Assembly (NCBI GenBank): GCA_041665345.1 | Contig: JBAYJA010000004.1 | Coordinates: 48,122 to 112,121, forward strand | Length of the DNA stretch: 64,000 nt | Origin: Patescibacteria group bacterium | GTDB taxonomy: Bacteria > Patescibacteriota > Patescibacteriia > PEXW01 | Direction of reading: 5' to 3' | Shown: positions 1 through 64,000 of the stretch, one piece after another | Position numbering within the stretch: the stretch's first letter is position 1 | Layout of the letters: each line of letters opens with the position of its first letter | The notes under the pieces: model-generated | Seen by the model: the letters and a program-made list of their open reading frames with translations, nothing else | The model's database searches: none | Told to the model about the DNA's origin: nothing | Program-made: the position numbers and the translations under genes

Positions 1-610
1 TGATCTCCGCATCTGCCTTGGCATACCAGCTGCTCTGCTTGGGGTGGCTGGGTGACGAAATGACGGGTGATTGTGGGGAGGCAACTGGCTCAGGCTCTGG
101 TTCGATTGGCGTGACGGCTACGGCTTTGGCAATAGCAATGGTTCCTGAACCATACCCCGTAAGCACGTTTGTCCCTTCCCCATCATTAGCCAGCACAAGC
201 CCAGAGGTGAAGCGTAACGCTGCAGTACCAACGGCTTTGGCTCGGAAGGTGACGCTGATAATACCGCCACTACTCCCAGAATATCCTGGGCTCGGTACCC
301 CGCCAGCAAAGCTCACTGTGCCGTTGGAGTTGGAGTAGGTGGGTTCCACTGTCCAGTACTTGAAGGTGCTGGCTTTTGCCACGCTGGTTACCTGCAGTTT
401 ATCTGCGGGGAAACTGAGCGTGCCTTGGCTAGCGTTAATTGCTACGCCGCCACTGTTCACGTACAGCGTGACGGTTTTGGTTGCCCCAACAGTCATGCTG
501 GACGTACTTGGGGACACGCCCAAAGTTGCGCCAGCGTGCGCACCCTGCGGCAGCCCGAAGCCAAAGCACAGAACCGTCACTGCAATGCTGGCGAAAAAGC
601 GTTTGTGCAT
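1..610 (-). CDS. Cohesin-like domain surface protein, paralog 1 (partial: N-terminus at 610, runs off window)
   Basis: ATG at 610-608 on the minus strand is not in the ORF track because the ORF leaves the window. My translation MHKRFFASIAVTVLCFGFGLPQGAHA... has a signal peptide. The rest aligns with the N-terminal domains of 615..2117 and 2148..3266: TLYVNSGGVAINASQGTLSFPADKLQV...YSNSNGTVSFAGGVPSPG, then SSPSHPKQSSWY. Confidence 0.55.
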   Translation of the reverse strand, partial: MHKRFFASIAVTVLCFGFGLPQGAHAGATLGVSPSTSSMTVGATKTVTLYVNSGGVAINASQGTLSFPADKLQVTSVAKASTFKYWTVEPTYSNSNGTVSFAGGVPSPGYSGSSGGIISVTFRAKAVGTAALRFTSGLVLANDGEGTNVLTGYGSGTIAIAKAVAVTPIEPEPEPVASPQSPVISSPSHPKQSSWYAKADAEI

Positions 611-614
611 ATAC

Positions 615-2117
615 CTACTGCTGCCCAGTTGGTGGACTTGTCCGTCCAAAGTCGTCATTCGACGACGCAGGCGGATGGAGAAAATCAGCTGGTTGCTCAG
701 GGGTTTGCGGAGGTTGCTGCGCTGATGCAGTCCCAACTCTGGATTGCAGGCTCCGCTGCAACTCCTGGGCCTCTTGTTGATGAGAAAACTGCTGCTCAAT
801 GGACGCCTCCAGAGAGTGCGCCGCCTGAATGGTACGGACCAATTCTGATTCCTTGCGTAACGTCTCCTGTTCCAATTTATGGATATCATGGATCACGTCA
901 CCTGCCCGCCGGCGCCAGCGAATGACCAGCCAGGTTGCAAGAACCAGCACCAGGAGCCCGGCAATAATAAGTGCTACGTTGGTGAAGAGGGTATTCTGCA
1001 GCAAAGGTGTGCGACCAATAATGGATCCGCTCTGCGCAGCCGCAACTGTGAAATCCAACTTCCCATCCGTGGAATTTCCCGCTTGGTCAAACGCCCGCAC
1101 CAACACTTGGTACCGACCGGCAGTCAGCTCTGGGAGACGAACTGGGCTCACCACTTCGGTGAAGAATGGGGTTGCTTGGTTTGGATCATCCAAGGCCAGG
1201 AGCTGCATTTCGTAGTGATCAATGCCAGACATGGCATCGGTGGTCAGGAACTTCAGCTCGGGTCGCTTGCCTGGTTCTGGCGTGGGGGGGTCAACCGTGG
1301 GGGTAAAGGCAGCTGGCGGCGTCCCATCAATGAGCACAGCACCGTGGCTGGTGCCGCCCCAGCTGGTTACTTTTGCGCGCAGGTGGAAGTACCACCGACC
1401 ATCTCGGTCAGCGGTGACCGAGGTGCTGCGTGCGGGCGTGGCATCTTGGCGTTCGGGTGGCGTGGTACGCGGGTTTTGATCAAAGACGTAACTGTACCCC
1501 ACGGCATTTGGGACTTCATCCCAGTTGTACTCCACGGTTCGGTTTTGGTACCACGTATTCTGGTCGGGGTGGGAAGGCGAGGAAAGCACTGGGCCTTCTG
1601 GTGCAGCCAAGTTCAGCGTAAAATTTGCATCCCCACGAGAGTTAAGAATATTCGTGCCTTGGCCATCATTCGCCAGCACTTGCGAAGCGCTGGTGAAAAC
1701 GAGCTTGGCCGTCCCAGGTGCAGTCACCCGGAAGGTAATGGTACTCATTACCCCGGCATCAGTTTTGATGCCCGGATTTGGCAAACCACCTTGGAAGGAA
1801 ATTGTGCCCGCGGTGTTGGAGTAGGTTGGCTGGCTTACCCAAATGGAAACGAAGGACGTGCCGGCTGATGGGTTCACCACTTGCAAGCGCGAGGCCGGAA
1901 AGGTAATGTCCGCCCGCACCGCATTTACGGATTTTCCACCCGTGTTCACCAAAACGGAGACGTTGAAGGTGCTCCCAACGGTAAATGCGCCGGTTGCGGG
2001 TGAGAAAAGCAAACTCGCCCCATCTGCGGCGTGCATGGAGTTTGGAAGAAAGTACAGCGTCAGGGCGAAGAACGCAATGATACTCGCTTTACGGATTGTG
2101 CTTTTTCGTACCTCCAT
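615..2117 (-). CDS. Cohesin-like domain surface protein, paralog 2 (signal peptide, cohesin-like beta domain, SPSHP-WY module, C-terminal TM helix plus cytoplasmic coiled-coil tail)
   Basis: 500-aa ORF with ATG start. N-terminal signal peptide MEVRKSTIRKASIIAFFALTLYFLPNSMHA. Cohesin-like signature SVLVNTGGKSVNAVRADITFPASRLQVV...GTISFQGGLPNPG...ITFRVTAPGTAKLVF. TM helix LFTNVALIIAGLLVLVLATWLVI followed by RRRAG. Confidence 0.6.
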   Translation of the reverse strand: MEVRKSTIRKASIIAFFALTLYFLPNSMHAADGASLLFSPATGAFTVGSTFNVSVLVNTGGKSVNAVRADITFPASRLQVVNPSAGTSFVSIWVSQPTYSNTAGTISFQGGLPNPGIKTDAGVMSTITFRVTAPGTAKLVFTSASQVLANDGQGTNILNSRGDANFTLNLAAPEGPVLSSPSHPDQNTWYQNRTVEYNWDEVPNAVGYSYVFDQNPRTTPPERQDATPARSTSVTADRDGRWYFHLRAKVTSWGGTSHGAVLIDGTPPAAFTPTVDPPTPEPGKRPELKFLTTDAMSGIDHYEMQLLALDDPNQATPFFTEVVSPVRLPELTAGRYQVLVRAFDQAGNSTDGKLDFTVAAAQSGSIIGRTPLLQNTLFTNVALIIAGLLVLVLATWLVIRWRRRAGDVIHDIHKLEQETLRKESELVRTIQAAHSLEASIEQQFSHQQEAQELQRSLQSRVGTASAQQPPQTPEQPADFLHPPASSNDDFGRTSPPTGQQ

Positions 2118-2147
2118 ACCCAGTAGTATAGCGCGTCTGCTCCAGTT

Positions 2148-3266
2148 TTACCGCTTCTTCCTTTGCACCCACCAGGCTGCTCCAAGAAGAGTGAGGGCAA
2201 TGACTGCGCCACCGCCAATCCACACCCACTGCGGCACGCCAGCTGCGGAAGCAGCAGGAATGAACGCCACCCGCACGTTCCCAGCTTGATCGTACGCACG
2301 GACGGTCAGTGTAAACCGTTGATGGACATCGCTCACCTGGTAGGGGCTTGCTGCTGGTTGAAATGCTCCATCCCCTTCCTGCACTTCGTATCGCTCTATC
2401 CCAGATGTACGATCCTCAGCTTGGAAAACCAAAGCGAGTTTGCCTGGAATGACGTCTCGCCTCAACTGCGGGGTAAAGGGCTCTGGCTGAGTGGTGTCAA
2501 TGAGTACCCGCCGCCGAACCAATGCACCCCACGTATCATTAGGTAGCTTTTCTTGGATGGTAAAGTAGTACGCACCGTCTGCCTGACTGGGAAATGTAGT
2601 CTCACCTACGAACCGGGCTTGCTGCACATCGGGCACTGCGTTGCGGTCGGTGGTGAGCAGAAACGCGTACGGTGTCTCCTTGGCCGCTTGCCACTGCATG
2701 CGCACGGTGCTGATGGCATACCACTGATGCTCATTGGGATGCGATGGTGAAGTAATGCCCAGGGTATCTGCAGTCACGACAACATCGACGTAGAGCGAGC
2801 GCAAACGGAGGGCAGCTTTCGTTCCCAGACCGTCATTCAGGTACACCCCAGCTGTTCCGCCATCAATGCTTAGTTGGGTAGTGCCAAGTTTCTTGGCCCG
2901 GAAAATGACCTGCAGTACCCGGCCGTCAATAACGTAACTCCCATTCGGAATCCCACCGGCAAAGGTAATCACTCCGGTTGCTGGATCGCTCTTTGGCTCT
3001 TCTGGCCAGAGCGAAAGCACAGAACCAGCTTTCTCCAGGCCAACTATTTCCAGAGCATGAGGATCGTACGTCAACCGCGCCTGCACAGCATTGATCACCT
3101 CTCTTTCGCTATCAACGCGCACTTCAACAATGAAGGTTTGGTCTTGCCCAACCTGCGGATTAGCGGTTTGAACAGTCAGAGTTGCTGCATGTGCAAGATT
3201 GGGCACACTGCACAGCAGGACCGCGCTCCAGAGCACAACGCCAATTCGCATGATATGTGTGCGCAT
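2148..3266 (-). CDS. Cohesin-like domain surface protein, paralog 3 (signal peptide, cohesin-like domain, C-terminal TM anchor)
   Basis: 372 aa. Signal peptide ending LAHA. Segment TFIVEVRVDSEREVINAVQARLTYDPHALEIVGLEKAGSVLSLWPEEP...GVITFAGGIPNGSYVIDGRVLQVIFRAKKLGTTQLSIDG matches the cohesin pattern. C-terminal VWIGGGAVIALTLLGAAWWVQRKKR is a TM helix. Confidence 0.6.
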   Translation of the reverse strand: MRTHIMRIGVVLWSAVLLCSVPNLAHAATLTVQTANPQVGQDQTFIVEVRVDSEREVINAVQARLTYDPHALEIVGLEKAGSVLSLWPEEPKSDPATGVITFAGGIPNGSYVIDGRVLQVIFRAKKLGTTQLSIDGGTAGVYLNDGLGTKAALRLRSLYVDVVVTADTLGITSPSHPNEHQWYAISTVRMQWQAAKETPYAFLLTTDRNAVPDVQQARFVGETTFPSQADGAYYFTIQEKLPNDTWGALVRRRVLIDTTQPEPFTPQLRRDVIPGKLALVFQAEDRTSGIERYEVQEGDGAFQPAASPYQVSDVHQRFTLTVRAYDQAGNVRVAFIPAASAAGVPQWVWIGGGAVIALTLLGAAWWVQRKKR

Positions 3267-3268
3267 AG

Positions 3269-4129
3269 CTATTTCGTTCCCGTCCAGAAGTAGAGCATGA
3301 CGCTGAAGTCAATGATGTTCACCGTGCCATCCTGGTTAATATCTGCCCTGGCATTTGCTGGATTCCGCTTATTCCAGTAGAACAGCAAAATACTGAAGTC
3401 TACCAAGTCCACTTTCCCATCACAGTTAATATCCCCTTTCGTCTTACCCGCGCAGAGTTCCGTAGTCGCTACCTGGAAAGCCACGGAGCGGCTGAATTCG
3501 GAAACTGACCCGTCTGGATCAGTGGCTTTGGACCGGACACTGTGCGAACCAATCTGCAAATCAGAAGCTTGGAACTGCTTTGACCAAGCACCTGCGGTTG
3601 AAGCTGATACCTGCGAGGAAGTTTCGGTTTCTGAACTCACGTAAATCTGCACCGTGCTGCTGGGGCTCGTTGTTCCAAAAACCGTGATGGTATCTCCCAA
3701 GCGCACTTCGGTTTTATCCGCGGCAATGGTGGGTCCCAAGAATATCCCGGTAATGGTCACGGAAGTTCCGGTTGCCAAGGTCAAAGTAAAATTCGAGGTT
3801 GGTCCGTCTCGGCCATCTTGGTCCACGCTGAAGACCCCAAATGTGTACGTTCCTGCGGTTAACCCACCAATGGTCACGTCAAAGCGTGCTTGCGGGTCAG
3901 CGGGCACTTGCACTGCAGTAACCCCATTTTGCAAAATCGTCACCGTCGACCCTGGGTAGGCAATACCTTTGAGGATGACAGACGTTGCCGTTGGTTCCGG
4001 TGGTGCAATACTGGGCACAGTTGCTGAAACGGAAACCGTAATGTCAGCATTGGCTGGCAGGACAAGCAAAGGAAAAACAAGAATCATCACTAGGAGTGAT
4101 CGGCCAAGAGTTCGCACCACAGGGCGCAT
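3269..4129 (-). CDS. Secreted Ig-like repeat protein with C-terminal dockerin module
   Basis: Start trimmed to ATG 4129 (MRPVVRTLGRSLLVMILVFPLLVLPANA, signal peptide); 4195 is an upstream in-frame ATG that would overlap the preceding gene. The C-terminus has two dockerin-type Ca-binding repeats: GDINCDGKVDLVDFSILLFYW and ADINQDGTVNIIDFSVMLYFW. Confidence 0.6.
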   Translation of the reverse strand: MRPVVRTLGRSLLVMILVFPLLVLPANADITVSVSATVPSIAPPEPTATSVILKGIAYPGSTVTILQNGVTAVQVPADPQARFDVTIGGLTAGTYTFGVFSVDQDGRDGPTSNFTLTLATGTSVTITGIFLGPTIAADKTEVRLGDTITVFGTTSPSSTVQIYVSSETETSSQVSASTAGAWSKQFQASDLQIGSHSVRSKATDPDGSVSEFSRSVAFQVATTELCAGKTKGDINCDGKVDLVDFSILLFYWNKRNPANARADINQDGTVNIIDFSVMLYFWTGTK

Positions 4130-4142
4130 GTATTCGTTCTGC

Positions 4143-5207
4143 TTATTCTCCCGTCGGCGGCGTCTTGGTTGACGCGCGTCGGCGAATCCAAGCATTGTAC
4201 TTCAGGATTGCAAAAATCAGCAGGAAGAGCACGACCAGCAACCCAACTCCGTACACCACCAAGACATGCCAAGGGAGTACCCAGAAGCTTATTGCAGCTG
4301 AGCTTTGCACACCCGCCGCGGGCACTGTGGTTGCCAGTTCTGACGTGGCTTGCCCCGTTCCAACAGACAGCGTTGCGGTGTACTTCCCAAGGGCAAAGTT
4401 CTTCCGTTCATTACGGAATGCAGTCCAGAAGCGGTTCCATCCATTGCCGTACAGATCTTCGTTCTGTCCGGTTTGCCAGGTCGTCTTGTACGTTCGGGAG
4501 GATTTGGGCAACGTTGCGCCTTTGGGTTCGTTGAAAGCCAAAAGGGCGGACTGCTTCTTCAAAGTGTTGGTGATGGTTACATTCCCTACTGGCTTGAGGT
4601 GAATATTCCCCGTATTCTGGTACACCGTGGTGAATTCAATTGGTAACTGAGTGAATGTATCCTTGGCAACAGAAAAGCTGGTAATTACCGCGCTCTCCTG
4701 CACATCACCCTCAACTTTAACGAATAGGAGGGTGCCAATCCCCTGCGCAACAGCCACTTGGGGCTTCGCGTTGCCTTCCGCGGTTGGCGGCGTGGTGGAA
4801 AAAGCAACCACACCGTAGTGACCACCCGGCCCAGCATTCGCGGGGACATCAACGGTTACCAAGACTGCTTGGCGACCCTGAGGTTCCAGGACGATTGGCG
4901 CGGGATCCAGTTTCACCCAGGTAGCAATGTCTTCCTTCGGTGCTGCAAAGTCATACACCGGTATTCCAGCTTCGGGACCTGAAGTAAACGTGGTGGTGTT
5001 GATGTACAGCACCTGCTTTTGGTCAGTTTCATTGTAGAGTTTCACCACAAAGTCAGCCTGATTCCCAGGCTGGGCGGTGAACTCAATGGAAGGCGGGCTA
5101 ATCGTCAACGCTTGGGCTGTAGTGATGCTCGTAAGCACACCAACAAAACCAAGGGTAACAACCAGGAAACCTCGAACCAAAAATGAAATTTTCTTTGCTC
5201 TTTCCAT
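4143..5207 (-). CDS. Secreted protein with C-terminal membrane anchor (CscA/DUF916-like or PapD-like surface-complex component; inference)
   Basis: 354 aa with a signal peptide. N-terminal beta domain ISPPSIEFTAQPGNQADFVVKLYNETDQKQVLYI. C-terminal hydrophobic helix LVVYGVGLLVVLFLLIFAIL followed by KYNAWIRRR. Confidence 0.5.
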   Translation of the reverse strand: MERAKKISFLVRGFLVVTLGFVGVLTSITTAQALTISPPSIEFTAQPGNQADFVVKLYNETDQKQVLYINTTTFTSGPEAGIPVYDFAAPKEDIATWVKLDPAPIVLEPQGRQAVLVTVDVPANAGPGGHYGVVAFSTTPPTAEGNAKPQVAVAQGIGTLLFVKVEGDVQESAVITSFSVAKDTFTQLPIEFTTVYQNTGNIHLKPVGNVTITNTLKKQSALLAFNEPKGATLPKSSRTYKTTWQTGQNEDLYGNGWNRFWTAFRNERKNFALGKYTATLSVGTGQATSELATTVPAAGVQSSAAISFWVLPWHVLVVYGVGLLVVLFLLIFAILKYNAWIRRRASTKTPPTGE

Positions 5208-5339
5208 GCGTTTATTTAGTCAAAAACTGCCCTCATAGTATACCACTTTTCCTGCCCACTCACTACTCCATCATACAACTCGCCTGAAGCGTCAATAATC
5301 GAGGCTTCAGGCGAAGAGCGGTAAACGTCGAAAAGTCAG

Positions 5340-6431
5340 TTAGAAAGTGCCGGTTGCGATATAGGTAATCGCTGTGGAGTAGCTGCCGGCTTCTGTGGCC
5401 GCCGAAATATTCGCAATGTAGTGCGCGTCGATGGTCGCAGCTGCTGTAGGTCCGGCAATGGACAGGATAGCCGTGGTAGTGCCAGCAACGAACTTGAAGT
5501 TATTCGCGGACTCATCGTAGGCTGCGGTATCAGCAAAGGTGAAGGTAGCAGCGTTATCGTCAAAGCCTATTGCAAACTGCTCGGAGCCTGGGGTGCCATC
5601 CGCATCACCAGCAATGGTTGCTACGGAAATTGTGTCGCCACCGCTCGTCAGTGTGGCACCGGTGTACGTCAGGGCAACACCGTCTGTGGCATTTGTCCCT
5701 AATTGGAAGGTATGCGCAGCCTCTGGTGTAGTATCGCAGGCCGCAGGTGGTGTACCATTCGCCCAACACTCTTGCGTGGCATCCAAAACCCCAAACCCAA
5801 TGGCCACGTCCGAAATGGAGAAGGTGACGGATGGGTCAACCGTGGCGGTAACATTCACTGTATCATCATCCAGAATGGCAACTGCAAAAGAACCGCTGTC
5901 TGACGTGGTGGTGATGTCAATTTTGTAGACCGCTGCTGAGCTGGGATTGGTAATCTCGTTATTGTCGATGGTAAAGGCGATAGCACCAGCAGGAACCGTA
6001 TCGCCAGTGCAGACAGTTAACGTGTAACTTTCTCCTGGGGCACTCGCGTCAACGGATGGGTACACCTCATCTGTTGCACCAGCACATGCACCAATGTTTG
6101 CAACAATGGTCAAACCCGAAGCAGCCGAAAAATCCGTACTTGCAATAGTACCATCGAGAGTAAAGGAATCAGCCGCTGTGTCGAATGCGATAGTAATTGT
6201 CTGCGTGGCAGTGAGGTTCGTTGCGGTAGTAAAGGAAAAAGCATGCGTCCCAGCTACACTCTTCTCCAAACGGGACATGGTGTCCTTCATCCCGGTCAGT
6301 GCAGCTGCACCCACTGGCTGAATTGGCATAAAAAACCCAAGTACCCCAAGCACCGTAAAGAGCACAACGACGGTTCGGGTCGTGCCACGTTTCATGCCAC
6401 GTTTCATAAGTAGCTTGATGGGATTTTTCAT
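5340..6431 (-). CDS. Secreted protein carrying the conserved C-terminal beta domain shared with the giant protein (SCPU-like / WxL-like; inference)
   Basis: 363 aa with a signal peptide. The last roughly 165 aa (TFSISDVAIGFGVL...CWANG...GVALTYTGATLTSG...IAGDADGTPGSEQFAIGF...EAGSYSTAITYIATGTF) align with the C-terminus of the 6656..17620 protein. Confidence 0.6.
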   Translation of the reverse strand: MKNPIKLLMKRGMKRGTTRTVVVLFTVLGVLGFFMPIQPVGAAALTGMKDTMSRLEKSVAGTHAFSFTTATNLTATQTITIAFDTAADSFTLDGTIASTDFSAASGLTIVANIGACAGATDEVYPSVDASAPGESYTLTVCTGDTVPAGAIAFTIDNNEITNPSSAAVYKIDITTTSDSGSFAVAILDDDTVNVTATVDPSVTFSISDVAIGFGVLDATQECWANGTPPAACDTTPEAAHTFQLGTNATDGVALTYTGATLTSGGDTISVATIAGDADGTPGSEQFAIGFDDNAATFTFADTAAYDESANNFKFVAGTTTAILSIAGPTAAATIDAHYIANISAATEAGSYSTAITYIATGTF

Positions 6432-6517
6432 AAAAATTTGCCTAAGGTAAAGACTTTTTATTTTTAACTATCTACAGTATAACACAGTTTCTTGAAAAAA
6501 GCAAATCCTACCCTTTT

Positions 6518-6646
6518 GTCATTCTGTGAGACGGAGTAGAGACTGTAGTCTCTCTGCAGATACAGACCAGAGGCTTCCGCCATAGGCGGATCTGCTGAGA
6601 AGTCTCTACTCCGATATATCATCATTCACGTAAGTCGAAGAATGAC
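6518..6646. repeat. MITE-like palindromic element with about 9-bp terminal inverted repeats GTCATTCTG / CAGAATGAC; contains the GGAGTAGAGACT...AGTCTCTACTCC hairpin
   Basis: Ends gtcattctg (6518-6526) and agaatgac (6639-6646). Internal 12-nt arms ggagtagagact (6534-6545) and agtctctactcc (6601-6612). Related element at 50506..50623. Confidence 0.4.
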
Positions 6647-6655
6647 AGCATATTC

Positions 6656-9600
6656 CTAGAACGTCGTCGTTGCAATGTACGTGACATTTGTACTGTATGC
6701 ACCCGCCGTCGTAGCACTGGAAATGTTACAGATGTAGTAAACACTAGCCGTCTCGATTACCGTAGACCCAGCTTCAGACATCAACGTGGTTGCAGTGCTG
6801 GGAACGAACGAATAATTGTCACTTGCTTTCTGGTACGCAGAGGGAATGGTTGCATTGCCATCTGTGGTTATTGATAAAGCAAATTGTTCACTACTTGGTG
6901 TGCCATCTGCATCTCCTGTAAAGGTTGCGGCAGTAATATCCTCGGGCCCTGACAGGGTAGACCCAAAGTAAGTTAATGCATACCCGCTCCGAGCATTGGT
7001 GGTCACGGCTAATGTATGTGCGGACACGGCACTGGCAGAGCCGGTTGCCGCCCCATTTGCCCAACGGGCTGCTGCAGAGGAAAGTGTCCCAAAGCCCACC
7101 GCGGTATCAGAAATGCTGAAAGTCAAAGTATTAATATTCCAGCATGGGTTGTTGGTCGAATCGTAGTTTGTACCGTCTGTGGCATCAATGTCATCCCCTG
7201 GGCAGGCATTGGAATCACGTACATCCGTATTGGAGACGGTTTGCGTTCCCAGGCTATTGAGGTCCCACAGGGTTCCTGTGGTTGACGAACGCAAGAACAC
7301 GCGTGTGCCAGTTGCTTGGCCGTTGAAGGCAATATTGTTGAATGTATACGTACCGCCGGCCAGGAAGCGCAGCTTCGTATTTGCTGTCTGCGCTGTGAAC
7401 GTTGCTGCAGTTTCTGCCGCAGCCGCAAAAATGACAGAGGGCGAAGTGACCGGATCCGCACCGGAGCTATTGGTAATAGTGAGGTTATTGAACCGATCAC
7501 TTGCACCAGTCAATTGCCCATCAACCGTTTGCTGAGCGGCGCCATCCAGGGTCACTGTCCCGGTGTTGTCCGTGAAATCACCATTGTTCGTCCAGTTCCC
7601 CGCAACCGTGAAACTTGCGGTTGATGATCCATTCAGCAGGCCTTTTGAGGTAATTGTTACTGCACCATTGGCATCAAGAATCCGATCATTGGTTTCATTA
7701 TCTAGCGTCGTCACATTCGAATCACTCGCGTTCCCAATCGTGAGCGTTCCCGAAACAATAACCTGCCCGGTTCCACCCGTAGCAAACGTAACCGTACGGT
7801 CTGTGGCGCCTGAGGTTTCAAAGGAAAGATTATTGAACGTCCAGTTATTTGCATTTGCTGTGCTGCCAAAATTTTTAGCAGCCGCAACCCGATGCAAAAA
7901 TGTGCCACCTGACCGGGTTACGGTTCCACCCCCAGCCAATGTGCCATACATGGTGATATCTGTTGCGCCCAGCAAGCTCCCGGCGGTCACCGTCAGATCA
8001 TTCCCCACAGTCATGGCGGTATTCGTGGTCCACTCCCCACCGCTGCCGTTGAATACGAGGTCGTAAAAGTCGTCAAGATCGCCCATTGTACCACCAATGG
8101 TATTTCCAGTATCGGTCGCGGTAAAGGTGACTGTCGCCGATCGGGCCGTAAAAGAATCGTTATTTGTCCAGTTATTGCCAACCGAGATGCTGTTACTCTC
8201 ACCAGTTTTCGTATCCAGAACCCCGCCGGTGATCGTAATGTTATTCGTAACAACCAGCGGGTCCTCCACTTCAACGGTGAGGGTGTACGTCCCACCACCG
8301 TCATTCACAATGACGTTGTAGGGGTTTCCAGTGCCAACGGTAATAAGGTCTGTGGTGGCATTTGCAACGACCGTACTTGCAAGCGTCATAGTCAACGTGG
8401 ACTGATCAGGCGTGAAGGTTCCACCAGTCTGTAGGTCGAATTTCCCATCCGTATCCATGAACGTTTCATCAGTTTCCACATCATCGGTAGCGTCCAACGT
8501 CCCAACGATGGTTATGCCGCCCGTGCCAATATCCAGGTCGTAACCATTCGTATTGAAGATATCACCCGTCGGGATGGTTACTGACTTTGCAGTAAAGTCA
8601 GAACCCAAGTCCGTCGTACCAGGCGACAACCCAACCTGCACATTGCCCATATCCTGTTTCGGTGAGGTGTTATCCGTGAAGGTCATCGGTGTAGGATTCC
8701 CATCCATGATTAGAATGCCAGAACCTGTAGCTGCAGTGAAAGTCGTTCCCGTTGCAATGGTGAAATTACCGTAAACTGTAAGGTTGGCATTTGCCGCCTG
8801 CGTAAAGCCTCCCCCCGTGATGTCGAACGTCTTATTCACCAACACTGCGTCTGCGGTGGCAACGCTTCCACCAGACACTTCAAACTTCTGCAGTTCGTTT
8901 CCCGCAGCGGTGAGCGTCTTGGACGTGCCGTTCATCTTCAGGGTATTGTCAGTGGACGCCGTGTACGTCCCCCCAGTGAAATCCACGTTCCCACTGACGG
9001 TCCACACCCCCGTGCCCGAGGTAATCACTTCGCTTCCACCTCCAGTACCGGTGAAGTCAACATCCCCACCCACCGTGACCGTCGGGTTATTCGAGGCGCC
9101 AATCAGTGTGGCATCTCCTACACCATCGGTAATCACGTAAAGGTGTGAACTTGCGCCGGAAAGGGTGAACGACCCAGTGGGGAAAGTGAAGGTTTTTGCC
9201 GTGCCACTATTGGTGAACAGCTCTACCCGTCCACCATACGTCCGCGCGTCCAGAGTCGTGGACGCAATGTTCGCTGACGAACCATCGTAACGGACAATAC
9301 TACTGAGGGTTCCGCCCGTCCCTGGACCGGATGAAGCGTCGGTGAACCGCAAGGTTCCATCCCCGCTTATGGTTCCCGTGGTATTAAGCGTCAGCGTTCC
9401 AGGCGCATTCACAATTCGACCGCTACCAATAGATAGAGTGTCGCCATCTGCCACATCGAGCGCGCCAGACACCGTGAGATCCGACGTGCTCACTGTTATT
9501 GTCCCTGTGGAAGCAGGATTAATAGTAAGGTTGTTGAAGGTGGTTGCCGTGGATCCAGTTAAACTGTTCGACGTACCGGTCATGGTTATGGTGGATGTGC

Positions 9601-12600
9601 TCTGCGTAAAGGTACCGTTATTCGTAAGCGTCCCGGCAATGGTGTACACACTGTTCCCACCTGAGGTGAGCGCGCCGCCAATGGTCACATTCTTCGCGGT
9701 TACGGTTTCTGTGCCACCAATCGTCAACGTGGCGCCAGAGAGAATGCTCAGCGTGGCGCTGGTGTACGTTCCACCTGCCTGAGCAGCCAAGGTGGAGGAA
9801 TTTGCCGTGTGTACAATATTTTCATTATCATCAGCATCATACTGGCCCATGTTGGTTACCGTCACCGATGGATTGTCCACGCTCCCAATGGTCAGCACAT
9901 TTGTGTCCAAGACCAGGCCAGTAATGTTCCCCGACCCGTCATAATTCGTAACGGCTGTTGTTTCCGCACTATCGGCAACGCCATCCACAAAAACCGTAAC
10001 CGTATTCCCTGTGGCCACGGTAACGCCAGAAATAGTCCACGTTCCAGCCAAGGTTGTGGTTTGAGCTTGAATGCTCCCATTCACCGCTACTTTCACTGTC
10101 CCGCCTGAACTGTTCGACGTGCCAGCTACGTCTATACCACAGGTTGCGCCAGCACTGACTGTAATATTCGTATTTCCGCTATTCGTAGACTGGGAGAAGG
10201 TGGCACATATTGCTGCGCCAGCATTATTTGCATCGCTAATGTCTACGTAGGAAAGTGACGCTGAAGTTGGGTTGACGTTCCAAGCGTTGCCCACACTGGA
10301 TGATTGCAGGGTGATCAGCTGGCCCAAAGCTCCAGTGACTGTCCACGTACCCGCGATGGTCTGTGTTGTGGCAGCGGTAACGGTAATTACCTTTGCCGCA
10401 CCAATACTGGTGACCGAAAGATTATTGAAGGTTGTACTGCCGGCAATAGTTGAAGCCGCTGTAGTAGTAAGCGCAATGGTGCCGGAATTATGGGTGAACG
10501 TGCCAGCATTAGAGAAGCCGGCTCCAAAATTTGTGGTGGTAGCTGAGCTTGCCTGGAAAACCGTATCCGCCGCAATCGTCACATTACCGGTGACAGTGAA
10601 GGTTGGATCCCAGGTATTCACCTGGAAAATCGTAGTGCTGGAACCGGTGCCAGTGTTCAATAGGTCCAGCGTGGAGGCGATGGTCAGGGTTTGCGAACCC
10701 GCAGTGCCGGCAGTCACCGTGCGCCCCGCCGTCGTGCCACTATTATCAATTTCCACTTTTTGGTAATCCGTGCGGGCACCCATGGATTGATCAGTGGCCG
10801 TGGCGTCCATTCGTAAAATGAGACTTGCGCCCAGTGTCCCGCCGGTTGGGAAAGTTGTAGCACTTCGGTAGGTAAGCCGACCCGGGCCGTTGATAGTGCC
10901 GCTTAAGGTAAGCGTGGCGCCAGTGTGGGTAATAGTGCGGCCGGAACTAATGGTCAAGACGTTACTTGCTCCAGACAATAGTAGAGTATTTGTAACAGCA
11001 ATATCTGATGTTTGTACCGTTACAGCTCCACTGGCGTTTCCAATATCCAGGTCATAAAATGTTGTGCTACTTGAGCCGTCAATTGAGCCTGCGCTCCCTG
11101 TAAGACGTACTCGACTGTCATTATGGGTAAAAGTTCCGTTGTTCGTGAATGTCCCACCAACCGTCAAGTTTGATGTGGATGTAAATGTGCTTGGGGTCAA
11201 TGATCCAGAAATCAACAATGCATTACTTACGGTTAAGTTATTTGCAATACTCATGCTGCCACTCGACGTAAAATTGTAGAGTGTGCTACCTCCAGTATAT
11301 GCGGTTAATGTTTTTGAGGTGCCATCCATGATGACCGTATTCCCAGTTGACGCAACGTAACAATACGTAGCCAGAAAAGAGTTGCATGTTGCATCAAAAT
11401 TTCCTGAGATAGTCCAGATCCCAGAACCCGACGACACTGGTTCCGTGCCGTCGCCAGTACCCAATATATCAAAGTCACCACCAATATTCACCGTGGGATT
11501 ATTGGTTACACCGGTGACAGCCATATCCCCAGTGCCATTAGCATAGACGTAAAAGTGGCTACTGGCGCCAGAAAGTGTATACATTCCAGTGGCAAAAGTC
11601 GTAGTTCGACCCGTTGCGCCACTATTGAAGAACTCAACCGTGTTCCCATACGTCCGCGCGTCAAACGTCGTGCTAGCAATATCTCCACCAGTGGCATCGT
11701 ACCTCGTAATCGCACTTATGATTCCCACCGTACCTGGACCACCACTCGTGTTGGTAAAGGTGATGCGGCCCGGACCGGCAATGGTACTGGAACTTGTAAG
11801 CAATACGTTTGCTCCAGTATGCGTCAATGTTATCCCACTGGCTATGGCCAGCGTGGCGTCCGTGTTGACGAGGAGGGTATTTGTAACCGTCAAATCTCCC
11901 GTCTGCAAGGTCAGGGTACCTGTACTCACTGGGTCATAGCGAAGATTGTAGAGAGTCTGACCATTGCTGGTTATGGTTTTCCCAATACCGGTGGTGAACA
12001 CCGTTCCAGTCCCTGCATCCACGGTTAATCCAGAAGCCATTACAAAATTTCCATCGATATGTGTGGAAGACCCTAGCGTGTAGGTGGGTGTTCCACTTGC
12101 TTGCTGCAAGGTTAGGTTATTGAAGTTGCCTACGTAAATTGTGGTCGCACCAGTACCGCTGTATACAAAAGTTGAAGTGCCAGGAATGAGTACTGTGAAG
12201 CCAGACTCATCCACTATCGGTGTCCCTGAGCCGGACAGGGTCCAGGTTTTTGCCCCAGCATTGAGCGAGTGCATGTTAAAACTCTCCCCGGCGGCAGTTG
12301 CCTCAAGAGTAAGCACATTAGTGACAGTTACCCCGCCATTCCCTGTAGCTGTTGTGGTAAAAATGTTTCCCCCAGATTGCTCCAAAGTGAGGTTATAGAA
12401 TGTCCACCCAGTGGCACCACCAAAGTTCCCTGTCTCACTAAGCGTGAAAGTTGGTGTGCCGCTTGTAGTTGTTACCGTTCCATCACCTGTGACGGCCCCA
12501 CCATTCACGGTCATATCTGCATTTACAGTCAGGGTTGAACTCGTGTCCACGACAACATCCCCAGTGACGGTGAAAGTCCCAACTGCAACCGTGAGTGCCG

Positions 12601-15600
12601 AAGCCACACTCCCATTCCCCACAGTTAGGTTATTGGAAACCGTTGCAGCTTTCTGCAAAGTCGTTGTCGCGGCTGTCCCATCGCCAATCACTAAATTGTA
12701 AATGGTAATTGCTCCGCTGGCGCCATTGGTTCCCAAATTTCCAGTCCCGCGCATGGTTACGGTGGGAGTTCCACTGGATGCGATGATCCCGGTTGTCGTA
12801 TTTGTAAAGTCGCCGCCACCGACGGTCAGGTTTGCGCCAACCGTGAAGGTTGACCCAGTACCCACTGTCACATCACCGCCAGTTACAGTAGTCGCAGCGG
12901 AGCTCAATGCAGTGGTTGCCGTAGTACCATCACCAATCAGGAGATTGTAAAACGTAAGTGTAGGGGTTGTGCCACCACCAATACTCCCACTACCCCGCAT
13001 GGTTGTAGTTGCGGTCCCAGTGGAACGAGTAACAACAGCACTCGTGCCTGCAGTTGTAATATCACCGCCAGCAACAATCGTGTTTGCATCAATATTCAAC
13101 GTTGCCCCGCCATCCACCAAAATATCCCGGCCAATGGTATTCGTGGCGGTGTCGAGAGATGCCGTACCACCGTCATCTATGTGAAAATCTCCGCCTGTAC
13201 TATTGGTGGTCACGGTCCCGCCCGGATCGTACGTGTCACCCGCCCACACATGAAACTCCATGCCAGACTCCACGGTCAAGTTACCAGTAGTAACGCTATA
13301 CCGAACACCAACATTCGCTCCAGTATCAGCTGTCGCTAATTTTGCATTTGTCATGGGCCCTGCGTCTTCGTGACGCACCGAGGTGTGATCTTGATAAATG
13401 TGCAAATCAACAATATCTGACGTCGTGTCAGCAGCCAGGGTCACCGTTGTCCCCTTAATTGCTTCAACGCTATCAATGAAAATTGCAATTGGGTCTGCGG
13501 CGGTGCTTGGGCGAGCAGCTGCGATAGCAAATGAACCATTACTCAAGGTGCAGTCAGCGGTCTGCTCAGACGCACTGCCATTCACGGACGCACGGACGGT
13601 TATGGCATTTGCCGAACAGTCATACGCCGTTGGGGTTTCATTGGTGTAGATTTTCCCATAGATCGAAATGGATGCTGGCACATACTCAACTAAGAGCCAC
13701 AGCGTTGTTACCTGCAATTGTTCGGGAGAGAGGAGGTTGCTTGTATTTAAATTGCGAACACCGATTTGCGCGCTATCCAGGGTCGTCGTTGTCCAGGCGG
13801 TTAACTGCTGCGGCCGGGTATAGGCGGTCATGCCATAAATTCTTGGAATCGCCGAATGGTGCGACATCCATGTCGTTGTCGTGAAATTCTCTTTCGTCCC
13901 TTCAATAACCGCCCCACTCGCACTATCTTTCAATCGAACTGCGGTTGTGAAAGCCGACGTATTCCCGATGTTGGCACGCATACCAGCAGAAACCAGAGAA
14001 ATTGTGTCTGAAGCACCAATGGACTGTGTCGAACTATCAAAAAGATTAACGTCCGTAATAGTGTTCGCTGTGGCTGTGTACAGGTAAGTTGTTGCATCAT
14101 CTGGGTCTGCTTCATCCACATAGGTATAGTCATTCGTAAAACCCGTATTATCCCCGGCGGCATTTGGTTTCAGGTGTGCTATCGACCCTGCGCCAGGGTA
14201 TCCATTTTGCGTTGTACCAGCATTCTGGTTCACCGCCACATCATCGAAGTACCAATCGCCTTGCGTTTGCGCTTCAGAATTTAGGTTGCCACCAAGTGCA
14301 ATTGTTGTTACACCATTAAGAAGGTCTCTGGTTGAGCTGGATCCAAAATTGGTTCCATTTATTCTGCCTTCAACCGTATCAGTTGCACCCGCACCAGACG
14401 AATTTATTTGGAATTCCACCCGGTACCATGTGCTGGTACTCAAGGCGGCTGACGTGCCAATCGGCGTCCCGCCAGAATCTTCATCGTGTAGCTCCAGTGC
14501 GCCAGTGCTGGTCAGCACCAGGAACACTCGGTCTGTAGTCCCGGAATCTCGAAACGACATGATGCGATTACTCGCACTCGGCAAGGTTTCAATCCGGAGA
14601 TACGCCCGGGCATAGTATGGGCCGTCTGCATTCGCTGCCACAAAATCTTGATTCACACCTTCAGCCGAACCCGAACTCATCCCGTTAATGCGCAACGATG
14701 CGCCTCCAGAGCGGTAGTAGGTTGCAGTTGTGTTGATGGTTGGTCCGCCTGCAATCCCCGCCCACTCTTCACCCGCGCTTACCGTTTGCATTTCAAAACC
14801 AGATGACCACAACCGACCACCTTCTGCTGGCTCATACTCCACCAGCAACCACATCGTCGTTACCAGGAGATCGGGAATTGCATCAGTTGCGGTCACGCGT
14901 AATAAACCATCGTCAATGTTCGCAGCGGTCATTACATCGTAATCTGCAGCCGAGGTTTGATCACCGTAGGAAGTTTGCTTGTAGGTTCGTGGAGCCGCGT
15001 TGCCATTGGTGGTATAGGCGGTCGCGCTATCAGAAATACTCGTTGACTGGTCAACTGCATTCCCACTTGGGATTTTTACCTGCAGATTATGGGCACCAGC
15101 TGCTGCACTGAGACGCGTATACCGAATCCCAGCTTGCGTCAAAATTATTCTATCTTTCGCATTCATACCCTGACTTCCTGTACTTTCTAGGGACACCTCA
15201 AGAAAATCCGTCCCGGCGTCACTATCACAGGTCACCGTTGTTGTCGTATCATCTGGTCCACCAGCGCCACGATCATTTACGGCATCCCATGAGCTAGTTG
15301 ACCCACTGCAGGTATTCGAAGAAGCGCCGCTTGGTTGTCCATCTGGCATGAGGTGTACAATTTTTCCCGCCCCTGGCCAGTTTTCCGGTATGCTTGGGGT
15401 GATGCCGGCATCGTCAGAATTAATTGCCAAATCGTCCCAGAATATTGTTGAGGCTCCACCCGTATCAGTTGAAAGCGTACCAATGCGTACAACGTTGGAA
15501 CCATTCGCATGGTTCACCGTGCCTGACGAGAACGTCACGCCATCCACCTTGGCCTCAAGGTAGGTAGTGCCAATCGTTGTGGTGTCACTCCGAAACTCAA

Positions 15601-17620
15601 GCCGATACCAAGTACTAGTGGAGAGAGCTGCAGAAGTCCCGGTCTGCTGCGCGTTGTCTTCATCATTCCACAATTCCAATGTCCCATCACTATTTAACCG
15701 AATACTCGCCTGAACAGAGGGGCCACTGTCGTAAAACTCCATAATATTCACACGCGTTTCTGGCATATTGGTGATATTCACATACGCGCGGAAGTAGTAG
15801 TCATTCGTTGCATTTGCGTTCGAATATTGGAATGTTGCGCCCGAAGTTGCTGCACTCTCATTTGTTTGCAGCGCCGCAACGCCAGAACGAAAGGTGGAGG
15901 TATCAATAGTGGGTGCAGTACCAACTGTCGCTGTAAATTCTTCATTTGCCGTGACGGTTTGCAATTCAAACCCAGAGCTCCACAGACGTGTAATACTTGC
16001 CGAACCCACCGCGTCACTCGCAATCTGCCAGTGGCGTAACTCTTCAAACACTGGCTCGGCACTCCCAGTCTTTATCAAGCGCGCCTTCCCCAGCAAGAAA
16101 AGTTCCGGGCTAATGTCTGGTGGATTCACTCGGTAGGTCAGCGTGTATATCTTCCCGCCCTTCCACTGCACAGGCCAGCGTATGGTCAGCCGATTGTCAG
16201 CAGCAACAGTTTTCCCTTTGCCAGACACCGCAGACACCTCAAAGGAAGTTGGAACCGAGTCTTCAAAAAAACCGGCCACGTCTTTTTGCGGACGTACGGT
16301 GAGAGTAACTGGATAATCTTCAACCGGATAGATGCGGGTAGGCGCATCACGATGCACGTCCAATGTCACCATAGCTCGCACGGCAATTGCATCTTGGATT
16401 GTGTACTCGCCAAACTTGGTCTCCGCTTTGAGATCCAAGGTGTACATCCCTTCATCGCCACCCTCATACACTGCACTGTAGTCAGGCGTATTGGTCACGG
16501 TAATGGGGCCACACTCTGTGGAACGCGTAATTGACCCAGCATCAGTGGTGAAGGTTTGCACTCCCCGACTTGGGTTGGTTATAGTAAGCCATAATTTCGC
16601 ATCGCAAATGGTGTGCCCTTGCGGATCCAGCACACCCATCCCCACGTCAATATTTTCCCCTGGGTGGTAAATGGATTTTGGTGTGTTCAGCACCAGCACT
16701 CCCCAGTAGAAATCTTTCTTCACCGTGGTTTCTTTGTTCCCCTGCACAATGGTAATTTCCGCCGTATACTTTCCAGGCTTGTGCAGCATTTCGTTCCGCA
16801 CTTCAATGCGTTCGTAAGTAGACCGGCCCTCCGTCACCCGCGTCACGTCATACTCTGCCGGGACTTCCGCGCCATCAGGCCCAACCAGCTTCTTGGCTTC
16901 CACGGTTCGCTCAGTTTTGGTGAATGGTAAAAAGGAGAAGCGGGATTGCTTTTCCACTTCCACCTTCAGCACAGGGTCTTCAGAGTTCTTCAGCTGCGTG
17001 TCTTCCACCTGCACCACATCCCCAGAGAGGAACAGCGGTTCTCGCTTTGGCTTGGCCACCTGCTCCACATCCAAACCTATGCCATCCACGTAGACGGTTG
17101 CTGCTGCATCTGGAGACAAGGCAATGTACCGCACCCGAACCTGAAACGTATCAATATTCCCACGGTGTAGCAGCGGAAAAGCGGCTCGCCAGTACCCGCC
17201 ATGCTGCGCGTTACTAACATCTTGGTTCAACCCAAAAGAATCAAGCCGTGTCCAGGTCTTGCCATCCAAACTGGATTCCATCACCACCAAGTCTTCAGAA
17301 TCTTGACCAGCTTTCCCAGCCAAGGAGAGCACAAGCTCTGCTTGGGAAAAAGACGCGTCCGGATGAAAGTCACTTGGTAGGGCAAAATTCTTGCAGACCA
17401 GCTGCGCTGCCCCAGAACCACCACCCGCTTGGGCTGAAGCATCTTGGGGGAATTGCGCTAGCCCAGTATTTCCCAATGCTTGAATTTCCTGCGCCTTGTC
17501 ACTTCGATCCCAGCCTGTGCATGACTGCGGCCGAATATGCAGCGTCTGCGGTTCAGTCTCTGCACGCGACACCAGGGCTACACCAAAGAAGAGCAGACAG
17601 CTCAGGCTCGCCAGTACCAT
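6656..17620 (-). CDS. Giant secreted surface protein (about 3655 aa mature ORF): Thr/Gly-rich beta-helix-like repeats, two tandem ConA/LamG-like lectin modules, C-terminal conserved beta domain
   Basis: Single 11.3 kb ORF. The track start 17932 is a TTG preceded by an implausible basic leader. ATG at 17620 begins MVLASLSCLLFFGVALVSRAETEP, a signal peptide. LamG-like blocks: ...IRLNSDGTLELWNDEDNAQQTGTSAALSTSTWYRLEF and ...LTSTGALELHDEDSGGTPIGTSAALSTSTWYRVEF. Large internal duplications, for example ...RYDGSSANIASTTLDARTYGGRVELF versus ...RYDATGGDIASTTFDARTYGNTVEFF. The C-terminus ends YIATTTF. Confidence 0.7.
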   Translation of the reverse strand: MVLASLSCLLFFGVALVSRAETEPQTLHIRPQSCTGWDRSDKAQEIQALGNTGLAQFPQDASAQAGGGSGAAQLVCKNFALPSDFHPDASFSQAELVLSLAGKAGQDSEDLVVMESSLDGKTWTRLDSFGLNQDVSNAQHGGYWRAAFPLLHRGNIDTFQVRVRYIALSPDAAATVYVDGIGLDVEQVAKPKREPLFLSGDVVQVEDTQLKNSEDPVLKVEVEKQSRFSFLPFTKTERTVEAKKLVGPDGAEVPAEYDVTRVTEGRSTYERIEVRNEMLHKPGKYTAEITIVQGNKETTVKKDFYWGVLVLNTPKSIYHPGENIDVGMGVLDPQGHTICDAKLWLTITNPSRGVQTFTTDAGSITRSTECGPITVTNTPDYSAVYEGGDEGMYTLDLKAETKFGEYTIQDAIAVRAMVTLDVHRDAPTRIYPVEDYPVTLTVRPQKDVAGFFEDSVPTSFEVSAVSGKGKTVAADNRLTIRWPVQWKGGKIYTLTYRVNPPDISPELFLLGKARLIKTGSAEPVFEELRHWQIASDAVGSASITRLWSSGFELQTVTANEEFTATVGTAPTIDTSTFRSGVAALQTNESAATSGATFQYSNANATNDYYFRAYVNITNMPETRVNIMEFYDSGPSVQASIRLNSDGTLELWNDEDNAQQTGTSAALSTSTWYRLEFRSDTTTIGTTYLEAKVDGVTFSSGTVNHANGSNVVRIGTLSTDTGGASTIFWDDLAINSDDAGITPSIPENWPGAGKIVHLMPDGQPSGASSNTCSGSTSSWDAVNDRGAGGPDDTTTTVTCDSDAGTDFLEVSLESTGSQGMNAKDRIILTQAGIRYTRLSAAAGAHNLQVKIPSGNAVDQSTSISDSATAYTTNGNAAPRTYKQTSYGDQTSAADYDVMTAANIDDGLLRVTATDAIPDLLVTTMWLLVEYEPAEGGRLWSSGFEMQTVSAGEEWAGIAGGPTINTTATYYRSGGASLRINGMSSGSAEGVNQDFVAANADGPYYARAYLRIETLPSASNRIMSFRDSGTTDRVFLVLTSTGALELHDEDSGGTPIGTSAALSTSTWYRVEFQINSSGAGATDTVEGRINGTNFGSSSTRDLLNGVTTIALGGNLNSEAQTQGDWYFDDVAVNQNAGTTQNGYPGAGSIAHLKPNAAGDNTGFTNDYTYVDEADPDDATTYLYTATANTITDVNLFDSSTQSIGASDTISLVSAGMRANIGNTSAFTTAVRLKDSASGAVIEGTKENFTTTTWMSHHSAIPRIYGMTAYTRPQQLTAWTTTTLDSAQIGVRNLNTSNLLSPEQLQVTTLWLLVEYVPASISIYGKIYTNETPTAYDCSANAITVRASVNGSASEQTADCTLSNGSFAIAAARPSTAADPIAIFIDSVEAIKGTTVTLAADTTSDIVDLHIYQDHTSVRHEDAGPMTNAKLATADTGANVGVRYSVTTGNLTVESGMEFHVWAGDTYDPGGTVTTNSTGGDFHIDDGGTASLDTATNTIGRDILVDGGATLNIDANTIVAGGDITTAGTSAVVTRSTGTATTTMRGSGSIGGGTTPTLTFYNLLIGDGTTATTALSSAATTVTGGDVTVGTGSTFTVGANLTVGGGDFTNTTTGIIASSGTPTVTMRGTGNLGTNGASGAITIYNLVIGDGTAATTTLQKAATVSNNLTVGNGSVASALTVAVGTFTVTGDVVVDTSSTLTVNADMTVNGGAVTGDGTVTTTSGTPTFTLSETGNFGGATGWTFYNLTLEQSGGNIFTTTATGNGGVTVTNVLTLEATAAGESFNMHSLNAGAKTWTLSGSGTPIVDESGFTVLIPGTSTFVYSGTGATTIYVGNFNNLTLQQASGTPTYTLGSSTHIDGNFVMASGLTVDAGTGTVFTTGIGKTITSNGQTLYNLRYDPVSTGTLTLQTGDLTVTNTLLVNTDATLAIASGITLTHTGANVLLTSSSTIAGPGRITFTNTSGGPGTVGIISAITRYDATGGDIASTTFDARTYGNTVEFFNSGATGRTTTFATGMYTLSGASSHFYVYANGTGDMAVTGVTNNPTVNIGGDFDILGTGDGTEPVSSGSGIWTISGNFDATCNSFLATYCYVASTGNTVIMDGTSKTLTAYTGGSTLYNFTSSGSMSIANNLTVSNALLISGSLTPSTFTSTSNLTVGGTFTNNGTFTHNDSRVRLTGSAGSIDGSSSTTFYDLDIGNASGAVTVQTSDIAVTNTLLLSGASNVLTISSGRTITHTGATLTLSGTINGPGRLTYRSATTFPTGGTLGASLILRMDATATDQSMGARTDYQKVEIDNSGTTAGRTVTAGTAGSQTLTIASTLDLLNTGTGSSTTIFQVNTWDPTFTVTGNVTIAADTVFQASSATTTNFGAGFSNAGTFTHNSGTIALTTTAASTIAGSTTFNNLSVTSIGAAKVITVTAATTQTIAGTWTVTGALGQLITLQSSSVGNAWNVNPTSASLSYVDISDANNAGAAICATFSQSTNSGNTNITVSAGATCGIDVAGTSNSSGGTVKVAVNGSIQAQTTTLAGTWTISGVTVATGNTVTVFVDGVADSAETTAVTNYDGSGNITGLVLDTNVLTIGSVDNPSVTVTNMGQYDADDNENIVHTANSSTLAAQAGGTYTSATLSILSGATLTIGGTETVTAKNVTIGGALTSGGNSVYTIAGTLTNNGTFTQSTSTITMTGTSNSLTGSTATTFNNLTINPASTGTITVSTSDLTVSGALDVADGDTLSIGSGRIVNAPGTLTLNTTGTISGDGTLRFTDASSGPGTGGTLSSIVRYDGSSANIASTTLDARTYGGRVELFTNSGTAKTFTFPTGSFTLSGASSHLYVITDGVGDATLIGASNNPTVTVGGDVDFTGTGGGSEVITSGTGVWTVSGNVDFTGGTYTASTDNTLKMNGTSKTLTAAGNELQKFEVSGGSVATADAVLVNKTFDITGGGFTQAANANLTVYGNFTIATGTTFTAATGSGILIMDGNPTPMTFTDNTSPKQDMGNVQVGLSPGTTDLGSDFTAKSVTIPTGDIFNTNGYDLDIGTGGITIVGTLDATDDVETDETFMDTDGKFDLQTGGTFTPDQSTLTMTLASTVVANATTDLITVGTGNPYNVIVNDGGGTYTLTVEVEDPLVVTNNITITGGVLDTKTGESNSISVGNNWTNNDSFTARSATVTFTATDTGNTIGGTMGDLDDFYDLVFNGSGGEWTTNTAMTVGNDLTVTAGSLLGATDITMYGTLAGGGTVTRSGGTFLHRVAAAKNFGSTANANNWTFNNLSFETSGATDRTVTFATGGTGQVIVSGTLTIGNASDSNVTTLDNETNDRILDANGAVTITSKGLLNGSSTASFTVAGNWTNNGDFTDNTGTVTLDGAAQQTVDGQLTGASDRFNNLTITNSSGADPVTSPSVIFAAAAETAATFTAQTANTKLRFLAGGTYTFNNIAFNGQATGTRVFLRSSTTGTLWDLNSLGTQTVSNTDVRDSNACPGDDIDATDGTNYDSTNNPCWNINTLTFSISDTAVGFGTLSSAAARWANGAATGSASAVSAHTLAVTTNARSGYALTYFGSTLSGPEDITAATFTGDADGTPSSEQFALSITTDGNATIPSAYQKASDNYSFVPSTATTLMSEAGSTVIETASVYYICNISSATTAGAYSTNVTYIATTTF

Positions 17621-17950
17621 TCGAGTTCGGTAGGTCACTTGCACCCGTTGGTGCTGCCGCGTTTGTAACTCATGCCGCATTGCCCGTTGGAAACTGTGCG
17701 TGCGGGCACGGTACACCTTTCGCGCTGACTGGGGAGCTCCGGCAACCGATGACTTTTTTGCAACTACAGTTTTCTGTCGAATCACCCCGCGTTTTGCAAC
17801 AACTCGACGACCTCTGAGTCCAAGTGGACGCGACTTTAGGTACGTCGTTGTGCTTTGCGGTTTGGGCATGGAGGAACGTTTTGTTCGCCGAACGAAGCAC
17901 TTGGCCTTCCGTGTCTTTATACAAGAATCCAATGTATATTATGCCACATT

Positions 17951-17994
17951 TTCACAACAATAACAAAATTGGAGCAAACGTAAGTTTGCTCCAA
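17951..17994 (-). terminator. Rho-independent terminator (minus strand) upstream of the giant-gene start
   Basis: Hairpin ttggagcaaac-gtaa-gtttgctccaa (17969-17994), followed on the minus strand by ttttgttattgtt. Confidence 0.4.
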
Positions 17995-18310
17995 TGAATG
18001 AGCTTTACCAACTCATCGCCCAGCTGCAGTCCTTGGCGCTGCAACTGGCATGGTAACTAATGCCAAAGTCGTTGCCTGTTGAAGATGCTTTGTCGAAAAG
18101 GACATTTGAATGCCCGTTTGGACAAAAGAGATTACTCGCATCACACATAATACCGTTTGGGCCGGACTGACCTATGCCCAAGCGTCGTACGATTTCATCT
18201 TGTAACGCACGTTCTGCTGAACTAAAATCTGTTGCTTCCACTCTGCCTCCAATCAAAAAACGTTTTATCTTTTATAATACCGCCAAGCATAGCTGCATTT
18301 CGCTCTGCTG

Positions 18311-18706
18311 TCAACCCTGCAACTTCCGGTGCTCAACCATAATGCACGTCCCAGGGTCATTCACCGTCATACCCAAATGCCCAGCCAAAATGGTGGTTTC
18401 TTGTGATTCTGCTCCAGGTTGAAACCAAATTTTAGTAAACCCATAGTGGTGGGCTTCGTGCAGAATGTGCAAACCAATCTGGGGTGGGACAACGAACACC
18501 AGCACATCTGGCTTCTTGGGAATTGCTTCAATACTGGCGTAGCACGGCACACCAGAAACCGAAGAGTACTTTGGATTCACACCCACAACGTCCAGCTGAT
18601 GCGCATGCAGGTACTGCAAGACACGAAAACCATACTTTTCCACGTTTGTCGTTGCACCAACAACGGCGTAGCGAAAATTCTTCTGAAAAAAAACTTTGGT
18701 ATCCAT
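18311..18706 (-). CDS. CoA-binding domain protein (YccU-like)
   Basis: MDTKVFFQKNFRYAVVGATTNVEKYGFRVLQYL...VVGVNPKY, typical CoA-binding fold. ATG at 18706 chosen; the track start 18748 is TTG. Confidence 0.55.
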   Translation of the reverse strand: MDTKVFFQKNFRYAVVGATTNVEKYGFRVLQYLHAHQLDVVGVNPKYSSVSGVPCYASIEAIPKKPDVLVFVVPPQIGLHILHEAHHYGFTKIWFQPGAESQETTILAGHLGMTVNDPGTCIMVEHRKLQG

Positions 18707-18741
18707 ACGTACAGTATGCCTGAAATACGCAAGCTGAAAAC

Positions 18742-18770
18742 TTGACAATAACCTCTATTTTTGGTATGAT
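18742..18770 (+). promoter_or_regulatory. Sigma70-type promoter TTGACA-N17-TATGAT driving the dockerin metalloprotease gene
   Basis: ttgaca at 18742-18747, 17-nt spacer, tatgat at 18765-18770, about 75 nt upstream of ATG 18846. Confidence 0.45.
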
Positions 18771-18845
18771 GTATATATTACGAGAAGTGAAAATGATTTC
18801 ACTTTTCCTTCAGCAATTTCGCCCCTAACCTTGTAATTTACGTCT

Positions 18846-21767
18846 ATGGCACATGCACATGCCTCAGCACTTCGTCATCAGTCAAAAGCATCTGTACCTC
18901 GGTTTAGTGCTTTTTTGGTCATTATTCCTGCTGCCTTAGTTGTCTCCGGATTACTCTTCTCCCTTCCCCACTTGCAAGCCGGTGGAGCAGGCTTGAGTTT
19001 TCTTGGCTTCAAAAAACCAGCGCCTAGCCAAAAGTACGTCTGCCCCAGTGCCTCCTATACAAAGGACTTTACTAGTGTCTTGAAAAATGGAGTGCCAGCC
19101 AGTTCCGCACAAACCGTAGTGGAAACCAATGCGCGGTTACTGGGCCAAGCTGAGCCAAGTAAGGATCTCATTGCGAGCCGCACAGATCTCACTGCCCGGA
19201 AAACTGCACTCCTTGGTCTCATGGCAACCGCACCAGACAAAGCCTTAGCTGCAGTTTTGAGCCCAAATATTGGGGATGCGTACCAAACATGGACGACGAA
19301 CTGCGTGGAAGAACGCGTGACCGTGACGGGAAAAGTGACGGAATATGATTATACTGCGGCGAAAGGCATTGCTCCAAAAGGGCCCGATGCACTGTTCATG
19401 TTGCAAACTGTTTCTGGTAGCACTCTTGCGCTTCAACCAGCCAAAGCACTGCACACCGCCTTTCTTACAGGCGATACGCTAACCATTACCGGCTTTCAAC
19501 TTGATGACCGTATAGTTTTTGATGGTCGGTCTTCAGTGACAGTGGATCCATCCGGCCTGGGAACTGGCTACACTGTAGCGAAGGAGAAGACTAATCGTGA
19601 TGCAGTAACCGGCCCCCAAGAGACTATTGTACTGCTGGTGAATTTCCAAAATACACCTCAGCCGGCATATCCGGTTTCAACTATTGAAAACATCGTCTTC
19701 TCACAAATGAACAGCTACTACCAGCAGAATTCGTACAACAAAATTAGCATAGTTGGTGATGTGGAAAATTGGCGGACGATCCCGATGGACACGACCTGCG
19801 ATTTTGCCTCAACCATTGGGCCAGTGGTCCAAGCTTTTGATGCCGACGTTGACTTTCGTCAGTACGAACGGCTCGTGGTGTTTGCGCCGCTTGGACCCTC
19901 ATGCCCTTTCATTGGCATCAGCAGCGTTGGGCAAACCACGGTAGCGACGAATGATGGTCCGGTTGTTATGTCAACGTCCTACATCTTGTCCAATTACGCC
20001 GGCGTTGCGCTAACCGCGCACGAGTACGGCCATGGTTTGGGTCTGCACCATGCAAGTTTTTACAATTGCCCAAATACCCCCTACCAAGAAACTGGCTGCG
20101 ATATTACTGAGTACGGCAGTCCATACAGTACCATGGGTAATCATGCACTCTTTGGCTACTTCAACGCTCTGGAAAAAGATTTCCTTGGGTGGTTTGTACC
20201 ATCCAATATCGAGACGGTAACCGAAAGTGGCACCTATACCATAGATCACCTAGAAGTTGCATCAACCAATCTGAAGGCACTGAAGTTTCAGCGCTCAGCA
20301 AATGACTTTTTGTACGCTGAATACCGGCAACCAATTGGGCATGACACAGGATTTGGATCGACGAATGCCTATGACGGTGCGCTCCTCCACATTCGCGCAA
20401 ATACGGGCGTATCTGGCCCACAGGCGAACCGTTCTTTCTTGCTTGATGCTGCGCACCCACCAGTGTGGGGAAGCGCAAATGACGCAGCGTTGACCGTTGG
20501 ACAAACTTTTGTTGACCCCCTGACCAATACTTCTGTAAAGACAGTCGAAAAGGGCGACGGGGACGTAGACATCCAGGTGCAAATTGGCAAACATGACTTT
20601 ACCGCACCGCAAGTGAGTATTACATCGCCAGCTGAGGGCAGCACGGTGAGTGGCCAATTTACCGTCACTGTTGACGCACAAGATGCATCTGGAATCGAAA
20701 AAGTTGTGTTGCAGAACGGGTCACTGTTATTCCGATCTGAAATTGGCACTGACACGCAAGCCCCGTTTGCATTTAACGTCGACAGTTCCATGTTCCCAGC
20801 CGGGATCGCGACTCTCGTTGCAGTTGCCTATGATAAGTCTGGTGCGCCCTATGGAGTGGCAAATAACTCTGGGAGCAGTGGCTTCTTTACGGTGAATATC
20901 GTGGGTGGGGATGTAACTCCTCCGACCACCAGCATGACAGCTCCGCTGAACAATACCGCTGTACGAAATCTGGTCACCGTCAGTGCCCAAGCAGATGACA
21001 ACGGATTCATTAGCCAGCTGAAGCTCTTCGTGGATGGGGTACAGAAGTTCTTCCAATTTGGTGATGCCTCCAGCATCTCCGGGGTACTGGATTTAACCCA
21101 AGGGACGCACACCGCGTATTCGGTTGCAGTAGACCAAGCAGGATTAACGACGCAAAGCGCAACTTCAACTTTCGTCGTTGACAATACTGCCCCAACCGTC
21201 AGCCTGGTGGATCCTGCTCAAGGAGCTTCCGTTTCGGCCAGCATCGCACTCACCGCCACCGCTGCGGACAATGACGCTATTCAGAAAGTGGTCTTCGTTC
21301 GCGACTCTGGCACGGTCATTGGTGAAGATCCCACCGCGCCATACAGCGTTACCTGGGATACCTCACTTGTTCCTCCTGGGCCACACACCCTTGGAGCCGT
21401 GGCGTATGACCGCGCAGGGAATACCGCAACATCAAGCACGCACGCAATCACTGTGCAGGCCACTGCTACCTACGTCTGCGGGGATAGTGACAGCAACCAA
21501 ATAGTCACCATCTCCGACGCCGTCCACCTCATCAACTACATCTTCAGCGGTGGACCCGCCCCAAGCCCCTTGGTGGCAGCGGACGCCGACGGGAGTGGCG
21601 TAGTAACCATCTCCGACTCCGTCCACCTCATCAACTACATCTTCAGCGGTGGGCCGACACCAAGCTGCGTTACCAACCCACCCAGTGTGAAACTGGCACC
21701 GGATCCAACCGAAGGCCAAACCTTGCAGAGTTTCAAAGCTGCACACCCAGAGATTTTTAGCCAGTAA
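18846..21767 (+). CDS. Secreted zinc metalloprotease (HExxH) with Ig-like/BIG repeats and C-terminal dockerin module
   Basis: 973 aa. Signal-anchor LVIIPAALVVSGLLFSL. Zinc motif TAHEYGHGLGLHHA. Repeated Ig-like domains (FTAPQVSITSPAEGSTVSGQFTVTVDAQDASGIEKV...). C-terminal dockerin repeats GDSDSNQIVTISDAVHLINYIFSGG and ADADGSGVVTISDSVHLINYIFSGG. Confidence 0.7.
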   Translation: MAHAHASALRHQSKASVPRFSAFLVIIPAALVVSGLLFSLPHLQAGGAGLSFLGFKKPAPSQKYVCPSASYTKDFTSVLKNGVPASSAQTVVETNARLLGQAEPSKDLIASRTDLTARKTALLGLMATAPDKALAAVLSPNIGDAYQTWTTNCVEERVTVTGKVTEYDYTAAKGIAPKGPDALFMLQTVSGSTLALQPAKALHTAFLTGDTLTITGFQLDDRIVFDGRSSVTVDPSGLGTGYTVAKEKTNRDAVTGPQETIVLLVNFQNTPQPAYPVSTIENIVFSQMNSYYQQNSYNKISIVGDVENWRTIPMDTTCDFASTIGPVVQAFDADVDFRQYERLVVFAPLGPSCPFIGISSVGQTTVATNDGPVVMSTSYILSNYAGVALTAHEYGHGLGLHHASFYNCPNTPYQETGCDITEYGSPYSTMGNHALFGYFNALEKDFLGWFVPSNIETVTESGTYTIDHLEVASTNLKALKFQRSANDFLYAEYRQPIGHDTGFGSTNAYDGALLHIRANTGVSGPQANRSFLLDAAHPPVWGSANDAALTVGQTFVDPLTNTSVKTVEKGDGDVDIQVQIGKHDFTAPQVSITSPAEGSTVSGQFTVTVDAQDASGIEKVVLQNGSLLFRSEIGTDTQAPFAFNVDSSMFPAGIATLVAVAYDKSGAPYGVANNSGSSGFFTVNIVGGDVTPPTTSMTAPLNNTAVRNLVTVSAQADDNGFISQLKLFVDGVQKFFQFGDASSISGVLDLTQGTHTAYSVAVDQAGLTTQSATSTFVVDNTAPTVSLVDPAQGASVSASIALTATAADNDAIQKVVFVRDSGTVIGEDPTAPYSVTWDTSLVPPGPHTLGAVAYDRAGNTATSSTHAITVQATATYVCGDSDSNQIVTISDAVHLINYIFSGGPAPSPLVAADADGSGVVTISDSVHLINYIFSGGPTPSCVTNPPSVKLAPDPTEGQTLQSFKAAHPEIFSQ

Positions 21768-21785
21768 ACATTACGGCAACAAAAA

Positions 21786-21818
21786 GAAAGAGCTCGCCAA
21801 TATGGTGAGCTCTTTTTG
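21786..21818. terminator. Bidirectional rho-independent terminator between convergent genes
   Basis: agagctcgcc-aatat-ggtgagctct, flanked by an A-run on the 5' side and ttttt on the 3' side. Confidence 0.5.
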
Positions 21819-21858
21819 ATAGAGAGACGCTGCCCATGCATGTGAACTGTACATCGTA

Positions 21859-22701
21859 CTAGTCGATTTTCAGTGAACCAGGATTGACCCAGTGCTCCTC
21901 GGTAACGTAGCAAATTGCAAGCGGCACCGGAATGCCCGGGCGCGTGAACCAGAGAAGGAATGGTTCGTCGATGATGAGATCCGGCGGCTTTGGTGCGTGT
22001 GCAGAACCAAAGACCATGGTCCGAATGTGCACCTCACTCTTCACGTGTGCGCCAACGACATTGACCCGCAGCTTCGTCGTTTGCTTGGCTGAAGCAATGA
22101 TTGCTGGGTAGTTTTCCGCGCTCGTTGTGCTCATCTTCTCCAGCCAATCAATATTCGGTGCATCGTCCAATTTCACCATGGGAAATTGCACACCATCAAA
22201 CCCGAAGTACACTGCAGTAATTTCCTCCGTGTGGGTCAGTGTACGGACATATGCATCAAGCACGGTTCCACGCAGAGGGTGAGGAGCTTGCGTGATGAAC
22301 ACGCGATCGCCCGACTTCGTTTCCAGAATTGCTATGGGGTACGGATGCACTTTGGTTGTGTATATTGCAATGTGCTCATGTGCCAGCCGCACACCGGGGA
22401 ATTCTTTCATGGTACGCGACTGCACAATGGTTCGTTCGTCACCAACCTTCACCCATTGCACAGTGACGTCCAGCACACTTGTAGCATCCACTGCCACCAG
22501 ATTGTTATCCATCTTCTCCGTGGATACCGAAGCGGTTAGTTCTGGAATCTGGTCAAGGTGTGGCCGAAGTTCCGACAAATGCATCTCCAGGAATGCACGC
22601 TGCTCTGCATTCACCGGTGTCCACTGCTCGCCTGCACCAATGGCTTTTTCGGTTTCCACCAGCGCTTTTGCCACGGGTAGCAACGTTGAGGTTGCACTCA
22701 T
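21859..22701 (-). CDS. Hypothetical protein
   Basis: The track start is TTG. ATG at 22701 (MSATSTLLPVAKALVE...) has AAAGGAG 7 nt upstream. No confident family match; serpin-like C-terminal resemblance rejected. Confidence 0.45.
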   Translation of the reverse strand: MSATSTLLPVAKALVETEKAIGAGEQWTPVNAEQRAFLEMHLSELRPHLDQIPELTASVSTEKMDNNLVAVDATSVLDVTVQWVKVGDERTIVQSRTMKEFPGVRLAHEHIAIYTTKVHPYPIAILETKSGDRVFITQAPHPLRGTVLDAYVRTLTHTEEITAVYFGFDGVQFPMVKLDDAPNIDWLEKMSTTSAENYPAIIASAKQTTKLRVNVVGAHVKSEVHIRTMVFGSAHAPKPPDLIIDEPFLLWFTRPGIPVPLAICYVTEEHWVNPGSLKID

Positions 22702-22769
22702 ATTTTCTCCTTTCAAAGAGTTTTTCTTTCCACCACCTTACGTAGTGGAACCCTCACTGTCAATAGGGA

Positions 22770-22796
22770 AAGCCGTTCACAAATTGTGAACGGCTT
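22770..22796. terminator. Perfect 12-bp-stem hairpin between two minus-strand genes (terminator/attenuator candidate)
   Basis: aagccgttcaca-aat-tgtgaacggctt. Confidence 0.35.
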
Positions 22797-22802
22797 ATTT
22801 GT

Positions 22803-23525
22803 TTACTCGTGAAGAATGAACAGGTAATCTCCAGCATCCGGTATATCCTCTGGTTTCCAGATGCATGCACTCTGGACGGAACTGAAGTGTCGGTGGAAAA
22901 CTGGCTCCAGTTTGGCAAGTGAAGTCTTGTACTCCCAACCAAGAACATCACTTCGTATGATATCAACTGCAGCCTGGACAATATCCTCCGGTGGGTTCTT
23001 CTCCAGCACGGCCAGCAAAGTTTGATAGCCGAATGCGGCGGCATTGCGTTTCCGCTCACGCTCAGTTTTGTACGGGGCAATGAACCGATCAGCGCAGATT
23101 GCTGTCCCACCGGGTTTCAGGAACGTTTTCAATTTTGCGATGAACGACGCTTGATCCTTATACGGCAAGTGATGAATGCCGGCAGTGCATACGACATAGT
23201 CAAACCGCATTCCCATATTCCATTCTTGAGTGTCCCACGTCCGAACATCTGCTTGGGTGAAACGTATCCCTGGATTGTGCACCATGGCATATGGGATGTA
23301 GCGCCAATCACAATCCACACCATAAAGCTCCAAATCCGGGCGCTTCTTCTTCAAACGACCTAGTAACTGTCCGGGTCCACACATGAGATCCAAAATCGAA
23401 CCACGTTTTGGCGCTTTTTGTGAAATTAGGTGCAGCACATTTTGGATGAGTTGTCCCCAAGGGAAAAACTGCATTTCCCGTATATACACGTCGGGATCAG
23501 GAAGAAAAAAATCTTGGTTTTTCAT
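22803..23525 (-). CDS. Class I SAM-dependent methyltransferase
   Basis: Motif ILDLMCGPGQLL (GxGxG-type SAM motif I). Start trimmed to ATG 23525 (MKNQDFF...) with AAAGGAG 5 nt upstream. Confidence 0.6.
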   Translation of the reverse strand: MKNQDFFLPDPDVYIREMQFFPWGQLIQNVLHLISQKAPKRGSILDLMCGPGQLLGRLKKKRPDLELYGVDCDWRYIPYAMVHNPGIRFTQADVRTWDTQEWNMGMRFDYVVCTAGIHHLPYKDQASFIAKLKTFLKPGGTAICADRFIAPYKTERERKRNAAAFGYQTLLAVLEKNPPEDIVQAAVDIIRSDVLGWEYKTSLAKLEPVFHRHFSSVQSACIWKPEDIPDAGDYLFILHE

Positions 23526-23707
23526 AGAACTCCTTTCGTTTGTATGTATTTCCCACCACCTTACTCGGCGGTACATTACATGTCAAGGAAGGATAAATGC
23601 TACTTGCTTATATTCGTGTGACACATCCCTTTGGCCCATGGGTTTCAAAAAGCCTCTTATAGCTTTACGGCTTACAGCTTATGGCTTCCCCTTGGTATAC
23701 TTTCCCT

Positions 23708-24313
23708 ATGCGCCTTGTCTTTGCCACCCACAACCCTGGGAAAATTCCAGAAATGCAAGCTATCTTGGCTGGACTGCCTTTGACCGTGTGCAGCGCTGAT
23801 GATGCCGGCGTGCATGAGGATGTGGTGGAGGACGGACAGACATTTGCCGAAAATGCCTTGAAGAAGGCGAGGTTCGTGGCGAAGCAGAGCGGTGAGTGGG
23901 CGGTGGCGGATGATTCTGGTCTGTGCATTGCAGCCTTGGATGGAAAACCCGGCGTATATTCCGCGCGCTGGGCCGGAGAAAGTGTATCTGGTGATGCGCT
24001 GATTGCGTACACCTTAGCCGCACTCAAGACTGTTCCTGAAGGCAAACGCCAAGCTTGGTTTGAGTCCTGCGCCGCACTGGTTGCGCCTGATGGTCGAGAA
24101 TGGACGTTCAGTGGAAAAATTACTGGCATCATTCCACTCACCCCCCGAGGAACACCCAGACCCAAGCTACCCTACGATACCATCTTCATTCCTGACGGGC
24201 ATGGCCGAACGTTTGCAGAAATGTCGGACACGGAAAAGAATAGTCTCAGCCACCGGGGACAGGCGTTTGGGGAACTTCGGAAATTTCTTCAGGAAATATT
24301 TGAAAAGGCATAA
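23708..24313 (+). CDS. rdgB: Non-canonical purine NTP pyrophosphatase (RdgB/Ham1 family ITPase)
   Basis: MRLVFATHNPGKIPEMQAIL...DDSGLCIAALDGKPGVYSARWAG...SHRGQAF. The track start 23681 lies inside an intergenic GGCTTAC repeat, so the second ATG was chosen. Confidence 0.7.
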   Translation: MRLVFATHNPGKIPEMQAILAGLPLTVCSADDAGVHEDVVEDGQTFAENALKKARFVAKQSGEWAVADDSGLCIAALDGKPGVYSARWAGESVSGDALIAYTLAALKTVPEGKRQAWFESCAALVAPDGREWTFSGKITGIIPLTPRGTPRPKLPYDTIFIPDGHGRTFAEMSDTEKNSLSHRGQAFGELRKFLQEIFEKA

Positions 24314-24315
24314 CC

Positions 24316-25125
24316 ATGTCTACTGAAATCCACCCGGTTCTCCAGCACCTGCTGGCTCGCCGGGGCAAAACCGTGCCCGTGCAGGATGGGAGAAAAATTG
24401 CCCTGGTGCTGTACGGCGGCGCCATGGCTGGTATTGTCGGTGGTGGTGCAGTCCAAGCCTTGCACGAGCTTGGACTTGACCAGGCGTTTGATCATATTTT
24501 TGCAAACTCCGCTGGGTTTTGTAATGCTTCCTACTTTTTAGCAAACCAGGTTCGGTTAGGTATCACCATCTATTCAGAAAATCTGACGAGCAAACGTTTT
24601 ATTAATCTCTGGCGATTTTGGAAAATGGTTGACGTGGACTATGCCGTGGAAGTAATGCGAAACGTGAAGCCGCTCAAAGTTGAGCATATATTAGCCTCCG
24701 CTACAAAGTTACACGTGTCATTGTATAACCAAACCACGAAAAAAGACGCTTTCCTGGAAGTGCATGACCATCCGGCACATAGCTATTTCGATATTGTACA
24801 TGCGGCGACGGCCATTCATTTTTTTCATCCTGGTGCCACCCAAATTGACAGCCAACGGTATATGGATACCAAGATTGGCCAGGAAATTAACCGACTGCAG
24901 TACGCACGCGCACTTGGCTGTACGGATATCCTGATTATTTACAACCGAAAGGAAAATACCCCGGCAAAAGACCTGAATCAAAAGGATACCTTTGAAATTC
25001 GGCCTGATAGAGATTGGAATATTTCGCAGTTTGAGAGAAATCCTACAAAATTACTTGCGGCGTGTCGAGGTATGGGTCACAAAGTGAAAGTAACATTTGG
25101 TCTGGACAAACCAATTACTATTTAA
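24316..25125 (+). CDS. Patatin-like phospholipase, paralog 1
   Basis: LVLYGGAMAGIVGGGAVQ (oxyanion GGxxxG) and FANSAG (GxSxG-like nucleophile elbow). Paralogous to 38658..39569. Starts 2 nt after the rdgB stop. Confidence 0.6.
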   Translation: MSTEIHPVLQHLLARRGKTVPVQDGRKIALVLYGGAMAGIVGGGAVQALHELGLDQAFDHIFANSAGFCNASYFLANQVRLGITIYSENLTSKRFINLWRFWKMVDVDYAVEVMRNVKPLKVEHILASATKLHVSLYNQTTKKDAFLEVHDHPAHSYFDIVHAATAIHFFHPGATQIDSQRYMDTKIGQEINRLQYARALGCTDILIIYNRKENTPAKDLNQKDTFEIRPDRDWNISQFERNPTKLLAACRGMGHKVKVTFGLDKPITI

Positions 25126-25126
25126 T

Positions 25127-25489
25127 ATGACAAAGGTGGGATCATTTCATAATCGGGTGTTCGCTGCTGTCCGTCGCATTCCCTCAGGCAGGGTAGCAAC
25201 CTATGGACAGATTGCCGGGCTCATTGGCTCACCCCGCGCAGCACAGCAGGTAGGTTGGGCCTTGCATTTACTGGAAAAACGGCCTGACCCCACTGTTCCC
25301 TGGCAGCGGGTCATCAACCGGCATGGCATGCTGTCCATTGTGAACCTACGCTACGCGGCCGATGAACAGGCCAATCTGCTCCAGGCCGAAGGGGTTGTGG
25401 TAAGCAAGAAAGACGACGTTTGGTTTGTTGATTTGGAAAAGTACCTGTGGGAACCAAAAGAAAACCCACGCTCGGTTGAACGTGGGTAA
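25127..25489 (+). CDS. Alkyltransferase-like protein (ATL; Ogt/MGMT DNA-binding domain with Trp replacing the catalytic Cys)
   Basis: MTKVGSFHNRVFAAVRRIPSGRVATYGQIAG...VPWQRVINRHG: PWQRV in place of PCHRV. ATG at 25127 lies 2 nt after the patatin stop; the track start 25097 is a non-ATG extension. Confidence 0.55.
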   Translation: MTKVGSFHNRVFAAVRRIPSGRVATYGQIAGLIGSPRAAQQVGWALHLLEKRPDPTVPWQRVINRHGMLSIVNLRYAADEQANLLQAEGVVVSKKDDVWFVDLEKYLWEPKENPRSVERG

Positions 25490-25604
25490 AGGCGCTACTT
25501 TCCTTTGGATTGATTTTTGGGTTTGCCCTTCTTCACTGGTTGGGGGTTTTTAGGCAATCCCGCTGAGCCTGTATTTGCACCAGCCACATAACCTCCTTTC
25601 TGGG

Positions 25605-26759
25605 TTAGGCGAGGATAGATGAAAAGATGTGTTTTTCTTTTACTAGTGCCTGCACGCCAAAGTGCATTTGCCAATTTTGGACGCCGTTTTGGTAGAGAAC
25701 ACGGAAAGAACTTCCTGAGTGGATTTGCGCATTCGTGTATGGTCTGACGTTTTGACCAAACCGTGACGTTCCACGTTGGAGCTCAGTCAGGGTAAATGCA
25801 ATCGCGTATGGCGCGCGGTACGTGGCATCAGCATCAATAACAAAGGTCTCGGTTGGACTGACGGATTGGGGGTAGAAAGTAACTTCCACACCCTCAAGGA
25901 CAAATTGTATTGCGCCTGGCGCAACGATTGCCTGCTCAACTGCGGAACAAAACCTAGCCTTTCCAACAACCTGCGCAAGTTTGGCAATATCCTCAGCCAC
26001 GTAGATTCGAAAGTGGATGGGCCGAAGTGTGTTAGCCGCAACAATTTGCTGCCAGGCAATGTTGAACTCGTGCTGATTCAATGCGAACAGTGCAATTTTA
26101 GGTCGGGCAGGGGTTAAGGTGGTAACGTGCCATTCGCCTACTTGATGCGGGAGTGCGTTTTCCGTAGCCAAAATACTTGCATAATTCAGTTTGGTTACGG
26201 TGAAAAGCGAGTGTACCCGGCCATTTGGCTGGAGGTAGGTTTGCGCCTCCGCAATCCCTCGCATTGCCTGTGCATACGATTTTGCATTTCCCCGTTGGAG
26301 ATTGTGAATCTGCTCAGGACCGTCCAGAGAAATGTCCAGCCAGTCAAAAGCAAACCCAGACGTATGCAAACTTCGGTCATGCACGAGGTATGAACCATTA
26401 TCAATCATGCCAATCTTGATGTCTGGTCGGGCTTTCCGAACAGCCAGCAGCCAGGCGAGATGCTGCGGACGGAAGATCCTGCCTTCATGGACAAGGCAGG
26501 CACCCTCTGGCATCTGCTGGGCAATATGGAGGACTACTACATCCAGGTCAGAACAATGTGACATTTTGTCAGAAGACGTCTCTGCTTGAAAAATGCAGTG
26601 TTTACATTGGAGGTTGCAGGTTCTTTCCGCTACAACAGAGAGAATATGCGGGGGCTCCTGCGCAAGTGCAGCGTACATATTTTCAATGAGCCATTTATCC
26701 TGGCTATTCTCCACAACCAGAGCGTACCAGAGATCAATTGATGTGTATTTTTGTTGCAT
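25605..26759 (-). CDS. Radical SAM domain protein
   Basis: CNLQCKHC = CxxxCxxC cluster near the N-terminus. 384 aa. Confidence 0.55.
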   Translation of the reverse strand: MQQKYTSIDLWYALVVENSQDKWLIENMYAALAQEPPHILSVVAERTCNLQCKHCIFQAETSSDKMSHCSDLDVVVLHIAQQMPEGACLVHEGRIFRPQHLAWLLAVRKARPDIKIGMIDNGSYLVHDRSLHTSGFAFDWLDISLDGPEQIHNLQRGNAKSYAQAMRGIAEAQTYLQPNGRVHSLFTVTKLNYASILATENALPHQVGEWHVTTLTPARPKIALFALNQHEFNIAWQQIVAANTLRPIHFRIYVAEDIAKLAQVVGKARFCSAVEQAIVAPGAIQFVLEGVEVTFYPQSVSPTETFVIDADATYRAPYAIAFTLTELQRGTSRFGQNVRPYTNAQIHSGSSFRVLYQNGVQNWQMHFGVQALVKEKHIFSSILA

Positions 26760-26931
26760 GTTTTTTGCTCCACTCTTTTTTTGTCCGCTCAGTATCTCTC
26801 AAATATGAATGTTGTCAATTAATATATCTAATATATTGTCATAAATACCAATAAATAATAGGTATTATTAAAAGTATTGGATAGTTGTCAGAAGTATTGA
26901 CAGATTAATCAATTTTCACTATCCTCTACTT

Positions 26932-27663
26932 ATGGAAAAAATCTTAGAAAGCTTAATGAATATTGGACTCAACCGGAAAGAAGCGCAGGTGTACTACGCC
27001 CTGCTACAGCTGGGGCAAAGCTCTGCGCAAGCAGTAGCCCAAAAGGCAGGTCTGAAGCGACCAACAACCTACCTTATCCTGGGTGAGCTCATGCAACGCA
27101 GCCTGGTATTGAAGGTGCCCAAACTCCGGAAGCAAATGTTCATTGCAAAATCACCGCGTGCGTTTGTGGCAGCAGCCGAAGAAAGACTCCAAGCCACCAA
27201 AGCCATGCTCCCCGCCTTGGAAGCAGCAACGAAAGCGCAGGAAAAGGTCCGAACCTTGTACTTCGAAGGTGTGTCCGGCATTCGTGAAGCATTGTTCTAC
27301 CGAATACCTGAATTTGCAGGTACAGAAATCAATGCCTTTTTTGGCAACTCCAAAGCAGCTTCAGACGCCTTAAACCAGGTTTTCCATGAATGGAATGCAA
27401 AAGTGTTTCAGGTAGGTGCAACCATTCGATCTATTGTCCCAAAAGCTCCCTTTCTGGAACAATTCCGGAAGCAGGATACAGCATATAACTTCCTTTCAAA
27501 AATTGTTCCGCCTGATCTCTATACCTCACGATGTTCCATTGACATCACTCCATTCTTCGTTCGGGTCATTCTCTTCAAGGAGGAGCAGGCAGTGATCATT
27601 GAAAGTCCTGATGCGGCAAGAGCAATGAAAGAAATTTTTGAGATGGTGTACCGTCAGGAGTAG
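26932..27663 (+). CDS. TrmB-family transcriptional regulator, paralog 1
   Basis: N-terminal wHTH MEKILESLMNIGLNRKEAQVYYALLQLGQSSAQAVAQKAGLKRPTTYLILGEL. Confidence 0.6.
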   Translation: MEKILESLMNIGLNRKEAQVYYALLQLGQSSAQAVAQKAGLKRPTTYLILGELMQRSLVLKVPKLRKQMFIAKSPRAFVAAAEERLQATKAMLPALEAATKAQEKVRTLYFEGVSGIREALFYRIPEFAGTEINAFFGNSKAASDALNQVFHEWNAKVFQVGATIRSIVPKAPFLEQFRKQDTAYNFLSKIVPPDLYTSRCSIDITPFFVRVILFKEEQAVIIESPDAARAMKEIFEMVYRQE

Positions 27664-27747
27664 AAAATATTGAGATCTGCCAACATGTGCAAGGTATAGA
27701 CATGAAGCAATATTTATGGAAAGCTACCTGAAGTAGCGTCACATTTT

Positions 27748-27821
27748 GCGGGCATCGTATAATGGTAATACCTCAGCTTTCCAAGCTGATGCCGGGGGTT
27801 CGATTCCCCCTGCCCGCTCCA
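27748..27821 (+). tRNA. tRNA-Gly (anticodon UCC), CCA encoded
   Basis: GCGGGCATCGTATAATGGTAATACCTCAGCTTTCCAAGCTGATGCCGGGGGTTCGATTCCCCCTGCCCGCTCCA folds as a cloverleaf with a 7-bp acceptor stem, anticodon loop TTTCCAA (anticodon TCC) and a T-arm GGGGG-TTCGATT-CCCCC. Confidence 0.8.
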
Positions 27822-28085
27822 TGAACCACTCGCTGCGCTCGGGTTCATGGCAAGCCAGCATTTAGTGATTCAGGCCAACTCGTTTCGCACGTCAAACTCC
27901 ATATGACGCGGTTTTGCCGCATCCACTTTGGCCTGCCTCTTGGCCGGAGGCTGAGCGAAGCTCCCGCACCAGTTCATTTCAATCCGGTACGGGGCAGACT
28001 CGTTTTACCCTGGAAGGACTTGACATTCTTTCTCTTTTTGCTAAGCTGGGCGATAAACAAAATCTTTACAAGGAAGGGGTTACCC

Positions 28086-28763
28086 ATGCAATTTTCACGA
28101 TGGAGAAAAGCGCGCCTACACCAAGAGCCGACCTCAGCAGTATCTGCACTACCACTGCCAAAACTGCTGCAGCTATATAAGTCGGAGCACGACTACCTAC
28201 AGAGCCTTGGCAAGCACCGGGATGAATTTCTCACGGATGCGGACTACAAACGCATTGGGTTCATAGAAGCTCAGCTCCAGGAGCTTCTGCCGGATCCGCT
28301 GCAGTACCTGGTTACTCAGGAATGTGTTCTCCACGGCATGCATCCAGATAACTTCGTGGATCCGAACCACTGGCGCACTGCGCTCCAGGAAACCGTGCGG
28401 GCAATTGTCCACTTTCTGCACTACGGTGAGCCATACCCAGTAGTGTCAGAGCCGCCGCGGCTCTACTTCCCAGGCGATGTCTTTCTGCTGTGGTTGCTCC
28501 AGGAAGCAAAAGCTGGCACTGCTGGAGATGCGAAAGCCAACATGGCAGCTGCCTTGGAGCAAGTTGTCACATCTGGATCCATTCTTGGCAGGCCGTTCAC
28601 GCCAAAAACGGCAAATGACTTTGGTGGGCGTATCATTCTCCTCTTCTATGGTGACTACACTGAAGGACTTAGCATGCTCATTGCTATCTACAGTGCAAGC
28701 GAAGCTGGCGAGCAGCTCATCCGAGAAATAGTAGGCTGCTACAAACTCGCTCCGATCCCCTAA
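28086..28763 (+). CDS. Hypothetical protein
   Basis: ATG at 28086 (MQFSRWRKARL...) has GGAAGGGG upstream. The track's 5' extension would overlap the tRNA flank. Confidence 0.4.
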   Translation: MQFSRWRKARLHQEPTSAVSALPLPKLLQLYKSEHDYLQSLGKHRDEFLTDADYKRIGFIEAQLQELLPDPLQYLVTQECVLHGMHPDNFVDPNHWRTALQETVRAIVHFLHYGEPYPVVSEPPRLYFPGDVFLLWLLQEAKAGTAGDAKANMAAALEQVVTSGSILGRPFTPKTANDFGGRIILLFYGDYTEGLSMLIAIYSASEAGEQLIREIVGCYKLAPIP

Positions 28764-29559
28764 AGGTCGGAGTTTTTTTACCTCCCAATTTGTCCTCCTT
28801 TCTCATTACCTGGATGCGTTGTAGTGTGGTGAGCTGCCCAGCGTAGAGGTTTGCGTTCTTGGGTATCCAGAGGGTTCCTTTCTCATTTTGCACAACCCCA
28901 CCTGCCTCTCGTACAATGCACACCCCAGCGGCCACGTCCCACAGGTTAATTGGTCCGGCAATGACCACGGCATCTAAACGACTGGCTGCGGTGTACGCCA
29001 AATCTAGTGCCGTGGAACCCGCGTGGCGAACAGAGCGTGCATGCCAGCTTAGACGCTCCGCCATGAGCAATGATGCATGGAGGGACGGCAAGCTGTGGCT
29101 GTACCCGTAGCCGATGATCGCTTCGCGAAGCGGTCGAGCAGGAACCATGTGCAATGGTCTGCCATTTCGTTCCGCACCCTGATTTCTGGCAGCAACAAAC
29201 TGTTCGCCTGTTGGCGGGCAAGCGACAATCCCAAACAGTACATCGTCCCCATCCATGAGCGCAATGGACACACCAAAGAATGGAACATGGAGCACAAAGT
29301 TCGTGGTGCCATCCAGTGGATCCACAACCCAACGAAGCTTCCCAGGCTTGTTCCCACCCTCTTCGGAGAGAAAACCTATTGCTGGGAAAGCTTTCCGAAG
29401 TGTGCGTTGGATGAGGAGATTCGATGCTTTATCCGCTGCAGTTACCAGCTCATGGGCAGACTTTGCGGTCGCGTCAACTCGATGCAATTTACGGAACCGC
29501 TGGAGCAGGAGTTTCCCGGCTGCAGCTGCAGTTTTTTGAGCTAAGGCAATTGGTTGCAT
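28717..29559 (-). CDS. Inositol monophosphatase family protein (SuhB/IMPase-like)
   Basis: WVVDPLDGTTNFV and GIVACPPTGE motifs typical of IMPase/FIG-family phosphatases. Confidence 0.65.
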   Translation of the reverse strand: MQPIALAQKTAAAAGKLLLQRFRKLHRVDATAKSAHELVTAADKASNLLIQRTLRKAFPAIGFLSEEGGNKPGKLRWVVDPLDGTTNFVLHVPFFGVSIALMDGDDVLFGIVACPPTGEQFVAARNQGAERNGRPLHMVPARPLREAIIGYGYSHSLPSLHASLLMAERLSWHARSVRHAGSTALDLAYTAASRLDAVVIAGPINLWDVAAGVCIVREAGGVVQNEKGTLWIPKNANLYAGQLTTLQRIQVMRKEDKLGGKKTPTFRGSERVCSSLLFLG

Positions 29560-29723
29560 AAGTAGAAGATTGGATAACGGAATTAGGCGAACGGTTTCGC
29601 TACCCGCCCGCCTGGCGACGAGGCAGGTATTGTGAGACTGTTTTGGATGACGCGGTACGGATCGTATCCCGTTCCACGATTTGCGTAAACCGATACGGGT
29701 GGCGACCCCGTATTCCGATTTCC

Positions 29724-30488
29724 CTACCTCTCCCCTTTCAACCAGTAGTACACATTCGCCGCGTACTCACGGAGGACAACTTTTGTCCCTTGCAACCGGC
29801 GGGATACCGTGTGCTGCTCTACTGCTTCACGATCAGCTGCTCGGCAAATGACGTCTGCCCCTGCCCGGCGGAAGAAGGTGCAGGCTCGGCTCGTATGGAA
29901 GTCTGAAGTGAGGACAATGAGCTTCCCCCACCCTTGCGTTTTTGCCATCGCAACCACGTTCGCCGCATTCTCCAAGGTGTTCTGCGCCAGGTCATCTTGG
30001 AAAATTTGATTCTCCACCACACCCAAGCGGGTTAGGAGTTCAGCCATGGCTGGCGCTTCGGCAAATGGATTGTCACCTACCTTCCCGCCAGTCACTACTA
30101 CAACGGGAGCAATACCCTGGGCGTAAAGTGCTGCGCCGCTTCGCACCCGCTCTTCGGTTTTGAAACCCAGTTGCCCCGTCTTGGCAGAAATGCCTCCACC
30201 CAAAATAACCAGGGCGTCAGCAGCGGCTACAGGCTGCTGCTCGATCAAAGGTCTGCTAATGAACGCGTTAAAATCTGTAAACCCAACCAGAATAAAAAGA
30301 CCCACAAGTAGGATGACAGTTTTAAATAATTTCCCACGGGCATTCCAAAATCTTCGCACGCTAAATTTTTGTGCGTGGCCGGTGGAACGTGGATTTTGCT
30401 GGCCAACAGTTTCCGAGGCAGTGCGTCTTTTTACCTCAGCTTCGTCACCAAGGTTACTGAGCAGGGTTCGGCGACCATCATTGCTCAT
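29724..30488 (-). CDS. DUF218 (YdcF/SanA-like) domain membrane-associated protein
   Basis: N-terminal TM segment. LVILGGG...LIVLTSDFHTSRA. The start ATG overlaps the nfo stop as ATGA. Confidence 0.5.
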   Translation of the reverse strand: MSNDGRRTLLSNLGDEAEVKRRTASETVGQQNPRSTGHAQKFSVRRFWNARGKLFKTVILLVGLFILVGFTDFNAFISRPLIEQQPVAAADALVILGGGISAKTGQLGFKTEERVRSGAALYAQGIAPVVVVTGGKVGDNPFAEAPAMAELLTRLGVVENQIFQDDLAQNTLENAANVVAMAKTQGWGKLIVLTSDFHTSRACTFFRRAGADVICRAADREAVEQHTVSRRLQGTKVVLREYAANVYYWLKGER

Positions 30489-31327
30489 ACGTTTCGGAGT
30501 TTCTTCAGGGTAGTCAGGTCAACAATGTGCTGGCCATCATGGTGCGTCTCCAAGAGCATGTCCACATTTTTAAGCTTTGGATGCTGGACTAATGCACGGA
30601 AACCCGCCAGGCCAATCTTCCCCTTCCCAATGTGCTCATGCCGGTCTTTATGTTCACCCAAGCCCGCCATGCTGTCATTCGCGTGGAAGAGTTTGAGGAA
30701 CTGCAGGCCAATGTGCTTATCAAATTGCTTCAGGAAGCTATCAACATCTTGTTTGGTTCGCAAGTCGTAGCCACTAGCAAAGGCATGGCAAGTGTCAATG
30801 CAAATGCCAATATGCTTTCGTTGCCCGGCTGGAATTTTTTTGATCAGGAACGCCAGGTCTTCCAGGGTGTCACCAATGACTTTTCCCGCCCCTGCAGAAT
30901 TTTCCAGGAGAAAAGTTGCGGTACCTGTGTACCCCTTCAGCACGGCAACCAGCCCAGTTGCAACCATGGGCAGAGCTTTTTTCTCAGGTACGTCTTTGGC
31001 TGAACCCAAGTGGGTCATGATTGCCGTGACGCCCAGGAGTGAGGCGCGATCCAGCTCCCCGCGGACAATCTCGATTGACCCTTTTTGCAGACGTGGATTG
31101 GCTGAGGCAAAGTTAATGAAGTACGGTGTATGAATGTACGTTCGGGGAATGTCATACTCTTGGTTACTCGCTTTGAACGCGGTAACAATCTCGGGAGTGA
31201 GCTTTGGCGCTGCCCCGCCTTGGGGGGAACGCGAGAAGAATTGGAAAACTTCACACTTCAGGTCGTGAGCATTTTTGGGCGCGTTCTGGGCACCACCGGC
31301 GGCGGAGACGTGGAGGCCGAAGAGCAT
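30485..31327 (-). CDS. nfo: Endonuclease IV (AP endonuclease, Nfo family)
   Basis: MLFGLHVSAAGG...HLGSAKD...KIGICIDTCHAFASGYD (TIM-barrel endonuclease IV motifs). The track start 31384 is TTG, so ATG 31327 was chosen. Confidence 0.7.
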   Translation of the reverse strand: MLFGLHVSAAGGAQNAPKNAHDLKCEVFQFFSRSPQGGAAPKLTPEIVTAFKASNQEYDIPRTYIHTPYFINFASANPRLQKGSIEIVRGELDRASLLGVTAIMTHLGSAKDVPEKKALPMVATGLVAVLKGYTGTATFLLENSAGAGKVIGDTLEDLAFLIKKIPAGQRKHIGICIDTCHAFASGYDLRTKQDVDSFLKQFDKHIGLQFLKLFHANDSMAGLGEHKDRHEHIGKGKIGLAGFRALVQHPKLKNVDMLLETHHDGQHIVDLTTLKKLRNV

Positions 31328-31343
31328 ATGGGGATAGTATAGC

Positions 31344-32096
31344 TTAGCCTGGCGGCAATGGGAGAGTTTTCCAGATTGTCTCAAACATCAAACGCTGCAT
31401 GTCAGCAATACGCTTATCCTGGATTTCCACGGCAAGGAAACTGTTTTGGTAGTCAATAATAATGATCTTGTCGTGAAAAATGTACACGCCAGAGCCAAAG
31501 TCATTTGAAGCATTGCTACTTGGAAGAATCCTGGTTTCGGCAAAAAATCTCTTAGAGTCAGCTAAGGCTTGTCTTGCCAGCGGACTATCATTCAAAATTG
31601 TACGCGTTTTTATCTTCGCTGCCGCACGCCGTTTCTTGAAGTCAGAGATCCAATGTACATCCATATTCATCCAGCTGTCTTCCGGCGCAAAAATCAGATA
31701 CTCCTTTAAGCCCTTGGTACGCACGATATCGTTGTACATTTCCTTAATAGCGCTTAAACCTTCATAGTACTTTATCTTTGGTCGACCTTTAGCTGAACGG
31801 TAAAGCGCTTTGAGTTCTGGAAATGAGGCTTTGAGTAAACGGGTGGATTCTTCGCTCACATTCAAAATTTTCTGCGGATCTTCCGCTGAATAGGTCATGA
31901 CTTTGCTGTCTTTGAGTGCAAAGATAAGGTTTTTTGCGATGAGTGCTTCGAGAATGCTGTAGCAGGTAGAGCGCATGAGCCCACTTTTCCTGGATATCTC
32001 CTGAACTGTGGCTTTCCCAAGCTCCAAAGTAGCCAAATAGACTTTTGCTTCTTTGCCGGAAAGCCCAAATTTTTCTAGTGATTCGTTGAGTAGCAT
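31344..32096 (-). CDS. TrmB-family transcriptional regulator, paralog 2
   Basis: MLLNESLEKFGLSGKEAKVYLATLELGKATVQEISRKSGLMRSTCYSILEAL aligns with the N-terminus of 26932..27663. The track start 32135 is TTG. Confidence 0.55.
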   Translation of the reverse strand: MLLNESLEKFGLSGKEAKVYLATLELGKATVQEISRKSGLMRSTCYSILEALIAKNLIFALKDSKVMTYSAEDPQKILNVSEESTRLLKASFPELKALYRSAKGRPKIKYYEGLSAIKEMYNDIVRTKGLKEYLIFAPEDSWMNMDVHWISDFKKRRAAAKIKTRTILNDSPLARQALADSKRFFAETRILPSSNASNDFGSGVYIFHDKIIIIDYQNSFLAVEIQDKRIADMQRLMFETIWKTLPLPPG

Positions 32097-32276
32097 ATGT
32101 TTAATATGTATACTTGCCGACGATTTCGTCAACAACTATGCTTATTTTTTAGCGAATATTAGCGATTTTTATGGTTGCACTATGTATATATTCTATACTA
32201 TTGACACTTTTTTGTAAAGCCATATACTACGCTATTAAAGAAAATTGATCATTAAAAATTTGAAAAGGAGTTTGAA

Positions 32277-32813
32277 ATGAAGGTACTTGTTATTGATGAC
32301 CAAAAGCGGAACATCGCTTCAGCCCAGAAGCTGGAAGAGCACGGCCATGACGTAGTGGCAGTTAGCACAGTCCAAGAAGCTGAAGAGTTGCTTACGAAGT
32401 GTCTCGGCAATTTCGATGCGGTGTTAACCGACCTGCATATGCCCGTAGGCCAGTTTACCGGCGCGATGGCACGGTCGATCCCGGCTCCGAAGGAAGAGAT
32501 ACCAGTTGGTCTGGTATTTGCCATTACCGCGGCTAACTTCGGAATCCGAACGGTAATCTGCACAGATTCTAACCATCACCGTGACTGGATATGTACCTTA
32601 CTAGACATGGTGCATTACACGGGAGACTCCGCAGTTCGGAAAGTGGCATTCGTGGAAGCTCGTTGCTGCCCGCTAGAGGCATATTACGACGAGGAAACAC
32701 AGAATCTCGTTGGATGTGACCTCGAGCAGCTGAATGACAAACCAGTAGTGAAAGACTGGTTTAGAGCAATGCGGCGTTCCGGCCTATTTCCAGAGCTCAT
32801 CGGCGCCAAGTAG
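32277..32813 (+). CDS. Stand-alone receiver (REC)-like domain protein
   Basis: MKVLVIDDQ...AVLTDLHMP (acidic pocket plus phospho-acceptor Asp context). AAAAGGAG ribosome-binding site 7 nt upstream. Confidence 0.45.
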   Translation: MKVLVIDDQKRNIASAQKLEEHGHDVVAVSTVQEAEELLTKCLGNFDAVLTDLHMPVGQFTGAMARSIPAPKEEIPVGLVFAITAANFGIRTVICTDSNHHRDWICTLLDMVHYTGDSAVRKVAFVEARCCPLEAYYDEETQNLVGCDLEQLNDKPVVKDWFRAMRRSGLFPELIGAK

Positions 32814-32969
32814 ATGGCGTGGCAACAGCAGTTCCTCATGGTGCAAGCCGGTAGGAACATCTACAACGAACTTTGAAGAAGCACCTTGGAAACTTGGTGC
32901 TTTTTTCGTAAGCCTGACCTTGACAAACAGTGATTATTTGTTACACTCATATGCAACCTGGAGGTATTC

Positions 32970-33101
32970 ATGAAAACCAAAAAGCCAACCACCCGCATTC
33001 CCCTACCCGCTAAAAAGGGTAAACCGCAAACCACCAAGAAAGGCAAGCGCGGGTATGACCGGAAGCGGGAACGAAGCAATGCGTTCCTTGATGAGGCGTG
33101 A
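32970..33101 (+). CDS. Small basic protein (43 aa), absent from the ORF track
   Basis: GGAGG 6 nt upstream of ATG 32970. Translation MKTKKPTTRIPLPAKKGKPQTTKKGKRGYDRKRERSNAFLDEA, stop TGA at 33099-33101. A perfect terminator hairpin overlaps the stop. Confidence 0.4.
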   Translation: MKTKKPTTRIPLPAKKGKPQTTKKGKRGYDRKRERSNAFLDEA

Positions 33102-33122
33102 CCAACTATCACGCCTCTTTTT
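33093..33122 (+). terminator. Rho-independent terminator
   Basis: gaggcgtga-ccaacta-tcacgcctc followed by ttttt. Confidence 0.5.
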
Positions 33123-33196
33123 GCATTGACAATCCTGGTGGATTGCCGGTAGGGTGGAGGCAGGAAAACACACTTGCACTTTGAGAAAGGAGCAAT

Positions 33197-34279
33197 ATGC
33201 CCAAAGAAACGGAACGGCGGTTTATTCTGCCTGGAGTCACACCTTCTGCTGTGCTCACTAATCCACGGGAGCTTACGCAGGGATACCTCAATACGCCACC
33301 GCATTCGATTTTCCGGGTACGCGAAACAGCTGGCAACCAATTTGAGATGACCACGAAACTTGGCCATGGTGTTGCACGAGAGGAAGAAAATTGTGAGCTC
33401 AATGAGCAACAATTTCACTTCATTTACCAAGCCTGCCCTTACCCCCTAGCCAAGCGGCGTGCGGATTGTGGAGTCTGGACAGTGGATACGTACCATGGGC
33501 CTCTCCAAGGGCTCGTGTGTATTGAGGATGAGGCGGCTCCTGGCGCACCATTTCCGGCATGGGTTGACCCAGCGCTGGCAATTGAGGTGACCAATACCGT
33601 GACCAATTACGACTTAGCCCGCCTGGCACGGGAGTTAACGCACAATCCTCTGCACGGCGGCATGACCGTCTACACATTCCTGAAGGCTTCGGTGGAGATG
33701 CCGATGGATGTGGTTACCGGACCACCCTGTTCTGGTAAGAGTAAGGCTTTGGTCGAGTTAAATGAAAAATTCGGCGAGCAGATTCATTTTGTTCCTGAAG
33801 CCGCATCCATTATTATCGGTACGGTTGGCGTCCCATTCCCGGCTGGTGATGCCTTCGCCATTGCCCGCTTCCAACAGTCTTTGGCGACAATTCAACGCAG
33901 CTTCGAATTTTTAGCAAAAACCGAAGCCATTCGTTCTGGGAAACTGGGCGTGGTACTGGATCGAGGTGACGTTGACTGCGCCGCCTACTTGCCCAACGGG
34001 CTGGACGATTTTGAAGTGCTCACCCAAACCGATCGCACCTATGCCTACTCCCGGTATAGTAGCGTCTTCTGCTTGGAGATTCCCTCTCGTGCTATTTACG
34101 AGCAGCACAAAGCTGATAATCTCGTTCGCAGAGAGTCGTACGAAGAGGCCTGCGCCTTAGGTGAAGCCATGCAGCGGGTATGGTGTGGGCACCCAAACTA
34201 CACGTTCATTCGAAATGCCGACTCCTGGGAGGCGAAATTTGAAACTATTCGCAATGCCTTCCTCCGTAAGATTGCCTAA
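33197..34279 (+). CDS. CYTH (CyaB/ThTPase-like) domain fused to P-loop NTPase/kinase-like domain
   Basis: N-terminal ETERRFILPG (the CYTH EXEXK-type motif). C-terminal Walker A VVTGPPCSGKSKAL. AAAGGAG ribosome-binding site. Confidence 0.55.
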   Translation: MPKETERRFILPGVTPSAVLTNPRELTQGYLNTPPHSIFRVRETAGNQFEMTTKLGHGVAREEENCELNEQQFHFIYQACPYPLAKRRADCGVWTVDTYHGPLQGLVCIEDEAAPGAPFPAWVDPALAIEVTNTVTNYDLARLARELTHNPLHGGMTVYTFLKASVEMPMDVVTGPPCSGKSKALVELNEKFGEQIHFVPEAASIIIGTVGVPFPAGDAFAIARFQQSLATIQRSFEFLAKTEAIRSGKLGVVLDRGDVDCAAYLPNGLDDFEVLTQTDRTYAYSRYSSVFCLEIPSRAIYEQHKADNLVRRESYEEACALGEAMQRVWCGHPNYTFIRNADSWEAKFETIRNAFLRKIA

Positions 34280-34286
34280 CAAACCA

Positions 34287-34316
34287 CAGGCGCTCACACA
34301 TGAGCGCCTGTTTTTT
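34287..34316. terminator. Rho-independent terminator shared by convergent CYTH gene and tig
   Basis: caggcgctca-caca-tgagcgcctg followed by tttttt. Confidence 0.5.
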
Positions 34317-35610
34317 ACTTGCTCGTTTTTCCTTCGGCCTTCTCCGTCAACCACTTAATAACATTGCGGTTGGTGAGAACCATTCGGAGGTAATCTCGAT
34401 ACGCTTCGGTTTCCAATTCCTTCAGCAATTCTTGCTGGTTGCTCAGCCGGAGCTTCTCTTTGCTAATCTCCCCTTCCACTTCAGCCGGCGTGGCCAGCAA
34501 ATTGTTTGCATCAGCAATGGTGCGGAGGAGCAGGGCAACCTTCACTCGCTGCTCAGCTTTCTTCGTGAACTCGTGCATCAGCTCCTCACGGGTTTTCTTG
34601 ATGGACTTCAGGTAGTCTTCAAACTTTCCACCATCTTGCTCAATTGCGTGCTGAAGCTCGTGCACCATTTTGTCCTCTTCCGAGTGGACGAGGATGTGCG
34701 GCACCTCACCCACCGTGCTCTTCTGCAACGCAGCTTCCACAATGGCTTGCTCAAAGCGCTGCTGCTCGCGATTCTCTGCTTCTTCTTTAAGGTTTTCCAT
34801 GATCTTTGCGCGGAGCTGTTCCATGTTTTCAAACTGGCCCATGCGCTTGGCAAAAGCATCGTCCAGTGCGGGCAGCTGCACGTCGTACACTGCAGAAACT
34901 TTTACTTTGAAATCAGCAAGTTTCCCCTGCAAGTCTTTTTTGCCATAGTCCTTGGGGAAAGTGAGCTGGAAAGTCTTTTCCTCGTCAACCTTCATGCCCA
35001 CCAGGTTGTCTTCAAACCCAGGAATGAAAACCTTGTCACCCAACGTCAGCGGGGTGTTCTTGGCTTGGCCACCATCCAGCGGTACTTTATCAATGGAGAC
35101 ATTGAAATCCACATCCACCCGGTCGCCCATCTTCGCTGGTCGGTCTGCGCGGACTTCCGAAGCCTGCAACCGTTGCAATCGCTTGAGGGTGTCATCAGCA
35201 TGGTCAGCCTTCAGCTCCACGGGCTTGCGCTCAGCTTTGAGATTGGAAAAGTCGCCGAGTTTCACTTCCGGGAGAACAGCGACATTGGCTGTGAAAATGA
35301 AAGGATTACCCTCAGCTAACTTTTCGACGTGGATATCCGGACTGCCAATGGACTTCACATTTTTTTCCGTCACCACCTTGGGGTACACGGAACGCACGGC
35401 CAAATCCGCAGCTTGTTCCATAATAGCTGCATTCCCCACCTTCTTCTCCACAATCTCCCGGGGCGCTTTGCCCGGCCGAAAACCAGCCAGCTTCACCTCG
35501 CTACTCAAGGCCTGGACGGCCTGGGCAATGTACGGGGCAAATTCCTCTGGTGTTAATTCAACTTTGAGGCTAACAATGCTCTGTGGCTGGGGGGTAACAG
35601 TGGTCTGCAT
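34315..35610 (-). CDS. tig: Trigger factor
   Basis: 431 aa. VKLAGFRPGKAPREIVEKK ribosome-binding N-domain, central PPIase region and C-terminal arm typical of Tig. Confidence 0.8.
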   Translation of the reverse strand: MQTTVTPQPQSIVSLKVELTPEEFAPYIAQAVQALSSEVKLAGFRPGKAPREIVEKKVGNAAIMEQAADLAVRSVYPKVVTEKNVKSIGSPDIHVEKLAEGNPFIFTANVAVLPEVKLGDFSNLKAERKPVELKADHADDTLKRLQRLQASEVRADRPAKMGDRVDVDFNVSIDKVPLDGGQAKNTPLTLGDKVFIPGFEDNLVGMKVDEEKTFQLTFPKDYGKKDLQGKLADFKVKVSAVYDVQLPALDDAFAKRMGQFENMEQLRAKIMENLKEEAENREQQRFEQAIVEAALQKSTVGEVPHILVHSEEDKMVHELQHAIEQDGGKFEDYLKSIKKTREELMHEFTKKAEQRVKVALLLRTIADANNLLATPAEVEGEISKEKLRLSNQQELLKELETEAYRDYLRMVLTNRNVIKWLTEKAEGKTSK

Positions 35611-35717
35611 ACAGGCAAAAAAGACGGGGCGAGAGTTTCACGCTACCGTATTTCCATGGCCTGGTCAACCCAATGAAAAGAGCTCCCACATTTAATGAGA
35701 GCTCGTTTAGTATTTCC

Positions 35718-36485
35718 TTAATCAAGGAGCTGCAAAGCTTGCTGAAGGTAGGAACCAGCCATTTCCCAGACAATCGGATCTTGCGCACTACCACTTGACC
35801 GAAGCTGACCTTGTGCGTCAATGCTCAAGTTTGGAATTTCTTCAGCGAGCGGTTTGACCAAGTGAAGTGTACTCGGCCCCAGTCCACCAGCCGCGCCAAT
35901 ACCTAGTGTTGGAAAAGCTTGTTTGATTGCCCTTGCAAACAGAAGGAGTCCGGCAGCATCCATCCCCTTGCCTTGGCCCATGCTTTTATCAAGGAGGACT
36001 CGGTGAATAACCCCCTCATAATCTTCGAGTTTTCTCACAACAAGCTGAGGATCATTTTCTGCTTCATCCAACGCATACTTTCCAAGCTGCAGAATTACTT
36101 CCACATTCTTGCGTGACGTATGCACTGCGTTTGCAATCTGCCCAGGTTCAGGCCAAATCATATCCAACTGCAGAGCATGAATATGAATTCCGCCGTGGGA
36201 AATTGCTTGAGAAATACTTTTCCAAGCTTCTGGGTACCCATCGTAATCTGCGTAGTGTATGCAGTTATAGGTTTCCAAAGAGCTGAATATTTTTCGGATT
36301 TGATTCTTATCCGGAAAAATTCCACTCCACTTGCTTGGAATTCCGTTGAGGGTTTTGTAGCTCATCATTACCCCCACGTGCAATTTTCGCTGCGAACCTG
36401 GCCGCAAATGCGTGTTGAATACTTCCAGCATTGCTTCCACCTGTGTAAATTTCGTGAAATCAGTAATGCCAATGTACGGGTCCAT
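35718..36485 (-). CDS. TIM-barrel protein, phosphoribosylanthranilate isomerase (TrpF)-like (weak)
   Basis: YIGITDFT..., LLDKSMGQGKGMD..., IGAAGGLGPSTL resemble the TrpF blocks GIT, GGsGktfDW and LaGGl. Low-confidence family call. Confidence 0.35.
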   Translation of the reverse strand: MDPYIGITDFTKFTQVEAMLEVFNTHLRPGSQRKLHVGVMMSYKTLNGIPSKWSGIFPDKNQIRKIFSSLETYNCIHYADYDGYPEAWKSISQAISHGGIHIHALQLDMIWPEPGQIANAVHTSRKNVEVILQLGKYALDEAENDPQLVVRKLEDYEGVIHRVLLDKSMGQGKGMDAAGLLLFARAIKQAFPTLGIGAAGGLGPSTLHLVKPLAEEIPNLSIDAQGQLRSSGSAQDPIVWEMAGSYLQQALQLLD

Positions 36486-36686
36486 ATTATTCTCCTTTGG
36501 AAAAGATCTTTTTGTCTAGGACTACTTTGGCATACGGCTGTGAAAAATGCAATAAAGCAAATTGCATTGTATATAAATCGTTATTTCTTGAACTTTCCAA
36601 GCACTCTTGCCTCTTTTGATTGCTTCCTTTAAGGTGGAGGGAATATAAAGAATCTTTGACAAATAACCCAATAAATGGAGGTTCAT

Positions 36687-37037
36687 ATGAAGCGATGCTT
36701 GCATGGCATCGGCTACCTGCTTTCTTTAAGCGTTTCAATGCTTGCGTGGTTTTTTACCTTCGTCGGTTGTGTGGTGTGCATGCCTTCCGGCTATGGACTT
36801 GAGCTGAAAATTATTCCCCTCGGTGTGGTGATGATCACCTCGTTTTTTTTCTTTGTCTACCAGGTCTCCATCGCATACGATTGTTTTAAGAACGTACTGC
36901 GAGGAACAGAACGCTGGAACAAAAATGCCGTCGACTGGAATCCCCTGAGTCTGTACTTGTACAAGCTGCCAAGAGCAATCTGGGAATACGGTAAAAAGTG
37001 CATTGCCAATGAAACGGCATTCCTCACGAAGGTGTAG
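36687..37037 (+). CDS. Small membrane protein (paralog of 37111..37845)
   Basis: GGAGG 5 nt upstream of ATG 36687 (MKRCLHGIGYLLSLSVSMLAWFF...). The ATG at 36675 is part of the ribosome-binding site itself. Confidence 0.45.
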   Translation: MKRCLHGIGYLLSLSVSMLAWFFTFVGCVVCMPSGYGLELKIIPLGVVMITSFFFFVYQVSIAYDCFKNVLRGTERWNKNAVDWNPLSLYLYKLPRAIWEYGKKCIANETAFLTKV

Positions 37038-37110
37038 TCAAGTGTTTTTCTTCAGGTTGGAACAAGGTCTTCCCTAAAGTATAAAACGTAAATTTTTCTC
37101 GGAGGTTTCC

Positions 37111-37845
37111 ATGAAGCGAAGTTTTCACATTGGTATTGCCTGCGCCTGTGGTGCTGGCATTGGCACGTTGATTGCTCTCTCAATTGGCGGGCTCTGGTGG
37201 TGGGTTGGCGCACTGATTGGTGCGCTGTGCGGGTACATTATCATTGATTTCCGGGGGATACCGAAGAAAATCAAAACTGCATGGCTGAGTACGTTTACCT
37301 GGTGGGGAGACAAAGCTAACATTCGAGTGTTTGCTCATTTCAGCGCCTGTCTTTCTATCATGTTGCTTTGGCTCGGTATTCTGGCTCTATCATTTACTAT
37401 CGCAGCATCGAACCCAGGTACATTTCTCTCCGGACTTATGGGAGTTGGTTTTATAGTTTCTATAGGAATGGTGCTAATAACCTTAGCAATAATGGATGGA
37501 TCCGCTCCGAATGTAAAGAATGGAACCGACTCGTGGTACGAAGCAGCGCTTGCTATAAACCCTCTCGCGGTATTCTTGTATTGGATACCTAAAGGTGCCT
37601 TCATATTCTTTGCCCAGCTCCTACCCAGTTTTGCCAAAAAATTCAGCGCATTCCTCAAGGTAGCCTTCCGCCTTATCCACTCCGACGTCCGCGTGCTCTG
37701 CGCCGTGGATGCAGCCCTTGGCACCTGCCTCGGCTACTTCCTTGGCCATGTGTTCTACGGTGTTGGCTTTGGATTCGTATTTGGCCTCTTGTCTTACGAG
37801 ATTGTTTCCAAACGCATCCAAAAGCGCATTCCTGTTCGTTCGTAA
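37111..37845 (+). CDS. Multi-pass membrane protein
   Basis: GGAGG ribosome-binding site. MKRSFHIGIACACGAGIGTLIALSIGGLWWWVGALIGALCGYIII. Shares the FLYWIPKGAF-like motif with the upstream paralog. Confidence 0.5.
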   Translation: MKRSFHIGIACACGAGIGTLIALSIGGLWWWVGALIGALCGYIIIDFRGIPKKIKTAWLSTFTWWGDKANIRVFAHFSACLSIMLLWLGILALSFTIAASNPGTFLSGLMGVGFIVSIGMVLITLAIMDGSAPNVKNGTDSWYEAALAINPLAVFLYWIPKGAFIFFAQLLPSFAKKFSAFLKVAFRLIHSDVRVLCAVDAALGTCLGYFLGHVFYGVGFGFVFGLLSYEIVSKRIQKRIPVRS

Positions 37846-37864
37846 AATAGTTCTCCATCTAAAA

Positions 37865-37895
37865 AAGCTCGTCTACCAAAGACGGGCTTTTTTTA
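37865..37895 (+). terminator. Rho-independent terminator
   Basis: aagctcgtc-taccaaa-gacgggctt followed by ttttttt. Confidence 0.5.
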
Positions 37896-38025
37896 TGCAA
37901 AAAATTTAAGCAATTTTGCCATTGCGCTGATTGTACTTGACACTTCTCGTTTCCTGTGAGAATATGGCTCGAAAACTAAAAATCAACCATAAACATACAC
38001 AAACGTACTTTAAGAAAGGAACACA

Positions 38026-38598
38026 ATGAAGTGTGAAGAATTTTTTCGCCATCTGAGTACCCTGCTGGTCTATGACCTGATTCGCCAGGTGAAGGCTTTC
38101 CGCGATGACTTTGAAACGTGGTATTGCAAGACCGGGCACCAAAAAAGTCGCTTGCCATTGCTAGGCCACTACGATGTTGATCCAGAATCCTTCTATCTTC
38201 TGAAGGCGGTAAGGAAATACCTGAAAACGCAGATTTGGCCAACAGTTGAACGGGGAGGTGAGCCAGGCATGTTCGAATGTGAAACAATTGACTGTCTCCT
38301 TCGTACAAGCGCGGAAGACGTTTTCGACTTCAAGTCAGACACTTGGGTGGAGGAATCACCGTTTCCATTCTCAAGTTACTTACGGAACACATTCCGGCAG
38401 CGGGCAGTTGCGCAGATGGTCAAAGAAATCAAACGAGCCATACGAGACGAAAAAATCACAGACCCATTGAAACTGCATGACCTCGTTGCCGAGCACATTC
38501 TCAACCATATTGGAAGGATTGCCGTGAAATACACTCGGTCTCGAGGATCATTAACTGACTTTGTTTTATCAAAAGCCGCAGCCAAGTACGGCAAATAG
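38026..38598 (+). CDS. Hypothetical protein
   Basis: AAAGGAA ribosome-binding site. 190 aa with no confident family. Followed by a perfect terminator. Confidence 0.45.
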   Translation: MKCEEFFRHLSTLLVYDLIRQVKAFRDDFETWYCKTGHQKSRLPLLGHYDVDPESFYLLKAVRKYLKTQIWPTVERGGEPGMFECETIDCLLRTSAEDVFDFKSDTWVEESPFPFSSYLRNTFRQRAVAQMVKEIKRAIRDEKITDPLKLHDLVAEHILNHIGRIAVKYTRSRGSLTDFVLSKAAAKYGK

Positions 38599-38605
38599 CC
38601 GCCGC

Positions 38606-38637
38606 AAGCCTGTCTTACCAAGCGACAGGCTTTTTTA
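38606..38637 (+). terminator. Rho-independent terminator
   Basis: aagcctgtc-ttaccaagc-gacaggctt followed by tttttt. Confidence 0.5.
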
Positions 38638-38657
38638 TGGCCTCACATCTCAGTCAC

Positions 38658-39569
38658 CTACTGCAAAAACGCCCGCAGCGCTTCGTTCTGCAACGTATCA
38701 TTGTACCCCCGGGTAAAAACTGTATTTGCATTTGCATTGTCGATATCCCATGGGGCCATATTGAGGTTGGTCTTTGGGATCAAATACGTAAGCGCCACAT
38801 TTGGTGGGGGCACAAAATGCGCTATCTGTTGGATGTAGGCCAGCTGATTTTTACGGAACGTTTTGTTCCGTACCTTGGCTAAAAATTTGCTAAAGAGTAA
38901 ATTGCCCCTATTATCCTCAGCATGCCAACTATCAAAGATAAGAATTTTGGTTGCACCTTCCTGTATAGCTTTCGCAACATGCGGTTGGTAACTGGCTGAT
39001 GCAGTTGAGTCTGAGTAGTCTTTCCCGTTGATGGTTACCCCTTGGATATGAAAAAGGTTAGTGAAGAAGGGTACTGACTTTGCCGCCCGGAGCACTTCCC
39101 AGGTGTCAACAGCATCGGTGTTGGAAAAGTATTCCAGTTGGCCCGTTTTGGAATTGGTCAAAGGGAATAGTATCTTTATTGGCGAGGTGGCAACCTTCGC
39201 CATATCCAAAGGGTTATCTTTTTTTAAAACTGTATCAATTAAGTAATCAATGTCCACAACTTTCCAAAATCGCAAAAAATTTACAAATTTCTTGGTGGAG
39301 AGTGCTTTGCACCAGACATTTTTTATTGTCTCGTGTTGCCCAGTGACGTAGCACAAACTTGTTGCCGCGCTACCCGAGCATGCAATGATGATGTCTGGCT
39401 GTATTGGGTGTAATTGACACACCGCGTACAGAGAACCTGCGGTGTAGACAGTCCGAGCGGCTCCCCCGGCCAGAATCCAGGCAATTTTTTCTTTGGGTTG
39501 TTCTGACTCGTTCATGGTTGCGAAAAATGTATTATCTACCTTTAGCGAAGGAGGAAATGCAGTCCACAT
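38658..39569 (-). CDS. Patatin-like phospholipase, paralog 2
   Basis: IAWILAGGAARTVYTAGSLYAV and IIACSGSAAT align with paralog 1 (24316..25125), including the shared block NFLRFWKVVDIDYLID versus NLWRFWKMVDVDYAVE. GGTGAGGG ribosome-binding site before ATG 39569. Confidence 0.6.
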   Translation of the reverse strand: MWTAFPPSLKVDNTFFATMNESEQPKEKIAWILAGGAARTVYTAGSLYAVCQLHPIQPDIIIACSGSAATSLCYVTGQHETIKNVWCKALSTKKFVNFLRFWKVVDIDYLIDTVLKKDNPLDMAKVATSPIKILFPLTNSKTGQLEYFSNTDAVDTWEVLRAAKSVPFFTNLFHIQGVTINGKDYSDSTASASYQPHVAKAIQEGATKILIFDSWHAEDNRGNLLFSKFLAKVRNKTFRKNQLAYIQQIAHFVPPPNVALTYLIPKTNLNMAPWDIDNANANTVFTRGYNDTLQNEALRAFLQ

Positions 39570-39768
39570 ACCCTCACCTCGCCAAGCCGAGGCATGCCTG
39601 CCCGCCGTACTCCGAGTGAAACTCGGAGGCAGGTGGGAAAGCCTCGGCTACCCTCCTTGGTTCAAAAAACTTACTCTGATGCATCTACACCGCAGCTTAG
39701 AGAAGCTGCTGCTGGGTTTTTTGGTCTTGGCTTACGGCCTACGGCTTACCGGCTTATGGCTTCCCCCC

Positions 39769-41220
39769 TCAGTTCTTCGGTCTCTCATCCACTACCCGCT
39801 TCTCCTTCAATTCGCTCTCCATGCCAATCATGCGGAGCACATCAGCGAGATCGCTCTTGCGGATACGGACGGAGACCCCGGTTTCGTTCAGCACGCTACG
39901 GTGAATGGTGTGTTCTAAGGCGCTGAAGTCCGCATGTGGCTTGGGCGCAACGTGGAGCACGAGCTCATCCACTTCAAAAGGATCGTCGTTCACTTTGCGG
40001 ATTTGGAGCTGCCACTCGTCTACGTCCGGCATGCCGGAGAGCAACGGGTAGAAAGCATTCAGATCCACCAACTCGCCCTTCACCTTGGTGAGGTTGAATT
40101 CTTTAATGTCGGAATTGCGGCGAATGTCTTTGCGGATCCTGGGCACGGTGCGGCCGCAGTGGGGACAGGGGCCGCGGTCAATCCCCTGCACCAAGTCACC
40201 TGTGCGGTAGCGCACCATCACTGTCCCACGCCAACCCAAGCTGGTAATTGCAAGTTCACCGGGTTGGCCATCCGGCACGCGATTGCCCTGCGCATCCACC
40301 ACCTCAAAGAATTCTTGGTCTGGGTAGGTGTGGTAGCCAGTTTCTTCACTGCACTGCACCCAAGCGGCCTTCCCTTCGGTGAGTGCGTACGTCGCAAAAA
40401 TCTTGGCCTCACCCGCGCCAACCTCCCGAAGCAGATCCTTCACTTTCGCCCGAAGTGCATCGCTTACTCGCTCACCGCCAAAGACAATGTACTGCAGGTT
40501 GGACCAATTTTTCTTCTGCGCCACGGCCTCCCGGAGAATGTGGTAGAAGTACCCAGGAATAGCAGTAACGACCTTGGCTTTCAGACGTTCAATGGCGTCA
40601 ATAATTTTCTGCGTACCCATCACTTTACCCCCACCGCTCTGGAGCGTCGTGAGCTGCAGGGACGAAGTGGCGTAGAAGGTTAGCCAAAAGGCCAGGTGTG
40701 GCGCGTATGGAAACGCATTCACCACCACCGCATCACCAGGAATGCCCATGGTGTTGAACAGCCGGTACGCGGATTCTTTCAGCGTGAGTAAATCTTTGGT
40801 GGTGTAGCCAACAACCGTGGGCAAAGCAGTGCGACCAGTGGTGAAGTGTAGGTGGGTGGGTTTGTACTCCCATTCCAACTTCTTCTTCACATCCTTTCCC
40901 AAAATTTTCTTCGCTACAATCCCCAAGAGTTTCCCTTTACTGGCGTACTGCTTCAGCAGGTGCTCATCTGGCTGCAGCATGAAGCCGCGGGGCCGGGCTG
41001 GGTCTTCCGCGGTTGGAGCAAGGTCAGCCTTGCTGGTGAAAGGCACTTTTTGTAAATCATCCGTGGATTGGATGTCAGCGAACCGAACATTGTGGTCGGC
41101 AAAGTGTTTGCGGAAAAACGGACTGTAGGGCAGTTCGTGACGGAAAAATGTGCGGAGCGCTCGGTTCTGGAGCGCGGCTATTTCTTCAGGGGCAAGGTGG
41201 TCCAGGGTGTGCCAATCCAT
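39769..41220 (-). CDS. Adenylate-forming enzyme, phenylacetate-CoA ligase (PaaK)/coenzyme F390 synthetase-like
   Basis: 483 aa. N-terminal ...NRALRTFFRHELPYSPFFRKHFADHNV..., then TSGTTGKP-like and ...YALTEG blocks of the PaaK/ANL superfamily. Confidence 0.6.
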   Translation of the reverse strand: MDWHTLDHLAPEEIAALQNRALRTFFRHELPYSPFFRKHFADHNVRFADIQSTDDLQKVPFTSKADLAPTAEDPARPRGFMLQPDEHLLKQYASKGKLLGIVAKKILGKDVKKKLEWEYKPTHLHFTTGRTALPTVVGYTTKDLLTLKESAYRLFNTMGIPGDAVVVNAFPYAPHLAFWLTFYATSSLQLTTLQSGGGKVMGTQKIIDAIERLKAKVVTAIPGYFYHILREAVAQKKNWSNLQYIVFGGERVSDALRAKVKDLLREVGAGEAKIFATYALTEGKAAWVQCSEETGYHTYPDQEFFEVVDAQGNRVPDGQPGELAITSLGWRGTVMVRYRTGDLVQGIDRGPCPHCGRTVPRIRKDIRRNSDIKEFNLTKVKGELVDLNAFYPLLSGMPDVDEWQLQIRKVNDDPFEVDELVLHVAPKPHADFSALEHTIHRSVLNETGVSVRIRKSDLADVLRMIGMESELKEKRVVDERPKN

Positions 41221-41256
41221 AAGCGTATGGGTTAAAGAGCGCCCAGCATTGCTGCT

Positions 41257-41904
41257 TTAAGCGGGCGACGGGAACGGGGAAGGCCGGTTGGAAAGCTGGC
41301 CAATTGGATCCATGATGGCACGCGTGGTCTGAATGAGCAACTCCTTGGTGATCTGCTCGTCCGGGGTTTTGGGGAAACGCAACGGGGCGCCAATACGGAG
41401 CGTCATATCTTTCCGGGGGGTAAGGAAGGCACGGAGTCCTTGATTAAATGACCACGTTGCCGGACCTTGAAAGCCAAAAGGAACCACGGGTGCCCCAGAC
41501 CACAAGGCTAATCTGGCAACTCCAGTTTTTCCGGGTAAAACGAAAGGGGCAGAGTTCCGCATGCCTTCGGGGAATATACCCACAGGGTTTCCGGCGGCTA
41601 ATTCACGTCGCAGCTCCACTAAGCAGGCATCGGGCGCTGCTTCATTTTTTTCTACCAAATGCACCCAGCGTCGCGCAAATTTCTTCCCCAGCATGTGGGT
41701 AATGATATCCATGGCCACGAAGGTAATGGGCCGCCGGACGTGGCTGTACACTTCAGCAAAAATGAACGCTGGATCGGCTGATCCAACGTGATTGCCAGCA
41801 AGAATAAAAGGTCCAGAGCGTGGGAGATGCTCTGTTCCCAGAACTTCCCGAAACCGCCAACGCGCAATGGGGATGAGCCAGTGCAGGCCAAGGTAGGATT
41901 TCAT
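41257..41904 (-). CDS. Lysophospholipid acyltransferase (PlsC/LPLAT family)
   Basis: AGNHVGSADP (HX4D-type motif) and FPEGMRN block. The start ATG overlaps the upstream stop as ATGA. Confidence 0.6.
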   Translation of the reverse strand: MKSYLGLHWLIPIARWRFREVLGTEHLPRSGPFILAGNHVGSADPAFIFAEVYSHVRRPITFVAMDIITHMLGKKFARRWVHLVEKNEAAPDACLVELRRELAAGNPVGIFPEGMRNSAPFVLPGKTGVARLALWSGAPVVPFGFQGPATWSFNQGLRAFLTPRKDMTLRIGAPLRFPKTPDEQITKELLIQTTRAIMDPIGQLSNRPSPFPSPA

Positions 41905-42527
41905 CCAACGTATGTTTTGCTAGCGAGGGTTGCCACAGGAGTCATGATAGCACGCATGACAGTGTCCAGGAGCGGCCGGTCTATTGTTCGGTTGTGAAAC
42001 TCTTGTAGATTGATTGCAGAACCAATGGCAATGCGAACCTTGCCAAAAAACATATCTTGGAAGTGCTCACGTTCGGTCTGTGCTGGGGGCGTTGTTCGCT
42101 GCAAACCAACGGGGAAGACAGGCACCTTCGTTTGGAGCGCCAAACGTGCAGCACCAGTTTTCACTTTGGCAATGGTCGGTAATGGATTCACCTTTGCCTC
42201 CGGGTAGATAAGGACAAGTTCACCAGCCTCCAGGTACTGCTGCGCCAGGTGGAGTGTTTGCTGCGGGTCAGCGGCTAATGGAATCGTTTCCAGCCAGGGA
42301 TGCAGGGGCCAGGTTTCAAAAATTTTCCACTTGGTAATGGCATGCACTTTCCGGCCACCGGTAGCCAGGATGACCGCGGTCATGAGCAAGATGGGATCTT
42401 GCAGACCCACGTGGTTGGCCACGAACAAGGCCGGACCGGATTTGGGAATTGTACCCAAACCCTCCGCCGACGCTATACGCCGGCGGAGGAGTGGTCCAAA
42501 GATGTGTCTGGAAAATGCGTAGGCCAT
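41901..42527 (-). CDS. Lysophospholipid acyltransferase (PlsC/LPLAT family), second copy
   Basis: VANHVGLQDP (HX4D) and YPEAKVN block. Confidence 0.6.
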   Translation of the reverse strand: MAYAFSRHIFGPLLRRRIASAEGLGTIPKSGPALFVANHVGLQDPILLMTAVILATGGRKVHAITKWKIFETWPLHPWLETIPLAADPQQTLHLAQQYLEAGELVLIYPEAKVNPLPTIAKVKTGAARLALQTKVPVFPVGLQRTTPPAQTEREHFQDMFFGKVRIAIGSAINLQEFHNRTIDRPLLDTVMRAIMTPVATLASKTYVG

Positions 42528-42546
42528 GGTTGGCCTGTGACCAGGA

Positions 42547-44553
<2,007 letters not shown>

Positions 44554-44592
44554 ACAATTAGATTACGAAAGGAAATGGAAAAATGGAGAAAA

Positions 44593-45972
44593 CTACTCTG
44601 CCTTGGCTTCAGCCGCAGGCGCTGGTTCTTCTGGTTTGGCCTCAGCTGGTGCTTCCACTTCTGGAGCAGCAGGTTCGGCCGGCGTTTCTGCGGTTGCCTC
44701 AGGGGCTGCGTCAGTCGGCGCTGCCACGGCGTCAGCAGCTGGGCGAGGTTCACCACCTTCTCCTACAATATCAATGCGCCACCCAGAGAGTTTGGCAGCT
44801 AACCGGACGTTTTGTCCAGCCTTGCCAATAGCCAGAGAAAGTTGATCCTCTTTGACCTCCACCTTGGCAGTGTGGCTGGCTTCGTCCAGGGAAATGGAAA
44901 TGACCTTGGCGGGTGAGAGCGCGTTGCCGATGAATGCCACGGGATCGTCGGACCATTCAATAATATCCACCTTCTCACCGCCGAGTTCGTTAATGACGGT
45001 TTGCACACGGCTGCCCCGCTGACCCACGCACGAACCAATGGGATCAATGTTCGGCTGGGTGCTGGCCACCGCAATTTTGGTGCGGTGCCCGGCTTCACGC
45101 GCCACGGCTTTAATGTCCACGGTGCCATTCTGAATTTCCGGCACTTCCACGGAGAAGAGCTTCTTCACCATTTCCGGGTGCGCGCGGGACACCACAATTT
45201 CTGGACCCTTCGTCGTCGCGTTCACGGACACAATGTACACCTTCAACCGGCTACCAGCGCGGTACTGTTCGGTTGGCAACTGCTCACTAGGGGGCATAAT
45301 GCCCATGGTGTGCCCAATGTCGAAAATCACCAAGCGACCTTCCTGGCGCTGGACGGTGGCGTTAATCAATTCACCTTCACGATCTTTGAATTCTTTGAAC
45401 ACCATGTCGCGCTCTGCTTCGCGCAGCTGCTGGATGATCACTTGCTTGGCAGTTTGCGCAGCCATGCGGCCGTAGGAGGCAGGTGGGAAAAGTTCGGTGC
45501 GAATCACATCACCCACCACCGAACCGGGCTTCAACTTTTCGGCATCCGAGACGGTGATCTCCGTCTTTGGGTCAAAACGTTCAAAGGCGGATTCTGCTGC
45601 TTCTTCCGTTGCTACCTCGGGTGCAGCTACAGGTGCTTCCACAGGCGCATCTTCTGGCCGGACGACAATTTCCCCAGCCGCAACTTTCGCTTGGCGTTCG
45701 GCTTCCTCTGCTTCCAACCGAGCTTTGCGCTCGGCGTCGTAGGCTTCGGTTTGGGCTTTCTTGGCATCTTCCACCACCGTTTTCACGTCAAAGACCCGGC
45801 TGGATCCGTCTTCAAGACTAAAATCCACCTTCACGTTTTGGTCTTTCTCACCAAAATCTTTGCGGTAGGCAACTGCTAGCGCAGCTTCCACCGTGTGCAC
45901 AATCGCCTCCATGGGAATGTGCTTCTCATCGGCGATCTGCTGCATTGCGGCTACAATTGGGCTTTCGGCCAT
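44593..45972 (-). CDS. nusA: Transcription termination/antitermination factor NusA with acidic Ala/Pro/Glu-rich C-terminal tail
   Basis: N-terminal domain, S1 and KH regions (GQNVRLAAKLSGWRIDI). Roughly 55-aa low-complexity acidic tail. Confidence 0.8.
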   Translation of the reverse strand: MAESPIVAAMQQIADEKHIPMEAIVHTVEAALAVAYRKDFGEKDQNVKVDFSLEDGSSRVFDVKTVVEDAKKAQTEAYDAERKARLEAEEAERQAKVAAGEIVVRPEDAPVEAPVAAPEVATEEAAESAFERFDPKTEITVSDAEKLKPGSVVGDVIRTELFPPASYGRMAAQTAKQVIIQQLREAERDMVFKEFKDREGELINATVQRQEGRLVIFDIGHTMGIMPPSEQLPTEQYRAGSRLKVYIVSVNATTKGPEIVVSRAHPEMVKKLFSVEVPEIQNGTVDIKAVAREAGHRTKIAVASTQPNIDPIGSCVGQRGSRVQTVINELGGEKVDIIEWSDDPVAFIGNALSPAKVISISLDEASHTAKVEVKEDQLSLAIGKAGQNVRLAAKLSGWRIDIVGEGGEPRPAADAVAAPTDAAPEATAETPAEPAAPEVEAPAEAKPEEPAPAAEAKAE

Positions 45973-46077
45973 GGGCGTACGTATGTAAAAAAAGAAACAG
46001 TCTCCATATGGACTGCTTGGCTAGAGTATACAGGGAACCTGGGGAATGTCAAGGTCAGTAAATAAGGAGGGAGTGTT

Positions 46078-47038
46078 TTATGTACGGACATTTGGCGGGT
46101 TGGAACGAAGATACTTCCCTAGAAATTCATTTGGCGTTACGCCCTGTAGTCCGCAGTGCTCCAGGTTGTTGTACGTAGTATTCCACTGCACTAGCTTCCT
46201 GTGCAACTCCGCAGCGGAGGCAAAGGTGTTGCGATCATAGAAAGTCTCCTGGTCGGAGCGGTGGGATCGTTCCACAGTACCGTTCTGCGCTGGCTTCCCT
46301 GGATCAATGAGGTAGTGGGCGATGTCGTGCACCGCACAGTACTGGTCGAGGCCATGGACGGTCTGCACGGTCAGGTCGCTCCGTCGGTTCGTTCCCACAT
46401 ACCGGTTGGTGAAGATGCTCCCGTTATCGGTCTTCACGGCCTGGATGCGGGTGCGGGAAGTGCCGCCGCACCTCCTGCAAGAATCGTATGGCGTGCCAGG
46501 TGCTCTCGTGCTCGTAGATGGCGAGGTACCGCCAGCGTGAGGCACAGTCGATAGCGGTGTACTGGTAGTATTTCAGCCCTGCCACTGCGCCAGGAACGTG
46601 CTTCACGTCTATTTCGACCAGTTCTCCTGGCTGCCGCTCGGCTTTGAGGTATTTGTACTTTATGCGCTTCGTTCGGTACCGCCGAACTAACCCCTCAACT
46701 TTGAGGATCTTGCCAACAGTCCGTTCATGCAGACAGACACCCTCTTTCGCTAACCGCCACGCCAGTTTCAGGGCGCAGAGTTTCGTGGCCTTGCGGAGGG
46801 CGATGACCTGTTCTTTGGTGTGCATGGGTGTCTCCTGGGGGTGGGTTTTCGGCCTGGTGGACTTTGGCACCAGTCCGGTGGCACCGTGCTGGCGATAGAG
46901 GGTCACCCATCGCTCGAGAGTGCGTTGACCGTACGGGAAGACCTTGGCCACATCACAGAGCCGCACCTGCTTCTCGATGATTGGCAGAACCCAACGCAAC
47001 CGTTCTTCTTGGATTGTAGTGACCATATGGGTAGACAT
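46078..47038 (-). pseudogene. IS481-family DDE transposase, split by a -1 frameshift into two overlapping ORFs (46424..47038 and 46078..46545)
   Basis: The N-terminal ORF has an HTH plus the start of the rve domain (...YQYTAIDCASRWRYLAIYEHESTW...FLQEVRRHFP). The C-terminal ORF continues ...RIQAVKTDNGSIFTNRYVG...HYLIDPGKPAQNGTVERSHRS. The two overlap by about 120 nt in different frames. Confidence 0.55.
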
Positions 47039-47075
47039 TTCCCCAGTGTATGGGAAACCGCCATATGTCTGTACA
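46081..47075 (-). mobile_element. IS481-family insertion sequence (about 995 bp) with imperfect 21-bp terminal inverted repeats
   Basis: Left inverted repeat tgtacggacatttggcgggtt (46081-46101). Right inverted repeat aaaccgccatatgtctgtaca (47055-47075). 18 of 21 positions match in inverted orientation. The transposase stop abuts the left repeat. Confidence 0.55.
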
Positions 47076-47153
47076 CATTACCGGAGGGCATTGACAAAAT
47101 GCATATAATAACTTATACTATAAGTAGTAAGTTAATAATTAATCCAAAATTTT

Positions 47154-47645
47154 ATGGGCATAGAATCAGGAAGACCCTCGGGAGTAGAAATGGGTCTAAC
47201 TCCAAAAGTAGACTCCATTGACGATGACTTAGATCTTGTTTCCGAAAAAAAAGAAGTGAAGGATGTCGTCCCGGGTGATTGGATGCAAGTGGATAGCATG
47301 GTAGTTACTAATGACATTTCGCTTGGGAAAAAAGATTCGATTGTTGAGCGGAGTAATGACACGAATGATTCTGGAAAGTACGAAAGCAATAATGGCGTAC
47401 TTACCTATGTTACCCCTAAGGGGGAAAAATTTGTTGGCCCACGAACAGATGCACAGCTTCAGGCATTAGAGGATGCAGGGTATGAGCGACAAGGCATGTT
47501 TGTCCCCCTGTCCCATGGTGAGATGCCAATGGATCCGGAGCAACGTAAATTGTGGAAAGACATGTTAGCACGAGGCAGTGGACAAGTTGAAAAAGAGAAT
47601 CAAGAGGCTCGAGAAAAAGAATATCGGAAATCAGCAGAGAAATAA
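47154..47645 (+). CDS. Hypothetical protein (AT-rich island)
   Basis: 163-aa ORF in a low-GC segment next to the IS. Acidic/Lys-rich; no family recognised. Confidence 0.3.
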   Translation: MGIESGRPSGVEMGLTPKVDSIDDDLDLVSEKKEVKDVVPGDWMQVDSMVVTNDISLGKKDSIVERSNDTNDSGKYESNNGVLTYVTPKGEKFVGPRTDAQLQALEDAGYERQGMFVPLSHGEMPMDPEQRKLWKDMLARGSGQVEKENQEAREKEYRKSAEK

Positions 47646-47917
47646 TATCTATACAATCCAATAAACCCCTTCACATATCTTCTATGTGAAGGGGTTGTTG
47701 TATAGATTTATAAAAACTCTCCCCGCCCACTTGGATTTCATTAGAAAATATAGCGATTACTCCTGGTCGCCACCAATACCCCCATGCTGGCATAGTATCG
47801 AAAATGGACAATACTAGAGACGTTCTTATTCTTTAATTCGCAAAATAACGAGTTAGCTAGAATGACTAAAAATCTTAATCCAAATTTAAGTATGGCAACC
47901 CAAATGCTGAAAAAATA

Positions 47918-48298
47918 TTGTTGTTCGTGATTGTGTTAGTAATAGTTCTTGCTGCTACGTTACTTACCTTCTATCAAATGGAATCAAAAGGGAATTCCAA
48001 TGTAGTTGTAGGTAGCGCCAATACATCATTAGTTAATAATAGTAATTCATTTCCGATCTCAAACATCCAAAAGAATATTAACGCATCTCTTAATAATCTT
48101 GATATAAGTCTGAATATTTTTGTATTGAAGACTTGTTTAGATTCAGCTCAAAGTGATTTTGATGATCGTTACAGAAATACCTGTAAACAGGAAGGAATGA
48201 ACTATGTTTGTGATTTTTATGCACCTGTTTTTGATAAAAAATTTCAAGATGGAAAAACTAAATGTTTTGATGACTTTGGAACGTCAGTGTCTAAATAG
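47918..48298 (+). CDS. Hypothetical membrane-anchored protein (AT-rich island)
   Basis: TTG start with N-terminal hydrophobic helix LFVIVLVIVLAATLL. Asn/Ser-rich. Confidence 0.25.
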   Translation: MLFVIVLVIVLAATLLTFYQMESKGNSNVVVGSANTSLVNNSNSFPISNIQKNINASLNNLDISLNIFVLKTCLDSAQSDFDDRYRNTCKQEGMNYVCDFYAPVFDKKFQDGKTKCFDDFGTSVSK

Positions 48299-48447
48299 TT
48301 GTTGCATAACATCCTTTTTGTGACTCTCGTGTGCAGGGGGATGCCTCGTGATGTCGCGAGTTTGGTTTTTACTTGAAAAATCCTTTGTCCGTTGATAGTA
48401 TTATCTTATCTCGTCAGTCAATTCATCTATATCAATCATCCACAAGT

Positions 48448-48822
48448 ATGCGAGAAAATACCTCAAACCACGTTGAGCAAGCATATACTGAAGCAACTAC
48501 CCAACGTATTGAGCCAACGAAATTCCTCACAAAACATGAGGAAGCAATTACCACAGCTGATGCTGAAAGAGCAGACGGTAGTGAATGTGGCTTTACGGTT
48601 GTGATGCGGATATTAGCCTCCGAAACCCAGTCTTTTCCCAGGGAGCGGATGATGAAAGAGATTGAAGAAGAAATTCGGGAAAATCAAAAGTTGAACGACA
48701 CCGTAGATGAAGCTGAAGTGGAAAAGCATCTTCAACGTTACAATGTTGTCGTAGAGAATCTACTACAATCAGGAGTTCTGGTTGAAGAAGAAGGAATATT
48801 AAAACTTGAAAGAACTGTGTAG
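48448..48822 (+). CDS. Hypothetical protein (AT-rich island)
   Basis: ATG at 48448 (MRENTSNHVEQ...). The track start is TTG. Glu-rich C-terminus. Confidence 0.25.
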   Translation: MRENTSNHVEQAYTEATTQRIEPTKFLTKHEEAITTADAERADGSECGFTVVMRILASETQSFPRERMMKEIEEEIRENQKLNDTVDEAEVEKHLQRYNVVVENLLQSGVLVEEEGILKLERTV

Positions 48823-48999
48823 GATTTTGCAGAAGCCTTATTATTGTTAGACTCTTTACTAGGTCGTAAAGTAGTAACCCTGTAAGAATCAAAAATTTTT
48901 GTAAACCTCTTACTCTTGCGTGAGGGTACTTTAGCGTAAGTTTTTTTTCATTCTCTCCATCTTGACCAGATGGGTAGACTCGCCTACCCTCTATAGCAT

Positions 49000-49542
49000 A
49001 TGCCAAATCTCGTGCCCGTCGCCACCACGACCAGACACACGTTCCACACCAAGCACCGGCAAGAATTCATTACCATCACCCAGCAGGTGGAGGCGGCAAT
49101 TGCTGCATCCGGCGTGCAGATGGGGACAGTGACCATTCAGAGCCTCCACACCACGGCCAGCATTTGGGTAAACGAAGATGAAAAAAATTTGATTGGCCCA
49201 AACCAGAAGCTGGGCTACACCAGTGACTTGTCCCGGGTGTTGGATCGGTTTGCCGATCCAGAAGAAGACTACGGGCACAATGACGTGCGCGATGCCCGGA
49301 ATCCCAAAGGCAAGCGAGACACCCACCTGTGCGATGCTGACTCCTGCGGCATTGTGCATGAGTGCATCAACGGCCACGCGCATGCTCAGGCCATGATCCT
49401 CCCCTGCTCCGTCACCATGATTGTGGAAAATGGAAAGTTGGTAAAAGGTCGGTGGCAGCAGATCATGCTCATTGAGCTGGACCACGACCGCGAACGCCAA
49501 GTAACGATTCTTGTGCAGGGCATCGGGGAGAAAAAAGCGTAA
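49000..49542 (+). CDS. YjbQ/UPF0047 family protein (secondary thiamine-phosphate synthase-like)
   Basis: ...GTVTIQSLHTTASIWVNEDE...YGHNDVRD...GHAHAQAMILPCSVTMIVENGKLVKGRWQQIMLIELD matches the YjbQ fold signature. Confidence 0.6.
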   Translation: MPNLVPVATTTRHTFHTKHRQEFITITQQVEAAIAASGVQMGTVTIQSLHTTASIWVNEDEKNLIGPNQKLGYTSDLSRVLDRFADPEEDYGHNDVRDARNPKGKRDTHLCDADSCGIVHECINGHAHAQAMILPCSVTMIVENGKLVKGRWQQIMLIELDHDRERQVTILVQGIGEKKA

Positions 49543-49596
49543 CCAAGAATATACCAATACCAGAGCAGCCTCTCCAGGCTGCGATGCTTTTCCGAT

Positions 49597-49630
49597 TAAA
49601 AAAACCCGCTCCATGGTGGGCGGGTTAAAA
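49597..49630 (-). terminator. Rho-independent terminator (minus-strand sense) after 49647..50114
   Basis: aacccgc-tccatggtg-ggcgggtt with the A-run on plus equal to a U-run on the minus transcript. Confidence 0.45.
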
Positions 49631-49646
49631 ATTCAAATAGCAGGGT

Positions 49647-50114
49647 TCAATCGAGCCAATAGTAGGTGATTGCGCCGTCTTCATGCAAATCATCAACTTC
49701 ATTGAGAGCTTTGTCGATTTGCATTTTCACGTCTTCTCCTGTCGGTTCGGTTTTGAAAAAAAGCAGTAGGTGCACCATGAAGCATTCTTTTTCCGACGGA
49801 TGTGGGACAACTTTTATGGTGTTCCCGGTACTGTCTCTCGTAAACGGATCGAAGATTGCGTGCAGGAGCAACGTAGCGTTCTCAGAAAACGTAGGAGACA
49901 GTTCATCGAAAGGGAGTAAGACATATCGTTCATACGTTTGCCGGTACAGCCAGCCTTGGTAATAAAGTATGAGCTGACCAGTATGCTGGTGATGTGACAG
50001 AGTGGCCCAGTTCATGCACAGACCTAAATCGTCAAGTGACCGTACAGCATTCCCTGGACTGTCACACACTAGTGATTTAAACTCCGGCTTCCCTTGTAAT
50101 GTAACAAATGACAT
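49647..50114 (-). CDS. Hypothetical protein
   Basis: Strong ribosome-binding site AAGGAGG 6 nt upstream of ATG 50114. 155 aa. Confidence 0.45.
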   Translation of the reverse strand: MSFVTLQGKPEFKSLVCDSPGNAVRSLDDLGLCMNWATLSHHQHTGQLILYYQGWLYRQTYERYVLLPFDELSPTFSENATLLLHAIFDPFTRDSTGNTIKVVPHPSEKECFMVHLLLFFKTEPTGEDVKMQIDKALNEVDDLHEDGAITYYWLD

Positions 50115-50198
50115 TGTTCCTCCTTCTTAGTTTTTGCTTTTTCTTTACACATCATCCTATCCTTCGGACGTTTGCTCGTCAAGCGCTATACTACCTCC

Positions 50199-50480
50199 AT
50201 GACCCTTGACCCCACCGGCGCTACGCTTGGACTGGGCTCAGCAGACTTGAAGGTAGTTGTCCTCTCCACGGTCAGCTTTGTGTTGGGCTTGCTGACACTC
50301 ATTCAGACCATTGTGGTGCTCTACAGTGGTTTCATGTGGCTCACCGCCCGGGGTGACGATGAACGGAAGCACGAAGCAAAAATGACCCTCTTTCGCTCAG
50401 TGGTCGGCACCTTCATTGTTGGGGTTGCCTGGGGAATTGTCCTGTTCTTGTTCCGGTTGGTGGAGCGAGCAACGACATAG
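50199..50480 (+). CDS. Small two-TM membrane protein (VirB2/TrbC pilin-like topology; inference)
   Basis: MTLDPTGATLGLGSADLKVVVLSTVSFVLGLLTLIQTIVVLYSGFMWLTARGDD...TFIVGVAWGIVLFLF. The track start is TTG. Confidence 0.35.
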   Translation: MTLDPTGATLGLGSADLKVVVLSTVSFVLGLLTLIQTIVVLYSGFMWLTARGDDERKHEAKMTLFRSVVGTFIVGVAWGIVLFLFRLVERATT

Positions 50481-50505
50481 CCGGATCTTCCTCCCTCTCC
50501 TCTCT

Positions 50506-50623
50506 GTCATTCTGAGTCTTCGACCTGCCCGCCGTACTTCGTCGCGAAGGCAGGCGGGAGAATCTCCGAACAATTTTTACAAACCATGGAGATTCTTCAT
50601 CCCGAAGCGGGATTCAGAATGAC
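50506..50623. repeat. MITE-like palindromic element with terminal inverted repeats GTCATTCTGA / TCAGAATGAC (relative of 6518..6646)
   Basis: Ends gtcattctgag (50506-50516) and tcagaatgac (50614-50623). Internal mini-palindromes cttcgtcgcgaag and atcccgaagcgggat. Confidence 0.4.
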
Positions 50624-50676
50624 AAAGAAGAGACCTCTACAGCTCTACGGCTTTATAGCTCTACGGCTCATCCCCC

Positions 50677-51036
50677 CTACTCCCCCACGTTTTCCAAATG
50701 CACTACCTGCTCCTTGCCGGTCGTGTTCGTAATGGCAATGACGTCCAGTTGGTACTCACCTGTCCAGCCTCGTTGTTCCACAATCCACTCCATGGATTGC
50801 TCCAGGCGTTCCAGCTTTGCCGCGTTGATTGCTGCTTCCGGTGGGCCAAAGCCCGTGGAGGTACGGTACTTCACTTCCACACCAACCAGCACCTTTGCTT
50901 TGGTGCAGAGAATGTCCACTTCCCCATAGGGTGTGCGGACATTTTTTTCAATCTTGGTGTACTTCTTTTTCTGCAATAAAGCCACGGCCAGTTGCTCACC
51001 GTACTTCCCGCGTTCGTGTGCCAGTACGGCACTCAT
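50677..51036 (-). CDS. YraN/UPF0102 family endonuclease-like protein
   Basis: ERGKYGEQLAVALLQKKKYTKIEKNVRTPYGEVDILCTKAKVLVGVEVKYR is the UPF0102 signature. ATG 51036 has AAGGAG upstream; the track's 5' extension was rejected. Confidence 0.55.
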   Translation of the reverse strand: MSAVLAHERGKYGEQLAVALLQKKKYTKIEKNVRTPYGEVDILCTKAKVLVGVEVKYRTSTGFGPPEAAINAAKLERLEQSMEWIVEQRGWTGEYQLDVIAITNTTGKEQVVHLENVGE

Positions 51037-51037
51037 C

Positions 51038-51601
51038 CTACTCCTTGGTGAACACCAAGCCGAAGTGGTAGGGACCGGGCACAAACTCTTCCACAAAGGT
51101 AAAACCAACTTGATCCGCAGACTTCCGAATACTGGAAGCGTGTGCCAGACCATCCACATTGTGCGGCCCCATCCGCATGCCAGATACCTTCCAATCAATA
51201 ACCAACAGCCGACCGCCAGGCTTGAGCATGCGGTACGTCTCCTTCAAAATCTCCACCGGCTTCTTGCTTTGGAAAAGGAGGTTGATGAGTAACCCAAGAT
51301 CCACAATCTCATCCCGCACCAGACGCGCGCCACGGAATACTTCCAGGTTAGACCACACCGGAATGATGTTCGGTAAGCCTGCTAACTTTGACCGGCTGAC
51401 CAAGTTTGAAAGTGCGGACTTCAGCACATCAATTCCAAACACCGTCCCTTTGCTGCCCACCATCTTGGCCGCTTGCAACACGAAGTAACCGGAGCCACCG
51501 CAGCCTAAATCCGCTACCACTTGGCCAGGCCCCAAGCCCACCCGGTGGAGAATGTGCTCAGTGTCGAAAAGTTTGGTACCCGAAGGAATTTTGCTGGCCA
51601 T
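51038..51601 (-). CDS. Class I SAM-dependent methyltransferase
   Basis: VVADLGCGGSGYFVLQAAKMVG...GTVFGIDV. Confidence 0.55.
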   Translation of the reverse strand: MASKIPSGTKLFDTEHILHRVGLGPGQVVADLGCGGSGYFVLQAAKMVGSKGTVFGIDVLKSALSNLVSRSKLAGLPNIIPVWSNLEVFRGARLVRDEIVDLGLLINLLFQSKKPVEILKETYRMLKPGGRLLVIDWKVSGMRMGPHNVDGLAHASSIRKSADQVGFTFVEEFVPGPYHFGLVFTKE

Positions 51602-51607
51602 AAGTAT

Positions 51608-52444
51608 TTAGCGTTTGGACGAACGGCGTTTGCGAGAAACTTTTTTGGGAGTGACGCGGCGCGCCTTTGTGATACGAGGTTTTCCTTTTGCGAGCTTCCG
51701 CTTTGGAAGAGCTTTCCGTGGCTTGGGTTTCGCAATGACTTTCTTCTTCACAACTTTTCGTTTTACCCGTGCTCCAGTCTTCTTCTTTGGCTTCACTTTC
51801 GTCTTCTGCTTTTTCACTTTCAATCCTAACCGCGCCTTCACGGGAGCAAAAGATTTTCGGTGCTCTGGTGTTGGTCCGTGCAACGTTAATAACTGCTGGT
51901 GCAGTGCTGTGCCGTACCCTTTATGAATGTGAAACTGGAAAAGTGGGTACAACCGGTGCAGTTCTGAACTCATGATCCGATCGCGTACGACCTTCGCCAC
52001 AATCGATGCCGCGCCAATGGTTCGCTCCAAAGCATCGCCATCAATAATGCTCACCACCGGAATGTTGGTGAAAGTAAGTGGGAAGGCATCCACCAGCAAC
52101 GCATCCGGTTTGATGTACAACTTTGCCGTTGCACGTTCCAGTGCTTGGCGGTTGGCTTCGGTTATCCCTTCCTTATCTATGACCGCCGCTGGGACAATGT
52201 GCACCGCCCAGGCAATCGCCTTTTTCGTGATCGCCACAAAAAGCTCCTCACGCTGCTTTGGGGAGAGTAGTTTAGAGTCCGTAACCCCTGCTGGAACATC
52301 ATTCGTATCCAAAATCACGGCAGCTGCCACTAATGGGCCAGCCCAGCTGCCTTTGCCAACTTCATCCACGCCGGCAATGTGCCGGTGACCGGCCTTGCGC
52401 AAGCGGTGTTCGTGCTCATTTGTTGGTTTCTTCCATTTTGCCAT
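51608..52444 (-). CDS. rnhB: Ribonuclease HII with about 70-aa lysine-rich C-terminal tail
   Basis: IAGVDEVGKGSWAGPLVAAAVIL...DSK...ASIVAKV catalytic core. Tail KVKKQKTKVKPKKKTGARVKRKVVKKKVIAKPKPRK.... ATG 52444 chosen; the track start is a 5' extension. Confidence 0.65.
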   Translation of the reverse strand: MAKWKKPTNEHEHRLRKAGHRHIAGVDEVGKGSWAGPLVAAAVILDTNDVPAGVTDSKLLSPKQREELFVAITKKAIAWAVHIVPAAVIDKEGITEANRQALERATAKLYIKPDALLVDAFPLTFTNIPVVSIIDGDALERTIGAASIVAKVVRDRIMSSELHRLYPLFQFHIHKGYGTALHQQLLTLHGPTPEHRKSFAPVKARLGLKVKKQKTKVKPKKKTGARVKRKVVKKKVIAKPKPRKALPKRKLAKGKPRITKARRVTPKKVSRKRRSSKR

Positions 52445-53325
52445 ACGCAGAGTATAGCGCATTCCCCAGCTTTTTTCTCCTTTCCTTATTCTCTGCAATA
52501 ATCCCTTACTTCAAAAAAATAACCAATTAAAAAAGGGCGCGAGCGTCCAAATATCATAGATAATAAGGGGACTGCGCCCTTTAGAATTCTCAAAAGTAGA
52601 TATTTGCCGCTACGTTTACCGTTCCTCCGTAGAGAAGCCGTCAACGTAGCAGCAACTACCATAAACCTTATGAGAATGTATATTCTTCATTCCCACTTTC
52701 TTGAAGAATGTTTTTAACGCCAACCGCTCTTGTGGTTATACTCCCTGCCCGAGAGCTCAGAAGTTAACCTTTTAGTTCCAGTGGCTTTTTATAACCTCCT
52801 GGAGTTTTATTTTACAGACAGGCGTGTGGGACGCCTATGACGAGCAGTAGGACAGGGAGGTCACAACGCGTTTTGGGTGACATTGACTGCCCGACTTCTC
52901 GGTCTTTAGTAGCAAGAGTAGTTTTTTGCGTTGATTTAAAGAGCGTTCTTTATCTAACAGCGGAAGTATAGCACTGTTTTGACGTAATGTCAAATATCTG
53001 GTTTGGCTAAGATTAGCGGAAATTACGAATAGGGTTACGTCCCGCCACTGAGGCGGGATCCCGCCTTCCTCTTCTCAGAAGCAAGAAGTGGCGGGAAATT
53101 ACGAAAAGAATGCTACGAAACTACGAATGTACGAATTGGGAGGGAGAATGCAGTTTTTTCGGAGTGCGGGCAGCTCTCGTAGAGTCTGAGCGACCCCGAG
53201 TCTGCTCGAGGGGGAGTCGAAGACTACCCGCTGCTCGACCGGGGAGGTTTTGGAGGGGGAAAGAATTCGGAGGATTTAGATTTGATTTGCATAAAGCCTT
53301 CCTCATGTAATACAGACGTTGCACT

Positions 53326-53448
53326 GGTAAGGGTTACCTCCCCCAACCCCTCCTTCGAAAGGAGGGGGGTGTTTGTGGTTTATGAAAACCAAGATCTTTA
53401 AACGTTCCTCCCCTTTCGAAGGGGAGGACAGGTGGGGTAACCCTTACC
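53326..53448. repeat. Nested GC-rich palindrome: outer 13-bp inverted repeat enclosing two CCTCC(C)-TTCGAA-GGAGG hairpins
   Basis: ggtaagggttacc (53326-53338) pairs with ggtaacccttacc (53436-53448). Inner hairpins at 53347-53367 and 53407-53427. Confidence 0.4.
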
Positions 53449-53469
53449 GGGAGAGGAATGCAAATAAAC

Positions 53470-54057
53470 CTAGCTATTTTTTACATAGACTATCTCGCTT
53501 CTACTTCCCTCCCACTCCCGATAAGCCTTTTTCACTTTACTTATGACTTGTCGAAGTGGAATCTTGGTGGTATCCAACACAAAGCTGTACTGCTTTCGCA
53601 GAAAGACATTCACCCCGTACAGTCTTTTGTAGCGTCGTGTGTCGGATTTCACCCGTTGTTTATTGATTTTCATGATCTGCGTCAGGGTTGGCAACTCACC
53701 CACTTCATTTTTCCGGTTTTTCTGGTCTGCCAGTACCCGCCGAGCACCTTCCCTGGGTGCAACATCCAAAAAAACGTTGAAAGCTCTGGGGAAAAAGTGA
53801 AAGGCCGTGCGGCTACTCAGCACCAAGTTCGGATATTTCCGCGCTTCCTTCACTAAGGCCTTATCAAATGCCCGGTCACCAGCATCTGGGTGCGCTTCAG
53901 CCCACGCATTGAAGGCATGGAGGGTGAGCCCGCGTTTGGTCGCCTCAGCACGGCGCAGGTGCCCCACGTCTAGTTGCCGGTATTTGAGTTGTTTTGCCAA
54001 GGCACGACTTACACTGGACTTGCCCGAACCAATAGCGCCGCTGATGGTGATAATCAT
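53470..54057 (-). CDS. Cytidylate kinase-like P-loop NMP kinase
   Basis: MIITISGAIGSGKSSVSRALAKQLKYRQLDVGHLRR (P-loop plus the NMP-kinase architecture of archaeal/short bacterial CMP kinases). Confidence 0.55.
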   Translation of the reverse strand: MIITISGAIGSGKSSVSRALAKQLKYRQLDVGHLRRAEATKRGLTLHAFNAWAEAHPDAGDRAFDKALVKEARKYPNLVLSSRTAFHFFPRAFNVFLDVAPREGARRVLADQKNRKNEVGELPTLTQIMKINKQRVKSDTRRYKRLYGVNVFLRKQYSFVLDTTKIPLRQVISKVKKAYREWEGSRSEIVYVKNS

Positions 54058-54160
54058 TTAATTTACGAATTACGAAAAGTGGTACGAATATACGAATGAA
54101 GAAGTACGGAGTAGAGACTTCAGTCTCTTGTACGATCCAGAGGCTGAAGCCTCTAGTCCA

Positions 54161-54649
54161 TCATGCTTGCACCGTGTGCGTGAGGAGGTCTAAAGAATAA
54201 CGTTTACCAGCTTGGTAGTCACGGACCATTTGCTTAATGTCTACGTCACGCAAGGTTGCACCGTCCATGGCTGCAATTTCCTCTGGGGTGAACCAACGTG
54301 TTTCCGTGGAGTCGTCAGCAAGTGCTTGCTGCGTTCCTGTAACTGTCCCGACGAAAATAAGTTTTATTGCATGAGGCATTACCGTTTCATTTTCTCGGAT
54401 ATCATGCCGGACAAGTGAGTATACTCCAAGTATATGCGTGGGTGTAAATGTGAAGCCACTCTCTTCTTGAGCTTCTCTTTGCACAGCATCAACTGGATTT
54501 TCACCTACATCAATCCAACCAGCCGGATGACTCCACTTTCCTGCATCTGGCCCTTTTCTTCCCGCTTCGCGCATGAGTAAGAATTTGCCGTCACGTTCAA
54601 TGATGGCACCAACAACGCCAAAGGTTTGAGTGAAGACACGTTGTGTCAT
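54161..54649 (-). CDS. NUDIX hydrolase
   Basis: Nudix box GWIDVGENPVDAVQREAQEESG. ATG at 54649 chosen over the TTG track start. Confidence 0.6.
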   Translation of the reverse strand: MTQRVFTQTFGVVGAIIERDGKFLLMREAGRKGPDAGKWSHPAGWIDVGENPVDAVQREAQEESGFTFTPTHILGVYSLVRHDIRENETVMPHAIKLIFVGTVTGTQQALADDSTETRWFTPEEIAAMDGATLRDVDIKQMVRDYQAGKRYSLDLLTHTVQA

Positions 54650-54651
54650 AT

Positions 54652-55053
54652 TCAATGTGCTTTAGAGGTCCTGCGCAGGATAAAATAATCACTAGCAAAC
54701 ACCGCGGCCACGAATAGACCAAACCCGGTGTACGCCCAGTAGCCAACTTTGTACCAGATGCTGGCCGCGTAGCAGATAGCAACCAGAATGAGCACGGCCT
54801 TGAAGACGATGGTTGTGAAGCGTAACGCCGGATGACGATCAAAACCCCAGACTTGCCGCAAGGTGAAGAAGCAGTCCAGGATAATGAGAGTACTACTGAT
54901 CGCGCCTGCCCACACCAATTCATTAGACAGACCGTAGCGTTGGGCCACGAACGTCATGATGATCACGACCAACCAACCACGGAAGAGGTAGGTGAACAGG
55001 AGGATGATCTCAGTGAGTGGTCGAACCTTACGCGGTTTGGTGAGGTGATACAT
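54652..55053 (-). CDS. Small multi-pass membrane protein
   Basis: Four hydrophobic helices. 133 aa. Confidence 0.4.
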   Translation of the reverse strand: MYHLTKPRKVRPLTEIILLFTYLFRGWLVVIIMTFVAQRYGLSNELVWAGAISSTLIILDCFFTLRQVWGFDRHPALRFTTIVFKAVLILVAICYAASIWYKVGYWAYTGFGLFVAAVFASDYFILRRTSKAH

Positions 55054-55164
55054 GGGTGAAGTATAGCAAGGGGTTGGTCAAGAAGTTAGGTTTGGGTAGA
55101 GCGGCGAGTATGGATAAAGGTTGCAGGTGTGGGGAAATGCAGAAGTTTCAATCATTGAGTGGGG

Positions 55165-55193
55165 TTGACAAAACTGAATAAATGCGCTACACT
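55165..55193 (+). promoter_or_regulatory. Sigma70-type promoter TTGACA-N17-TACACT, giving a roughly 150-nt 5' UTR for the CSD-fusion gene
   Basis: ttgaca at 55165-55170, tacact at 55188-55193, ATG at 55348. Confidence 0.4.
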
Positions 55194-55347
55194 ACAGCGT
55201 TCTCAACAATTGTAGGTACTTTGAAAATTGACAATTTTCATCTCCAGTTCCTTGCGTGGGAAATTCGTCTTGCGCAGGGTTGCTGGAGGTGAAAGGGATA
55301 TCTCCGAAGCAATGTGTGTGTTTGCCTGATCCCTAGAGGGAGGCGTA

Positions 55348-56751
55348 ATGCCTTACCAACAGTATTCCGGTGAAGTAGTCACCGTGAATGTCGAGAAACA
55401 ATTTGGCTTCATCGGCTTGCTGACCGTACGTTTATCGAACGACCAGGAACACGACCTGGTAACGTCGGAAGATATTTTCGTCCACCAAAATGACGTCGAC
55501 ACGACGTTAATCCCAGGATTGCGTGTTGCCTTTGACGTGGAACTCGATGACAAGCGTGGCGACGGTACGTTCCGGGCAGTGAATGTCATCGCTCTGGTGG
55601 AGCACGACTTGCTGCCGGCTATGGTGGAACCGATTCCTGGTTTCCACGTGGTGGTGCCAGCGGGTCAGAGTTTCAAACTCACCGCCTATCACGCGCAGAT
55701 GAAGGACGTGCGACCCGAGGTAGTAGCTCAGGTGGAGGCAAATCAGCCGCTGCCGGGTATTCCACGGGAAGATATCCGATTGGACAATGAAGAGACCAGG
55801 AAGTTCTTGCAGGCTTTCCTGCTGTACACGTTTCCTTCGTTGGTAGATTATGGGGCCGATTTCAACATCGGCACCCCGGATGACACGGCCATGCAGCTCA
55901 CGCTACAGGAAGCAATCGAGAGCCACCGCGCACTTGGGTTAACTTCCCAGGTGGAGGTGCTTGAAGAGGAAGTCAAACGTTTTGGTAAGTTTCGTGGGGC
56001 ACTGAACTTACTCTGGGCAGATGGCGTTGCACGGCCGGGATCTATTATTCCGATCGAGAATTTGCCGGATCTCTTTATGGCGGTTCCAGTCTGGTACCAC
56101 TACTTCGCCAACGATACCCAAGGGAAGAGTGAGGCAGTTGAAGCAGCGAATACGGATGATCCATGGGTGCATGCGCGCACTGCTTTCTTCTGCGACCTCG
56201 TGCCAACCCGGCGTTGGTCGGACCTTTACCAGATGTTCAACCGTCGGTTGCGAACCCTGGAAAACTACAAGGGGGACATCATTCCACCGCATGTTGCACG
56301 ACGGCTCCAGAACGCTGCTGAGGTGTTTGACTACTTAGTCATCGCAACTCCGTACCTGGAAGAAGCTGGTAAGGACTGGGAAAACCTGGACTGGATTCGC
56401 TCCATTGATCCGTACGTCCTGGGTTTCATCAAGGATTCTCCTGTGTTCTTCGTAGTGGCACGGTTCAGTAACAGTGGGACGTTCCCGCTGTACAACGAGC
56501 TACTCGGCGACACGGTGGAATTTCTCCGGTCGAACCGATCCAAGTTGGATGGGTTTAATACCGTCAGTAGACCGTTCTGGTACAGGGGTGGCGATACCGG
56601 CGTGAATGACGGCAACCCCTTGCGGGATTGCTTTGATGGTTTGTTAGGTCAGCATCTGAGCAAACTCACTGAAGAGCTGCTCAGGCAGTTTGACCAGGGC
56701 ACACTCTTCCCCTGGATTCGTCAGGAAGAAGAGCAACCTACTAAACAGTAG
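55348..56751 (+). CDS. Cold-shock-domain protein fused to a roughly 390-aa domain of unknown function
   Basis: N-terminal GEVVTVNVEKQFGFIGL...DIFVHQNDV...GLRVAFDV...GTFRAVNV is a cold-shock domain. The C-terminal domain has no match. AGGGAGG ribosome-binding site. Confidence 0.6.
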   Translation: MPYQQYSGEVVTVNVEKQFGFIGLLTVRLSNDQEHDLVTSEDIFVHQNDVDTTLIPGLRVAFDVELDDKRGDGTFRAVNVIALVEHDLLPAMVEPIPGFHVVVPAGQSFKLTAYHAQMKDVRPEVVAQVEANQPLPGIPREDIRLDNEETRKFLQAFLLYTFPSLVDYGADFNIGTPDDTAMQLTLQEAIESHRALGLTSQVEVLEEEVKRFGKFRGALNLLWADGVARPGSIIPIENLPDLFMAVPVWYHYFANDTQGKSEAVEAANTDDPWVHARTAFFCDLVPTRRWSDLYQMFNRRLRTLENYKGDIIPPHVARRLQNAAEVFDYLVIATPYLEEAGKDWENLDWIRSIDPYVLGFIKDSPVFFVVARFSNSGTFPLYNELLGDTVEFLRSNRSKLDGFNTVSRPFWYRGGDTGVNDGNPLRDCFDGLLGQHLSKLTEELLRQFDQGTLFPWIRQEEEQPTKQ

Positions 56752-56771
56752 ATTTTTACTGAGTACTTTCA

Positions 56772-56803
56772 AAGCAACCTCGCTCCACGGGGTTGCTTTT
56801 TTC
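56772..56803 (+). terminator. Rho-independent terminator
   Basis: aagcaacc-loop-ggttgctt followed by tttttt. Confidence 0.5.
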
Positions 56804-56831
56804 TTGACTTCCTTTCACCGCATGCTACACT
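56804..56831 (+). promoter_or_regulatory. Candidate promoter TTGACT-N16-TACACT for the HAD gene
   Basis: ttgact at 56804-56809, tacact at 56826-56831. Same -10 hexamer as the CSD-gene promoter. Confidence 0.35.
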
Positions 56832-56867
56832 TCGCGGAAATACGAAAACAAAAACAAGGAGGAAAAA

Positions 56868-57698
56868 ATGGTACGTATCCAACACGCGTTCTGTGATTTA
56901 GATGACACGCATTTACATTTCATGGCTGGCCATCGACCCGCTATTGCCTTTCTTGCCAAGGAGGTTGGCCAAAAATTTGCAAATGCATTTGATGCCACGT
57001 ATCAAGTGCTGCACCTTGGTGGTCAAGCGCAAGATGGGGATTGGTCCATGGTCCCTGGTGGCCAGGAGGCATACGAACAGCTTCGCAAGAAATTGCAACT
57101 GACAAAAATTGGCAGCCGATCCTTCCCCTGGTCACGCGAACTCGCGGCACTGCATGCGGCGCAAGTTGTGGACATGCAACTGCATCCAAGAGAGGCAGTG
57201 GAAATTGCGGCAAAGTACTGGGCGATATTGAGTAGCAATATTACGCTCTACCCAGATGCGCTGCGTTTCCTGGGCCGCTTAAAAGCAGAAGGTGTGCAGA
57301 ACCACATCTCCACTGGGTCTGACAGCAGTCTGCGCTGGGCAGAAAATGGTTGGGTGTATGACCCAAAATTGGCCAAGAAAATTAAAATGTTCCGCGTACG
57401 AGTACTTGATGAGTTTGGTTTTTCTCCGGCTAGTGTCACAACCGGAGATCCAATTGACAAACCCGATAAAGCATTTTACGAACAGGTTATGCTCAATGCG
57501 TGCATTGAAACTGACCTGACGACAATTGATCCCGCAACCTGCATCACGGTAGGTGATTCTTTCCGGGGCGACGTCGCAATGCCCATGCAGTGCCTGGGCA
57601 TTCCGCAGGGGTACTGGCTCCAGCGAGGACAACCAAGACGGCAGCTGACAGAGAACATTCACCTGATTGGCTCCTTGGACGAAATTCCGTTGGAGTAA
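56868..57698 (+). CDS. HAD-superfamily hydrolase
   Basis: Motif I FCDLDDTH (DxDxT). AAGGAGG ribosome-binding site. Confidence 0.6.
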   Translation: MVRIQHAFCDLDDTHLHFMAGHRPAIAFLAKEVGQKFANAFDATYQVLHLGGQAQDGDWSMVPGGQEAYEQLRKKLQLTKIGSRSFPWSRELAALHAAQVVDMQLHPREAVEIAAKYWAILSSNITLYPDALRFLGRLKAEGVQNHISTGSDSSLRWAENGWVYDPKLAKKIKMFRVRVLDEFGFSPASVTTGDPIDKPDKAFYEQVMLNACIETDLTTIDPATCITVGDSFRGDVAMPMQCLGIPQGYWLQRGQPRRQLTENIHLIGSLDEIPLE

Positions 57699-57720
57699 TC
57701 CGCTCATTAGCACAACAGTC

Positions 57721-58944
57721 TCACACATGTGAGGCTGTTTTTGCTTGAAAATATTTTTGGATTCGCCGTAACCATCTTCCGGTAAGTGACCCAATAACCA
57801 TCAGCCAAAAAATTCCAGTCCATCCGTACAAATCAAGCAATGGACTCCGTGTTGCATCCCACCAAGTCCAAGAGATAACGAATTGCGTCACCACAAAGCT
57901 AAAGCAAAATAGTACTACCGCCCGCAGCCAATGTCTTGGAAGAAAATAGGCGAGTGATATACTTGGCCCCAGAGTGAGTACGAGCGCTAGGAAGAATGAA
58001 TGCGTGATAAAAACAAGCACGGACATCCCCACCCCAAGAATGACCAAAATACCTGATGGCTCATTCCGTACCTGTCGTGCCACTGCGGTACGAAATGTTT
58101 GTAATCCCAAAAGCACAAATGTTACAGCTGCAACGCCGAAGGAAATGAAATGCCGTTGGATGAGAATCGGATCCATAGCATCTTTGATCGGATTGGCCAC
58201 ATAATCTATCATTTCCCTTTTAAAAGGCCAGAATACAGATTCAAGAAAAAACTCCATGAAAATAAAAACCAAAAAGGGTACGCCGATCAGCAAAAAACTA
58301 TTCAGGTAGAGCCGATCGAGTTTGAAGCGTGTCGGACCAAAGTCAGTAGGCTGTTCCATAATTCCCGCAACAAGTGTTACTGCACTTAATCCAATAGTAA
58401 CCGGAATTGCTGTCAGGAAACTGAGTAGTATATCCCAACCCACGGACTGCGGTCCGCCACCAGCGGGTGGTGTCAACATTGCCACCGTAGTGCTATATAT
58501 GAGAACCAAAATTCCAAGGTGAACAAAAAAACGCGTTAATGCATTTCCGGAACGATGCATTCTGGTCGCGGTTCGACCAACCCAAATCGCCATTGCCGTA
58601 CATCCAAAGTAGGCTACGAATTTTCCTAACATATAACTCAAACTTGCCTGCACAGATTGCCCAATGTTCGGAGCATTTTTTCCAAGGAGAAACCCTAGTG
58701 CAAGAAAAAACGCGATGCCGACAATCGGGACAAGCTGTAAACGAAAATTTGTATGCAACCACCCAATATGCACTCGGTTCAGCCGGGTGGCGAGTTGATC
58801 GGGTTTGCCCAGGGCATCTTCAGCAGATTCCGACTCGTCAACATCATCCAAATGCCCTTGCACTTCGGCAATGAGCTCTGCCCGTTTAGGTTCCCCTACC
58901 CGGAGTTTGGCGGTGAAGAGCTCTAAAAATTCCTGGGGGCTCAT
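57721..58944 (-). CDS. PadR-associated membrane protein (DUF1700-like N-terminus)
   Basis: ATG 58944 (MSPQEFLELFTAKLRVGEPKRAELIAEVQGHLDD...) overlaps the PadR stop as ATGA. Multiple TM helices. The track's 5' extension was rejected. Confidence 0.5.
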   Translation of the reverse strand: MSPQEFLELFTAKLRVGEPKRAELIAEVQGHLDDVDESESAEDALGKPDQLATRLNRVHIGWLHTNFRLQLVPIVGIAFFLALGFLLGKNAPNIGQSVQASLSYMLGKFVAYFGCTAMAIWVGRTATRMHRSGNALTRFFVHLGILVLIYSTTVAMLTPPAGGGPQSVGWDILLSFLTAIPVTIGLSAVTLVAGIMEQPTDFGPTRFKLDRLYLNSFLLIGVPFLVFIFMEFFLESVFWPFKREMIDYVANPIKDAMDPILIQRHFISFGVAAVTFVLLGLQTFRTAVARQVRNEPSGILVILGVGMSVLVFITHSFFLALVLTLGPSISLAYFLPRHWLRAVVLFCFSFVVTQFVISWTWWDATRSPLLDLYGWTGIFWLMVIGSLTGRWLRRIQKYFQAKTASHV

Positions 58945-59267
58945 ATAGCTGCAGCGTGCACAATGCGCGTGATGGTTTTTTGGAAAACCGCCCAATCCTG
59001 TTTCAACGCCTTCAGTTCCTTTTGCCCGCGCGTGGTCAGTTCGTACACCCGGCGCTTGCCTGAACTCACTTCTCGCCACGTACCGGTGATGAAACCCTTC
59101 TTCTCCAGATTGTGCAGGAGTGGGTAGAGCATGCCCATCCCGAATTTAAAGGTATCCGGCATTTGGTCACGAAGCGCCTGAGCCAAGGCATACCCATGCA
59201 TAGCTTTCTGGTCCAACGCGGCCAGGATGAGCATCCGCGAATGGCCTTTGAGTTGTTCTTTATTCAT
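58941..59267 (-). CDS. PadR-family transcriptional regulator
   Basis: LILAALDQKAMHGYALAQAL...GMLYPLLHNLEKKGFI (PadR wHTH signature). Confidence 0.7.
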   Translation of the reverse strand: MNKEQLKGHSRMLILAALDQKAMHGYALAQALRDQMPDTFKFGMGMLYPLLHNLEKKGFITGTWREVSSGKRRVYELTTRGQKELKALKQDWAVFQKTITRIVHAAAI

Positions 59268-59380
59268 ATTGTATATCGTATTACGATATAGAGAGTATAG
59301 AACATACTTTTCTTATGTCAAATGTGTACGATCTAAAAAACAGCGCACCTTTCGGTACGCTGTCAAAGAACGAAAATCAG

Positions 59381-60250
59381 TTACACTGGCCGGTTTGTCA
59401 CTAAGACAACCATCAGTACCCAAACAAGCGCGGTTACGGCGTGGTGTGTGCCGCGAATAAAGAATGTACGCAGGCCGGAAATCAACCACGTGAAGAGTAA
59501 ACACAAACCAAGGAGGAGGCATAGATACCCAGTGTTCAGTAAAGGACTACCCTCATGCGGGAATACAAGCGTAAAAAAAGTAATGGTAAATAGTGCTACG
59601 ATTCCCGCTACCCGCATACCGCCGCCAATGCCAATGTACACCGGTGGATCTTCAATGCTTACCTTCAGCGGCATATCTGCCAGATCAGGATTGCGACTTG
59701 CTTCATCTAATCGCTTCAACACTTCTCGCAAAAGATACGTTGAAAATGTAAACAACATTAGCTGTCCAATGACGCTACCCTGAGCAAAACTTGCGTCCAA
59801 TGATCCCATAACGACGCAATTCATGCAGATATAGGCGACAATTGTGCTTTGGTAAAACCAGTATCGAGTCTTACCGCAGACCAATGTGTATGCCATTACC
59901 GCCATACCTTGCATGAGCATGATCAGTAATCCTACCCATGGTAAGAAGCGGGCGCATAGGATCAAGGCGAGCAAGAAGGAAGCTGCCGCCGCCAGGAAGA
60001 GCACATGTCGGTACTCTGGGAGTGGGCGGTCAATGAATTTTGGGAGGTACTTCATTCCTCGCCACGGTGAGCCAGCGTAGAACAAACTTGCTGCCAGACA
60101 GCATAAACTCATGACCACGGCTGGCATGAACGCTGCAACTGACCACGGGTCGATCATTGTCGTGAGAAGTGTGGTTGCCCACGTGCCAGCAAAGGCAGTG
60201 AGGCAGGCGACTGGCCGGGTAGCCAGGCAAAAAATTTTTAAAGGACTCAT
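59381..60250 (-). CDS. Multi-pass integral membrane protein, unknown function
   Basis: About 8 TM helices. GGAGG ribosome-binding site upstream of ATG 60250. Confidence 0.45.
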   Translation of the reverse strand: MSPLKIFCLATRPVACLTAFAGTWATTLLTTMIDPWSVAAFMPAVVMSLCCLAASLFYAGSPWRGMKYLPKFIDRPLPEYRHVLFLAAAASFLLALILCARFLPWVGLLIMLMQGMAVMAYTLVCGKTRYWFYQSTIVAYICMNCVVMGSLDASFAQGSVIGQLMLFTFSTYLLREVLKRLDEASRNPDLADMPLKVSIEDPPVYIGIGGGMRVAGIVALFTITFFTLVFPHEGSPLLNTGYLCLLLGLCLLFTWLISGLRTFFIRGTHHAVTALVWVLMVVLVTNRPV

Positions 60251-60561
60251 CTTTTCCTCCAGGTTTTAAGTATTTTGAGTTTTTTTCACCTTAGCTCCGG
60301 ACCGATGGAATGTCAAAAGGCTAGGACTTCTTTTGAAGGAGTAGGGACTTTAGCCTCTCGTAAGTATAAGAGACTAAAGTCTCTACTCCGCCAGTAGCGA
60401 TCTATGTTCGGTTTTATGTAACCAAAAGGCGAGGTCAAGGGACCTCACCTACCCACATAAGCAATAACGAAAAGAAATGATTGACAACCGTACCGGCTGT
60501 TGGTAGGGTCAAAAAAAGACAGGATTAAAAAGATATTTACAAACCCCAAGGAGGTACGCAT

Positions 60562-61125
60562 ATGAGTAAACGTGATTGGATCATCGGTGGCCTGTTTTTC
60601 CTGGCAACACTTGTTATGTTCGCCATTTGGAAAGACAAAATGCTGGAGGTGGATGATGAGCAAACGCGAGCTGCCCAGGTTGATTACTCCATTCCGATTC
60701 TGGAGCTGCTGGCACAGCACGGGTATGATTACTCAACATCAGAAAAGCGAATTGTCGCTATCGATGATCGAAGTGATACAGCGTTCACTTTTGTTCCGGT
60801 GACGTTCTACTGTTTTTCAGACACCGGCCTAACGCCCGATACAATCTTGCAATTCTTTACGGCAGAGGGAATGGAACCTGCGACCCTTCGGGAGGCGTGC
60901 ATAGCGCTTGGTACAAATTCCCTGGTGTCTGGGGATTTCTGTGTCATCGCTTTAGGAACGAAGATGAAGGATGACCGATTCGTCAATGATGACTATAGTA
61001 CTTTTCGATTTGCTCGGTTGACGTATTGCTTGGGTGTCAAAGGTGCACAAATGGCACTGGACAATCCGATGTTGCCCGACGCAATAAACTACTACGCTGC
61101 AAAACCGAGAGCGAAGCAAACGTAA
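60562..61125 (+). CDS. Hypothetical signal-anchored protein, flanked by 32-bp direct repeats
   Basis: GGAGG ribosome-binding site. N-terminal TM segment IIGGLFFLATLVMFAIW. The repeats are at 60425..60456 and 61187..61218. Confidence 0.45.
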   Translation: MSKRDWIIGGLFFLATLVMFAIWKDKMLEVDDEQTRAAQVDYSIPILELLAQHGYDYSTSEKRIVAIDDRSDTAFTFVPVTFYCFSDTGLTPDTILQFFTAEGMEPATLREACIALGTNSLVSGDFCVIALGTKMKDDRFVNDDYSTFRFARLTYCLGVKGAQMALDNPMLPDAINYYAAKPRAKQT

Positions 61126-61149
61126 TCCACTGAAGCACATTGATGTAAT

Positions 61150-61180
61150 AAGCCGCAGGTTTGCACCTACGGCTTTTTTG
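61150..61180 (+). terminator. Rho-independent terminator
   Basis: aagccgcagg-tttgca-cctacggctt (one mismatch) followed by tttttt. Confidence 0.45.
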
Positions 61181-61233
61181 TTACGCAAAGGCGAGGTCAA
61201 GGGACCTCGCCTACCCACCTTGGGATTTACTAA

Positions 61234-63591
61234 CTAGAAATTTCCTGGACCACCACCACTGTCGTCGCGATGTGGGACGGGCCGTGGACCACGGTCGTGG
61301 AACCGGCCACCACCTCCGCCGCGAGAACCACCCCGGTCATGGAAGCCGCCGTTGCGGCCCATAGGCCGAGGCGCGTGACGACCAAAGCCACCACCGGCGT
61401 CGCTGTGGTCAAAAGCGGATTCAGGGACAACCAGGTCACTCTCTGGACCCAGAGCTTTTACGGACAGGCCAATGCGTCCGCGCTCCTTGTCCACTTCCAT
61501 CACTTTCACCTTCAGCTTCTGGCCAACCTGCACCACGTCGGACACAGCGCGGATGCGGCCATTGGCGAATTCGGAAATGTGCACCATGCCGTCCTTCCCA
61601 GGAGTGAGTTCCACAATTGCGCCAATCTCGCTCCCGGAATTCCGGTCTTTCATAATCTGGGTTACCGTCCCTTCAAACACTTCGCCTGGGGTAATTTCCC
61701 GGGTAATGTTCTCAATCCAGGTTTTGGCTTTGTCGGCCATTTCCGCATTGGTGGAGGTAATGAAGATCATGCCATCGTCTTCAATGTCAATCTTGGTCAC
61801 GTCAATGCCACCGCACTCATCAATAATCTTGTTGATCGTTTCCCCACCCTTCCCAATCACTTCGCGGATCAGGTCTGGATTGATCTTCAGAGTGGTGATG
61901 CGTGGCGCGTATGGTGAAAGTTCCGCACGTGGTGCAGCAATGGCTTCACTCATGACCTGCAGGATTTGCAGCCGGGCTTTCTTGGCGCCGGTGAGCGCTT
62001 CTTCCACCATGGGCATGGTCAGGCCGTCAATTTTAATGTCGACCTGAATGGCGGTAATGCCTTCGGCTGTGCCGGCGACTTTGAAGTCCATGCCGCCGCT
62101 GTGATCTTCAATACCTTGAATGTCGGTAATGATCTTGTAGCGGTTGGCATCCTTGGGATCCACAATCACCCCCATGGCAATACCTGCCACTGGAGCGGTG
62201 ATAGGCACACCCGCGTCCATCAACGCCAGGGATGAACCGCAGGCAGAGGCCTGTGAGGTGGAACCGTTGGAAGACAGCACTTCGGAAACCACGCGAATGG
62301 TGTACGGGAACGCTTCCTTCTCTGGGAGCACAGGCAGCAAAGCTTTTTCCGCCAAGGCGCCATGACCAATTTCCCGGCGGCCAGGGCCGCGGTTGGGTTT
62401 CACTTCACCCACAGAGTAGGAAGGGAAATTGTAGTGGTGCATGTAGCGCTTCTTGCCCGTCTCTTCCATGCCGTCCAAGGTCTGCTCATCCCCAGGGCTG
62501 CCCAAGGTGATGATGGACATGACTTGGGTTTCACCACGTTGGAACAAACCTGAACCGTGGGTGCGTGGTAACAGAGCAACGGCAGCACTGAGCGAGCGCA
62601 CTTCATCCAATGCTCGGCCATCCACGCGCTTGCCAGTTTCCAGCACCAACTCAGTGGCAGCTTCGTCAGCCAAGTCTGCCAACATGCCCACGCCAGCGGC
62701 GCGGAGCTCTTTAGACACTTCGTTGTCGGCTTTCAGCTGGACATCCAGCTCTTCCTTCAATTTTGCCATCGCGGCTTTCTGCTCAGCTTTGTCTGGACTG
62801 GCGAACAAGCTGGCTTTGCGTTCAGCGGTCAAGAAAGCTTTCACTTTCGTCTTCACTTTTTCCGTGTCGGCATTCGCTTCGGCGGTTGTCAGCTCAACCT
62901 TGGGTTTGCCAACGGCAGCAACCACGTCTTCAATGAGCGCAATGACTTTCCGAATGTGCTTCTGACCAAAATTGATGGCGTCTACCACGGTCTGCTCTGG
63001 TACCTGCTTGGCGCCGGCTTCCAGCATGACCACCTTGTCTTTGTTGGCTGCGAGTACCAGGTCAATGGCGCTCTTGTCGCGTGCTTCGTAGCTGGGGTTC
63101 AAGACCCACTCGCCGTTAATTTGGCCAACGCGGACACCGGCCAAGGGACCGTTCCACGGAATTTCGGACATGCTCAAAACCGTGGCCGCGGCAATCAACG
63201 CCGGCACGTCGGGGTCGTTCTCTTGGTCAACGGAAAGTACCAAGATGCTGACCTGCACGTCGTTCCGCGTGGACTGGTTGAACAGCGGGCGGATGGAGCG
63301 GTCAATCACCCGGCCGGTGAGGATGGCCTCATCCGTGGGGCGACCTTCCCGCTTGATGAAGCGGGAGCCTTTAATTTTGCCGGCGGCGTACAGCCGTTCT
63401 TCGTAGTCCACCATCAGGGGGAAGAAATCAATTCCTTCCCGCACGGAGTTGGAGCGAACCACGGTGGCGAGCACCACGGTGTCTCCGTAGCGTACGGTGC
63501 AAGCGGCGTTGGCGAGACCGGCGTACTTACCGGTTTCGATACTGAGGGTTTTGCCGCCAATCTCGGCGGAAAACATTTTGGGTTCTGACAT
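61234..63591 (-). CDS. pnp: Polyribonucleotide nucleotidyltransferase (PNPase) with Arg/Gly-rich C-terminal tail
   Basis: Two RNase PH domains, KH and S1 domains; phosphate-binding signature SACGSSLALMDAGVPI (conserved PNPase/RNase PH motif). Tail GGGFGRHAPRPMGRNGGFHDRGGSRGGGGGRFHDRGPRP. ATG 63591 chosen (MSEPKMFSAEIGG); the track start is GTG. Confidence 0.85.
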   Translation of the reverse strand: MSEPKMFSAEIGGKTLSIETGKYAGLANAACTVRYGDTVVLATVVRSNSVREGIDFFPLMVDYEERLYAAGKIKGSRFIKREGRPTDEAILTGRVIDRSIRPLFNQSTRNDVQVSILVLSVDQENDPDVPALIAAATVLSMSEIPWNGPLAGVRVGQINGEWVLNPSYEARDKSAIDLVLAANKDKVVMLEAGAKQVPEQTVVDAINFGQKHIRKVIALIEDVVAAVGKPKVELTTAEANADTEKVKTKVKAFLTAERKASLFASPDKAEQKAAMAKLKEELDVQLKADNEVSKELRAAGVGMLADLADEAATELVLETGKRVDGRALDEVRSLSAAVALLPRTHGSGLFQRGETQVMSIITLGSPGDEQTLDGMEETGKKRYMHHYNFPSYSVGEVKPNRGPGRREIGHGALAEKALLPVLPEKEAFPYTIRVVSEVLSSNGSTSQASACGSSLALMDAGVPITAPVAGIAMGVIVDPKDANRYKIITDIQGIEDHSGGMDFKVAGTAEGITAIQVDIKIDGLTMPMVEEALTGAKKARLQILQVMSEAIAAPRAELSPYAPRITTLKINPDLIREVIGKGGETINKIIDECGGIDVTKIDIEDDGMIFITSTNAEMADKAKTWIENITREITPGEVFEGTVTQIMKDRNSGSEIGAIVELTPGKDGMVHISEFANGRIRAVSDVVQVGQKLKVKVMEVDKERGRIGLSVKALGPESDLVVPESAFDHSDAGGGFGRHAPRPMGRNGGFHDRGGSRGGGGGRFHDRGPRPVPHRDDSGGGPGNF

Positions 63592-63708
63592 AGGCACAGG
63601 TGGCACGCCCGCTCGCCCATAGTTTGCAGTGAGTGCAGCGCCAAAAGGCAGACGCGGCGGTCACTTCAAACTTTGAACTGTGCGGTGGGTGCGGTTAAAA
63701 AAAGAGAA

Positions 63709-64000
63709 CTACCGACGGAGTAAACGGAGCCGACCTTCACGGGCCAGGCGGCTGGGTATAATGAACGAACGTTTATCTTTGGAAAGGTCGGTGAAGAGGT
63801 CAACTTCTTCTTTGAGTTTGATGGCTGTGGATTCACCGTAGGCCATGCCTTCCACCCGCACACCTTGGTGCTGCAAGGCCTGGACCAGGGGAATGAAGTC
63901 ACCATCACCCGTGACGAGAATGACGACGTCCAGCTTGGGGGCGAAGCGCAGCGCGTCCACGGTCATGCCCACATCCCAATCACCTTTCTTCGTCCCATCG
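63709..64000 (-). CDS. NYN/LabA-like domain protein (partial, continues beyond window)
   Basis: ...DVGMTVDALRFAPKLDVVILVTGDGDFIPLVQALQHQGVRV is the NYN nuclease-like signature. The ORF stays open in frame upstream of the track's Met to the window edge. Confidence 0.45.
   Translation of the reverse strand, partial: DGTKKGDWDVGMTVDALRFAPKLDVVILVTGDGDFIPLVQALQHQGVRVEGMAYGESTAIKLKEEVDLFTDLSKDKRSFIIPSRLAREGRLRLLRR

What the first reader, a model, noticed from the sequence alone, without database searches (positions are those of the whole stretch)
23708..26759. Tightly coupled rdgB - patatin - ATL operon with a convergent radical SAM gene
An ITPase that removes deaminated purine NTPs, a patatin-like phospholipase and an alkyltransferase-like protein are separated by only 2-nt gaps (stop 24311-24313, ATG 24316; stop 25123-25125, ATG 25127), implying co-translation. 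The ATL has lost the acceptor Cys (PWQRV), which in characterised ATLs makes it a damage sensor that recruits other repair machinery. A lipase embedded between two nucleic-acid-sanitation proteins is an unusual combination. Patatin-like lipases are also known effector modules of defence systems (inference).
Basis: partly seen in the sequence, partly recalled or inferred. Interest (0 to 1): 0.5.

Follow-up and report, generated by a model that had tools for sequence, protein, structure and literature searches.

The report
Housekeeping operon with a lipid-salvage lipase
Three tightly packed genes in a tiny-genome (Patescibacteria/CPR) bacterium are a nucleotide-cleaning enzyme, a small lipase and a DNA-damage sensor. 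The lipase most likely recycles scavenged membrane lipids, it is not part of an immune system, and its position beside the two DNA-care genes is a habit of one lineage.

Summary
rdgB (23708-24313), a patatin-like lipase (24316-25125) and a Cys-less alkyltransferase-like gene (ATL, 25127-25489, motif PWQRV) lie head to tail, with spacers of 2 nt and 1 nt. A radical SAM gene (25605-26759) converges on them. The genome is a Patescibacteria/CPR MAG.

- **Block in relatives:** rdgB...patatin-ATL recurs in one subclade (L001, L002, L007). Its content varies: an unknown gene is inserted in two relatives, the patatin is missing in L012, and rdgB is missing in L030.
- **Most persistent link:** patatin-ATL, with junctions from -14 to +2 nt in five loci. 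The ATL-linked patatins form one clade in 70/100 NJ bootstraps, which fits a single origin.
- **Patatin elsewhere:** in eight loci, members of the same family sit among lipid-handling genes (fused or split acyl-activating enzyme and acyltransferase, holo-ACP synthase, α/β-hydrolases, other patatins). The window has its own such cluster, with a second patatin, at 38658-42527.
- **Defence:** nothing supports it. There are no PADLOC hits, no cyclase gene among the annotated neighbours, and no viral relatives.

Best reading: a co-transcribed operon of functionally separate maintenance genes, in which the patatin is a cytoplasmic acyl-hydrolase for lipid salvage. One oddity: Gln replaces the ATL's arginine finger.

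The parts
23708..24313 (+). rdgB: RdgB/HAM1 non-canonical purine NTP (ITP/XTP) pyrophosphatase, first gene of the unit. An in-frame ATG at 23681 is an alternative start.
   Evidence: Pfam Ham1p_like 3.3e-56 over the full profile. TIGR00042 scores 155.6 bits, above the curated 145.35. The motifs ATHNPGK, DDSGL and SHRG are readable in the translation. The L001 orthologue starts at the equivalent MRLVFATHNPGK.
24316..25125 (+). Short (269 aa) divergent patatin-like acyl-hydrolase, 'Pat1'. The predicted Ser65-Asp184 dyad lies in A-N-S-A-G and D-T-K contexts, and the glycine-rich loop is GGAMAG. No N-terminal signal peptide is visible by eye.
   Evidence: PF01734 38.6 bits, above the GA of 27.7. 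S65, D184 and G34/G35 are invariant or nearly so in 30 homologues. The AF2 model has pLDDT 93.4. Foldseek top hits are all patatin-fold lipases. A profile alignment puts S65 on the GTSMG serine and D184 on the DGG Asp of PlpD.
25127..25489 (+). ATL: alkyltransferase-like protein, a stand-alone AGT C-terminal domain. Trp59 replaces the acceptor Cys and Gln40 sits at the arginine-finger position.
   Evidence: PF01035 2.3e-22. Best solved relatives are Atl1 (3gva, 7.4e-18) and vpAtl (2kif, 3e-16), with PWQRV aligned to PWHRV, PWFRV and PCHRV.
25464..25487 (-). GC-rich hairpin followed by a T-run on the minus strand, inside the 3' end of ATL. It is a candidate terminator for the convergent radical SAM gene.
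   Evidence: Terminator-like site from a consensus scan only. Such sites were no more frequent here than in shuffled sequence.
25605..26759 (-). Convergent neighbour, not part of the unit: an orphan radical SAM protein (CxxxCxxC = CNLQCKHC, no Cys-rich SPASM tail), transcribed divergently from the TrmB gene.
   Evidence: Weak PF04055 hit. All NCBIfam hits are far below their cutoffs. 65 homologues were found; the few that carry a source name are mostly CPR and are called 'radical SAM protein' or 'hypothetical'. It lies next to ATL only in the window and L002.
26932..27663 (+). Neighbour: a TrmB-family HTH regulator, divergent partner of the radical SAM gene.
   Evidence: PF01978 5.5e-12. The rSAM-TrmB pair is conserved in L002, where TrmB is 78% identical.
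38658..42527 (-). Context used for the interpretation: the window's own lipid-handling cluster. It holds two PlsC-type acyltransferases (41901-42527, 41257-41904), an AMP-binding acyl-activating enzyme (39769-41220) and a second patatin, 'Pat2' (38658-39569, 28% identical to Pat1).
   Evidence: Pfam hits. The cluster is syntenic with L014, where a Pat1-family member (46% identical) occupies the patatin slot.

Best explanation
The three genes form one co-transcribed, probably translationally coupled operon in a compact Patescibacteria (CPR) genome. Their products work separately.

- **RdgB** hydrolyses ITP, dITP and XTP so that deaminated purines are not incorporated.
- **The ATL** is the CPR version of the Cys-less damage sensor. 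Characterised ATLs bind O6-alkylguanine and hand it to nucleotide excision repair. Here the arginine finger is Gln, so binding may be altered.
- **The patatin** is a cytoplasmic Ser-Asp acyl-hydrolase (phospholipase A or lysophospholipase type). It belongs to a family whose source names, where any are given, are all CPR (Patescibacteria, Paceibacterota, Doudnabacteria). Its job is to release acyl chains from acquired phospholipids so that acyl-activating enzymes and acyltransferases can re-use them. CPR bacteria are reported to lack complete lipid biosynthesis pathways.

A Pat1-type gene came to lie directly upstream of ATL once, in the ancestor of one subclade, and the pair has been inherited since. 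Its position between rdgB and ATL reflects operon packing in a reduced genome, not a shared pathway.

**Shown:** gene identities, active-site conservation, tight junctions, the distribution of gene orders.
**Inferred:** co-transcription, lipase substrate and role, absence of a functional link.
For: - **Identities:**
- **Organism:** the exact protein is annotated in a 'Patescibacteria group bacterium' MAG on a 1.08-Mb contig.
- **Tight junctions in every relative:** rdgB to the next gene is +1 to +3 nt, and patatin to ATL is -14 to +2 nt.
- **Variable content of the block:**
  - L002: rdgB-unk261-pat-ATL
  - L007: rdgB-unk332-pat-ATL
  - L012: rdgB-unk332-ATL, no patatin, and otherwise the same gene order as L007
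  - L030/L031: pat-ATL without rdgB, in wholly different flanks
- **Overlapping flank synteny:** transketolase and a 118-126-aa gene lie upstream in L002, L007 and L012. rSAM-TrmB lies downstream in the window and L002. T2SSE/F lies downstream in L007 and L012. This fits ordinary vertical inheritance.
- **Eight loci place Pat1-family members among lipid genes:**
  - L003, L015, L023: pat-ACPS-[AMP-binding+acyltransferase]
  - L005, L006, L020: the fused AMP-binding/acyltransferase enzyme and an α/β-hydrolase upstream of pat, a second patatin downstream, then an EEP-family gene in L005 and L006
  - L014: acyltransferase-AMP-binding-pat-CarS-like/cytidylyltransferase
  - L024: pat-α/β-hydrolase
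- **L014 and L009 are the same 179,855-bp contig.** There the patatin and ATL are about 26 kb apart.
- **Single origin:** ATL-linked patatins form one clade that excludes all other known-context members in 70/100 NJ bootstraps.
- **Composition:** Pat1 GC is 46.2%, against 54.0% for rdgB and 54.5% for ATL.
- **Literature:** CPR lack complete lipid synthesis and are enriched in lysolipids, and phospholipase A is named as one route by which lysolipids form (PMC7242380).
Against: - The patatin-ATL adjacency survives complete turnover of both flanks (L030 against the window) and patatin divergence down to 46%. That is more persistence than random packing would predict, so a functional or regulatory link between these two genes is not excluded.
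- The lipid role rests on guilt by association in other lineages. The ATL-linked subclade could have taken on a new function.
- No enzyme assay, transcript data or substrate information exists.
- The low GC is shared by Pat2, so it may be a family trait and not a sign of insertion.
Confidence: 0.6

Rival explanations
1. The patatin and the ATL form a genuine two-component module, with rdgB a frequent third gene. One version is a damage-control operon in which the lipase removes damaged acyl chains while ATL and RdgB deal with damaged DNA and nucleotides. Another has the DNA-bound or ligand-bound ATL regulating the lipase.
For: The pat-ATL junction is tight (-14 to +2 nt) in five distinct loci. 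The pair persists where both flanks are entirely different (L030/L031) and across patatin divergence to 46-52% identity. The window ATL has Gln at the arginine-finger position, as do 14 of 33 aligned sequences, which hints at a non-canonical binding mode.
Against: The ATL-linked patatins form a single clade, so there is one event and no convergence. L012 keeps rdgB-unk332-ATL without the patatin. ATL homologues at 51-58% identity stand alone. One related genome has both genes about 26 kb apart. The Gln variant also occurs in ATLs with no adjacent patatin: P0107 in L009, and P0074 in L012.
Confidence: 0.15
2. The locus is an anti-phage defence system with the patatin as a membrane-destroying effector, as CapV/CapE are in CBASS. 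ATL and/or RdgB would sense modified phage DNA or nucleotides.
For: The best Foldseek PDB hits include CapE and CapV (E about 2e-8, TM 0.60-0.66). The patatin shows presence/absence variation between close relatives (L007 against L012) and evolves faster than its neighbours.
Against: No PADLOC model matches the patatin, ATL or RdgB. No CD-NTase or other signal-generating gene is among the annotated neighbours. Structural similarity to PlpD and plant patatin is equally strong, at 12-17% identity. No relative was found on viral contigs. Elsewhere the family sits in lipid-metabolism or housekeeping neighbourhoods. ATL is a widespread single-copy-type CPR gene, with 873 hits at E<=1e-10.
Confidence: 0.04
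3. The patatin is an offensive enzyme that the episymbiont uses to attack the host-cell membrane. It would work outside the cell, not as an internal remodelling enzyme.
For: CPR bacteria are thought to obtain lipids from host cells (PMC7242380). Patatin-fold toxins such as ExoU and VipD are among the structural matches. The window also encodes large surface proteins with cohesin and dockerin domains.
Against: No signal peptide or transmembrane segment is visible at the N-terminus (MSTEIHPVLQHLLARRGKTVPVQDGRK, by inspection). No secretion gene is coupled to it. In other lineages it is adjacent to cytoplasmic acyl-activation and acyl-transfer enzymes.
Confidence: 0.1

Closest known systems
RdgB / HAM1 / ITPA non-canonical purine NTP pyrophosphatases (TIGR00042, PF01725)
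   Same: Full-length match above the curated equivalog cutoff. The conserved motifs are readable in the sequence (ATHNPGK, DDSGL, SHRG).
   Different: Nothing notable. In E. coli (from my own knowledge) rdgB is followed by the radical SAM gene hemW. Here the nearby radical SAM gene is convergent and is not HemW-like.
Alkyltransferase-like proteins: S. pombe Atl1 (3gva), V. parahaemolyticus vpAtl (2kif), E. coli ATL/YbaZ
   Same: Stand-alone AGT C-terminal domain of about 110-120 aa. It has the HTH, the conserved Tyr, and P-W-x-R-V with Trp replacing the acceptor Cys. Best solved matches are at 7e-18 and 3e-16.
   Different: The position of the arginine finger (Atl1 R39, hAGT R128) is Gln40. 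The motif is PWQRV, not PWHRV. The gene is translationally coupled to an upstream lipase gene.
Bacterial patatin-like phospholipases (PF01734): PlpD, CapV/CapE, ExoU/VipD, plant patatin Pat17
   Same: Patatin fold (Foldseek probability 1.0). There is a Ser-Asp dyad at the expected positions and a glycine-rich loop after strand 1.
   Different: Only 269 aa. The nucleophile elbow is x-x-S-x-G (ANSAG) without the first Gly. The Asp is in D-T-K, not D-G-G/A. The loop GGAMAG has no basic residue. Identity to any solved structure is 12-17%. There is no β-barrel, cyclic-nucleotide-sensing or toxin domain. No NCBIfam model matches.
Aas-type lysophospholipid re-acylation (acyl-ACP synthetase / 2-acyl-GPE acyltransferase) and PlsC-type remodelling
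   Same: In other CPR lineages Pat1-family genes are adjacent to fused AMP-binding(+PP-binding)+acyltransferase proteins and to holo-ACP synthase. Together with the lipase these are the ingredients of a deacylation/re-acylation cycle.
   Different: In this window those partners are about 13 kb away (38658-42527) with a different patatin paralogue. No biochemical evidence exists for any CPR member.

Membership tests
RdgB/HAM1 ITPase | Full-length Ham1p_like domain scoring above curated family cutoffs | tested here: met
   PF01725 190.6 bits (GA 22.5). TIGR00042 155.6 bits (cutoff 145.35)..
RdgB/HAM1 ITPase | ITP/XTP pyrophosphatase activity | not testable with these tools
   Needs an enzyme assay.
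Alkyltransferase-like (ATL) proteins | Only the AGT C-terminal (DNA_binding_1) domain, no N-terminal AGT domain | tested here: met
   120 aa. PF01035 covers residues 7-90. The match to Atl1 covers residues 4-112.
Alkyltransferase-like (ATL) proteins | Acceptor Cys of PCHRV replaced, usually by Trp | tested here: met
   PWQRV aligns to PWHRV (Atl1), PWFRV (vpAtl) and PCHRV (Ada-C). Trp in 33/33 aligned sequences.
Alkyltransferase-like (ATL) proteins | Conserved Tyr supporting base flipping (Atl1 Y25) | tested here: met
   Y26 is invariant, 33/33.
Alkyltransferase-like (ATL) proteins | Arginine finger in the HTH recognition helix (Atl1 R39, hAGT R128). The review PMC10779285 describes it as conserved in AGTs and ATLs. 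| tested here: not met
   Gln40 aligns to Atl1 R39 and to the Ada-C Arg. Across 33 aligned sequences this column is R in 19 and Q in 14. R37, three residues upstream, is nearly invariant.
Alkyltransferase-like (ATL) proteins | Tight binding to O6-alkylguanine DNA and recruitment of NER | not testable with these tools
   Needs EMSA and genetics.
Patatin-like phospholipase (PF01734) | Pfam gathering score and patatin fold | tested here: met
   38.6 bits against 27.7. AF2 pLDDT 93.4. Top 28 Foldseek PDB hits (E<=0.001) are all patatin-fold/cPLA2-type lipases.
Patatin-like phospholipase (PF01734) | Ser-Asp catalytic dyad | tested here: met
   S65 and D184 are invariant in 30 homologues. They align to the PlpD GTSMG Ser and DGG Asp.
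Patatin-like phospholipase (PF01734) | Canonical G-x-S-x-G elbow, D-G-[AG], and G-G-G-x-[RK]-G oxyanion loop | tested here: not met
   The elbow is A-N-S-A-G, and the first position varies across the family. The Asp context is D-T-K. The loop is G-G-A-M-A-G with no basic residue.
CBASS patatin effectors (CapV/CapE) | Match to defence-system HMMs for the effector | tested here: not met
   No PADLOC family at E<=0.01 for the patatin.
CBASS patatin effectors (CapV/CapE) | Adjacent CD-NTase (cyclic oligonucleotide synthase) gene | tested here: not met
   Annotated neighbours from 21859 to 29559 are: an unknown 285-aa gene, a methyltransferase, RdgB, ATL, rSAM, TrmB, an unknown 286-aa gene and an inositol monophosphatase. 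The two unknown genes have no family hit, so a very divergent cyclase is not formally excluded.

The most novel reading that the evidence does not exclude
The translationally coupled patatin-ATL pair is a functional unit specific to one CPR lineage. A Cys-less, arginine-finger-less 'ATL' would act as a ligand or damage sensor that controls or targets a lipase. That would link recognition of nucleic-acid damage (or foreign DNA) to membrane-lipid hydrolysis, a role not described for any ATL.
Probability: 0.1. Interest if true: 0.65.

Novelty: new member of a known kind. Interest (0 to 1): 0.27.

Why it matters
As an "unusual operon" the finding is mostly ordinary. It consists of three annotated housekeeping-type genes packed together in a reduced genome, and one lineage inherited that order.

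The useful by-product concerns CPR biology. A short, divergent patatin family, whose named members are all CPR, recurs next to acyl-activation and acyl-transfer genes. These bacteria are reported to lack complete lipid biosynthesis pathways and to be rich in lysolipids. The family is therefore a concrete candidate for the deacylation step of lipid salvage, and it could be tested biochemically.

The Gln-for-Arg change at the ATL base-flipping finger, seen in 14 of the 33 aligned sequences, is a small open question for the DNA-repair field.

Tried and rejected
- **Defence reading.** A PADLOC scan of the three proteins found nothing. A viral-contig scan with the patatin alignment found nothing. 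The only PADLOC hits were in neighbours and involved generic domains: weak pVip hits for the rSAM (26.6 bits) and a mad2 methyltransferase-domain hit for the gene at 22803-23576.
- **Viperin idea for the rSAM.** Rejected. Its best NCBIfam hit is 43 bits to an rSAM/SPASM family with a cutoff of 425, and viperin scores 21.8 bits against 180.
- **Inserted genes unk261 (L002) and unk332 (L007, L012).** No Pfam hit. The PDB sequence search found nothing for unk332 and only marginal partial hits for unk261 (best E 0.003).
- **Searches that failed or gave little.** The first metagenome scan with the 30-sequence alignment failed for lack of a conserved stretch and was repeated with 11 sequences. The genome-contig scan returned only one locus.
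- **Literature.** Searches for a described patatin-ATL or rdgB-ATL link, or for CPR patatins, found nothing specific.
- **Rfam.** Only a tRNA-Gly was found in the window.
- **Promoter and terminator scan.** No + strand signals within or directly upstream of the operon. This is uninformative for CPR promoters.
- **The 5005-bp Logan contig.** I tried to show that P0036 (patatin), P0064 (ATL) and P0184 (rSAM) lie on one 5005-bp Logan contig. All three give that contig length, but no accession is listed, so this stays unproven.
Full report
**1. What is in the sequence**

The ORF list and the raw sequence show three co-directional genes on the + strand.
- rdgB runs 23708-24313. An in-frame ATG at 23681 is an alternative start.
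- A 269-aa patatin-like gene runs 24316-25125.
- A 120-aa ATL gene runs 25127-25489.

The first junction is TAA(24311-24313)-cc-ATG(24316), a 2-nt spacer. A 384-aa radical SAM gene (25605-26759) converges from the minus strand after a 115-nt gap.

I built a crude gene set by choosing long non-overlapping ORFs greedily. In it, 8 of 32 same-strand neighbour pairs in the window are separated by <=5 nt or overlap, and the median is 80 nt. Tight junctions are therefore common here but not the rule. Two in a row, with no promoter-like or terminator-like site on the + strand inside the block, fit a single transcription unit.

**2. Gene identities**

*RdgB.* Pfam Ham1p_like scores 3.3e-56 over the whole profile, and TIGR00042 scores 155.6 bits against a curated cutoff of 145.35.

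*ATL.*
- PF01035 scores 2.3e-22. The closest solved proteins are the two structurally characterised ATLs, S. pombe Atl1 (3gva, 7.4e-18) and V. parahaemolyticus vpAtl (2kif, 3e-16). True alkyltransferases score far lower (Ada-C, 8e-6).
- The residue-level alignment puts PWQRV on PWHRV, PWFRV and PCHRV.
- I aligned the window ATL with 31 CPR homologues and Atl1 (33 sequences). Trp is invariant (33/33), and so is the base-flipping Tyr.
- One defining feature is not met. The arginine finger (Atl1 R39, hAGT R128) is Gln40 here. The review PMC10779285 describes this residue as conserved in AGTs and ATLs. Across the 33 sequences the column is R in 19 and Q in 14.

*Patatin.*
- PF01734 scores 38.6 bits (GA 27.7). 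No NCBIfam model matches.
- In 30 homologues S65, D184 and G34/G35 are invariant or nearly so.
- The AlphaFold2 model is confident (pLDDT 93.4, pTM 0.92).
- Its best PDB matches are all patatin-fold lipases: CapE, PlpD, CapV, plant patatin, VipD and iPLA2β, at 10-17% identity and TM 0.5-0.66.
- A family profile aligns S65 with the GTSMG serine and D184 with the DGG aspartate of PlpD.
- The motifs are non-canonical: A-N-S-A-G, D-T-K and G-G-A-M-A-G.
- No signal peptide is visible by eye.

**3. Organism**

The exact patatin, ATL and rSAM proteins are recorded from a 'Patescibacteria group bacterium' MAG on a 1,075,605-bp contig. This is a reduced CPR genome.

**4. Gene order in relatives**

| Locus | Identity to window (%) | Gene order |
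|---|---|---|
| L001 | RdgB 84, Pat 74, ATL 83 | rdgB-pat-ATL |
| L002 | RdgB 75, Pat 70, ATL 57 | transketolase(-), 126 aa(-), then rdgB-unk261-pat-ATL, then rSAM(-), TrmB |
| L007 | RdgB 69, Pat 46, ATL 70 | transketolase(-), 118 aa(-), then rdgB-unk332-pat-ATL, then HTH, T2SSE, T2SSF |
| L012 | ATL 67 | rdgB-unk332-ATL, no patatin; otherwise the gene order of L007 (unk332 84% identical between the two) |
| L030/L031 | Pat 52, ATL 63 | pat-ATL overlapping by 4 nt, no rdgB, unrelated flanks (OMP decarboxylase and Band_7 on one side, PadR and asparaginase on the other) |

ATL homologues at 51-58% identity (L009, L010, L032) have neither neighbour. L009 and L014 are the same 179,855-bp contig, and there the ATL and the Pat1-type patatin lie about 26 kb apart.

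All junctions inside the block are tight in every relative, from -14 to +5 nt.

The block nevertheless has a variable middle. The patatin is dispensable (L012) and so is rdgB (L030). Flank synteny overlaps between loci in the way ordinary vertical inheritance predicts. The most persistent element is the patatin-ATL pair.

**5. Where the patatin family lives otherwise**

I looked at Pat1-family members (>=37% identity) with informative flanks. Eight sit among lipid-handling genes.
- L003, L015 and L023 read pat, then holo-ACP synthase, then a fused AMP-binding/acyltransferase (Aas-like) protein.
- L005, L006 and L020 have that fused enzyme and an α/β-hydrolase upstream of the patatin and a second patatin downstream. 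An EEP-family gene follows in L005 and L006.
- L014 reads NusA, H+-PPase, acyltransferase, AMP-binding enzyme, pat, a CarS-like/cytidylyltransferase gene.
- L024 reads pat, α/β-hydrolase.

Two others, L004 and the P0022 locus, lie among translation and central-metabolism genes.

The window holds the counterpart of the L014 cluster on its minus strand: NusA 44593-45972, H+-PPase 42547-44553 (75% identical to L014), two acyltransferases 41257-42527 and an AMP-binding enzyme 39769-41220. The patatin slot there is taken by a different paralogue, Pat2 (38658-39569), which is 28% identical to Pat1.

**6. Phylogeny and composition**

In a neighbour-joining tree the ATL-linked patatins, together with two sequences of unknown context, form a clade that excludes every other known-context member in 70 of 100 bootstraps. 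Lipid-cluster members branch more deeply. This fits a single relocation or duplication that placed a Pat1-type gene upstream of ATL.

Pat1 has 46.2% GC, while rdgB has 54.0% and ATL 54.5%. Pat2 shows the same dip (45.1%), so this may be a family trait and not evidence of insertion. The patatin diverges faster than its neighbours: 46% identity in L007, where RdgB and ATL are 69-70%.

**7. Defence hypothesis**

- No PADLOC model matches RdgB, the patatin or the ATL.
- No nucleotide cyclase gene is among the annotated neighbours.
- The structural match to CapE and CapV is no better than to non-defence patatins.
- No relative occurs on IMG/VR viral contigs.
- ATL is a very common stand-alone CPR gene, with 873 hits at E<=1e-10.

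I regard the defence reading as very unlikely.

**8. The radical SAM gene**

It has CxxxCxxC and no Cys-rich SPASM tail. All curated family hits are far below their cutoffs. Only a few of its 65 homologues carry a source name. Most of those names are CPR, and the proteins are called "radical SAM protein" or "hypothetical". It lies next to ATL only in the window and L002, and probably in one 5-kb contig (unproven), always with its divergent TrmB partner. It is absent from L007, L012 and L030. It is a neighbour and not part of the unit.

**9. Proposed mechanism**

*Shown:*
- the gene identities
- a conserved Ser-Asp dyad
- tight junctions
- the distribution of gene orders

*From established knowledge of the families:*
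- RdgB removes (d)ITP and XTP.
- Characterised ATLs bind O6-alkylguanine and channel it to NER (PMC10779285).
- Patatins are Ser-Asp acyl-hydrolases.

*Inferred:*
- The three genes are co-transcribed but act independently.
- Pat1 is a cytoplasmic phospholipase A or lysophospholipase that frees acyl chains from acquired lipids. AMP-binding enzymes and acyltransferases would then re-activate and re-attach them.
- This fits the report that CPR lack complete lipid synthesis and are rich in lysolipids, with phospholipase A named as one route to lysolipids (PMC7242380).

The persistence of the pat-ATL pair through flank turnover is the one observation this does not fully explain. I give about 0.15 to a genuine functional coupling.

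**10. Novelty**

Public records of this MAG already call the patatin a patatin-like phospholipase, the ATL an MGMT family protein and the rSAM a radical SAM protein. RdgB matches a curated equivalog model above its cutoff. The arrangement is a lineage-specific operon, so I class it as a new member of known kinds.

Three points are modestly new:
- the recurrent link between a short CPR patatin family and acyl-salvage genes
- the conserved pat-ATL pair in one subclade
- the Gln variant of the ATL arginine finger

I found none of these described in the literature searches I ran.

Noticed in passing
window 38658-45972 (- strand): A lipid-handling cluster: two PlsC-type acyltransferases, an AMP-binding acyl-activating enzyme and a second patatin paralogue (Pat2, 303 aa), downstream of NusA and an H+-pyrophosphatase. 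It is syntenic with L014, where a Pat1-type patatin and a CarS-like/cytidylyltransferase gene sit instead of Pat2.
   Followed up: partly
window 25127-25489, residue 40 (about nt 25244-25246): The ATL arginine-finger position is Gln. Across 33 aligned sequences (32 CPR ATLs and Atl1) the column is R in 19 and Q in 14. An Arg three residues upstream (R37) is nearly invariant. The His of PCHRV is also Gln in 27/33.
   Followed up: partly
L030 3198-4330 and L031: A patatin (52% identical) and an ATL (63% identical) overlap by 4 nt, with no rdgB and with unrelated flanks. The pat-ATL pair outlives its surroundings.
   Followed up: partly
L007 2198-3196, L012 3003-4001, L002 4126-4911: Genes of unknown function (332 aa in L007 and L012, 261 aa in L002, unrelated to each other) are inserted between rdgB and the patatin or ATL. 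They have no Pfam hit and no significant PDB match.
   Followed up: partly
window 615-5207 (-) and 18846-21767 (+): Cohesin- and dockerin-domain proteins, including a 973-aa M12-like metallopeptidase with Big_7 repeats and a dockerin. This is cellulosome-type assembly modules in a CPR genome.
   Followed up: no
window 6656-17932 (-): A giant 3758-aa ORF with no significant Pfam domain.
   Followed up: no
window 29724-32135 (-): DUF218, an endonuclease IV-like gene (AP_endonuc_2) and a second TrmB-family regulator are packed with 4-nt and 41-nt overlaps. This is another DNA-repair gene in a mixed operon, which supports the view that operons here combine unrelated functions.
   Followed up: no
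window 46424-47038 (-): A truncated transposase/integrase (HTH_32 + rve core, 204 aa) beside the NusA end of the lipid cluster.
   Followed up: no
window 22803-23576 (-): A class I SAM methyltransferase divergent from rdgB. It matches the methyltransferase domain of PADLOC mad2 (8e-15). It is absent from the equivalent position in L001.
   Followed up: no
window 27748-27821 (+): tRNA-Gly(TCC), the only Rfam or ARAGORN hit in the window.
   Followed up: yes

Follow-up and report, generated by a model that had tools for sequence, protein, structure and literature searches.

Upstream of nusA in a Candidatus Kerfeldbacteria genome (Patescibacteria/CPR, ∼1.08 Mb), a 64,000-nucleotide stretch of DNA (hereafter the window) contains an insertion sequence (IS) with a broken transposase gene, next to an AT-rich block that carries three orphan genes, isl1, isl2, and isl3. 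The arrangement raises the question of whether the IS brought the block to this locus or entered DNA that was already there, and what its arrival meant for the promoters on either side.

Anatomy and lesion of the insertion sequence

Comparison with 20+ other copies showed that homology between copies of the IS ceases precisely at positions 46074 and 47082 (Table 1), and in transposase orientation the ends read 5'-GGTAATGTGTACAGACATATGGCGG ... CCGCCAAATGTCCGTACATAAAACA-3'. An earlier note on this DNA had recognized the IS and its imperfect 21-bp inverted repeats, which agree at 18 of 21 positions by direct reading, but its span of 46081..47075 has to be extended by 7 nt on each side. Its estimate of ∼105 bp from the IS to the nusA start becomes 101 bp from the revised end, as compared with 108 bp from the end given there. 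The IS-end patterns TGTACGGACATTTGGCGG (46081-46098, plus strand) and TGTACAGACATATGGCGG (47058-47075, minus strand) are the sole two matches in the window (0.1 expected); the end pattern had no match in viral contigs, and none of 80 nusA loci of relatives contained IS ends.

The transposase is split between two ORFs on the minus strand, 46424..47038 with the HTH_28 and HTH_32 domains and the start of rve, and 46078..46545 with the end of rve and rve_3 (Pfam). The change of frame also shows in tblastn with an intact relative as query: residues 1-196 match in frame -1 (47038-46451), one base is then skipped, and residues 197-319 match in frame -2 (46449-46081). The lone gap in a 985-nt DNA alignment to an intact copy (L085) reflects one C too many in the minus-strand sequence CACCCGC (GGG on the plus strand), and the N-terminal frame reads through to a premature stop at 46424-46426. 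The single-base frame change proposed earlier is therefore confirmed and can be specified as a 1-nt insertion. Deletion of the extra base yields a 319-aa ORF that contains every residue invariant in nine intact relatives, including, in the alignment with intact relatives, D144, D204, and E256 of the DDE triad; intact 319-aa relatives are 84% identical. The transposase stop codon TAA (46078-46080) falls within the terminal TAAAACA. Neither of the two ORFs encodes a complete DDE triad, and this copy would thus appear to be recently inactivated and non-autonomous.

Assignment to the IS481 family, also proposed earlier, is borne out by the repaired protein, which scores 227.4 bits against the NCBIfam model NF033577 (cut-off 224), a small margin obtained over residues 13-304 after the one-base repair. 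The element is ∼1 kb long and has terminal inverted repeats, an HTH plus rve DDE core, and a short target duplication, as IS481-family elements do. A score of only 227 bits against a cut-off of 224 suggests a distant clade, which is found in CPR and groundwater metagenomes. The next best NCBIfam model, IS3 (NF033516), scores 73 bits against a cut-off of 160.

Two other explanations of the split ORFs were weighed. The earlier note had left open whether the gene is a pseudogene or the product of an assembly indel. If the extra base were a sequencing or assembly indel, the transposase would be truly intact and active, and it fits this possibility that removal of one base from a short CCC homopolymer restores a perfect 319-aa ORF with all invariant residues. 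However, the IS and the adjoining island are 100% identical in assemblies from different pipelines (a MEGAHIT-style ENA assembly, Logan, and JGI), although these may share read sets or stem from one aquifer population; the JGI contig differs from the ENA and Logan contigs by seven SNPs in nusA, which places the same lesion in at least two strain variants, and CCC is too short for a typical Illumina error site. We therefore regard the transposase gene as probably a real pseudogene and an indel as improbable. Still more improbable, to the point that we give it almost no weight, is a programmed frameshift that controls transposase synthesis. In the IS3 family, orfA and orfB are joined via a programmed -1 frameshift at a slippery motif, and the present copy resembles those elements in its related rve-type DDE core and, superficially, in a two-ORF layout with HTH domains in the first ORF, which alone would give an HTH-only, regulator-like protein. 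In contrast, the shift needed here is +1 within CCG CAC CCG CAT, which has no slippery heptamer; it is not present in any relative, the best 120 homologs listed all being single ORFs of 302-349 aa. Together with the low score against the IS3 model, the direction of the shift and the missing slippery motif led us to reject membership of the IS3 family.

Table 1. Coordinates of features around the IS and the AT-rich block, in window positions
Feature	Position	Strand	Evidence
nusA leader hairpin followed by U-run, terminator- or attenuator-like	45995..46018	-	terminator search, folding, conservation
Predicted nusA promoter, TTGACA-N16-TATACT	46025..46052	-	promoter search; kept in L004-L008
Left target-site duplication, GGAG, 4 bp	46070..46073		direct reading
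Complete IS481-family insertion sequence, 1009 bp	46074..47082	-	ends kept in 20+ other copies
Transposase residues 197-319: second Asp, Glu, rve_3	46078..46449	-	Pfam, alignment, tblastn
Subterminal inverted repeat, transposase-stop end	46081..46101	+	pattern match, direct reading
Frameshift site, extra C (CCC; CC in intact L085)	46449..46451	-	DNA alignment, tblastn
Transposase residues 1-196: HTH_28/HTH_32, first catalytic Asp	46451..47038	-	ORFs, Pfam, alignment, tblastn
Subterminal inverted repeat, transposase-start end	47055..47075	-	pattern match
Right target-site duplication, GGAG, 4 bp	47083..47086		direct reading
Low-GC block, 38% GC, three orphan genes	47087..48990		GC profile, codon-position GC
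Predicted isl1 promoter, TTGACA-N17-TATACT	47091..47119	+	-35 begins 8 nt from IS end
isl1, 151-aa orphan protein	47190..47645	+	GGGAG 5 nt before ATG at 47190
Long near-perfect hairpin after isl1	47647..47707	+	folding, -32.3 kcal/mol
isl2, orphan, 106-126 aa, start uncertain	47918..48298	+	self matches only; terminator-like site 48345-48370
isl3, 124-aa protein, predicted winged helix	48448..48822	+	structure model, one full-length homolog
yjbQ (UPF0047), host-like GC	49000..49542	+	bounds island; missing from relatives' locus

The AT-rich block and the yraN-nusA spacer

The region 47076..48999 has a GC content of 38.3%, as against 51.2% (sd 2.9%) for other 1.9-kb segments of the window (z = -4.5), and forms the minimum of the whole 64 kb. 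The sliding-window profile thus substantiates the AT-rich stretch seen by eye (35-40% GC) beside the IS, and ∼55% GC, the figure given earlier for the surroundings, is replaced by the window average of 51.2%. GC3 of the three block ORFs is 0.23-0.38 versus 0.54-0.70 in neighboring genes. The block contains four stop-free runs of at least 120 codons (0.12 expected), and none of 500 shuffles reached three.

The three ORFs have no recognizable family, as the earlier note had held: profile searches of Pfam (at E up to 10), NCBIfam, PHROGs, and PADLOC with the block ORFs and the nearby orf155 returned nothing significant, and the best weak match was of isl3 to JetA (E = 0.003, 14 bits). Searches of 5.8 billion proteins recovered self matches only for isl1 and isl2, and one distant full-length homolog for isl3, for which a structure model predicts a winged helix. 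Since isl1 and isl2 have no homologs, only ORF length, codon-position GC, and flanking signals speak for their being coding sequences. Codon-position GC in isl1 follows the order GC1 > GC3 > GC2; translation from a second possible ATG at 47154 would extend the protein to 163 aa, and a single-sequence structure model was poor (pLDDT 51). The isl2 ORF is 31% GC and encodes a hydrophobic N-terminal segment and four Cys residues; its product is probably membrane-anchored or secreted. Each block ORF has a promoter-like site and a downstream terminator-like site or hairpin. The hairpin that follows isl1 (z = -8.8; none of 200 shuffles equally stable) is probably a terminator or a transcript-stabilizing element. 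Ribosome-binding sites had been reported missing from the block; exact GGAGG is indeed absent, but isl1 is preceded by GGGAG (47180-47184). Since a Shine-Dalgarno sequence is also lacking in front of nusA and yjbQ, its absence is no mark of foreign DNA at this locus.

In relatives the gene order is RNaseHII-MTase-YraN-NusA-PPase, so it is yraN, and not yjbQ as the earlier note presumed for its synteny comparison, that adjoins nusA. The block is absent from the nusA locus of L004-L009. The distance from yraN to nusA is 130-491 bp in five close relatives (L004, L005, L007-L009), a short spacing which indicates that the whole 4.7-kb stretch in the present genome, with yjbQ, orf155, and a pilin gene also inside it, is lineage-specific. 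Among ten loci examined, the gap is 115-216 bp in six or seven (L004, L005, L008, L009, L011, and L013 among them), with larger gaps in L007 (491 bp), L006 (885 bp), L010 (1.8 kb), and L012 (3.6 kb).

Atypical composition, orphan genes, and absence from relatives are in keeping with the horizontal acquisition that had been suggested, and we consider it most likely that the block came from a low-GC donor. Two features of genomic islands, atypical composition and absence from relatives, are present; profile, tRNA, and repeat searches found no integrase or recombinase, no attachment site or tRNA, and no convincing flanking repeats at the block, the sole tRNA in the window being at 27748. The block had no blastn match in phage and plasmid collections, where no donor was identified, and an Rfam scan of 45500-51000 at E up to 1 gave chance-level matches only.

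The predicted nusA promoter, which the IS had been suspected of having displaced, is intact 21 bp from the IS end. A TG lies directly 5' of its -10 hexamer, reading TGTATACT. The promoter and the leader hairpin downstream of it are kept in five Kerfeldbacteria relatives, and the hairpin shows a compensatory change from CAGTC/GACTG to CAGCC/GGCTG. The IS has no evident effect on nusA.

Probable order of events

The IS is bracketed on its own by the 4-bp repeat GGAG. The chance of a 4-bp match is 1 in 256, and duplications of the same length recur in ten other insertions of this IS clade (L087, L090, L094, L101, and L121 among them). The clade duplications are CTCC, CGAT, GACG, GTTA, AAAA, TAAT, TAGG, CTGG, GAGT, TTAG, and CAAT, the last five from cross-contig pairs. 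End-pattern search and tblastn found no other copy of the IS in the window. A duplication around a single-copy IS implies that, when the element inserted, the island already lay directly next to the nusA promoter, and, being the mark of a simple insertion, that the IS did not bring the island; the earlier proposal that the IS mobilized the island is accordingly not supported. An empty-site pattern had no match in metagenome contigs, and it is thus the duplication alone that orders the events.

Alternatively, the IS could have carried the AT-rich block, whether within a transposition unit, composite or one-ended, or through recombination mediated by the IS. The two directly adjoin, mobility genes are missing from the block itself, and its far edge (48963-48979) repeats 16 of 17 nt of the IS interior (47020-47036). 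That similarity ends after 17 nt, however, and overlaps the promoter-like TTGACC-N17-TACCCT just 5' of yjbQ, and we rejected it as the relic of a second IS end. The window holds one IS copy and two end matches, the duplication encloses the IS only, the flanks of other IS copies are unrelated, and the GC contrast starts right at the IS end; a composite transposon was rejected on these grounds, and transport of the block by the IS in any form seems very unlikely. We also think it unlikely, if less so, that the block is native DNA, specific to this lineage and either evolving fast or newly arisen, in a variable intergenic hotspot. It is in line with a native origin that searches turned up neither a donor nor integration signatures, that two of the three genes are homolog-free, and that the yraN-nusA spacer is also enlarged in L006, L010, and L012. 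A drop of 13 percentage points in GC and the low GC3 values would nevertheless be hard to make in situ against a background of 51-57% GC, and the one homolog of isl3 also lies in AT-rich DNA beside a GC-rich stretch, on an unrelated contig.

The account that we favor, and hold to be very probably correct as a whole, is as follows. A normally short yraN-nusA spacer would have gained ∼4.7 kb of accessory DNA in the present lineage, made up of a VirB2/TrbC-like pilin gene, orf155, yjbQ, and the 1.9-kb AT-rich block with isl1, isl2, and isl3 as separately transcribed genes, the block most likely having been obtained horizontally from a low-GC donor. The 1009-bp IS481-family element would later have inserted by ordinary transposition, generating the GGAG duplication, into a 25-bp gap between back-to-back promoters; it came to lie 8 bp from the -35 hexamer of isl1 and 21 bp from that of nusA, on the upstream side of each, apparently disrupting neither promoter. 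The copy would then have acquired the extra C between the codons of its first and second catalytic Asp residues.

Phasing of the IS clade on promoter-like sequences

The spacing to the isl1 -35 hexamer recurs in most of the clade's insertions that were compared. A TTGACA-like hexamer lies exactly 8 nt from an IS end in 21 of 24 independent insertions. On the transposase-start side, 19 of 24 flanks match TTGACA in at least five of six positions at nt 9-14, 14 of them perfectly (binomial p about 2e-40), and no other offset exceeds 1/21. Only 2 of 22 stop-end flanks contain the hexamer, both from insertions that have none at the start end; in L116 and L127 the hexamer is on the opposite side at equal spacing. 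TAnnnT follows at a spacing of 16-18 in 14 of 23 cases, as against a background of 5.5%. Flanks are otherwise unrelated between copies with identical transposases (L106, L107, L110; L113, L114, L115).

This pattern looks like promoter-phased targeting, and the -35 hexamer of isl1 appears to be the element that the clade targets. The hexamer could alternatively belong to the IS as an outward-facing -35 rather than to the target. Outward -35 hexamers are well known in IS ends (IS1, IS2, IS30, and IS257), and here too the distance from the end is fixed. But even copies with identical transposases share no similarity in the 7 nt between IS end and hexamer or anywhere past it, the 4-bp duplication falls between the IS end and the hexamer, and the hexamer changes sides without a change in spacing in L116 and L127, all of which makes an IS-owned hexamer highly improbable. 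Recognition of TTGACA by the transposase, either directly or via promoter-bound RNA polymerase, has in our view an even chance of being the explanation. The element would insert exactly 8 bp upstream of the hexamer with a 4-bp duplication and with its transposase gene directed away from the promoter about 90% of the time; mechanistically, the transposase might recognize the DNA itself or be tethered to RNA polymerase.

A hybrid promoter for the transposase, in which TTGTCA (the reverse complement of the target hexamer) would be combined with the IS end, was considered and rejected, as direct reading found no acceptable -10 at 16-18 nt. Separately, genes starting downstream of the targeted promoters were suggestive in about half of the loci by an ORF-based test, which is too crude to serve as evidence.

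As flagged, the locus is routine, a freshly inactivated IS beside an orphan-gene islet in a variable spacer. If the phasing reflects targeting, it would be a form of target selection new to bacterial DDE transposons: no bacterial IS is known to be phased on the sigma70 -35 hexamer, and no description of one was found in the literature searched. The IS would also mark functional promoters, offering a sequence-only route to sigma70-type promoters in uncultured Patescibacteria; the orphan gene isl1 stands behind a promoter-like sequence of the kind selected by the IS.

Comparison with known systems

The AT-rich block resembles small strain-specific orphan-gene islets in its atypical GC and GC3, its absence from close relatives, and its genes without families. 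Unlike typical islets it lacks an integrase, a tRNA target, flanking repeats, and any other sign of mobility; it is just 1.9 kb long and lies within a larger mosaic insert, the remaining genes of which have a GC content like that of the host.

With IS481 and IS1002 of Bordetella the IS shares a length of ∼1 kb, one long transposase ORF with an N-terminal HTH, an rve core, and rve_3, imperfect terminal inverted repeats, an ORF that runs into the terminal repeat, and a short target duplication. IS481 duplications are 6 bp with the consensus NCTAGN. In contrast, all duplications found here are 4 bp and follow no NCTAGN-like consensus, for which reason the IS481/IS1002 subgroup was rejected; the insertions are in addition phased 8 nt from TTGACA, and the present copy is frameshifted.

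Elements with specific targets include yeast Ty3 (Pol III start sites), S. pombe Tf1 (Pol II promoters), IS1397/ISKpn1 (REP sequences), and IS1630 (terminators). Should the targeting reading hold, the clade would parallel, in bacteria, the 'safe-haven' targeting of Ty3 and Tf1, persisting in gene-dense genomes of ∼1 Mb without gene disruption, which would help to account for the survival of IS elements in streamlined CPR genomes. Like these elements, the present clade would insert close to, and at a constant distance from, a transcription signal and would avoid gene disruption in a compact genome.

A frameshifted IS481-family element

Two overlapping minus-strand ORFs fill 46078..47038, and fusing both at the point proposed in the earlier note gives a 319-aa protein that narrowly passes the NCBIfam IS481 equivalog model (227.4 bits, cut-off 224) and scores far below the cut-offs of IS3, IS21, and other NCBIfam models. 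The 18-nt core of the inverted repeats occurs exactly twice in 64 kb (46081 and 47075; 0.1 expected by chance), and a tblastn search with an intact relative found no further IS fragments in the window. The element and its repeats are thus as previously described, except that the ends had been set 7 nt too short on each side: relative to copies from other metagenomes, conserved sequence reaches 7 nt past those repeats in both directions (GGTAATG/TGTACAG... and ...CCGTACA/TAAAACA) and similarity then breaks off sharply, which defines the IS as 46074..47082 (1009 bp). The transposase stop codon lies within the terminal TAAAACA. A 4-bp target duplication flanks the element, as it does five other copies in the clade (L087, L090, L094, L101, and L121). 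In multi-copy elements, apparently missing duplications were located as matching tetranucleotides across different contigs (TAGG, CTGG, GAGT, TTAG, CAAT), indicating that assemblers fused the flanks of different IS copies.

Features of the nusA-yraN region (window coordinates)
Feature	Position	Strand	Description
NusA gene	44593-45972	-	
nusA leader hairpin + U-run	46018..45995	-	downstream of nusA promoter
Putative nusA promoter	46052..46025	-	near-consensus TTGACA, 16-nt spacer, TATACT; between IS and nusA
Target duplication, left	46070-46073		GGAG
Downstream ORF	46078..46545	-	remainder of rve + rve_3
Upstream ORF	46424..47038	-	HTH_28, HTH_32 + first two-thirds of rve integrase core
Target duplication, right	47083-47086		GGAG
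Direct repeat, 16 of 17 nt	47020-47036 / 48963-48979		TGACCATATGGGTAGAC and TGACCAGATGGGTAGAC
Hairpin after isl1	47647-47707		~25 bp, 14-bp perfect core
Antisense ORF	48991-49614	-	207 aa
yjbQ	49000-49542	+	clear UPF0047 Pfam match
orf155	49647-50114		no family; in yraN-nusA spacer
Pilin gene	50172-50480		VirB2/TrbC-like; in yraN-nusA spacer
RNase HII gene	51608-52498	-	Lys/Arg-rich C-terminal tail of ~70 residues

Among 5.8 billion proteins searched, thousands were single-ORF transposase relatives; the best 120 listed are 302-349 aa, and the closest among those listed (84% identity) are exactly 319 aa. The repaired protein retains all invariant columns of a 10-sequence alignment, including DDE residues D144, D204, and E256. 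A DNA alignment of the window to the intact copy L085 has one gap in 985 columns (CACCCGC versus CA-CCGC in L085), and the tblastn match to an intact relative passes from frame -1 into frame -2, skipping base 46450. The single-base frame change noticed earlier thus amounts to one inserted nucleotide within a CCC run (46449-46451). Since the insertion separates the first catalytic Asp from the second, neither ORF contains a complete active site.

The split could reflect programmed frameshifting, an assembly indel, or pseudogenisation. Programmed frameshifting is unlikely because no slippery motif is present at the site and the split is absent from the best 120 relatives listed. The choice between pseudogene and assembly indel, left undecided in the earlier note, was addressed by comparing three assemblies of the locus: a 1.08-Mb ENA contig (ERZ27249449), the Logan assembly of SRR6484324, and a JGI contig (3300037810). 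The IS and the adjacent island are completely identical in all three, extra base included. Differences between the JGI contig and the other two are confined to nusA (7 SNPs, 10 Ns, and a 3-nt gap), so the extra base is present in at least two strain variants. Judging from these assembled contigs, we conclude that the extra base is probably genuine and represents recent pseudogenisation.

An AT-rich block beside the element

The GC content of 47076..48999 is 38.3%, as compared with a mean of 51.2% (sd 2.9%) in other windows of the same size (z = -4.5); the block accounts for the two lowest 1-kb GC bins, and its three ORFs (isl1, isl2, and isl3) have GC3 values of 0.38, 0.23, and 0.34 versus 0.54-0.70 in neighbouring genes. 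Composition thus bears out the island. Within it, four stretches of 120 codons or more are free of stops (0.12 expected), and not one of 500 dinucleotide-preserving shuffles had as many as three, indicating that the ORFs are far longer than chance would produce in such AT-rich DNA. Each is accompanied by a promoter-like site and, 3' of the ORF, by a terminator-like site or hairpin. Their description as family-less stands: isl1 and isl2 returned only self matches in the protein collection, and searches of the island for phage, plasmid, defence-system, and RNA-family signals were empty. They had also been said to lack GGAGG sites; isl1 nevertheless has GGGAG 5 nt upstream of its ATG at 47190. 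The hairpin following isl1 (-32.3 kcal/mol, z = -8.8) has no U-run and so is not a canonical intrinsic terminator. The sole isl3 homolog, on an unrelated contig of 753 bp (L086 1-753), likewise lies in AT-rich DNA bordered by a GC-rich segment, a hint that this gene family is carried on low-GC mobile DNA. A direct repeat joins the transposase start region with the yjbQ-side edge of the block, its second copy overlapping a promoter-like TTGACC-N17-TACCCT upstream of yjbQ; the repeat is probably due to chance.

The earlier note had the IS mobilising the island, but the GGAG duplication signifies arrival by simple insertion beside a pre-existing block. The reconstructed pre-insertion arrangement (...nusA promoter-N17-GGAG-GGC-ATTGACA-isl1...) shows a block that would be older than the IS at this site, and an IS that would not be its carrier. 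With corrected boundaries the observation is otherwise confirmed, and its interpretation as an IS481-family pseudogene next to a probably foreign orphan-gene islet holds. The locus itself is ordinary, and the only feature meriting follow-up is the apparent preference of this IS clade for promoter-phased targets.

Insertion sites of the IS clade

Beyond its transposase-start end, the IS in the window is followed by 7 nt, ATTGACA, a 17-nt spacer, and TATACT (47091-47119). Twenty-four independent insertion sites, drawn from metagenome loci and from transposases occurring on several contigs, were compared. TTGACA was matched at 5/6 positions or better at nt 9-14 outward in 19 of 24 start-end flanks (14 perfectly; binomial p ~2e-40) and TTGATT was present in two further flanks; at any other offset a TTGACA-like hexamer was found in at most 1 of 21. 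TAnnnT followed at 16-18 nt spacing in 14/23 flanks, against a background of 5.5% (p ~1e-12). Only two of 22 stop-end flanks contained the hexamer, both from insertions without one at the start end (L115/L116, L127), and both retained the 8-nt spacing followed by TATAAT or TATAAC. Altogether, exactly 8 nt separate a -35-like hexamer (≥5/6) from one end of the IS in 21/24 insertions, with TTGATT in two more, and the start end is favoured over the stop end by ~10:1.

The hexamer could belong to the IS rather than to its target. This is contradicted by copies with identical transposases (L106/L107/L110; L113/L114/L115), in which the 7-nt gap, spacer, and outer flank are unrelated, and by the position of the 4-bp duplication between IS end and hexamer; both place the hexamer in target DNA. 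The simplest reading is that the clade picks sites phased on sigma70-type promoters, inserting, with a 4-bp duplication, exactly 8 nt upstream of TTGACA. Targeting might occur by direct recognition of TTGACA, which TGTACA/TGTACG at nt 8-13 of the IS ends loosely resembles, or by capture of promoter-bound RNA polymerase. Full-text searches of an incomplete literature collection turned up no such rule, either for IS481-like elements or for any other bacterial IS.

The yraN-nusA spacer and nusA leader

NusA relatives place the organism within Candidatus Kerfeldbacteria, Patescibacteria. Gene order in relatives is RNaseHII-methyltransferase-YraN-NusA-H+-PPase, with YraN rather than YjbQ beside NusA, so nusA-to-yjbQ synteny, the baseline assumed earlier, does not hold. 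The yraN-nusA gap is 115-216 bp in 7/10 loci examined, 491 bp with a pilin gene inside in L007, and 885 bp, 1.8 kb, and 3.6 kb in L006, L010, and L012, respectively. In the window it spans ~4.7 kb (45973-50676) and holds a pilin gene, orf155, yjbQ, the AT-rich block, and the IS (55, 46, 55, 38, and 57% GC). By this comparison the spacer is a mosaic specific to this lineage, and yjbQ did not adjoin nusA ancestrally. L006, L010, and L012 carry different inserts at the same position, and the spacer therefore seems to be a hotspot of recurrent insertion. ENA and Logan gene calls chose the antisense ORF over yjbQ, which is called in the JGI annotation. RNase HII relatives align only to ~residue 225.

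Displacement of the nusA promoter by the IS had been suggested, but the putative native promoter is intact, its -35 hexamer 21 bp downstream of the IS end and its -10 directly preceded by TG (TGTATACT). Promoter and leader hairpin align with nusA upstream regions of five Kerfeldbacteria relatives (NusA 74-80% identical), and the stem shows a compensatory change (CAGTC/GACTG to CAGCC/GGCTG). Because the transposase gene and nusA share direction, transcription reading through from the IS into nusA is possible. In NusA (especially 45778-45835), an acidic Ala/Glu-rich insertion, which contains all 7 JGI-versus-window SNPs, splits the N-terminal domain, and the C-terminal tail is rich in Ala/Pro/Glu. 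The promoter/leader region was compared in L004-L008, L012, and L013; L012 and L013 also have a hairpin and T-run upstream of nusA. The conserved hairpin and U-run look like a transcription attenuator, and the Kerfeldbacteria nusA leader is reminiscent of NusA autoregulation in Bacillus.

What the first reader, a model, noticed from the sequence alone, without database searches (positions are those of the whole stretch)
52445..53469. A roughly 1 kb gene-free, highly structured region plus TACGAA direct repeats bracketing the cmk-like gene
Between rnhB and the cmk-like gene there is about 1 kb without a convincing ORF in a genome that is otherwise tightly packed. It holds several pieces:
- aagggcgc...gcgccctt and gctacgtt...aacgtagc long-range stems.
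- A terminator-like attcttca-ttcccactttct-tgaagaat hairpin followed by ttttt, with no upstream plus-strand gene.
- A GC-rich triple hairpin around CCCGCC arms (53041-53095).
- The nested palindrome 53326-53448.
In addition, a 34 to 38 nt direct repeat, attacgaaaag..tacgaa..tacgaatg (53098-53135 and 54069-54103), flanks the cmk-like gene on both sides. GGAAATTACGAA occurs twice (53018, 53094) and gattacgaaagg again upstream of hppA (44561). I found none of the known signatures I searched for: RNase P P4 sequence, tmRNA tag or tRNA-like end, SRP GGAAG-CAGC, or DnaA boxes. The region may encode novel ncRNA(s) or be a cassette insertion site.
Basis: seen in the sequence. Interest (0 to 1): 0.55.

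Follow-up and report, generated by a model that had tools for sequence, protein, structure and literature searches.

The report
New structured RNA gene plus insertion
The "empty" 1 kb holds a conserved, independently transcribed ~430-nt folded RNA gene on the opposite strand that matches no known RNA family, next to a ~490-bp insertion of repeats and hairpins found only in this genome.

Summary
The described features are real, but the gap is two separate things.

(1) Window 52527-52958, minus strand, is a stand-alone ~430-nt non-coding RNA gene.
- It has a near-consensus promoter (TTGACA-17-TGcTATACT) and an intrinsic terminator.
- I found it in 14 distinct Kerfeldbacteria-type CPR genomes, always just downstream of cmk.
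- On these 14 sequences, 122 proposed base pairs are 95.5% paired (37-45% in shifted controls). Fifty pairs show compensatory changes.
- A 6-bp kissing loop between two hairpins co-varies in four sequence versions.
- Rfam 15 (4227 families), ARAGORN and Pfam give no match, and literature searches found no description. I treat it as a candidate new RNA class of unknown function, probably a compactly folded trans-acting RNA.

(2) Window ~53018-53508 is an insertion. It is absent from every relative for which I have the sequence between cmk and the RNA gene, including the closest (cmk 87% identical). It contains TTCGTA-box arrays, a twin CCCGCC hairpin and a 123-nt nested palindrome.

The TACGAA repeats are not cassette borders. 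As TTCGTA boxes they lie directly upstream of the cmk and hppA start codons in several relatives, so they are most likely promoter-proximal regulatory boxes.

The parts
52527..52958 (-). Conserved structured ncRNA gene, about 430 nt. The inferred transcription start is about 52958 and the 3' end lies in the U-run around 52527-52532. Helices in window coordinates: H1 52913-52926/52719-52732; H2 52877-52901/52841-52864; H3 52832-52840/52814-52824; H4 52793-52802/52778-52786; H5 52754-52769/52734-52749; H6 52702-52709/52682-52689; H7 52667-52677/52586-52596; H8 52638-52660/52599-52621; H9 52632-52634/52625-52627.
   Evidence: 14 distinct homologues were found. Of 122 pairs, 95.5% are paired against 37-45% in slid controls. 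Fifty pairs have double changes against 8-15 in controls, and 0 of 500 shuffles match this. The single-sequence fold has z -6.6. Consensus folding energy is -109.9 kcal/mol on this strand and -74.8 on the other, with 150 G-U cells.
52826..52831 (-). H3 loop UCCCAC, one partner of the kissing loop.
   Evidence: It pairs over 6 bp with GUGGGA in the H6 loop. Four co-varying versions occur across the 14 sequences.
52691..52696 (-). H6 loop GUGGGA, the other partner of the kissing loop.
   Evidence: Shuffled loops reach 6 bp in only 0.5% of trials.
52533..52582 (-). Intrinsic terminator of the ncRNA: outer stem AAAGGGCG/CGCCCTT, inner stem GTCC/GGAC, then a T-run.
   Evidence: Both stems show compensatory changes and every homologue has a T-run after them.
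52965..52993 (-). Promoter of the ncRNA: TTGACA, 17-nt spacer, TG-extended TATACT.
   Evidence: It matches the consensus at 11 of 12 positions with the TG extension. Both hexamers and the spacing are invariant in all homologues.
53003..53020 (.). Palindrome TTGGCTAA-nn-TTAGCCAA upstream of the -35 box. It is invariant in relatives. Here the distal arm is damaged (TTAGCGGA) by the insertion breakpoint.
   Evidence: It may be an operator. In L039 the cmk stop codon lies inside it.
53018..53508 (.). Insertion of about 490 bp specific to this genome. It also replaces the last ~12 codons of cmk.
   Evidence: It is absent from all relatives sequenced across this spacer and from the closest one, L039, which is 97% identical from the palindrome onward. 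There is no match in phages or plasmids.
53041..53095 (.). Twin hairpin with identical CCCGCC/GGCGGG stems, flanked by the direct repeat GGAAATTACGAA (53018-53029 and 53094-53105).
   Evidence: Window 53032-53129 is 79% identical to the nusA-hppA spacer of L008 (E 3e-14). A shorter version is present in L021 but absent at the same site in its close relative L022.
53100..53135 (-). Array of four TTCGTA boxes (read on the minus strand) inside the insertion.
   Evidence: It is a paralogue of the array upstream of cmk and shares CTTTTCGTAATT with it.
53326..53448 (.). 123-nt nested palindrome (outer stem plus three inner hairpins), 22 nt past the cmk stop codon.
   Evidence: I1 and (z -5.9 and -6.4). 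There is no other copy in the window or in any fetched locus. Its Rfam microRNA hits are hairpin artefacts far below threshold.
53470..54057 (-). cmk-family kinase gene, the conserved upstream neighbour of the RNA gene.
54064..54096 (-). Array of four TTCGTA boxes ending 6 nt before the cmk ATG.
   Evidence: A homologous array lies upstream of cmk in L022, and single or multiple boxes lie upstream of hppA in the window (44564), L005, L012, L008, L021 and L022. It is absent in L039, where cmk overlaps the upstream gene.
51608..52444 (-). rnhB, the downstream neighbour. It has its own TATACT (52451-52456) 6 nt before the ATG, which suggests a leaderless mRNA.

Best explanation
The gap is a composite of three things.

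(A) Window 52527-52958, minus strand, is a stand-alone gene for a ~430-nt non-coding RNA.
- RNA polymerase starts at a near-consensus extended -10 promoter (52965-52993) and stops at a covarying hairpin followed by a U-run (52533-52582).
- The RNA folds into a five-way junction (H1 closing H2-H5) with invariant A-rich junctions and loops.
- A hairpin H6 is locked to H3 by a 6-bp kissing loop.
- A ~95-nt hairpin (H7-H9) carries a conserved internal loop, GGUUNAUG opposite CUAC.
- Shown: conservation, strand, promoter, terminator, helices and kissing loop.
- Inferred: it acts in trans as a compact, tertiary-folded RNA, most likely the RNA part of a ribonucleoprotein or a catalytic or ligand-binding RNA. 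It is unlikely to be a base-pairing sRNA or a leader.

(B) Window ~53018-53508 is a recent insertion between cmk and the RNA promoter. It is built from intergenic modules that recur in this clade: a TTCGTA-box array, a twin CCCGCC hairpin and a large palindrome that now follows the cmk stop codon.

(C) The TACGAA repeats are TTCGTA boxes on the coding strand. They lie directly upstream of the cmk and hppA start codons in several genomes. I infer that they are binding sites for a regulator or another promoter-proximal element.
For: RNA gene
- The cmk - gap - rnhB order is kept in relatives whose cmk is only 47-59% identical.
- The whole ~525-nt gap of those relatives aligns to window 52445-53023.
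- There are 14 distinct sequences, from Candidatus Kerfeldbacteria and unnamed Patescibacteria genomes.
- The 5' domain is 71-88% identical at nucleotide level. The flanking cmk DNA is 56-64% identical and rnhB DNA 62-77%.
- Kissing-loop covariation is. The strand is settled.
- It is not a leader of rnhB. In L019 a convergent 206-aa gene lies between the RNA terminator and rnhB.
- It is not coding. ORFs are not conserved between genomes and there are no Pfam hits.

Insertion
-.
- The twin hairpin is present in L021 and absent in L022 at the same site.

TTCGTA boxes
-.
- Other genes in the window use either a Shine-Dalgarno site (AAGGAGG) or TATACT-N6-ATG. cmk and hppA have neither.
Against: - No expression data were available, so the transcript ends are inferred.
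- The family was found with an exact-motif scan plus synteny. Its real distribution, and any link to a more widespread RNA, is therefore unknown.
- All known members belong to one narrow clade, so some covariation counts reflect a few shared events.
- No partner protein or target was identified.
- The function of the TTCGTA boxes is inferred from position only. Their distance to the ATG varies from 4 to 12 nt, which argues against a fixed -10 element.
Confidence: 0.85

Rival explanations
1. The RNA is an extremely diverged copy of a universal housekeeping RNA (RNase P RNA, tmRNA, SRP RNA or 6S RNA) that Rfam models fail to recognise.
For: Its size and strong constitutive-looking promoter fit stable RNAs. 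CPR genomes are known to carry RNase P RNAs that are found only below Rfam thresholds (PMC8172020). H1 is a highly conserved long-range helix preceded by ACAAGAG, which loosely recalls the P4 helix and its conserved CR-V flank in RNase P. Only 64 kb of the 1.08-Mb genome could be scanned for canonical copies.
Against: No RNase P, tmRNA, SRP or 6S hit appears even at E<=10 when only about 0.5-2 kb is searched. By inspection there is no CR-I/CR-V signature, the 5' leader is unpaired, and the 3' end is a terminator, so P1-P3 are missing. ARAGORN finds no tRNA-like domain in the window or in 12 loci from relatives. There is no SRP domain IV motif. The branched fold is unlike the 6S rod.
Confidence: 0.07
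2. The conserved region is a cis-acting leader (riboswitch or attenuator) of the rnhB-methyltransferase-yraN-nusA operon, or a 3'UTR of cmk.
For: It is on the same strand as both neighbours. A terminator precedes rnhB. There is no strong terminator between cmk and the RNA in relatives.
Against: It has its own near-consensus promoter. rnhB has its own TATACT 6 nt before the ATG. In L019 a convergent gene separates the RNA from rnhB. Two conserved hairpins (H6 and H7-H9) lie between the junction domain and the terminator, and no alternative pairing is seen.
Confidence: 0.04
3. The insertion, or at least its twin-hairpin unit, is a small non-autonomous mobile element (MITE- or REP-like) that targets TTCGTAAT sites, rather than a duplicated regulatory module.
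For: A 12-nt direct repeat TTCGTAATTTCC flanks the twin hairpin (D7). Similar flanks occur in L021. The unit is present in L021 and absent in L022 at the same site. A homologous unit sits at a different locus in L008. Other palindromic element families exist in the window.
Against: There is only one copy in 64 kb. The 8-nt terminal inverted repeat AGGGTTAC/GTAACCCT of the whole insertion is no more than expected by chance. No transposase is linked to it.
Confidence: 0.25
4. cmk is a mobile cassette bounded by the two TACGAA direct repeats.
For: Arrays lie on both sides of cmk in this genome and are absent from the closest relative, L039.
Against: cmk lies at the same position, followed by the same RNA gene, in all 14 sequences where the RNA was found, most of them without flanking arrays. 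Arrays also precede hppA. No integrase or attC-like site is present nearby.
Confidence: 0.03
5. The gap hides a missed small protein gene or a decayed pseudogene.
For: Several 33-67-aa ORFs exist.
Against: None is conserved in relatives although the DNA is. There are no Pfam hits. Substitutions follow base pairing, not codon periodicity.
Confidence: 0.02

Closest known systems
Orphan large structured bacterial ncRNAs (OLE, ROOL, GOLLD, raiA)
   Same: It is a long (>400 nt), multi-helix RNA restricted to one lineage. It has invariant junction nucleotides and a tertiary loop-loop contact, is a stand-alone gene, and has unknown function.
   Different: No sequence or structure match to any of their Rfam models. 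The host lineage is different (CPR/Kerfeldbacteria). It is not in prophage or tRNA-rich contexts. No dedicated partner-protein genes lie nearby.
Bacterial RNase P RNA (RF00010/RF00011), including the diverged CPR forms of Lui et al. 2021 (PMC8172020)
   Same: Similar size, a strong promoter, and a conserved long-range helix closing a multi-branch core. CPR versions are known to escape standard thresholds.
   Different: There is no P4/CR-I/CR-V signature, no P1-P3 pairing of the ends, and no specificity-domain modules. No hit appears at E<=10.
tmRNA
   Same: Similar size class and a pseudoknot-type tertiary pairing.
   Different: There is no tRNA-like domain (ARAGORN negative). The 5' end is not conserved. 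By inspection there is no tag reading frame.
Tandem direct-repeat operators (for example the CtsR heptad repeats) and iteron-like arrays, as a comparison for the TTCGTA boxes
   Same: Short boxes repeated head-to-tail with a 7-8-nt period, in pairs about 19-20 nt apart, overlapping the promoter and start-codon region.
   Different: The box sequence is different. No cognate regulator was identified. The comparison rests on my own knowledge of these operators and was not tested.
REP/BIME and MITE-type intergenic palindromes, as a comparison for the twin hairpin and nested palindrome
   Same: GC-rich extragenic hairpins at gene ends, presence/absence variation between close relatives, and flanking short direct repeats.
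   Different: The copy number seen is very low (one in 64 kb). No RAYT or transposase is linked, and the ends are not conserved.

Membership tests
Any Rfam 15 family (4227 covariance models) | Covariance-model score at or above the family's gathering threshold | tested here: not met
   Whole window: only a tRNA at 27748. Three loci from relatives: nothing. At E<=10 on 2 kb and on 0.5 kb: only microRNA-hairpin and noise hits far below threshold.
RNase P RNA | P4 pseudoknot flanked by conserved CR-I (GNAANNUCNGNG) and CR-V (ACNNAANNNGGNNUA) | tested here: not met
   Inspection of the 14-sequence alignment. GAGAAGU is part of hairpin H2, and its UC is not conserved. ACAAGAG-GUGGUAGUC does not fit CR-V. 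There is no RF00010, RF00011 or RF00373 hit.
RNase P RNA | 5' and 3' ends pair (P1/P2), with a P3 hairpin before P4 | tested here: not met
   The consensus fold leaves the ~40-nt 5' leader unpaired, and the 3' end is a terminator hairpin.
RNase P RNA | Cleaves pre-tRNA 5' leaders, and no other rnpB gene is in the genome | not testable with these tools
   Only 64 kb of the 1.08-Mb contig is available. No assay is possible.
tmRNA | tRNA-like acceptor and T-arm domain formed by the two ends | tested here: not met
   ARAGORN finds no tmRNA in the window or in 12 loci from relatives. The 5' ends are not conserved.
SRP RNA | Domain IV hairpin with a GNAR loop and the GGAAGCAGC-type motif | tested here: not met
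   No Rfam SRP hit. The motif is absent from the alignment.
Structured ncRNA gene (generic) | Helices maintained by compensatory substitutions beyond controls | tested here: met
   95.5% of cells are paired against 37-45% in slid controls. Fifty pairs have double changes against 8-15. No shuffle of 500 matches this (and for 11 sequences).
Sigma-70 promoter plus intrinsic terminator (independent transcription unit) | -35 and -10 hexamers with a 17-nt spacer, and a GC stem followed by a U-run, both conserved in position | tested here: met
   TTGACA-17-TATACT with a TG extension. The promoter is invariant in the homologues. The terminator stems covary and are followed by T-runs.
Riboswitch or leader of the downstream operon | Always directly upstream of, and co-transcribed with, the regulated gene | tested here: not met
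   L019 has a convergent 206-aa ORF between the RNA terminator and rnhB. rnhB has its own TATACT-N6-ATG.
Gene cassette or mobile element carrying cmk | The gene is present only together with the flanking repeats, at variable loci | tested here: not met
   cmk is at the same locus in all 14 sequences where the RNA was found. Of the 8 whose upstream region was read, 6 have no repeats there.
MITE/REP-like element (the insertion) | Terminal inverted repeats, target-site duplication and multiple genomic copies | tested here: inconclusive
   A 12-nt direct repeat flanks the twin hairpin (D7), and the unit is present or absent between close relatives. However, the TIR is only 8 nt, and there is one copy in 64 kb.

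The most novel reading that the evidence does not exclude
The 430-nt RNA is a previously undescribed class of large, tertiary-folded RNA specific to Kerfeldbacteria-type CPR bacteria. It would be a ribonucleoprotein scaffold or ribozyme with a housekeeping role in these reduced genomes. It is not a diverged form of any known RNA.
Probability: 0.6. Interest if true: 0.75.

Novelty: categorically new. Interest (0 to 1): 0.68.

Why it matters
CPR/Patescibacteria have tiny genomes with little non-coding DNA. A 430-nt RNA that is kept with its own consensus promoter, and is better conserved than its neighbouring protein genes, is therefore likely to do something important.

New large structured RNAs are rare, and past examples have pointed to new biochemistry. 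This one comes with an alignment, a covariation-supported secondary structure and a proven kissing loop. It is ready for covariance-model searches, metatranscriptome checks, probing and cryo-EM.

The TTCGTA-box arrays give a first candidate cis-regulatory motif for this uncultured clade.

The analysis also corrects the idea that cmk is a repeat-flanked cassette.

Tried and rejected
- Rfam at gathering and at E<=10 on the window and on relatives gave only one tRNA elsewhere and microRNA-hairpin artefacts.
- ARAGORN on the window and on 12 loci found nothing in the region.
- Pfam on the 10 ORFs of the gap gave nothing.
- BLAST of 52445-53510 against phage and plasmid collections gave no match.
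- The viral-contig scan gave one chance hit, L027, which nhmmer rejected.
- In the genome and metagenome scans, the Roseburia hits and several others were chance matches.
- I searched the window for a target complementary to the A-rich junction. It found only the gene itself.
- I searched for other copies of the promoter-proximal palindrome. There are none.
- I tested TTCGTA as a -10 or ECF-type promoter element. The spacing to the ATG varies from 4 to 12 nt and no consistent -35 box exists, so I rejected this as unsupported.
- The whole insertion as a MITE with AGGGTTAC inverted ends: an 8-mer is expected by chance at this length.
- One search used a mis-joined structure string and is superseded.
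- Literature searches for a described CPR ncRNA of this kind found none.
- A covariance model was not built, because the RNA exceeds the tool's practical length. An nhmmer profile was used instead.

Full report
**Source and observation**

The window comes from a Patescibacteria (CPR) genome assembled from a metagenome. It matches a 1.08-Mb ENA contig and NCBI assembly GCA_041660445.1. Their copies of 52300-54300 are 100% identical to the window, and gene callers leave the rnhB-cmk gap empty.

- TACGAA occurs 49 times in the window against 18.8 expected. Its only clusters are at 53024-53135 and 54064-54096.
- No ORF in the gap exceeds 67 aa, and none hits Pfam.
- Rfam at gathering thresholds finds only a tRNA elsewhere in the window.
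- At E<=10, Rfam returns only microRNA-hairpin artefacts on the nested palindrome.
- ARAGORN finds no tRNA or tmRNA in the gap.

**Comparative anatomy**

Relatives whose cmk-family protein is only 47-59% identical keep the order cmk - gap - rnhB - methyltransferase - yraN - nusA - hppA. Their gap is about 525 nt, not 1 kb.

Aligning these gaps shows two things:
- The whole gap of the relatives corresponds to window 52445-53023, read on the minus strand, with long invariant runs.
- Window 53024-53469 has no counterpart.

An exact-motif scan of GTDB genomes and JGI metagenomes, plus synteny look-ups, raised the set to 14 distinct sequences. They come from Candidatus Kerfeldbacteria and unnamed Patescibacteria genomes, and one is mislabelled as Gammaproteobacteria. 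A more distant cmk relative (39% identity) lacks the element.

**The RNA gene**

All homologues share four features on the cmk/rnhB strand:
- an invariant palindrome, GGCTAAnCTTAGCC;
- TTGACA, a 17-nt spacer and a TG-extended TATACT (window 52993..52965);
- about 430 nt of conserved sequence;
- a hairpin followed by a T-run.

The consensus fold on the 14 sequences has 122 pairs in 12 helices (for 11 sequences):
- 95.5% of cells are paired, against 37-45% when partners are slid by 1-3 columns.
- 50 pairs carry changes on both sides, against 8-15 in the slid controls.
- None of 500 shuffles reaches the observed values.

The strand is settled. The consensus energy is -109.9 kcal/mol on this strand and -74.8 on the reverse complement. 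The fold contains 150 G-U cells, which would be A-C mismatches on the other strand. The window sequence alone folds with z = -6.6.

The architecture is:
- a ~40-nt unpaired leader;
- a five-way junction in which H1 closes H2-H5, with invariant A-rich junctions and an invariant AUAAAA loop;
- hairpin H6;
- a ~95-nt hairpin H7-H9 with a conserved internal loop;
- the terminator.

The H3 loop and the H6 loop can form a 6-bp kissing helix in all 14 sequences, in four co-varying versions:
- UCCAUG:CAUGGA (9 sequences);
- UCCACA:UGUGGA (3);
- CCAUGA:UCAUGG (2);
- UCCCAC:GUGGGA (the window).

Shuffled loops reach 6 bp in only 0.5% of trials.

The 5' domain is better conserved at nucleotide level (71-88%) than cmk DNA (56-64%) or rnhB DNA (62-77%).

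- aagggcgc/gcgccctt is the terminator.
- gctacgtt/aacgtagc is H8.
- The "terminator-like" attcttca/tgaagaat hairpin is H6 read on the wrong strand.

**What the RNA is not**

- It is not a leader of rnhB. In L019 a convergent 206-aa gene separates the two. rnhB also has its own TATACT 6 nt before the ATG, a pattern seen at other apparently leaderless genes in the window.
- It is not coding. ORFs differ between genomes.
- No RNase P, tmRNA, SRP or 6S model scores even at E<=10 when only 0.5-2 kb is searched. ARAGORN is negative in 12 loci from relatives.
- CPR RNase P RNAs can be very diverged (PMC8172020), so I checked the defining features by eye. There are no CR-I/CR-V motifs, no pairing of the two ends and no specificity-domain modules.
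- I cannot scan the rest of the genome for canonical copies, so I leave about 7% for a diverged housekeeping RNA.
- Literature searches found no description of such an RNA.

**Likely mode of action (inference)**

Four features are those of globular RNAs that bind proteins or ligands or that catalyse reactions:
- a consensus promoter;
- single copy per locus (nhmmer);
- invariant unpaired A-rich junctions;
- a loop-loop tertiary lock.

They are not features of seed-pairing sRNAs. I therefore favour a trans-acting RNP scaffold or ribozyme-like RNA. This step is not shown.

**The insertion**

The closest relative, L039 (cmk 87% identical), is 97% identical to the window from the palindrome onward. 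There the cmk stop codon lies inside the palindrome and the RNA promoter follows at once. The ~490 bp from 53018 to 53508, and the last ~12 cmk codons of the window, are absent.

The insertion has no match in phage or plasmid collections. Its parts are:
- **Twin hairpin.** It has identical CCCGCC/GGCGGG stems (53041-53095) and is flanked by the 12-nt direct repeat TTCGTAATTTCC.
- **TTCGTA array.** Four boxes at 53100-53135.
- **GC-rich stretch.** It is not significantly structured (z -1.3 and +0.9).
- **Nested palindrome.** 123 nt, z about -6 on both strands.

Window 53032-53129 is 79% identical (E 3e-14) to the nusA-hppA spacer of L008. A shorter twin hairpin sits between TTCGTA boxes upstream of hppA in L021 but is missing at the same site in the closely related L022.

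The insertion is therefore assembled from intergenic modules that move or duplicate within this clade. Whether they are truly mobile cannot be decided from 64 kb.

**The TACGAA repeats**

Read on the coding strand they are TTCGTA boxes.
- Four boxes end 6 nt before the cmk ATG in the window.
- A homologous four-box array ends 4 nt before the cmk ATG in L022.
- One to four boxes precede the hppA ATG in the window (44564), L005, L012, L008, L021 and L022.
- Other genes in the window use AAGGAGG or TATACT-N6-ATG instead.
- L039 has no array, because its cmk overlaps the upstream gene.

These are recurrent promoter-proximal boxes, most plausibly sites for a regulator. They are not borders of a cmk cassette.

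**Verdict**

The RNA is a strong candidate for a new class of large structured RNA in CPR bacteria. The rest of the gap is a lineage-specific insertion of repeat and hairpin modules.

Noticed in passing
window 54104-54162 and 60338-60389; L019:6694-6750: A long hairpin after the NUDIX gene (z -5.0) has a paralogue about 6 kb away (GGAGTAGGGACTTTAGCCTCT...AGAGACTAAAGTCTCTACTCC) and a 79% match in a relative. This looks like a small family of intergenic palindromes, possibly REP-like or terminator elements.
   Followed up: partly
window 53003-53020 and the same position in all homologues (e.g. L005:6569-6586): The perfect palindrome TTGGCTAA-nn-TTAGCCAA, about 10 nt upstream of the -35 box of the RNA promoter, is invariant across 13 genomes. 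It looks like an operator for a dimeric regulator. It occurs once in the window. In L039 the cmk stop codon lies inside it.
   Followed up: partly
window-wide, e.g. 2118-2130, 55054-55065, 52445-52456: Genes fall into two groups. Some have a Shine-Dalgarno site (AAGGAGG 6-9 nt before the ATG). Others have TATACT 6-7 nt before the ATG, which suggests frequent leaderless mRNAs in this organism.
   Followed up: partly
L023 (CAZAMC010000003.1): This contig is labelled 'uncultured Gammaproteobacteria bacterium' but carries the Kerfeldbacteria-type RNA at about 78% identity to L005. It is probably a mis-binned or mislabelled CPR contig.
   Followed up: no
window 39585-39649: A GC-rich hairpin with CCTGCCCGCC arms in an intergenic spacer resembles the hairpins upstream of hppA in L022.
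   Followed up: no
window 6656-17932 (-): A single 3758-aa ORF, probably a giant surface or adhesin-type protein as often seen in CPR genomes. It was not examined.
   Followed up: no
window 46.4-47.1 kb (L001 17233-17980): Split rve/rve_3 integrase fragments (IS3-like) lie between the pilin-like genes and nusA, so some mobile DNA is present in the neighbourhood.
   Followed up: no
L019:2770-3390: In this relative a 206-aa membrane-protein gene on the opposite strand is inserted between the RNA terminator and rnhB. This shows that the RNA-rnhB adjacency is not obligatory.
   Followed up: yes
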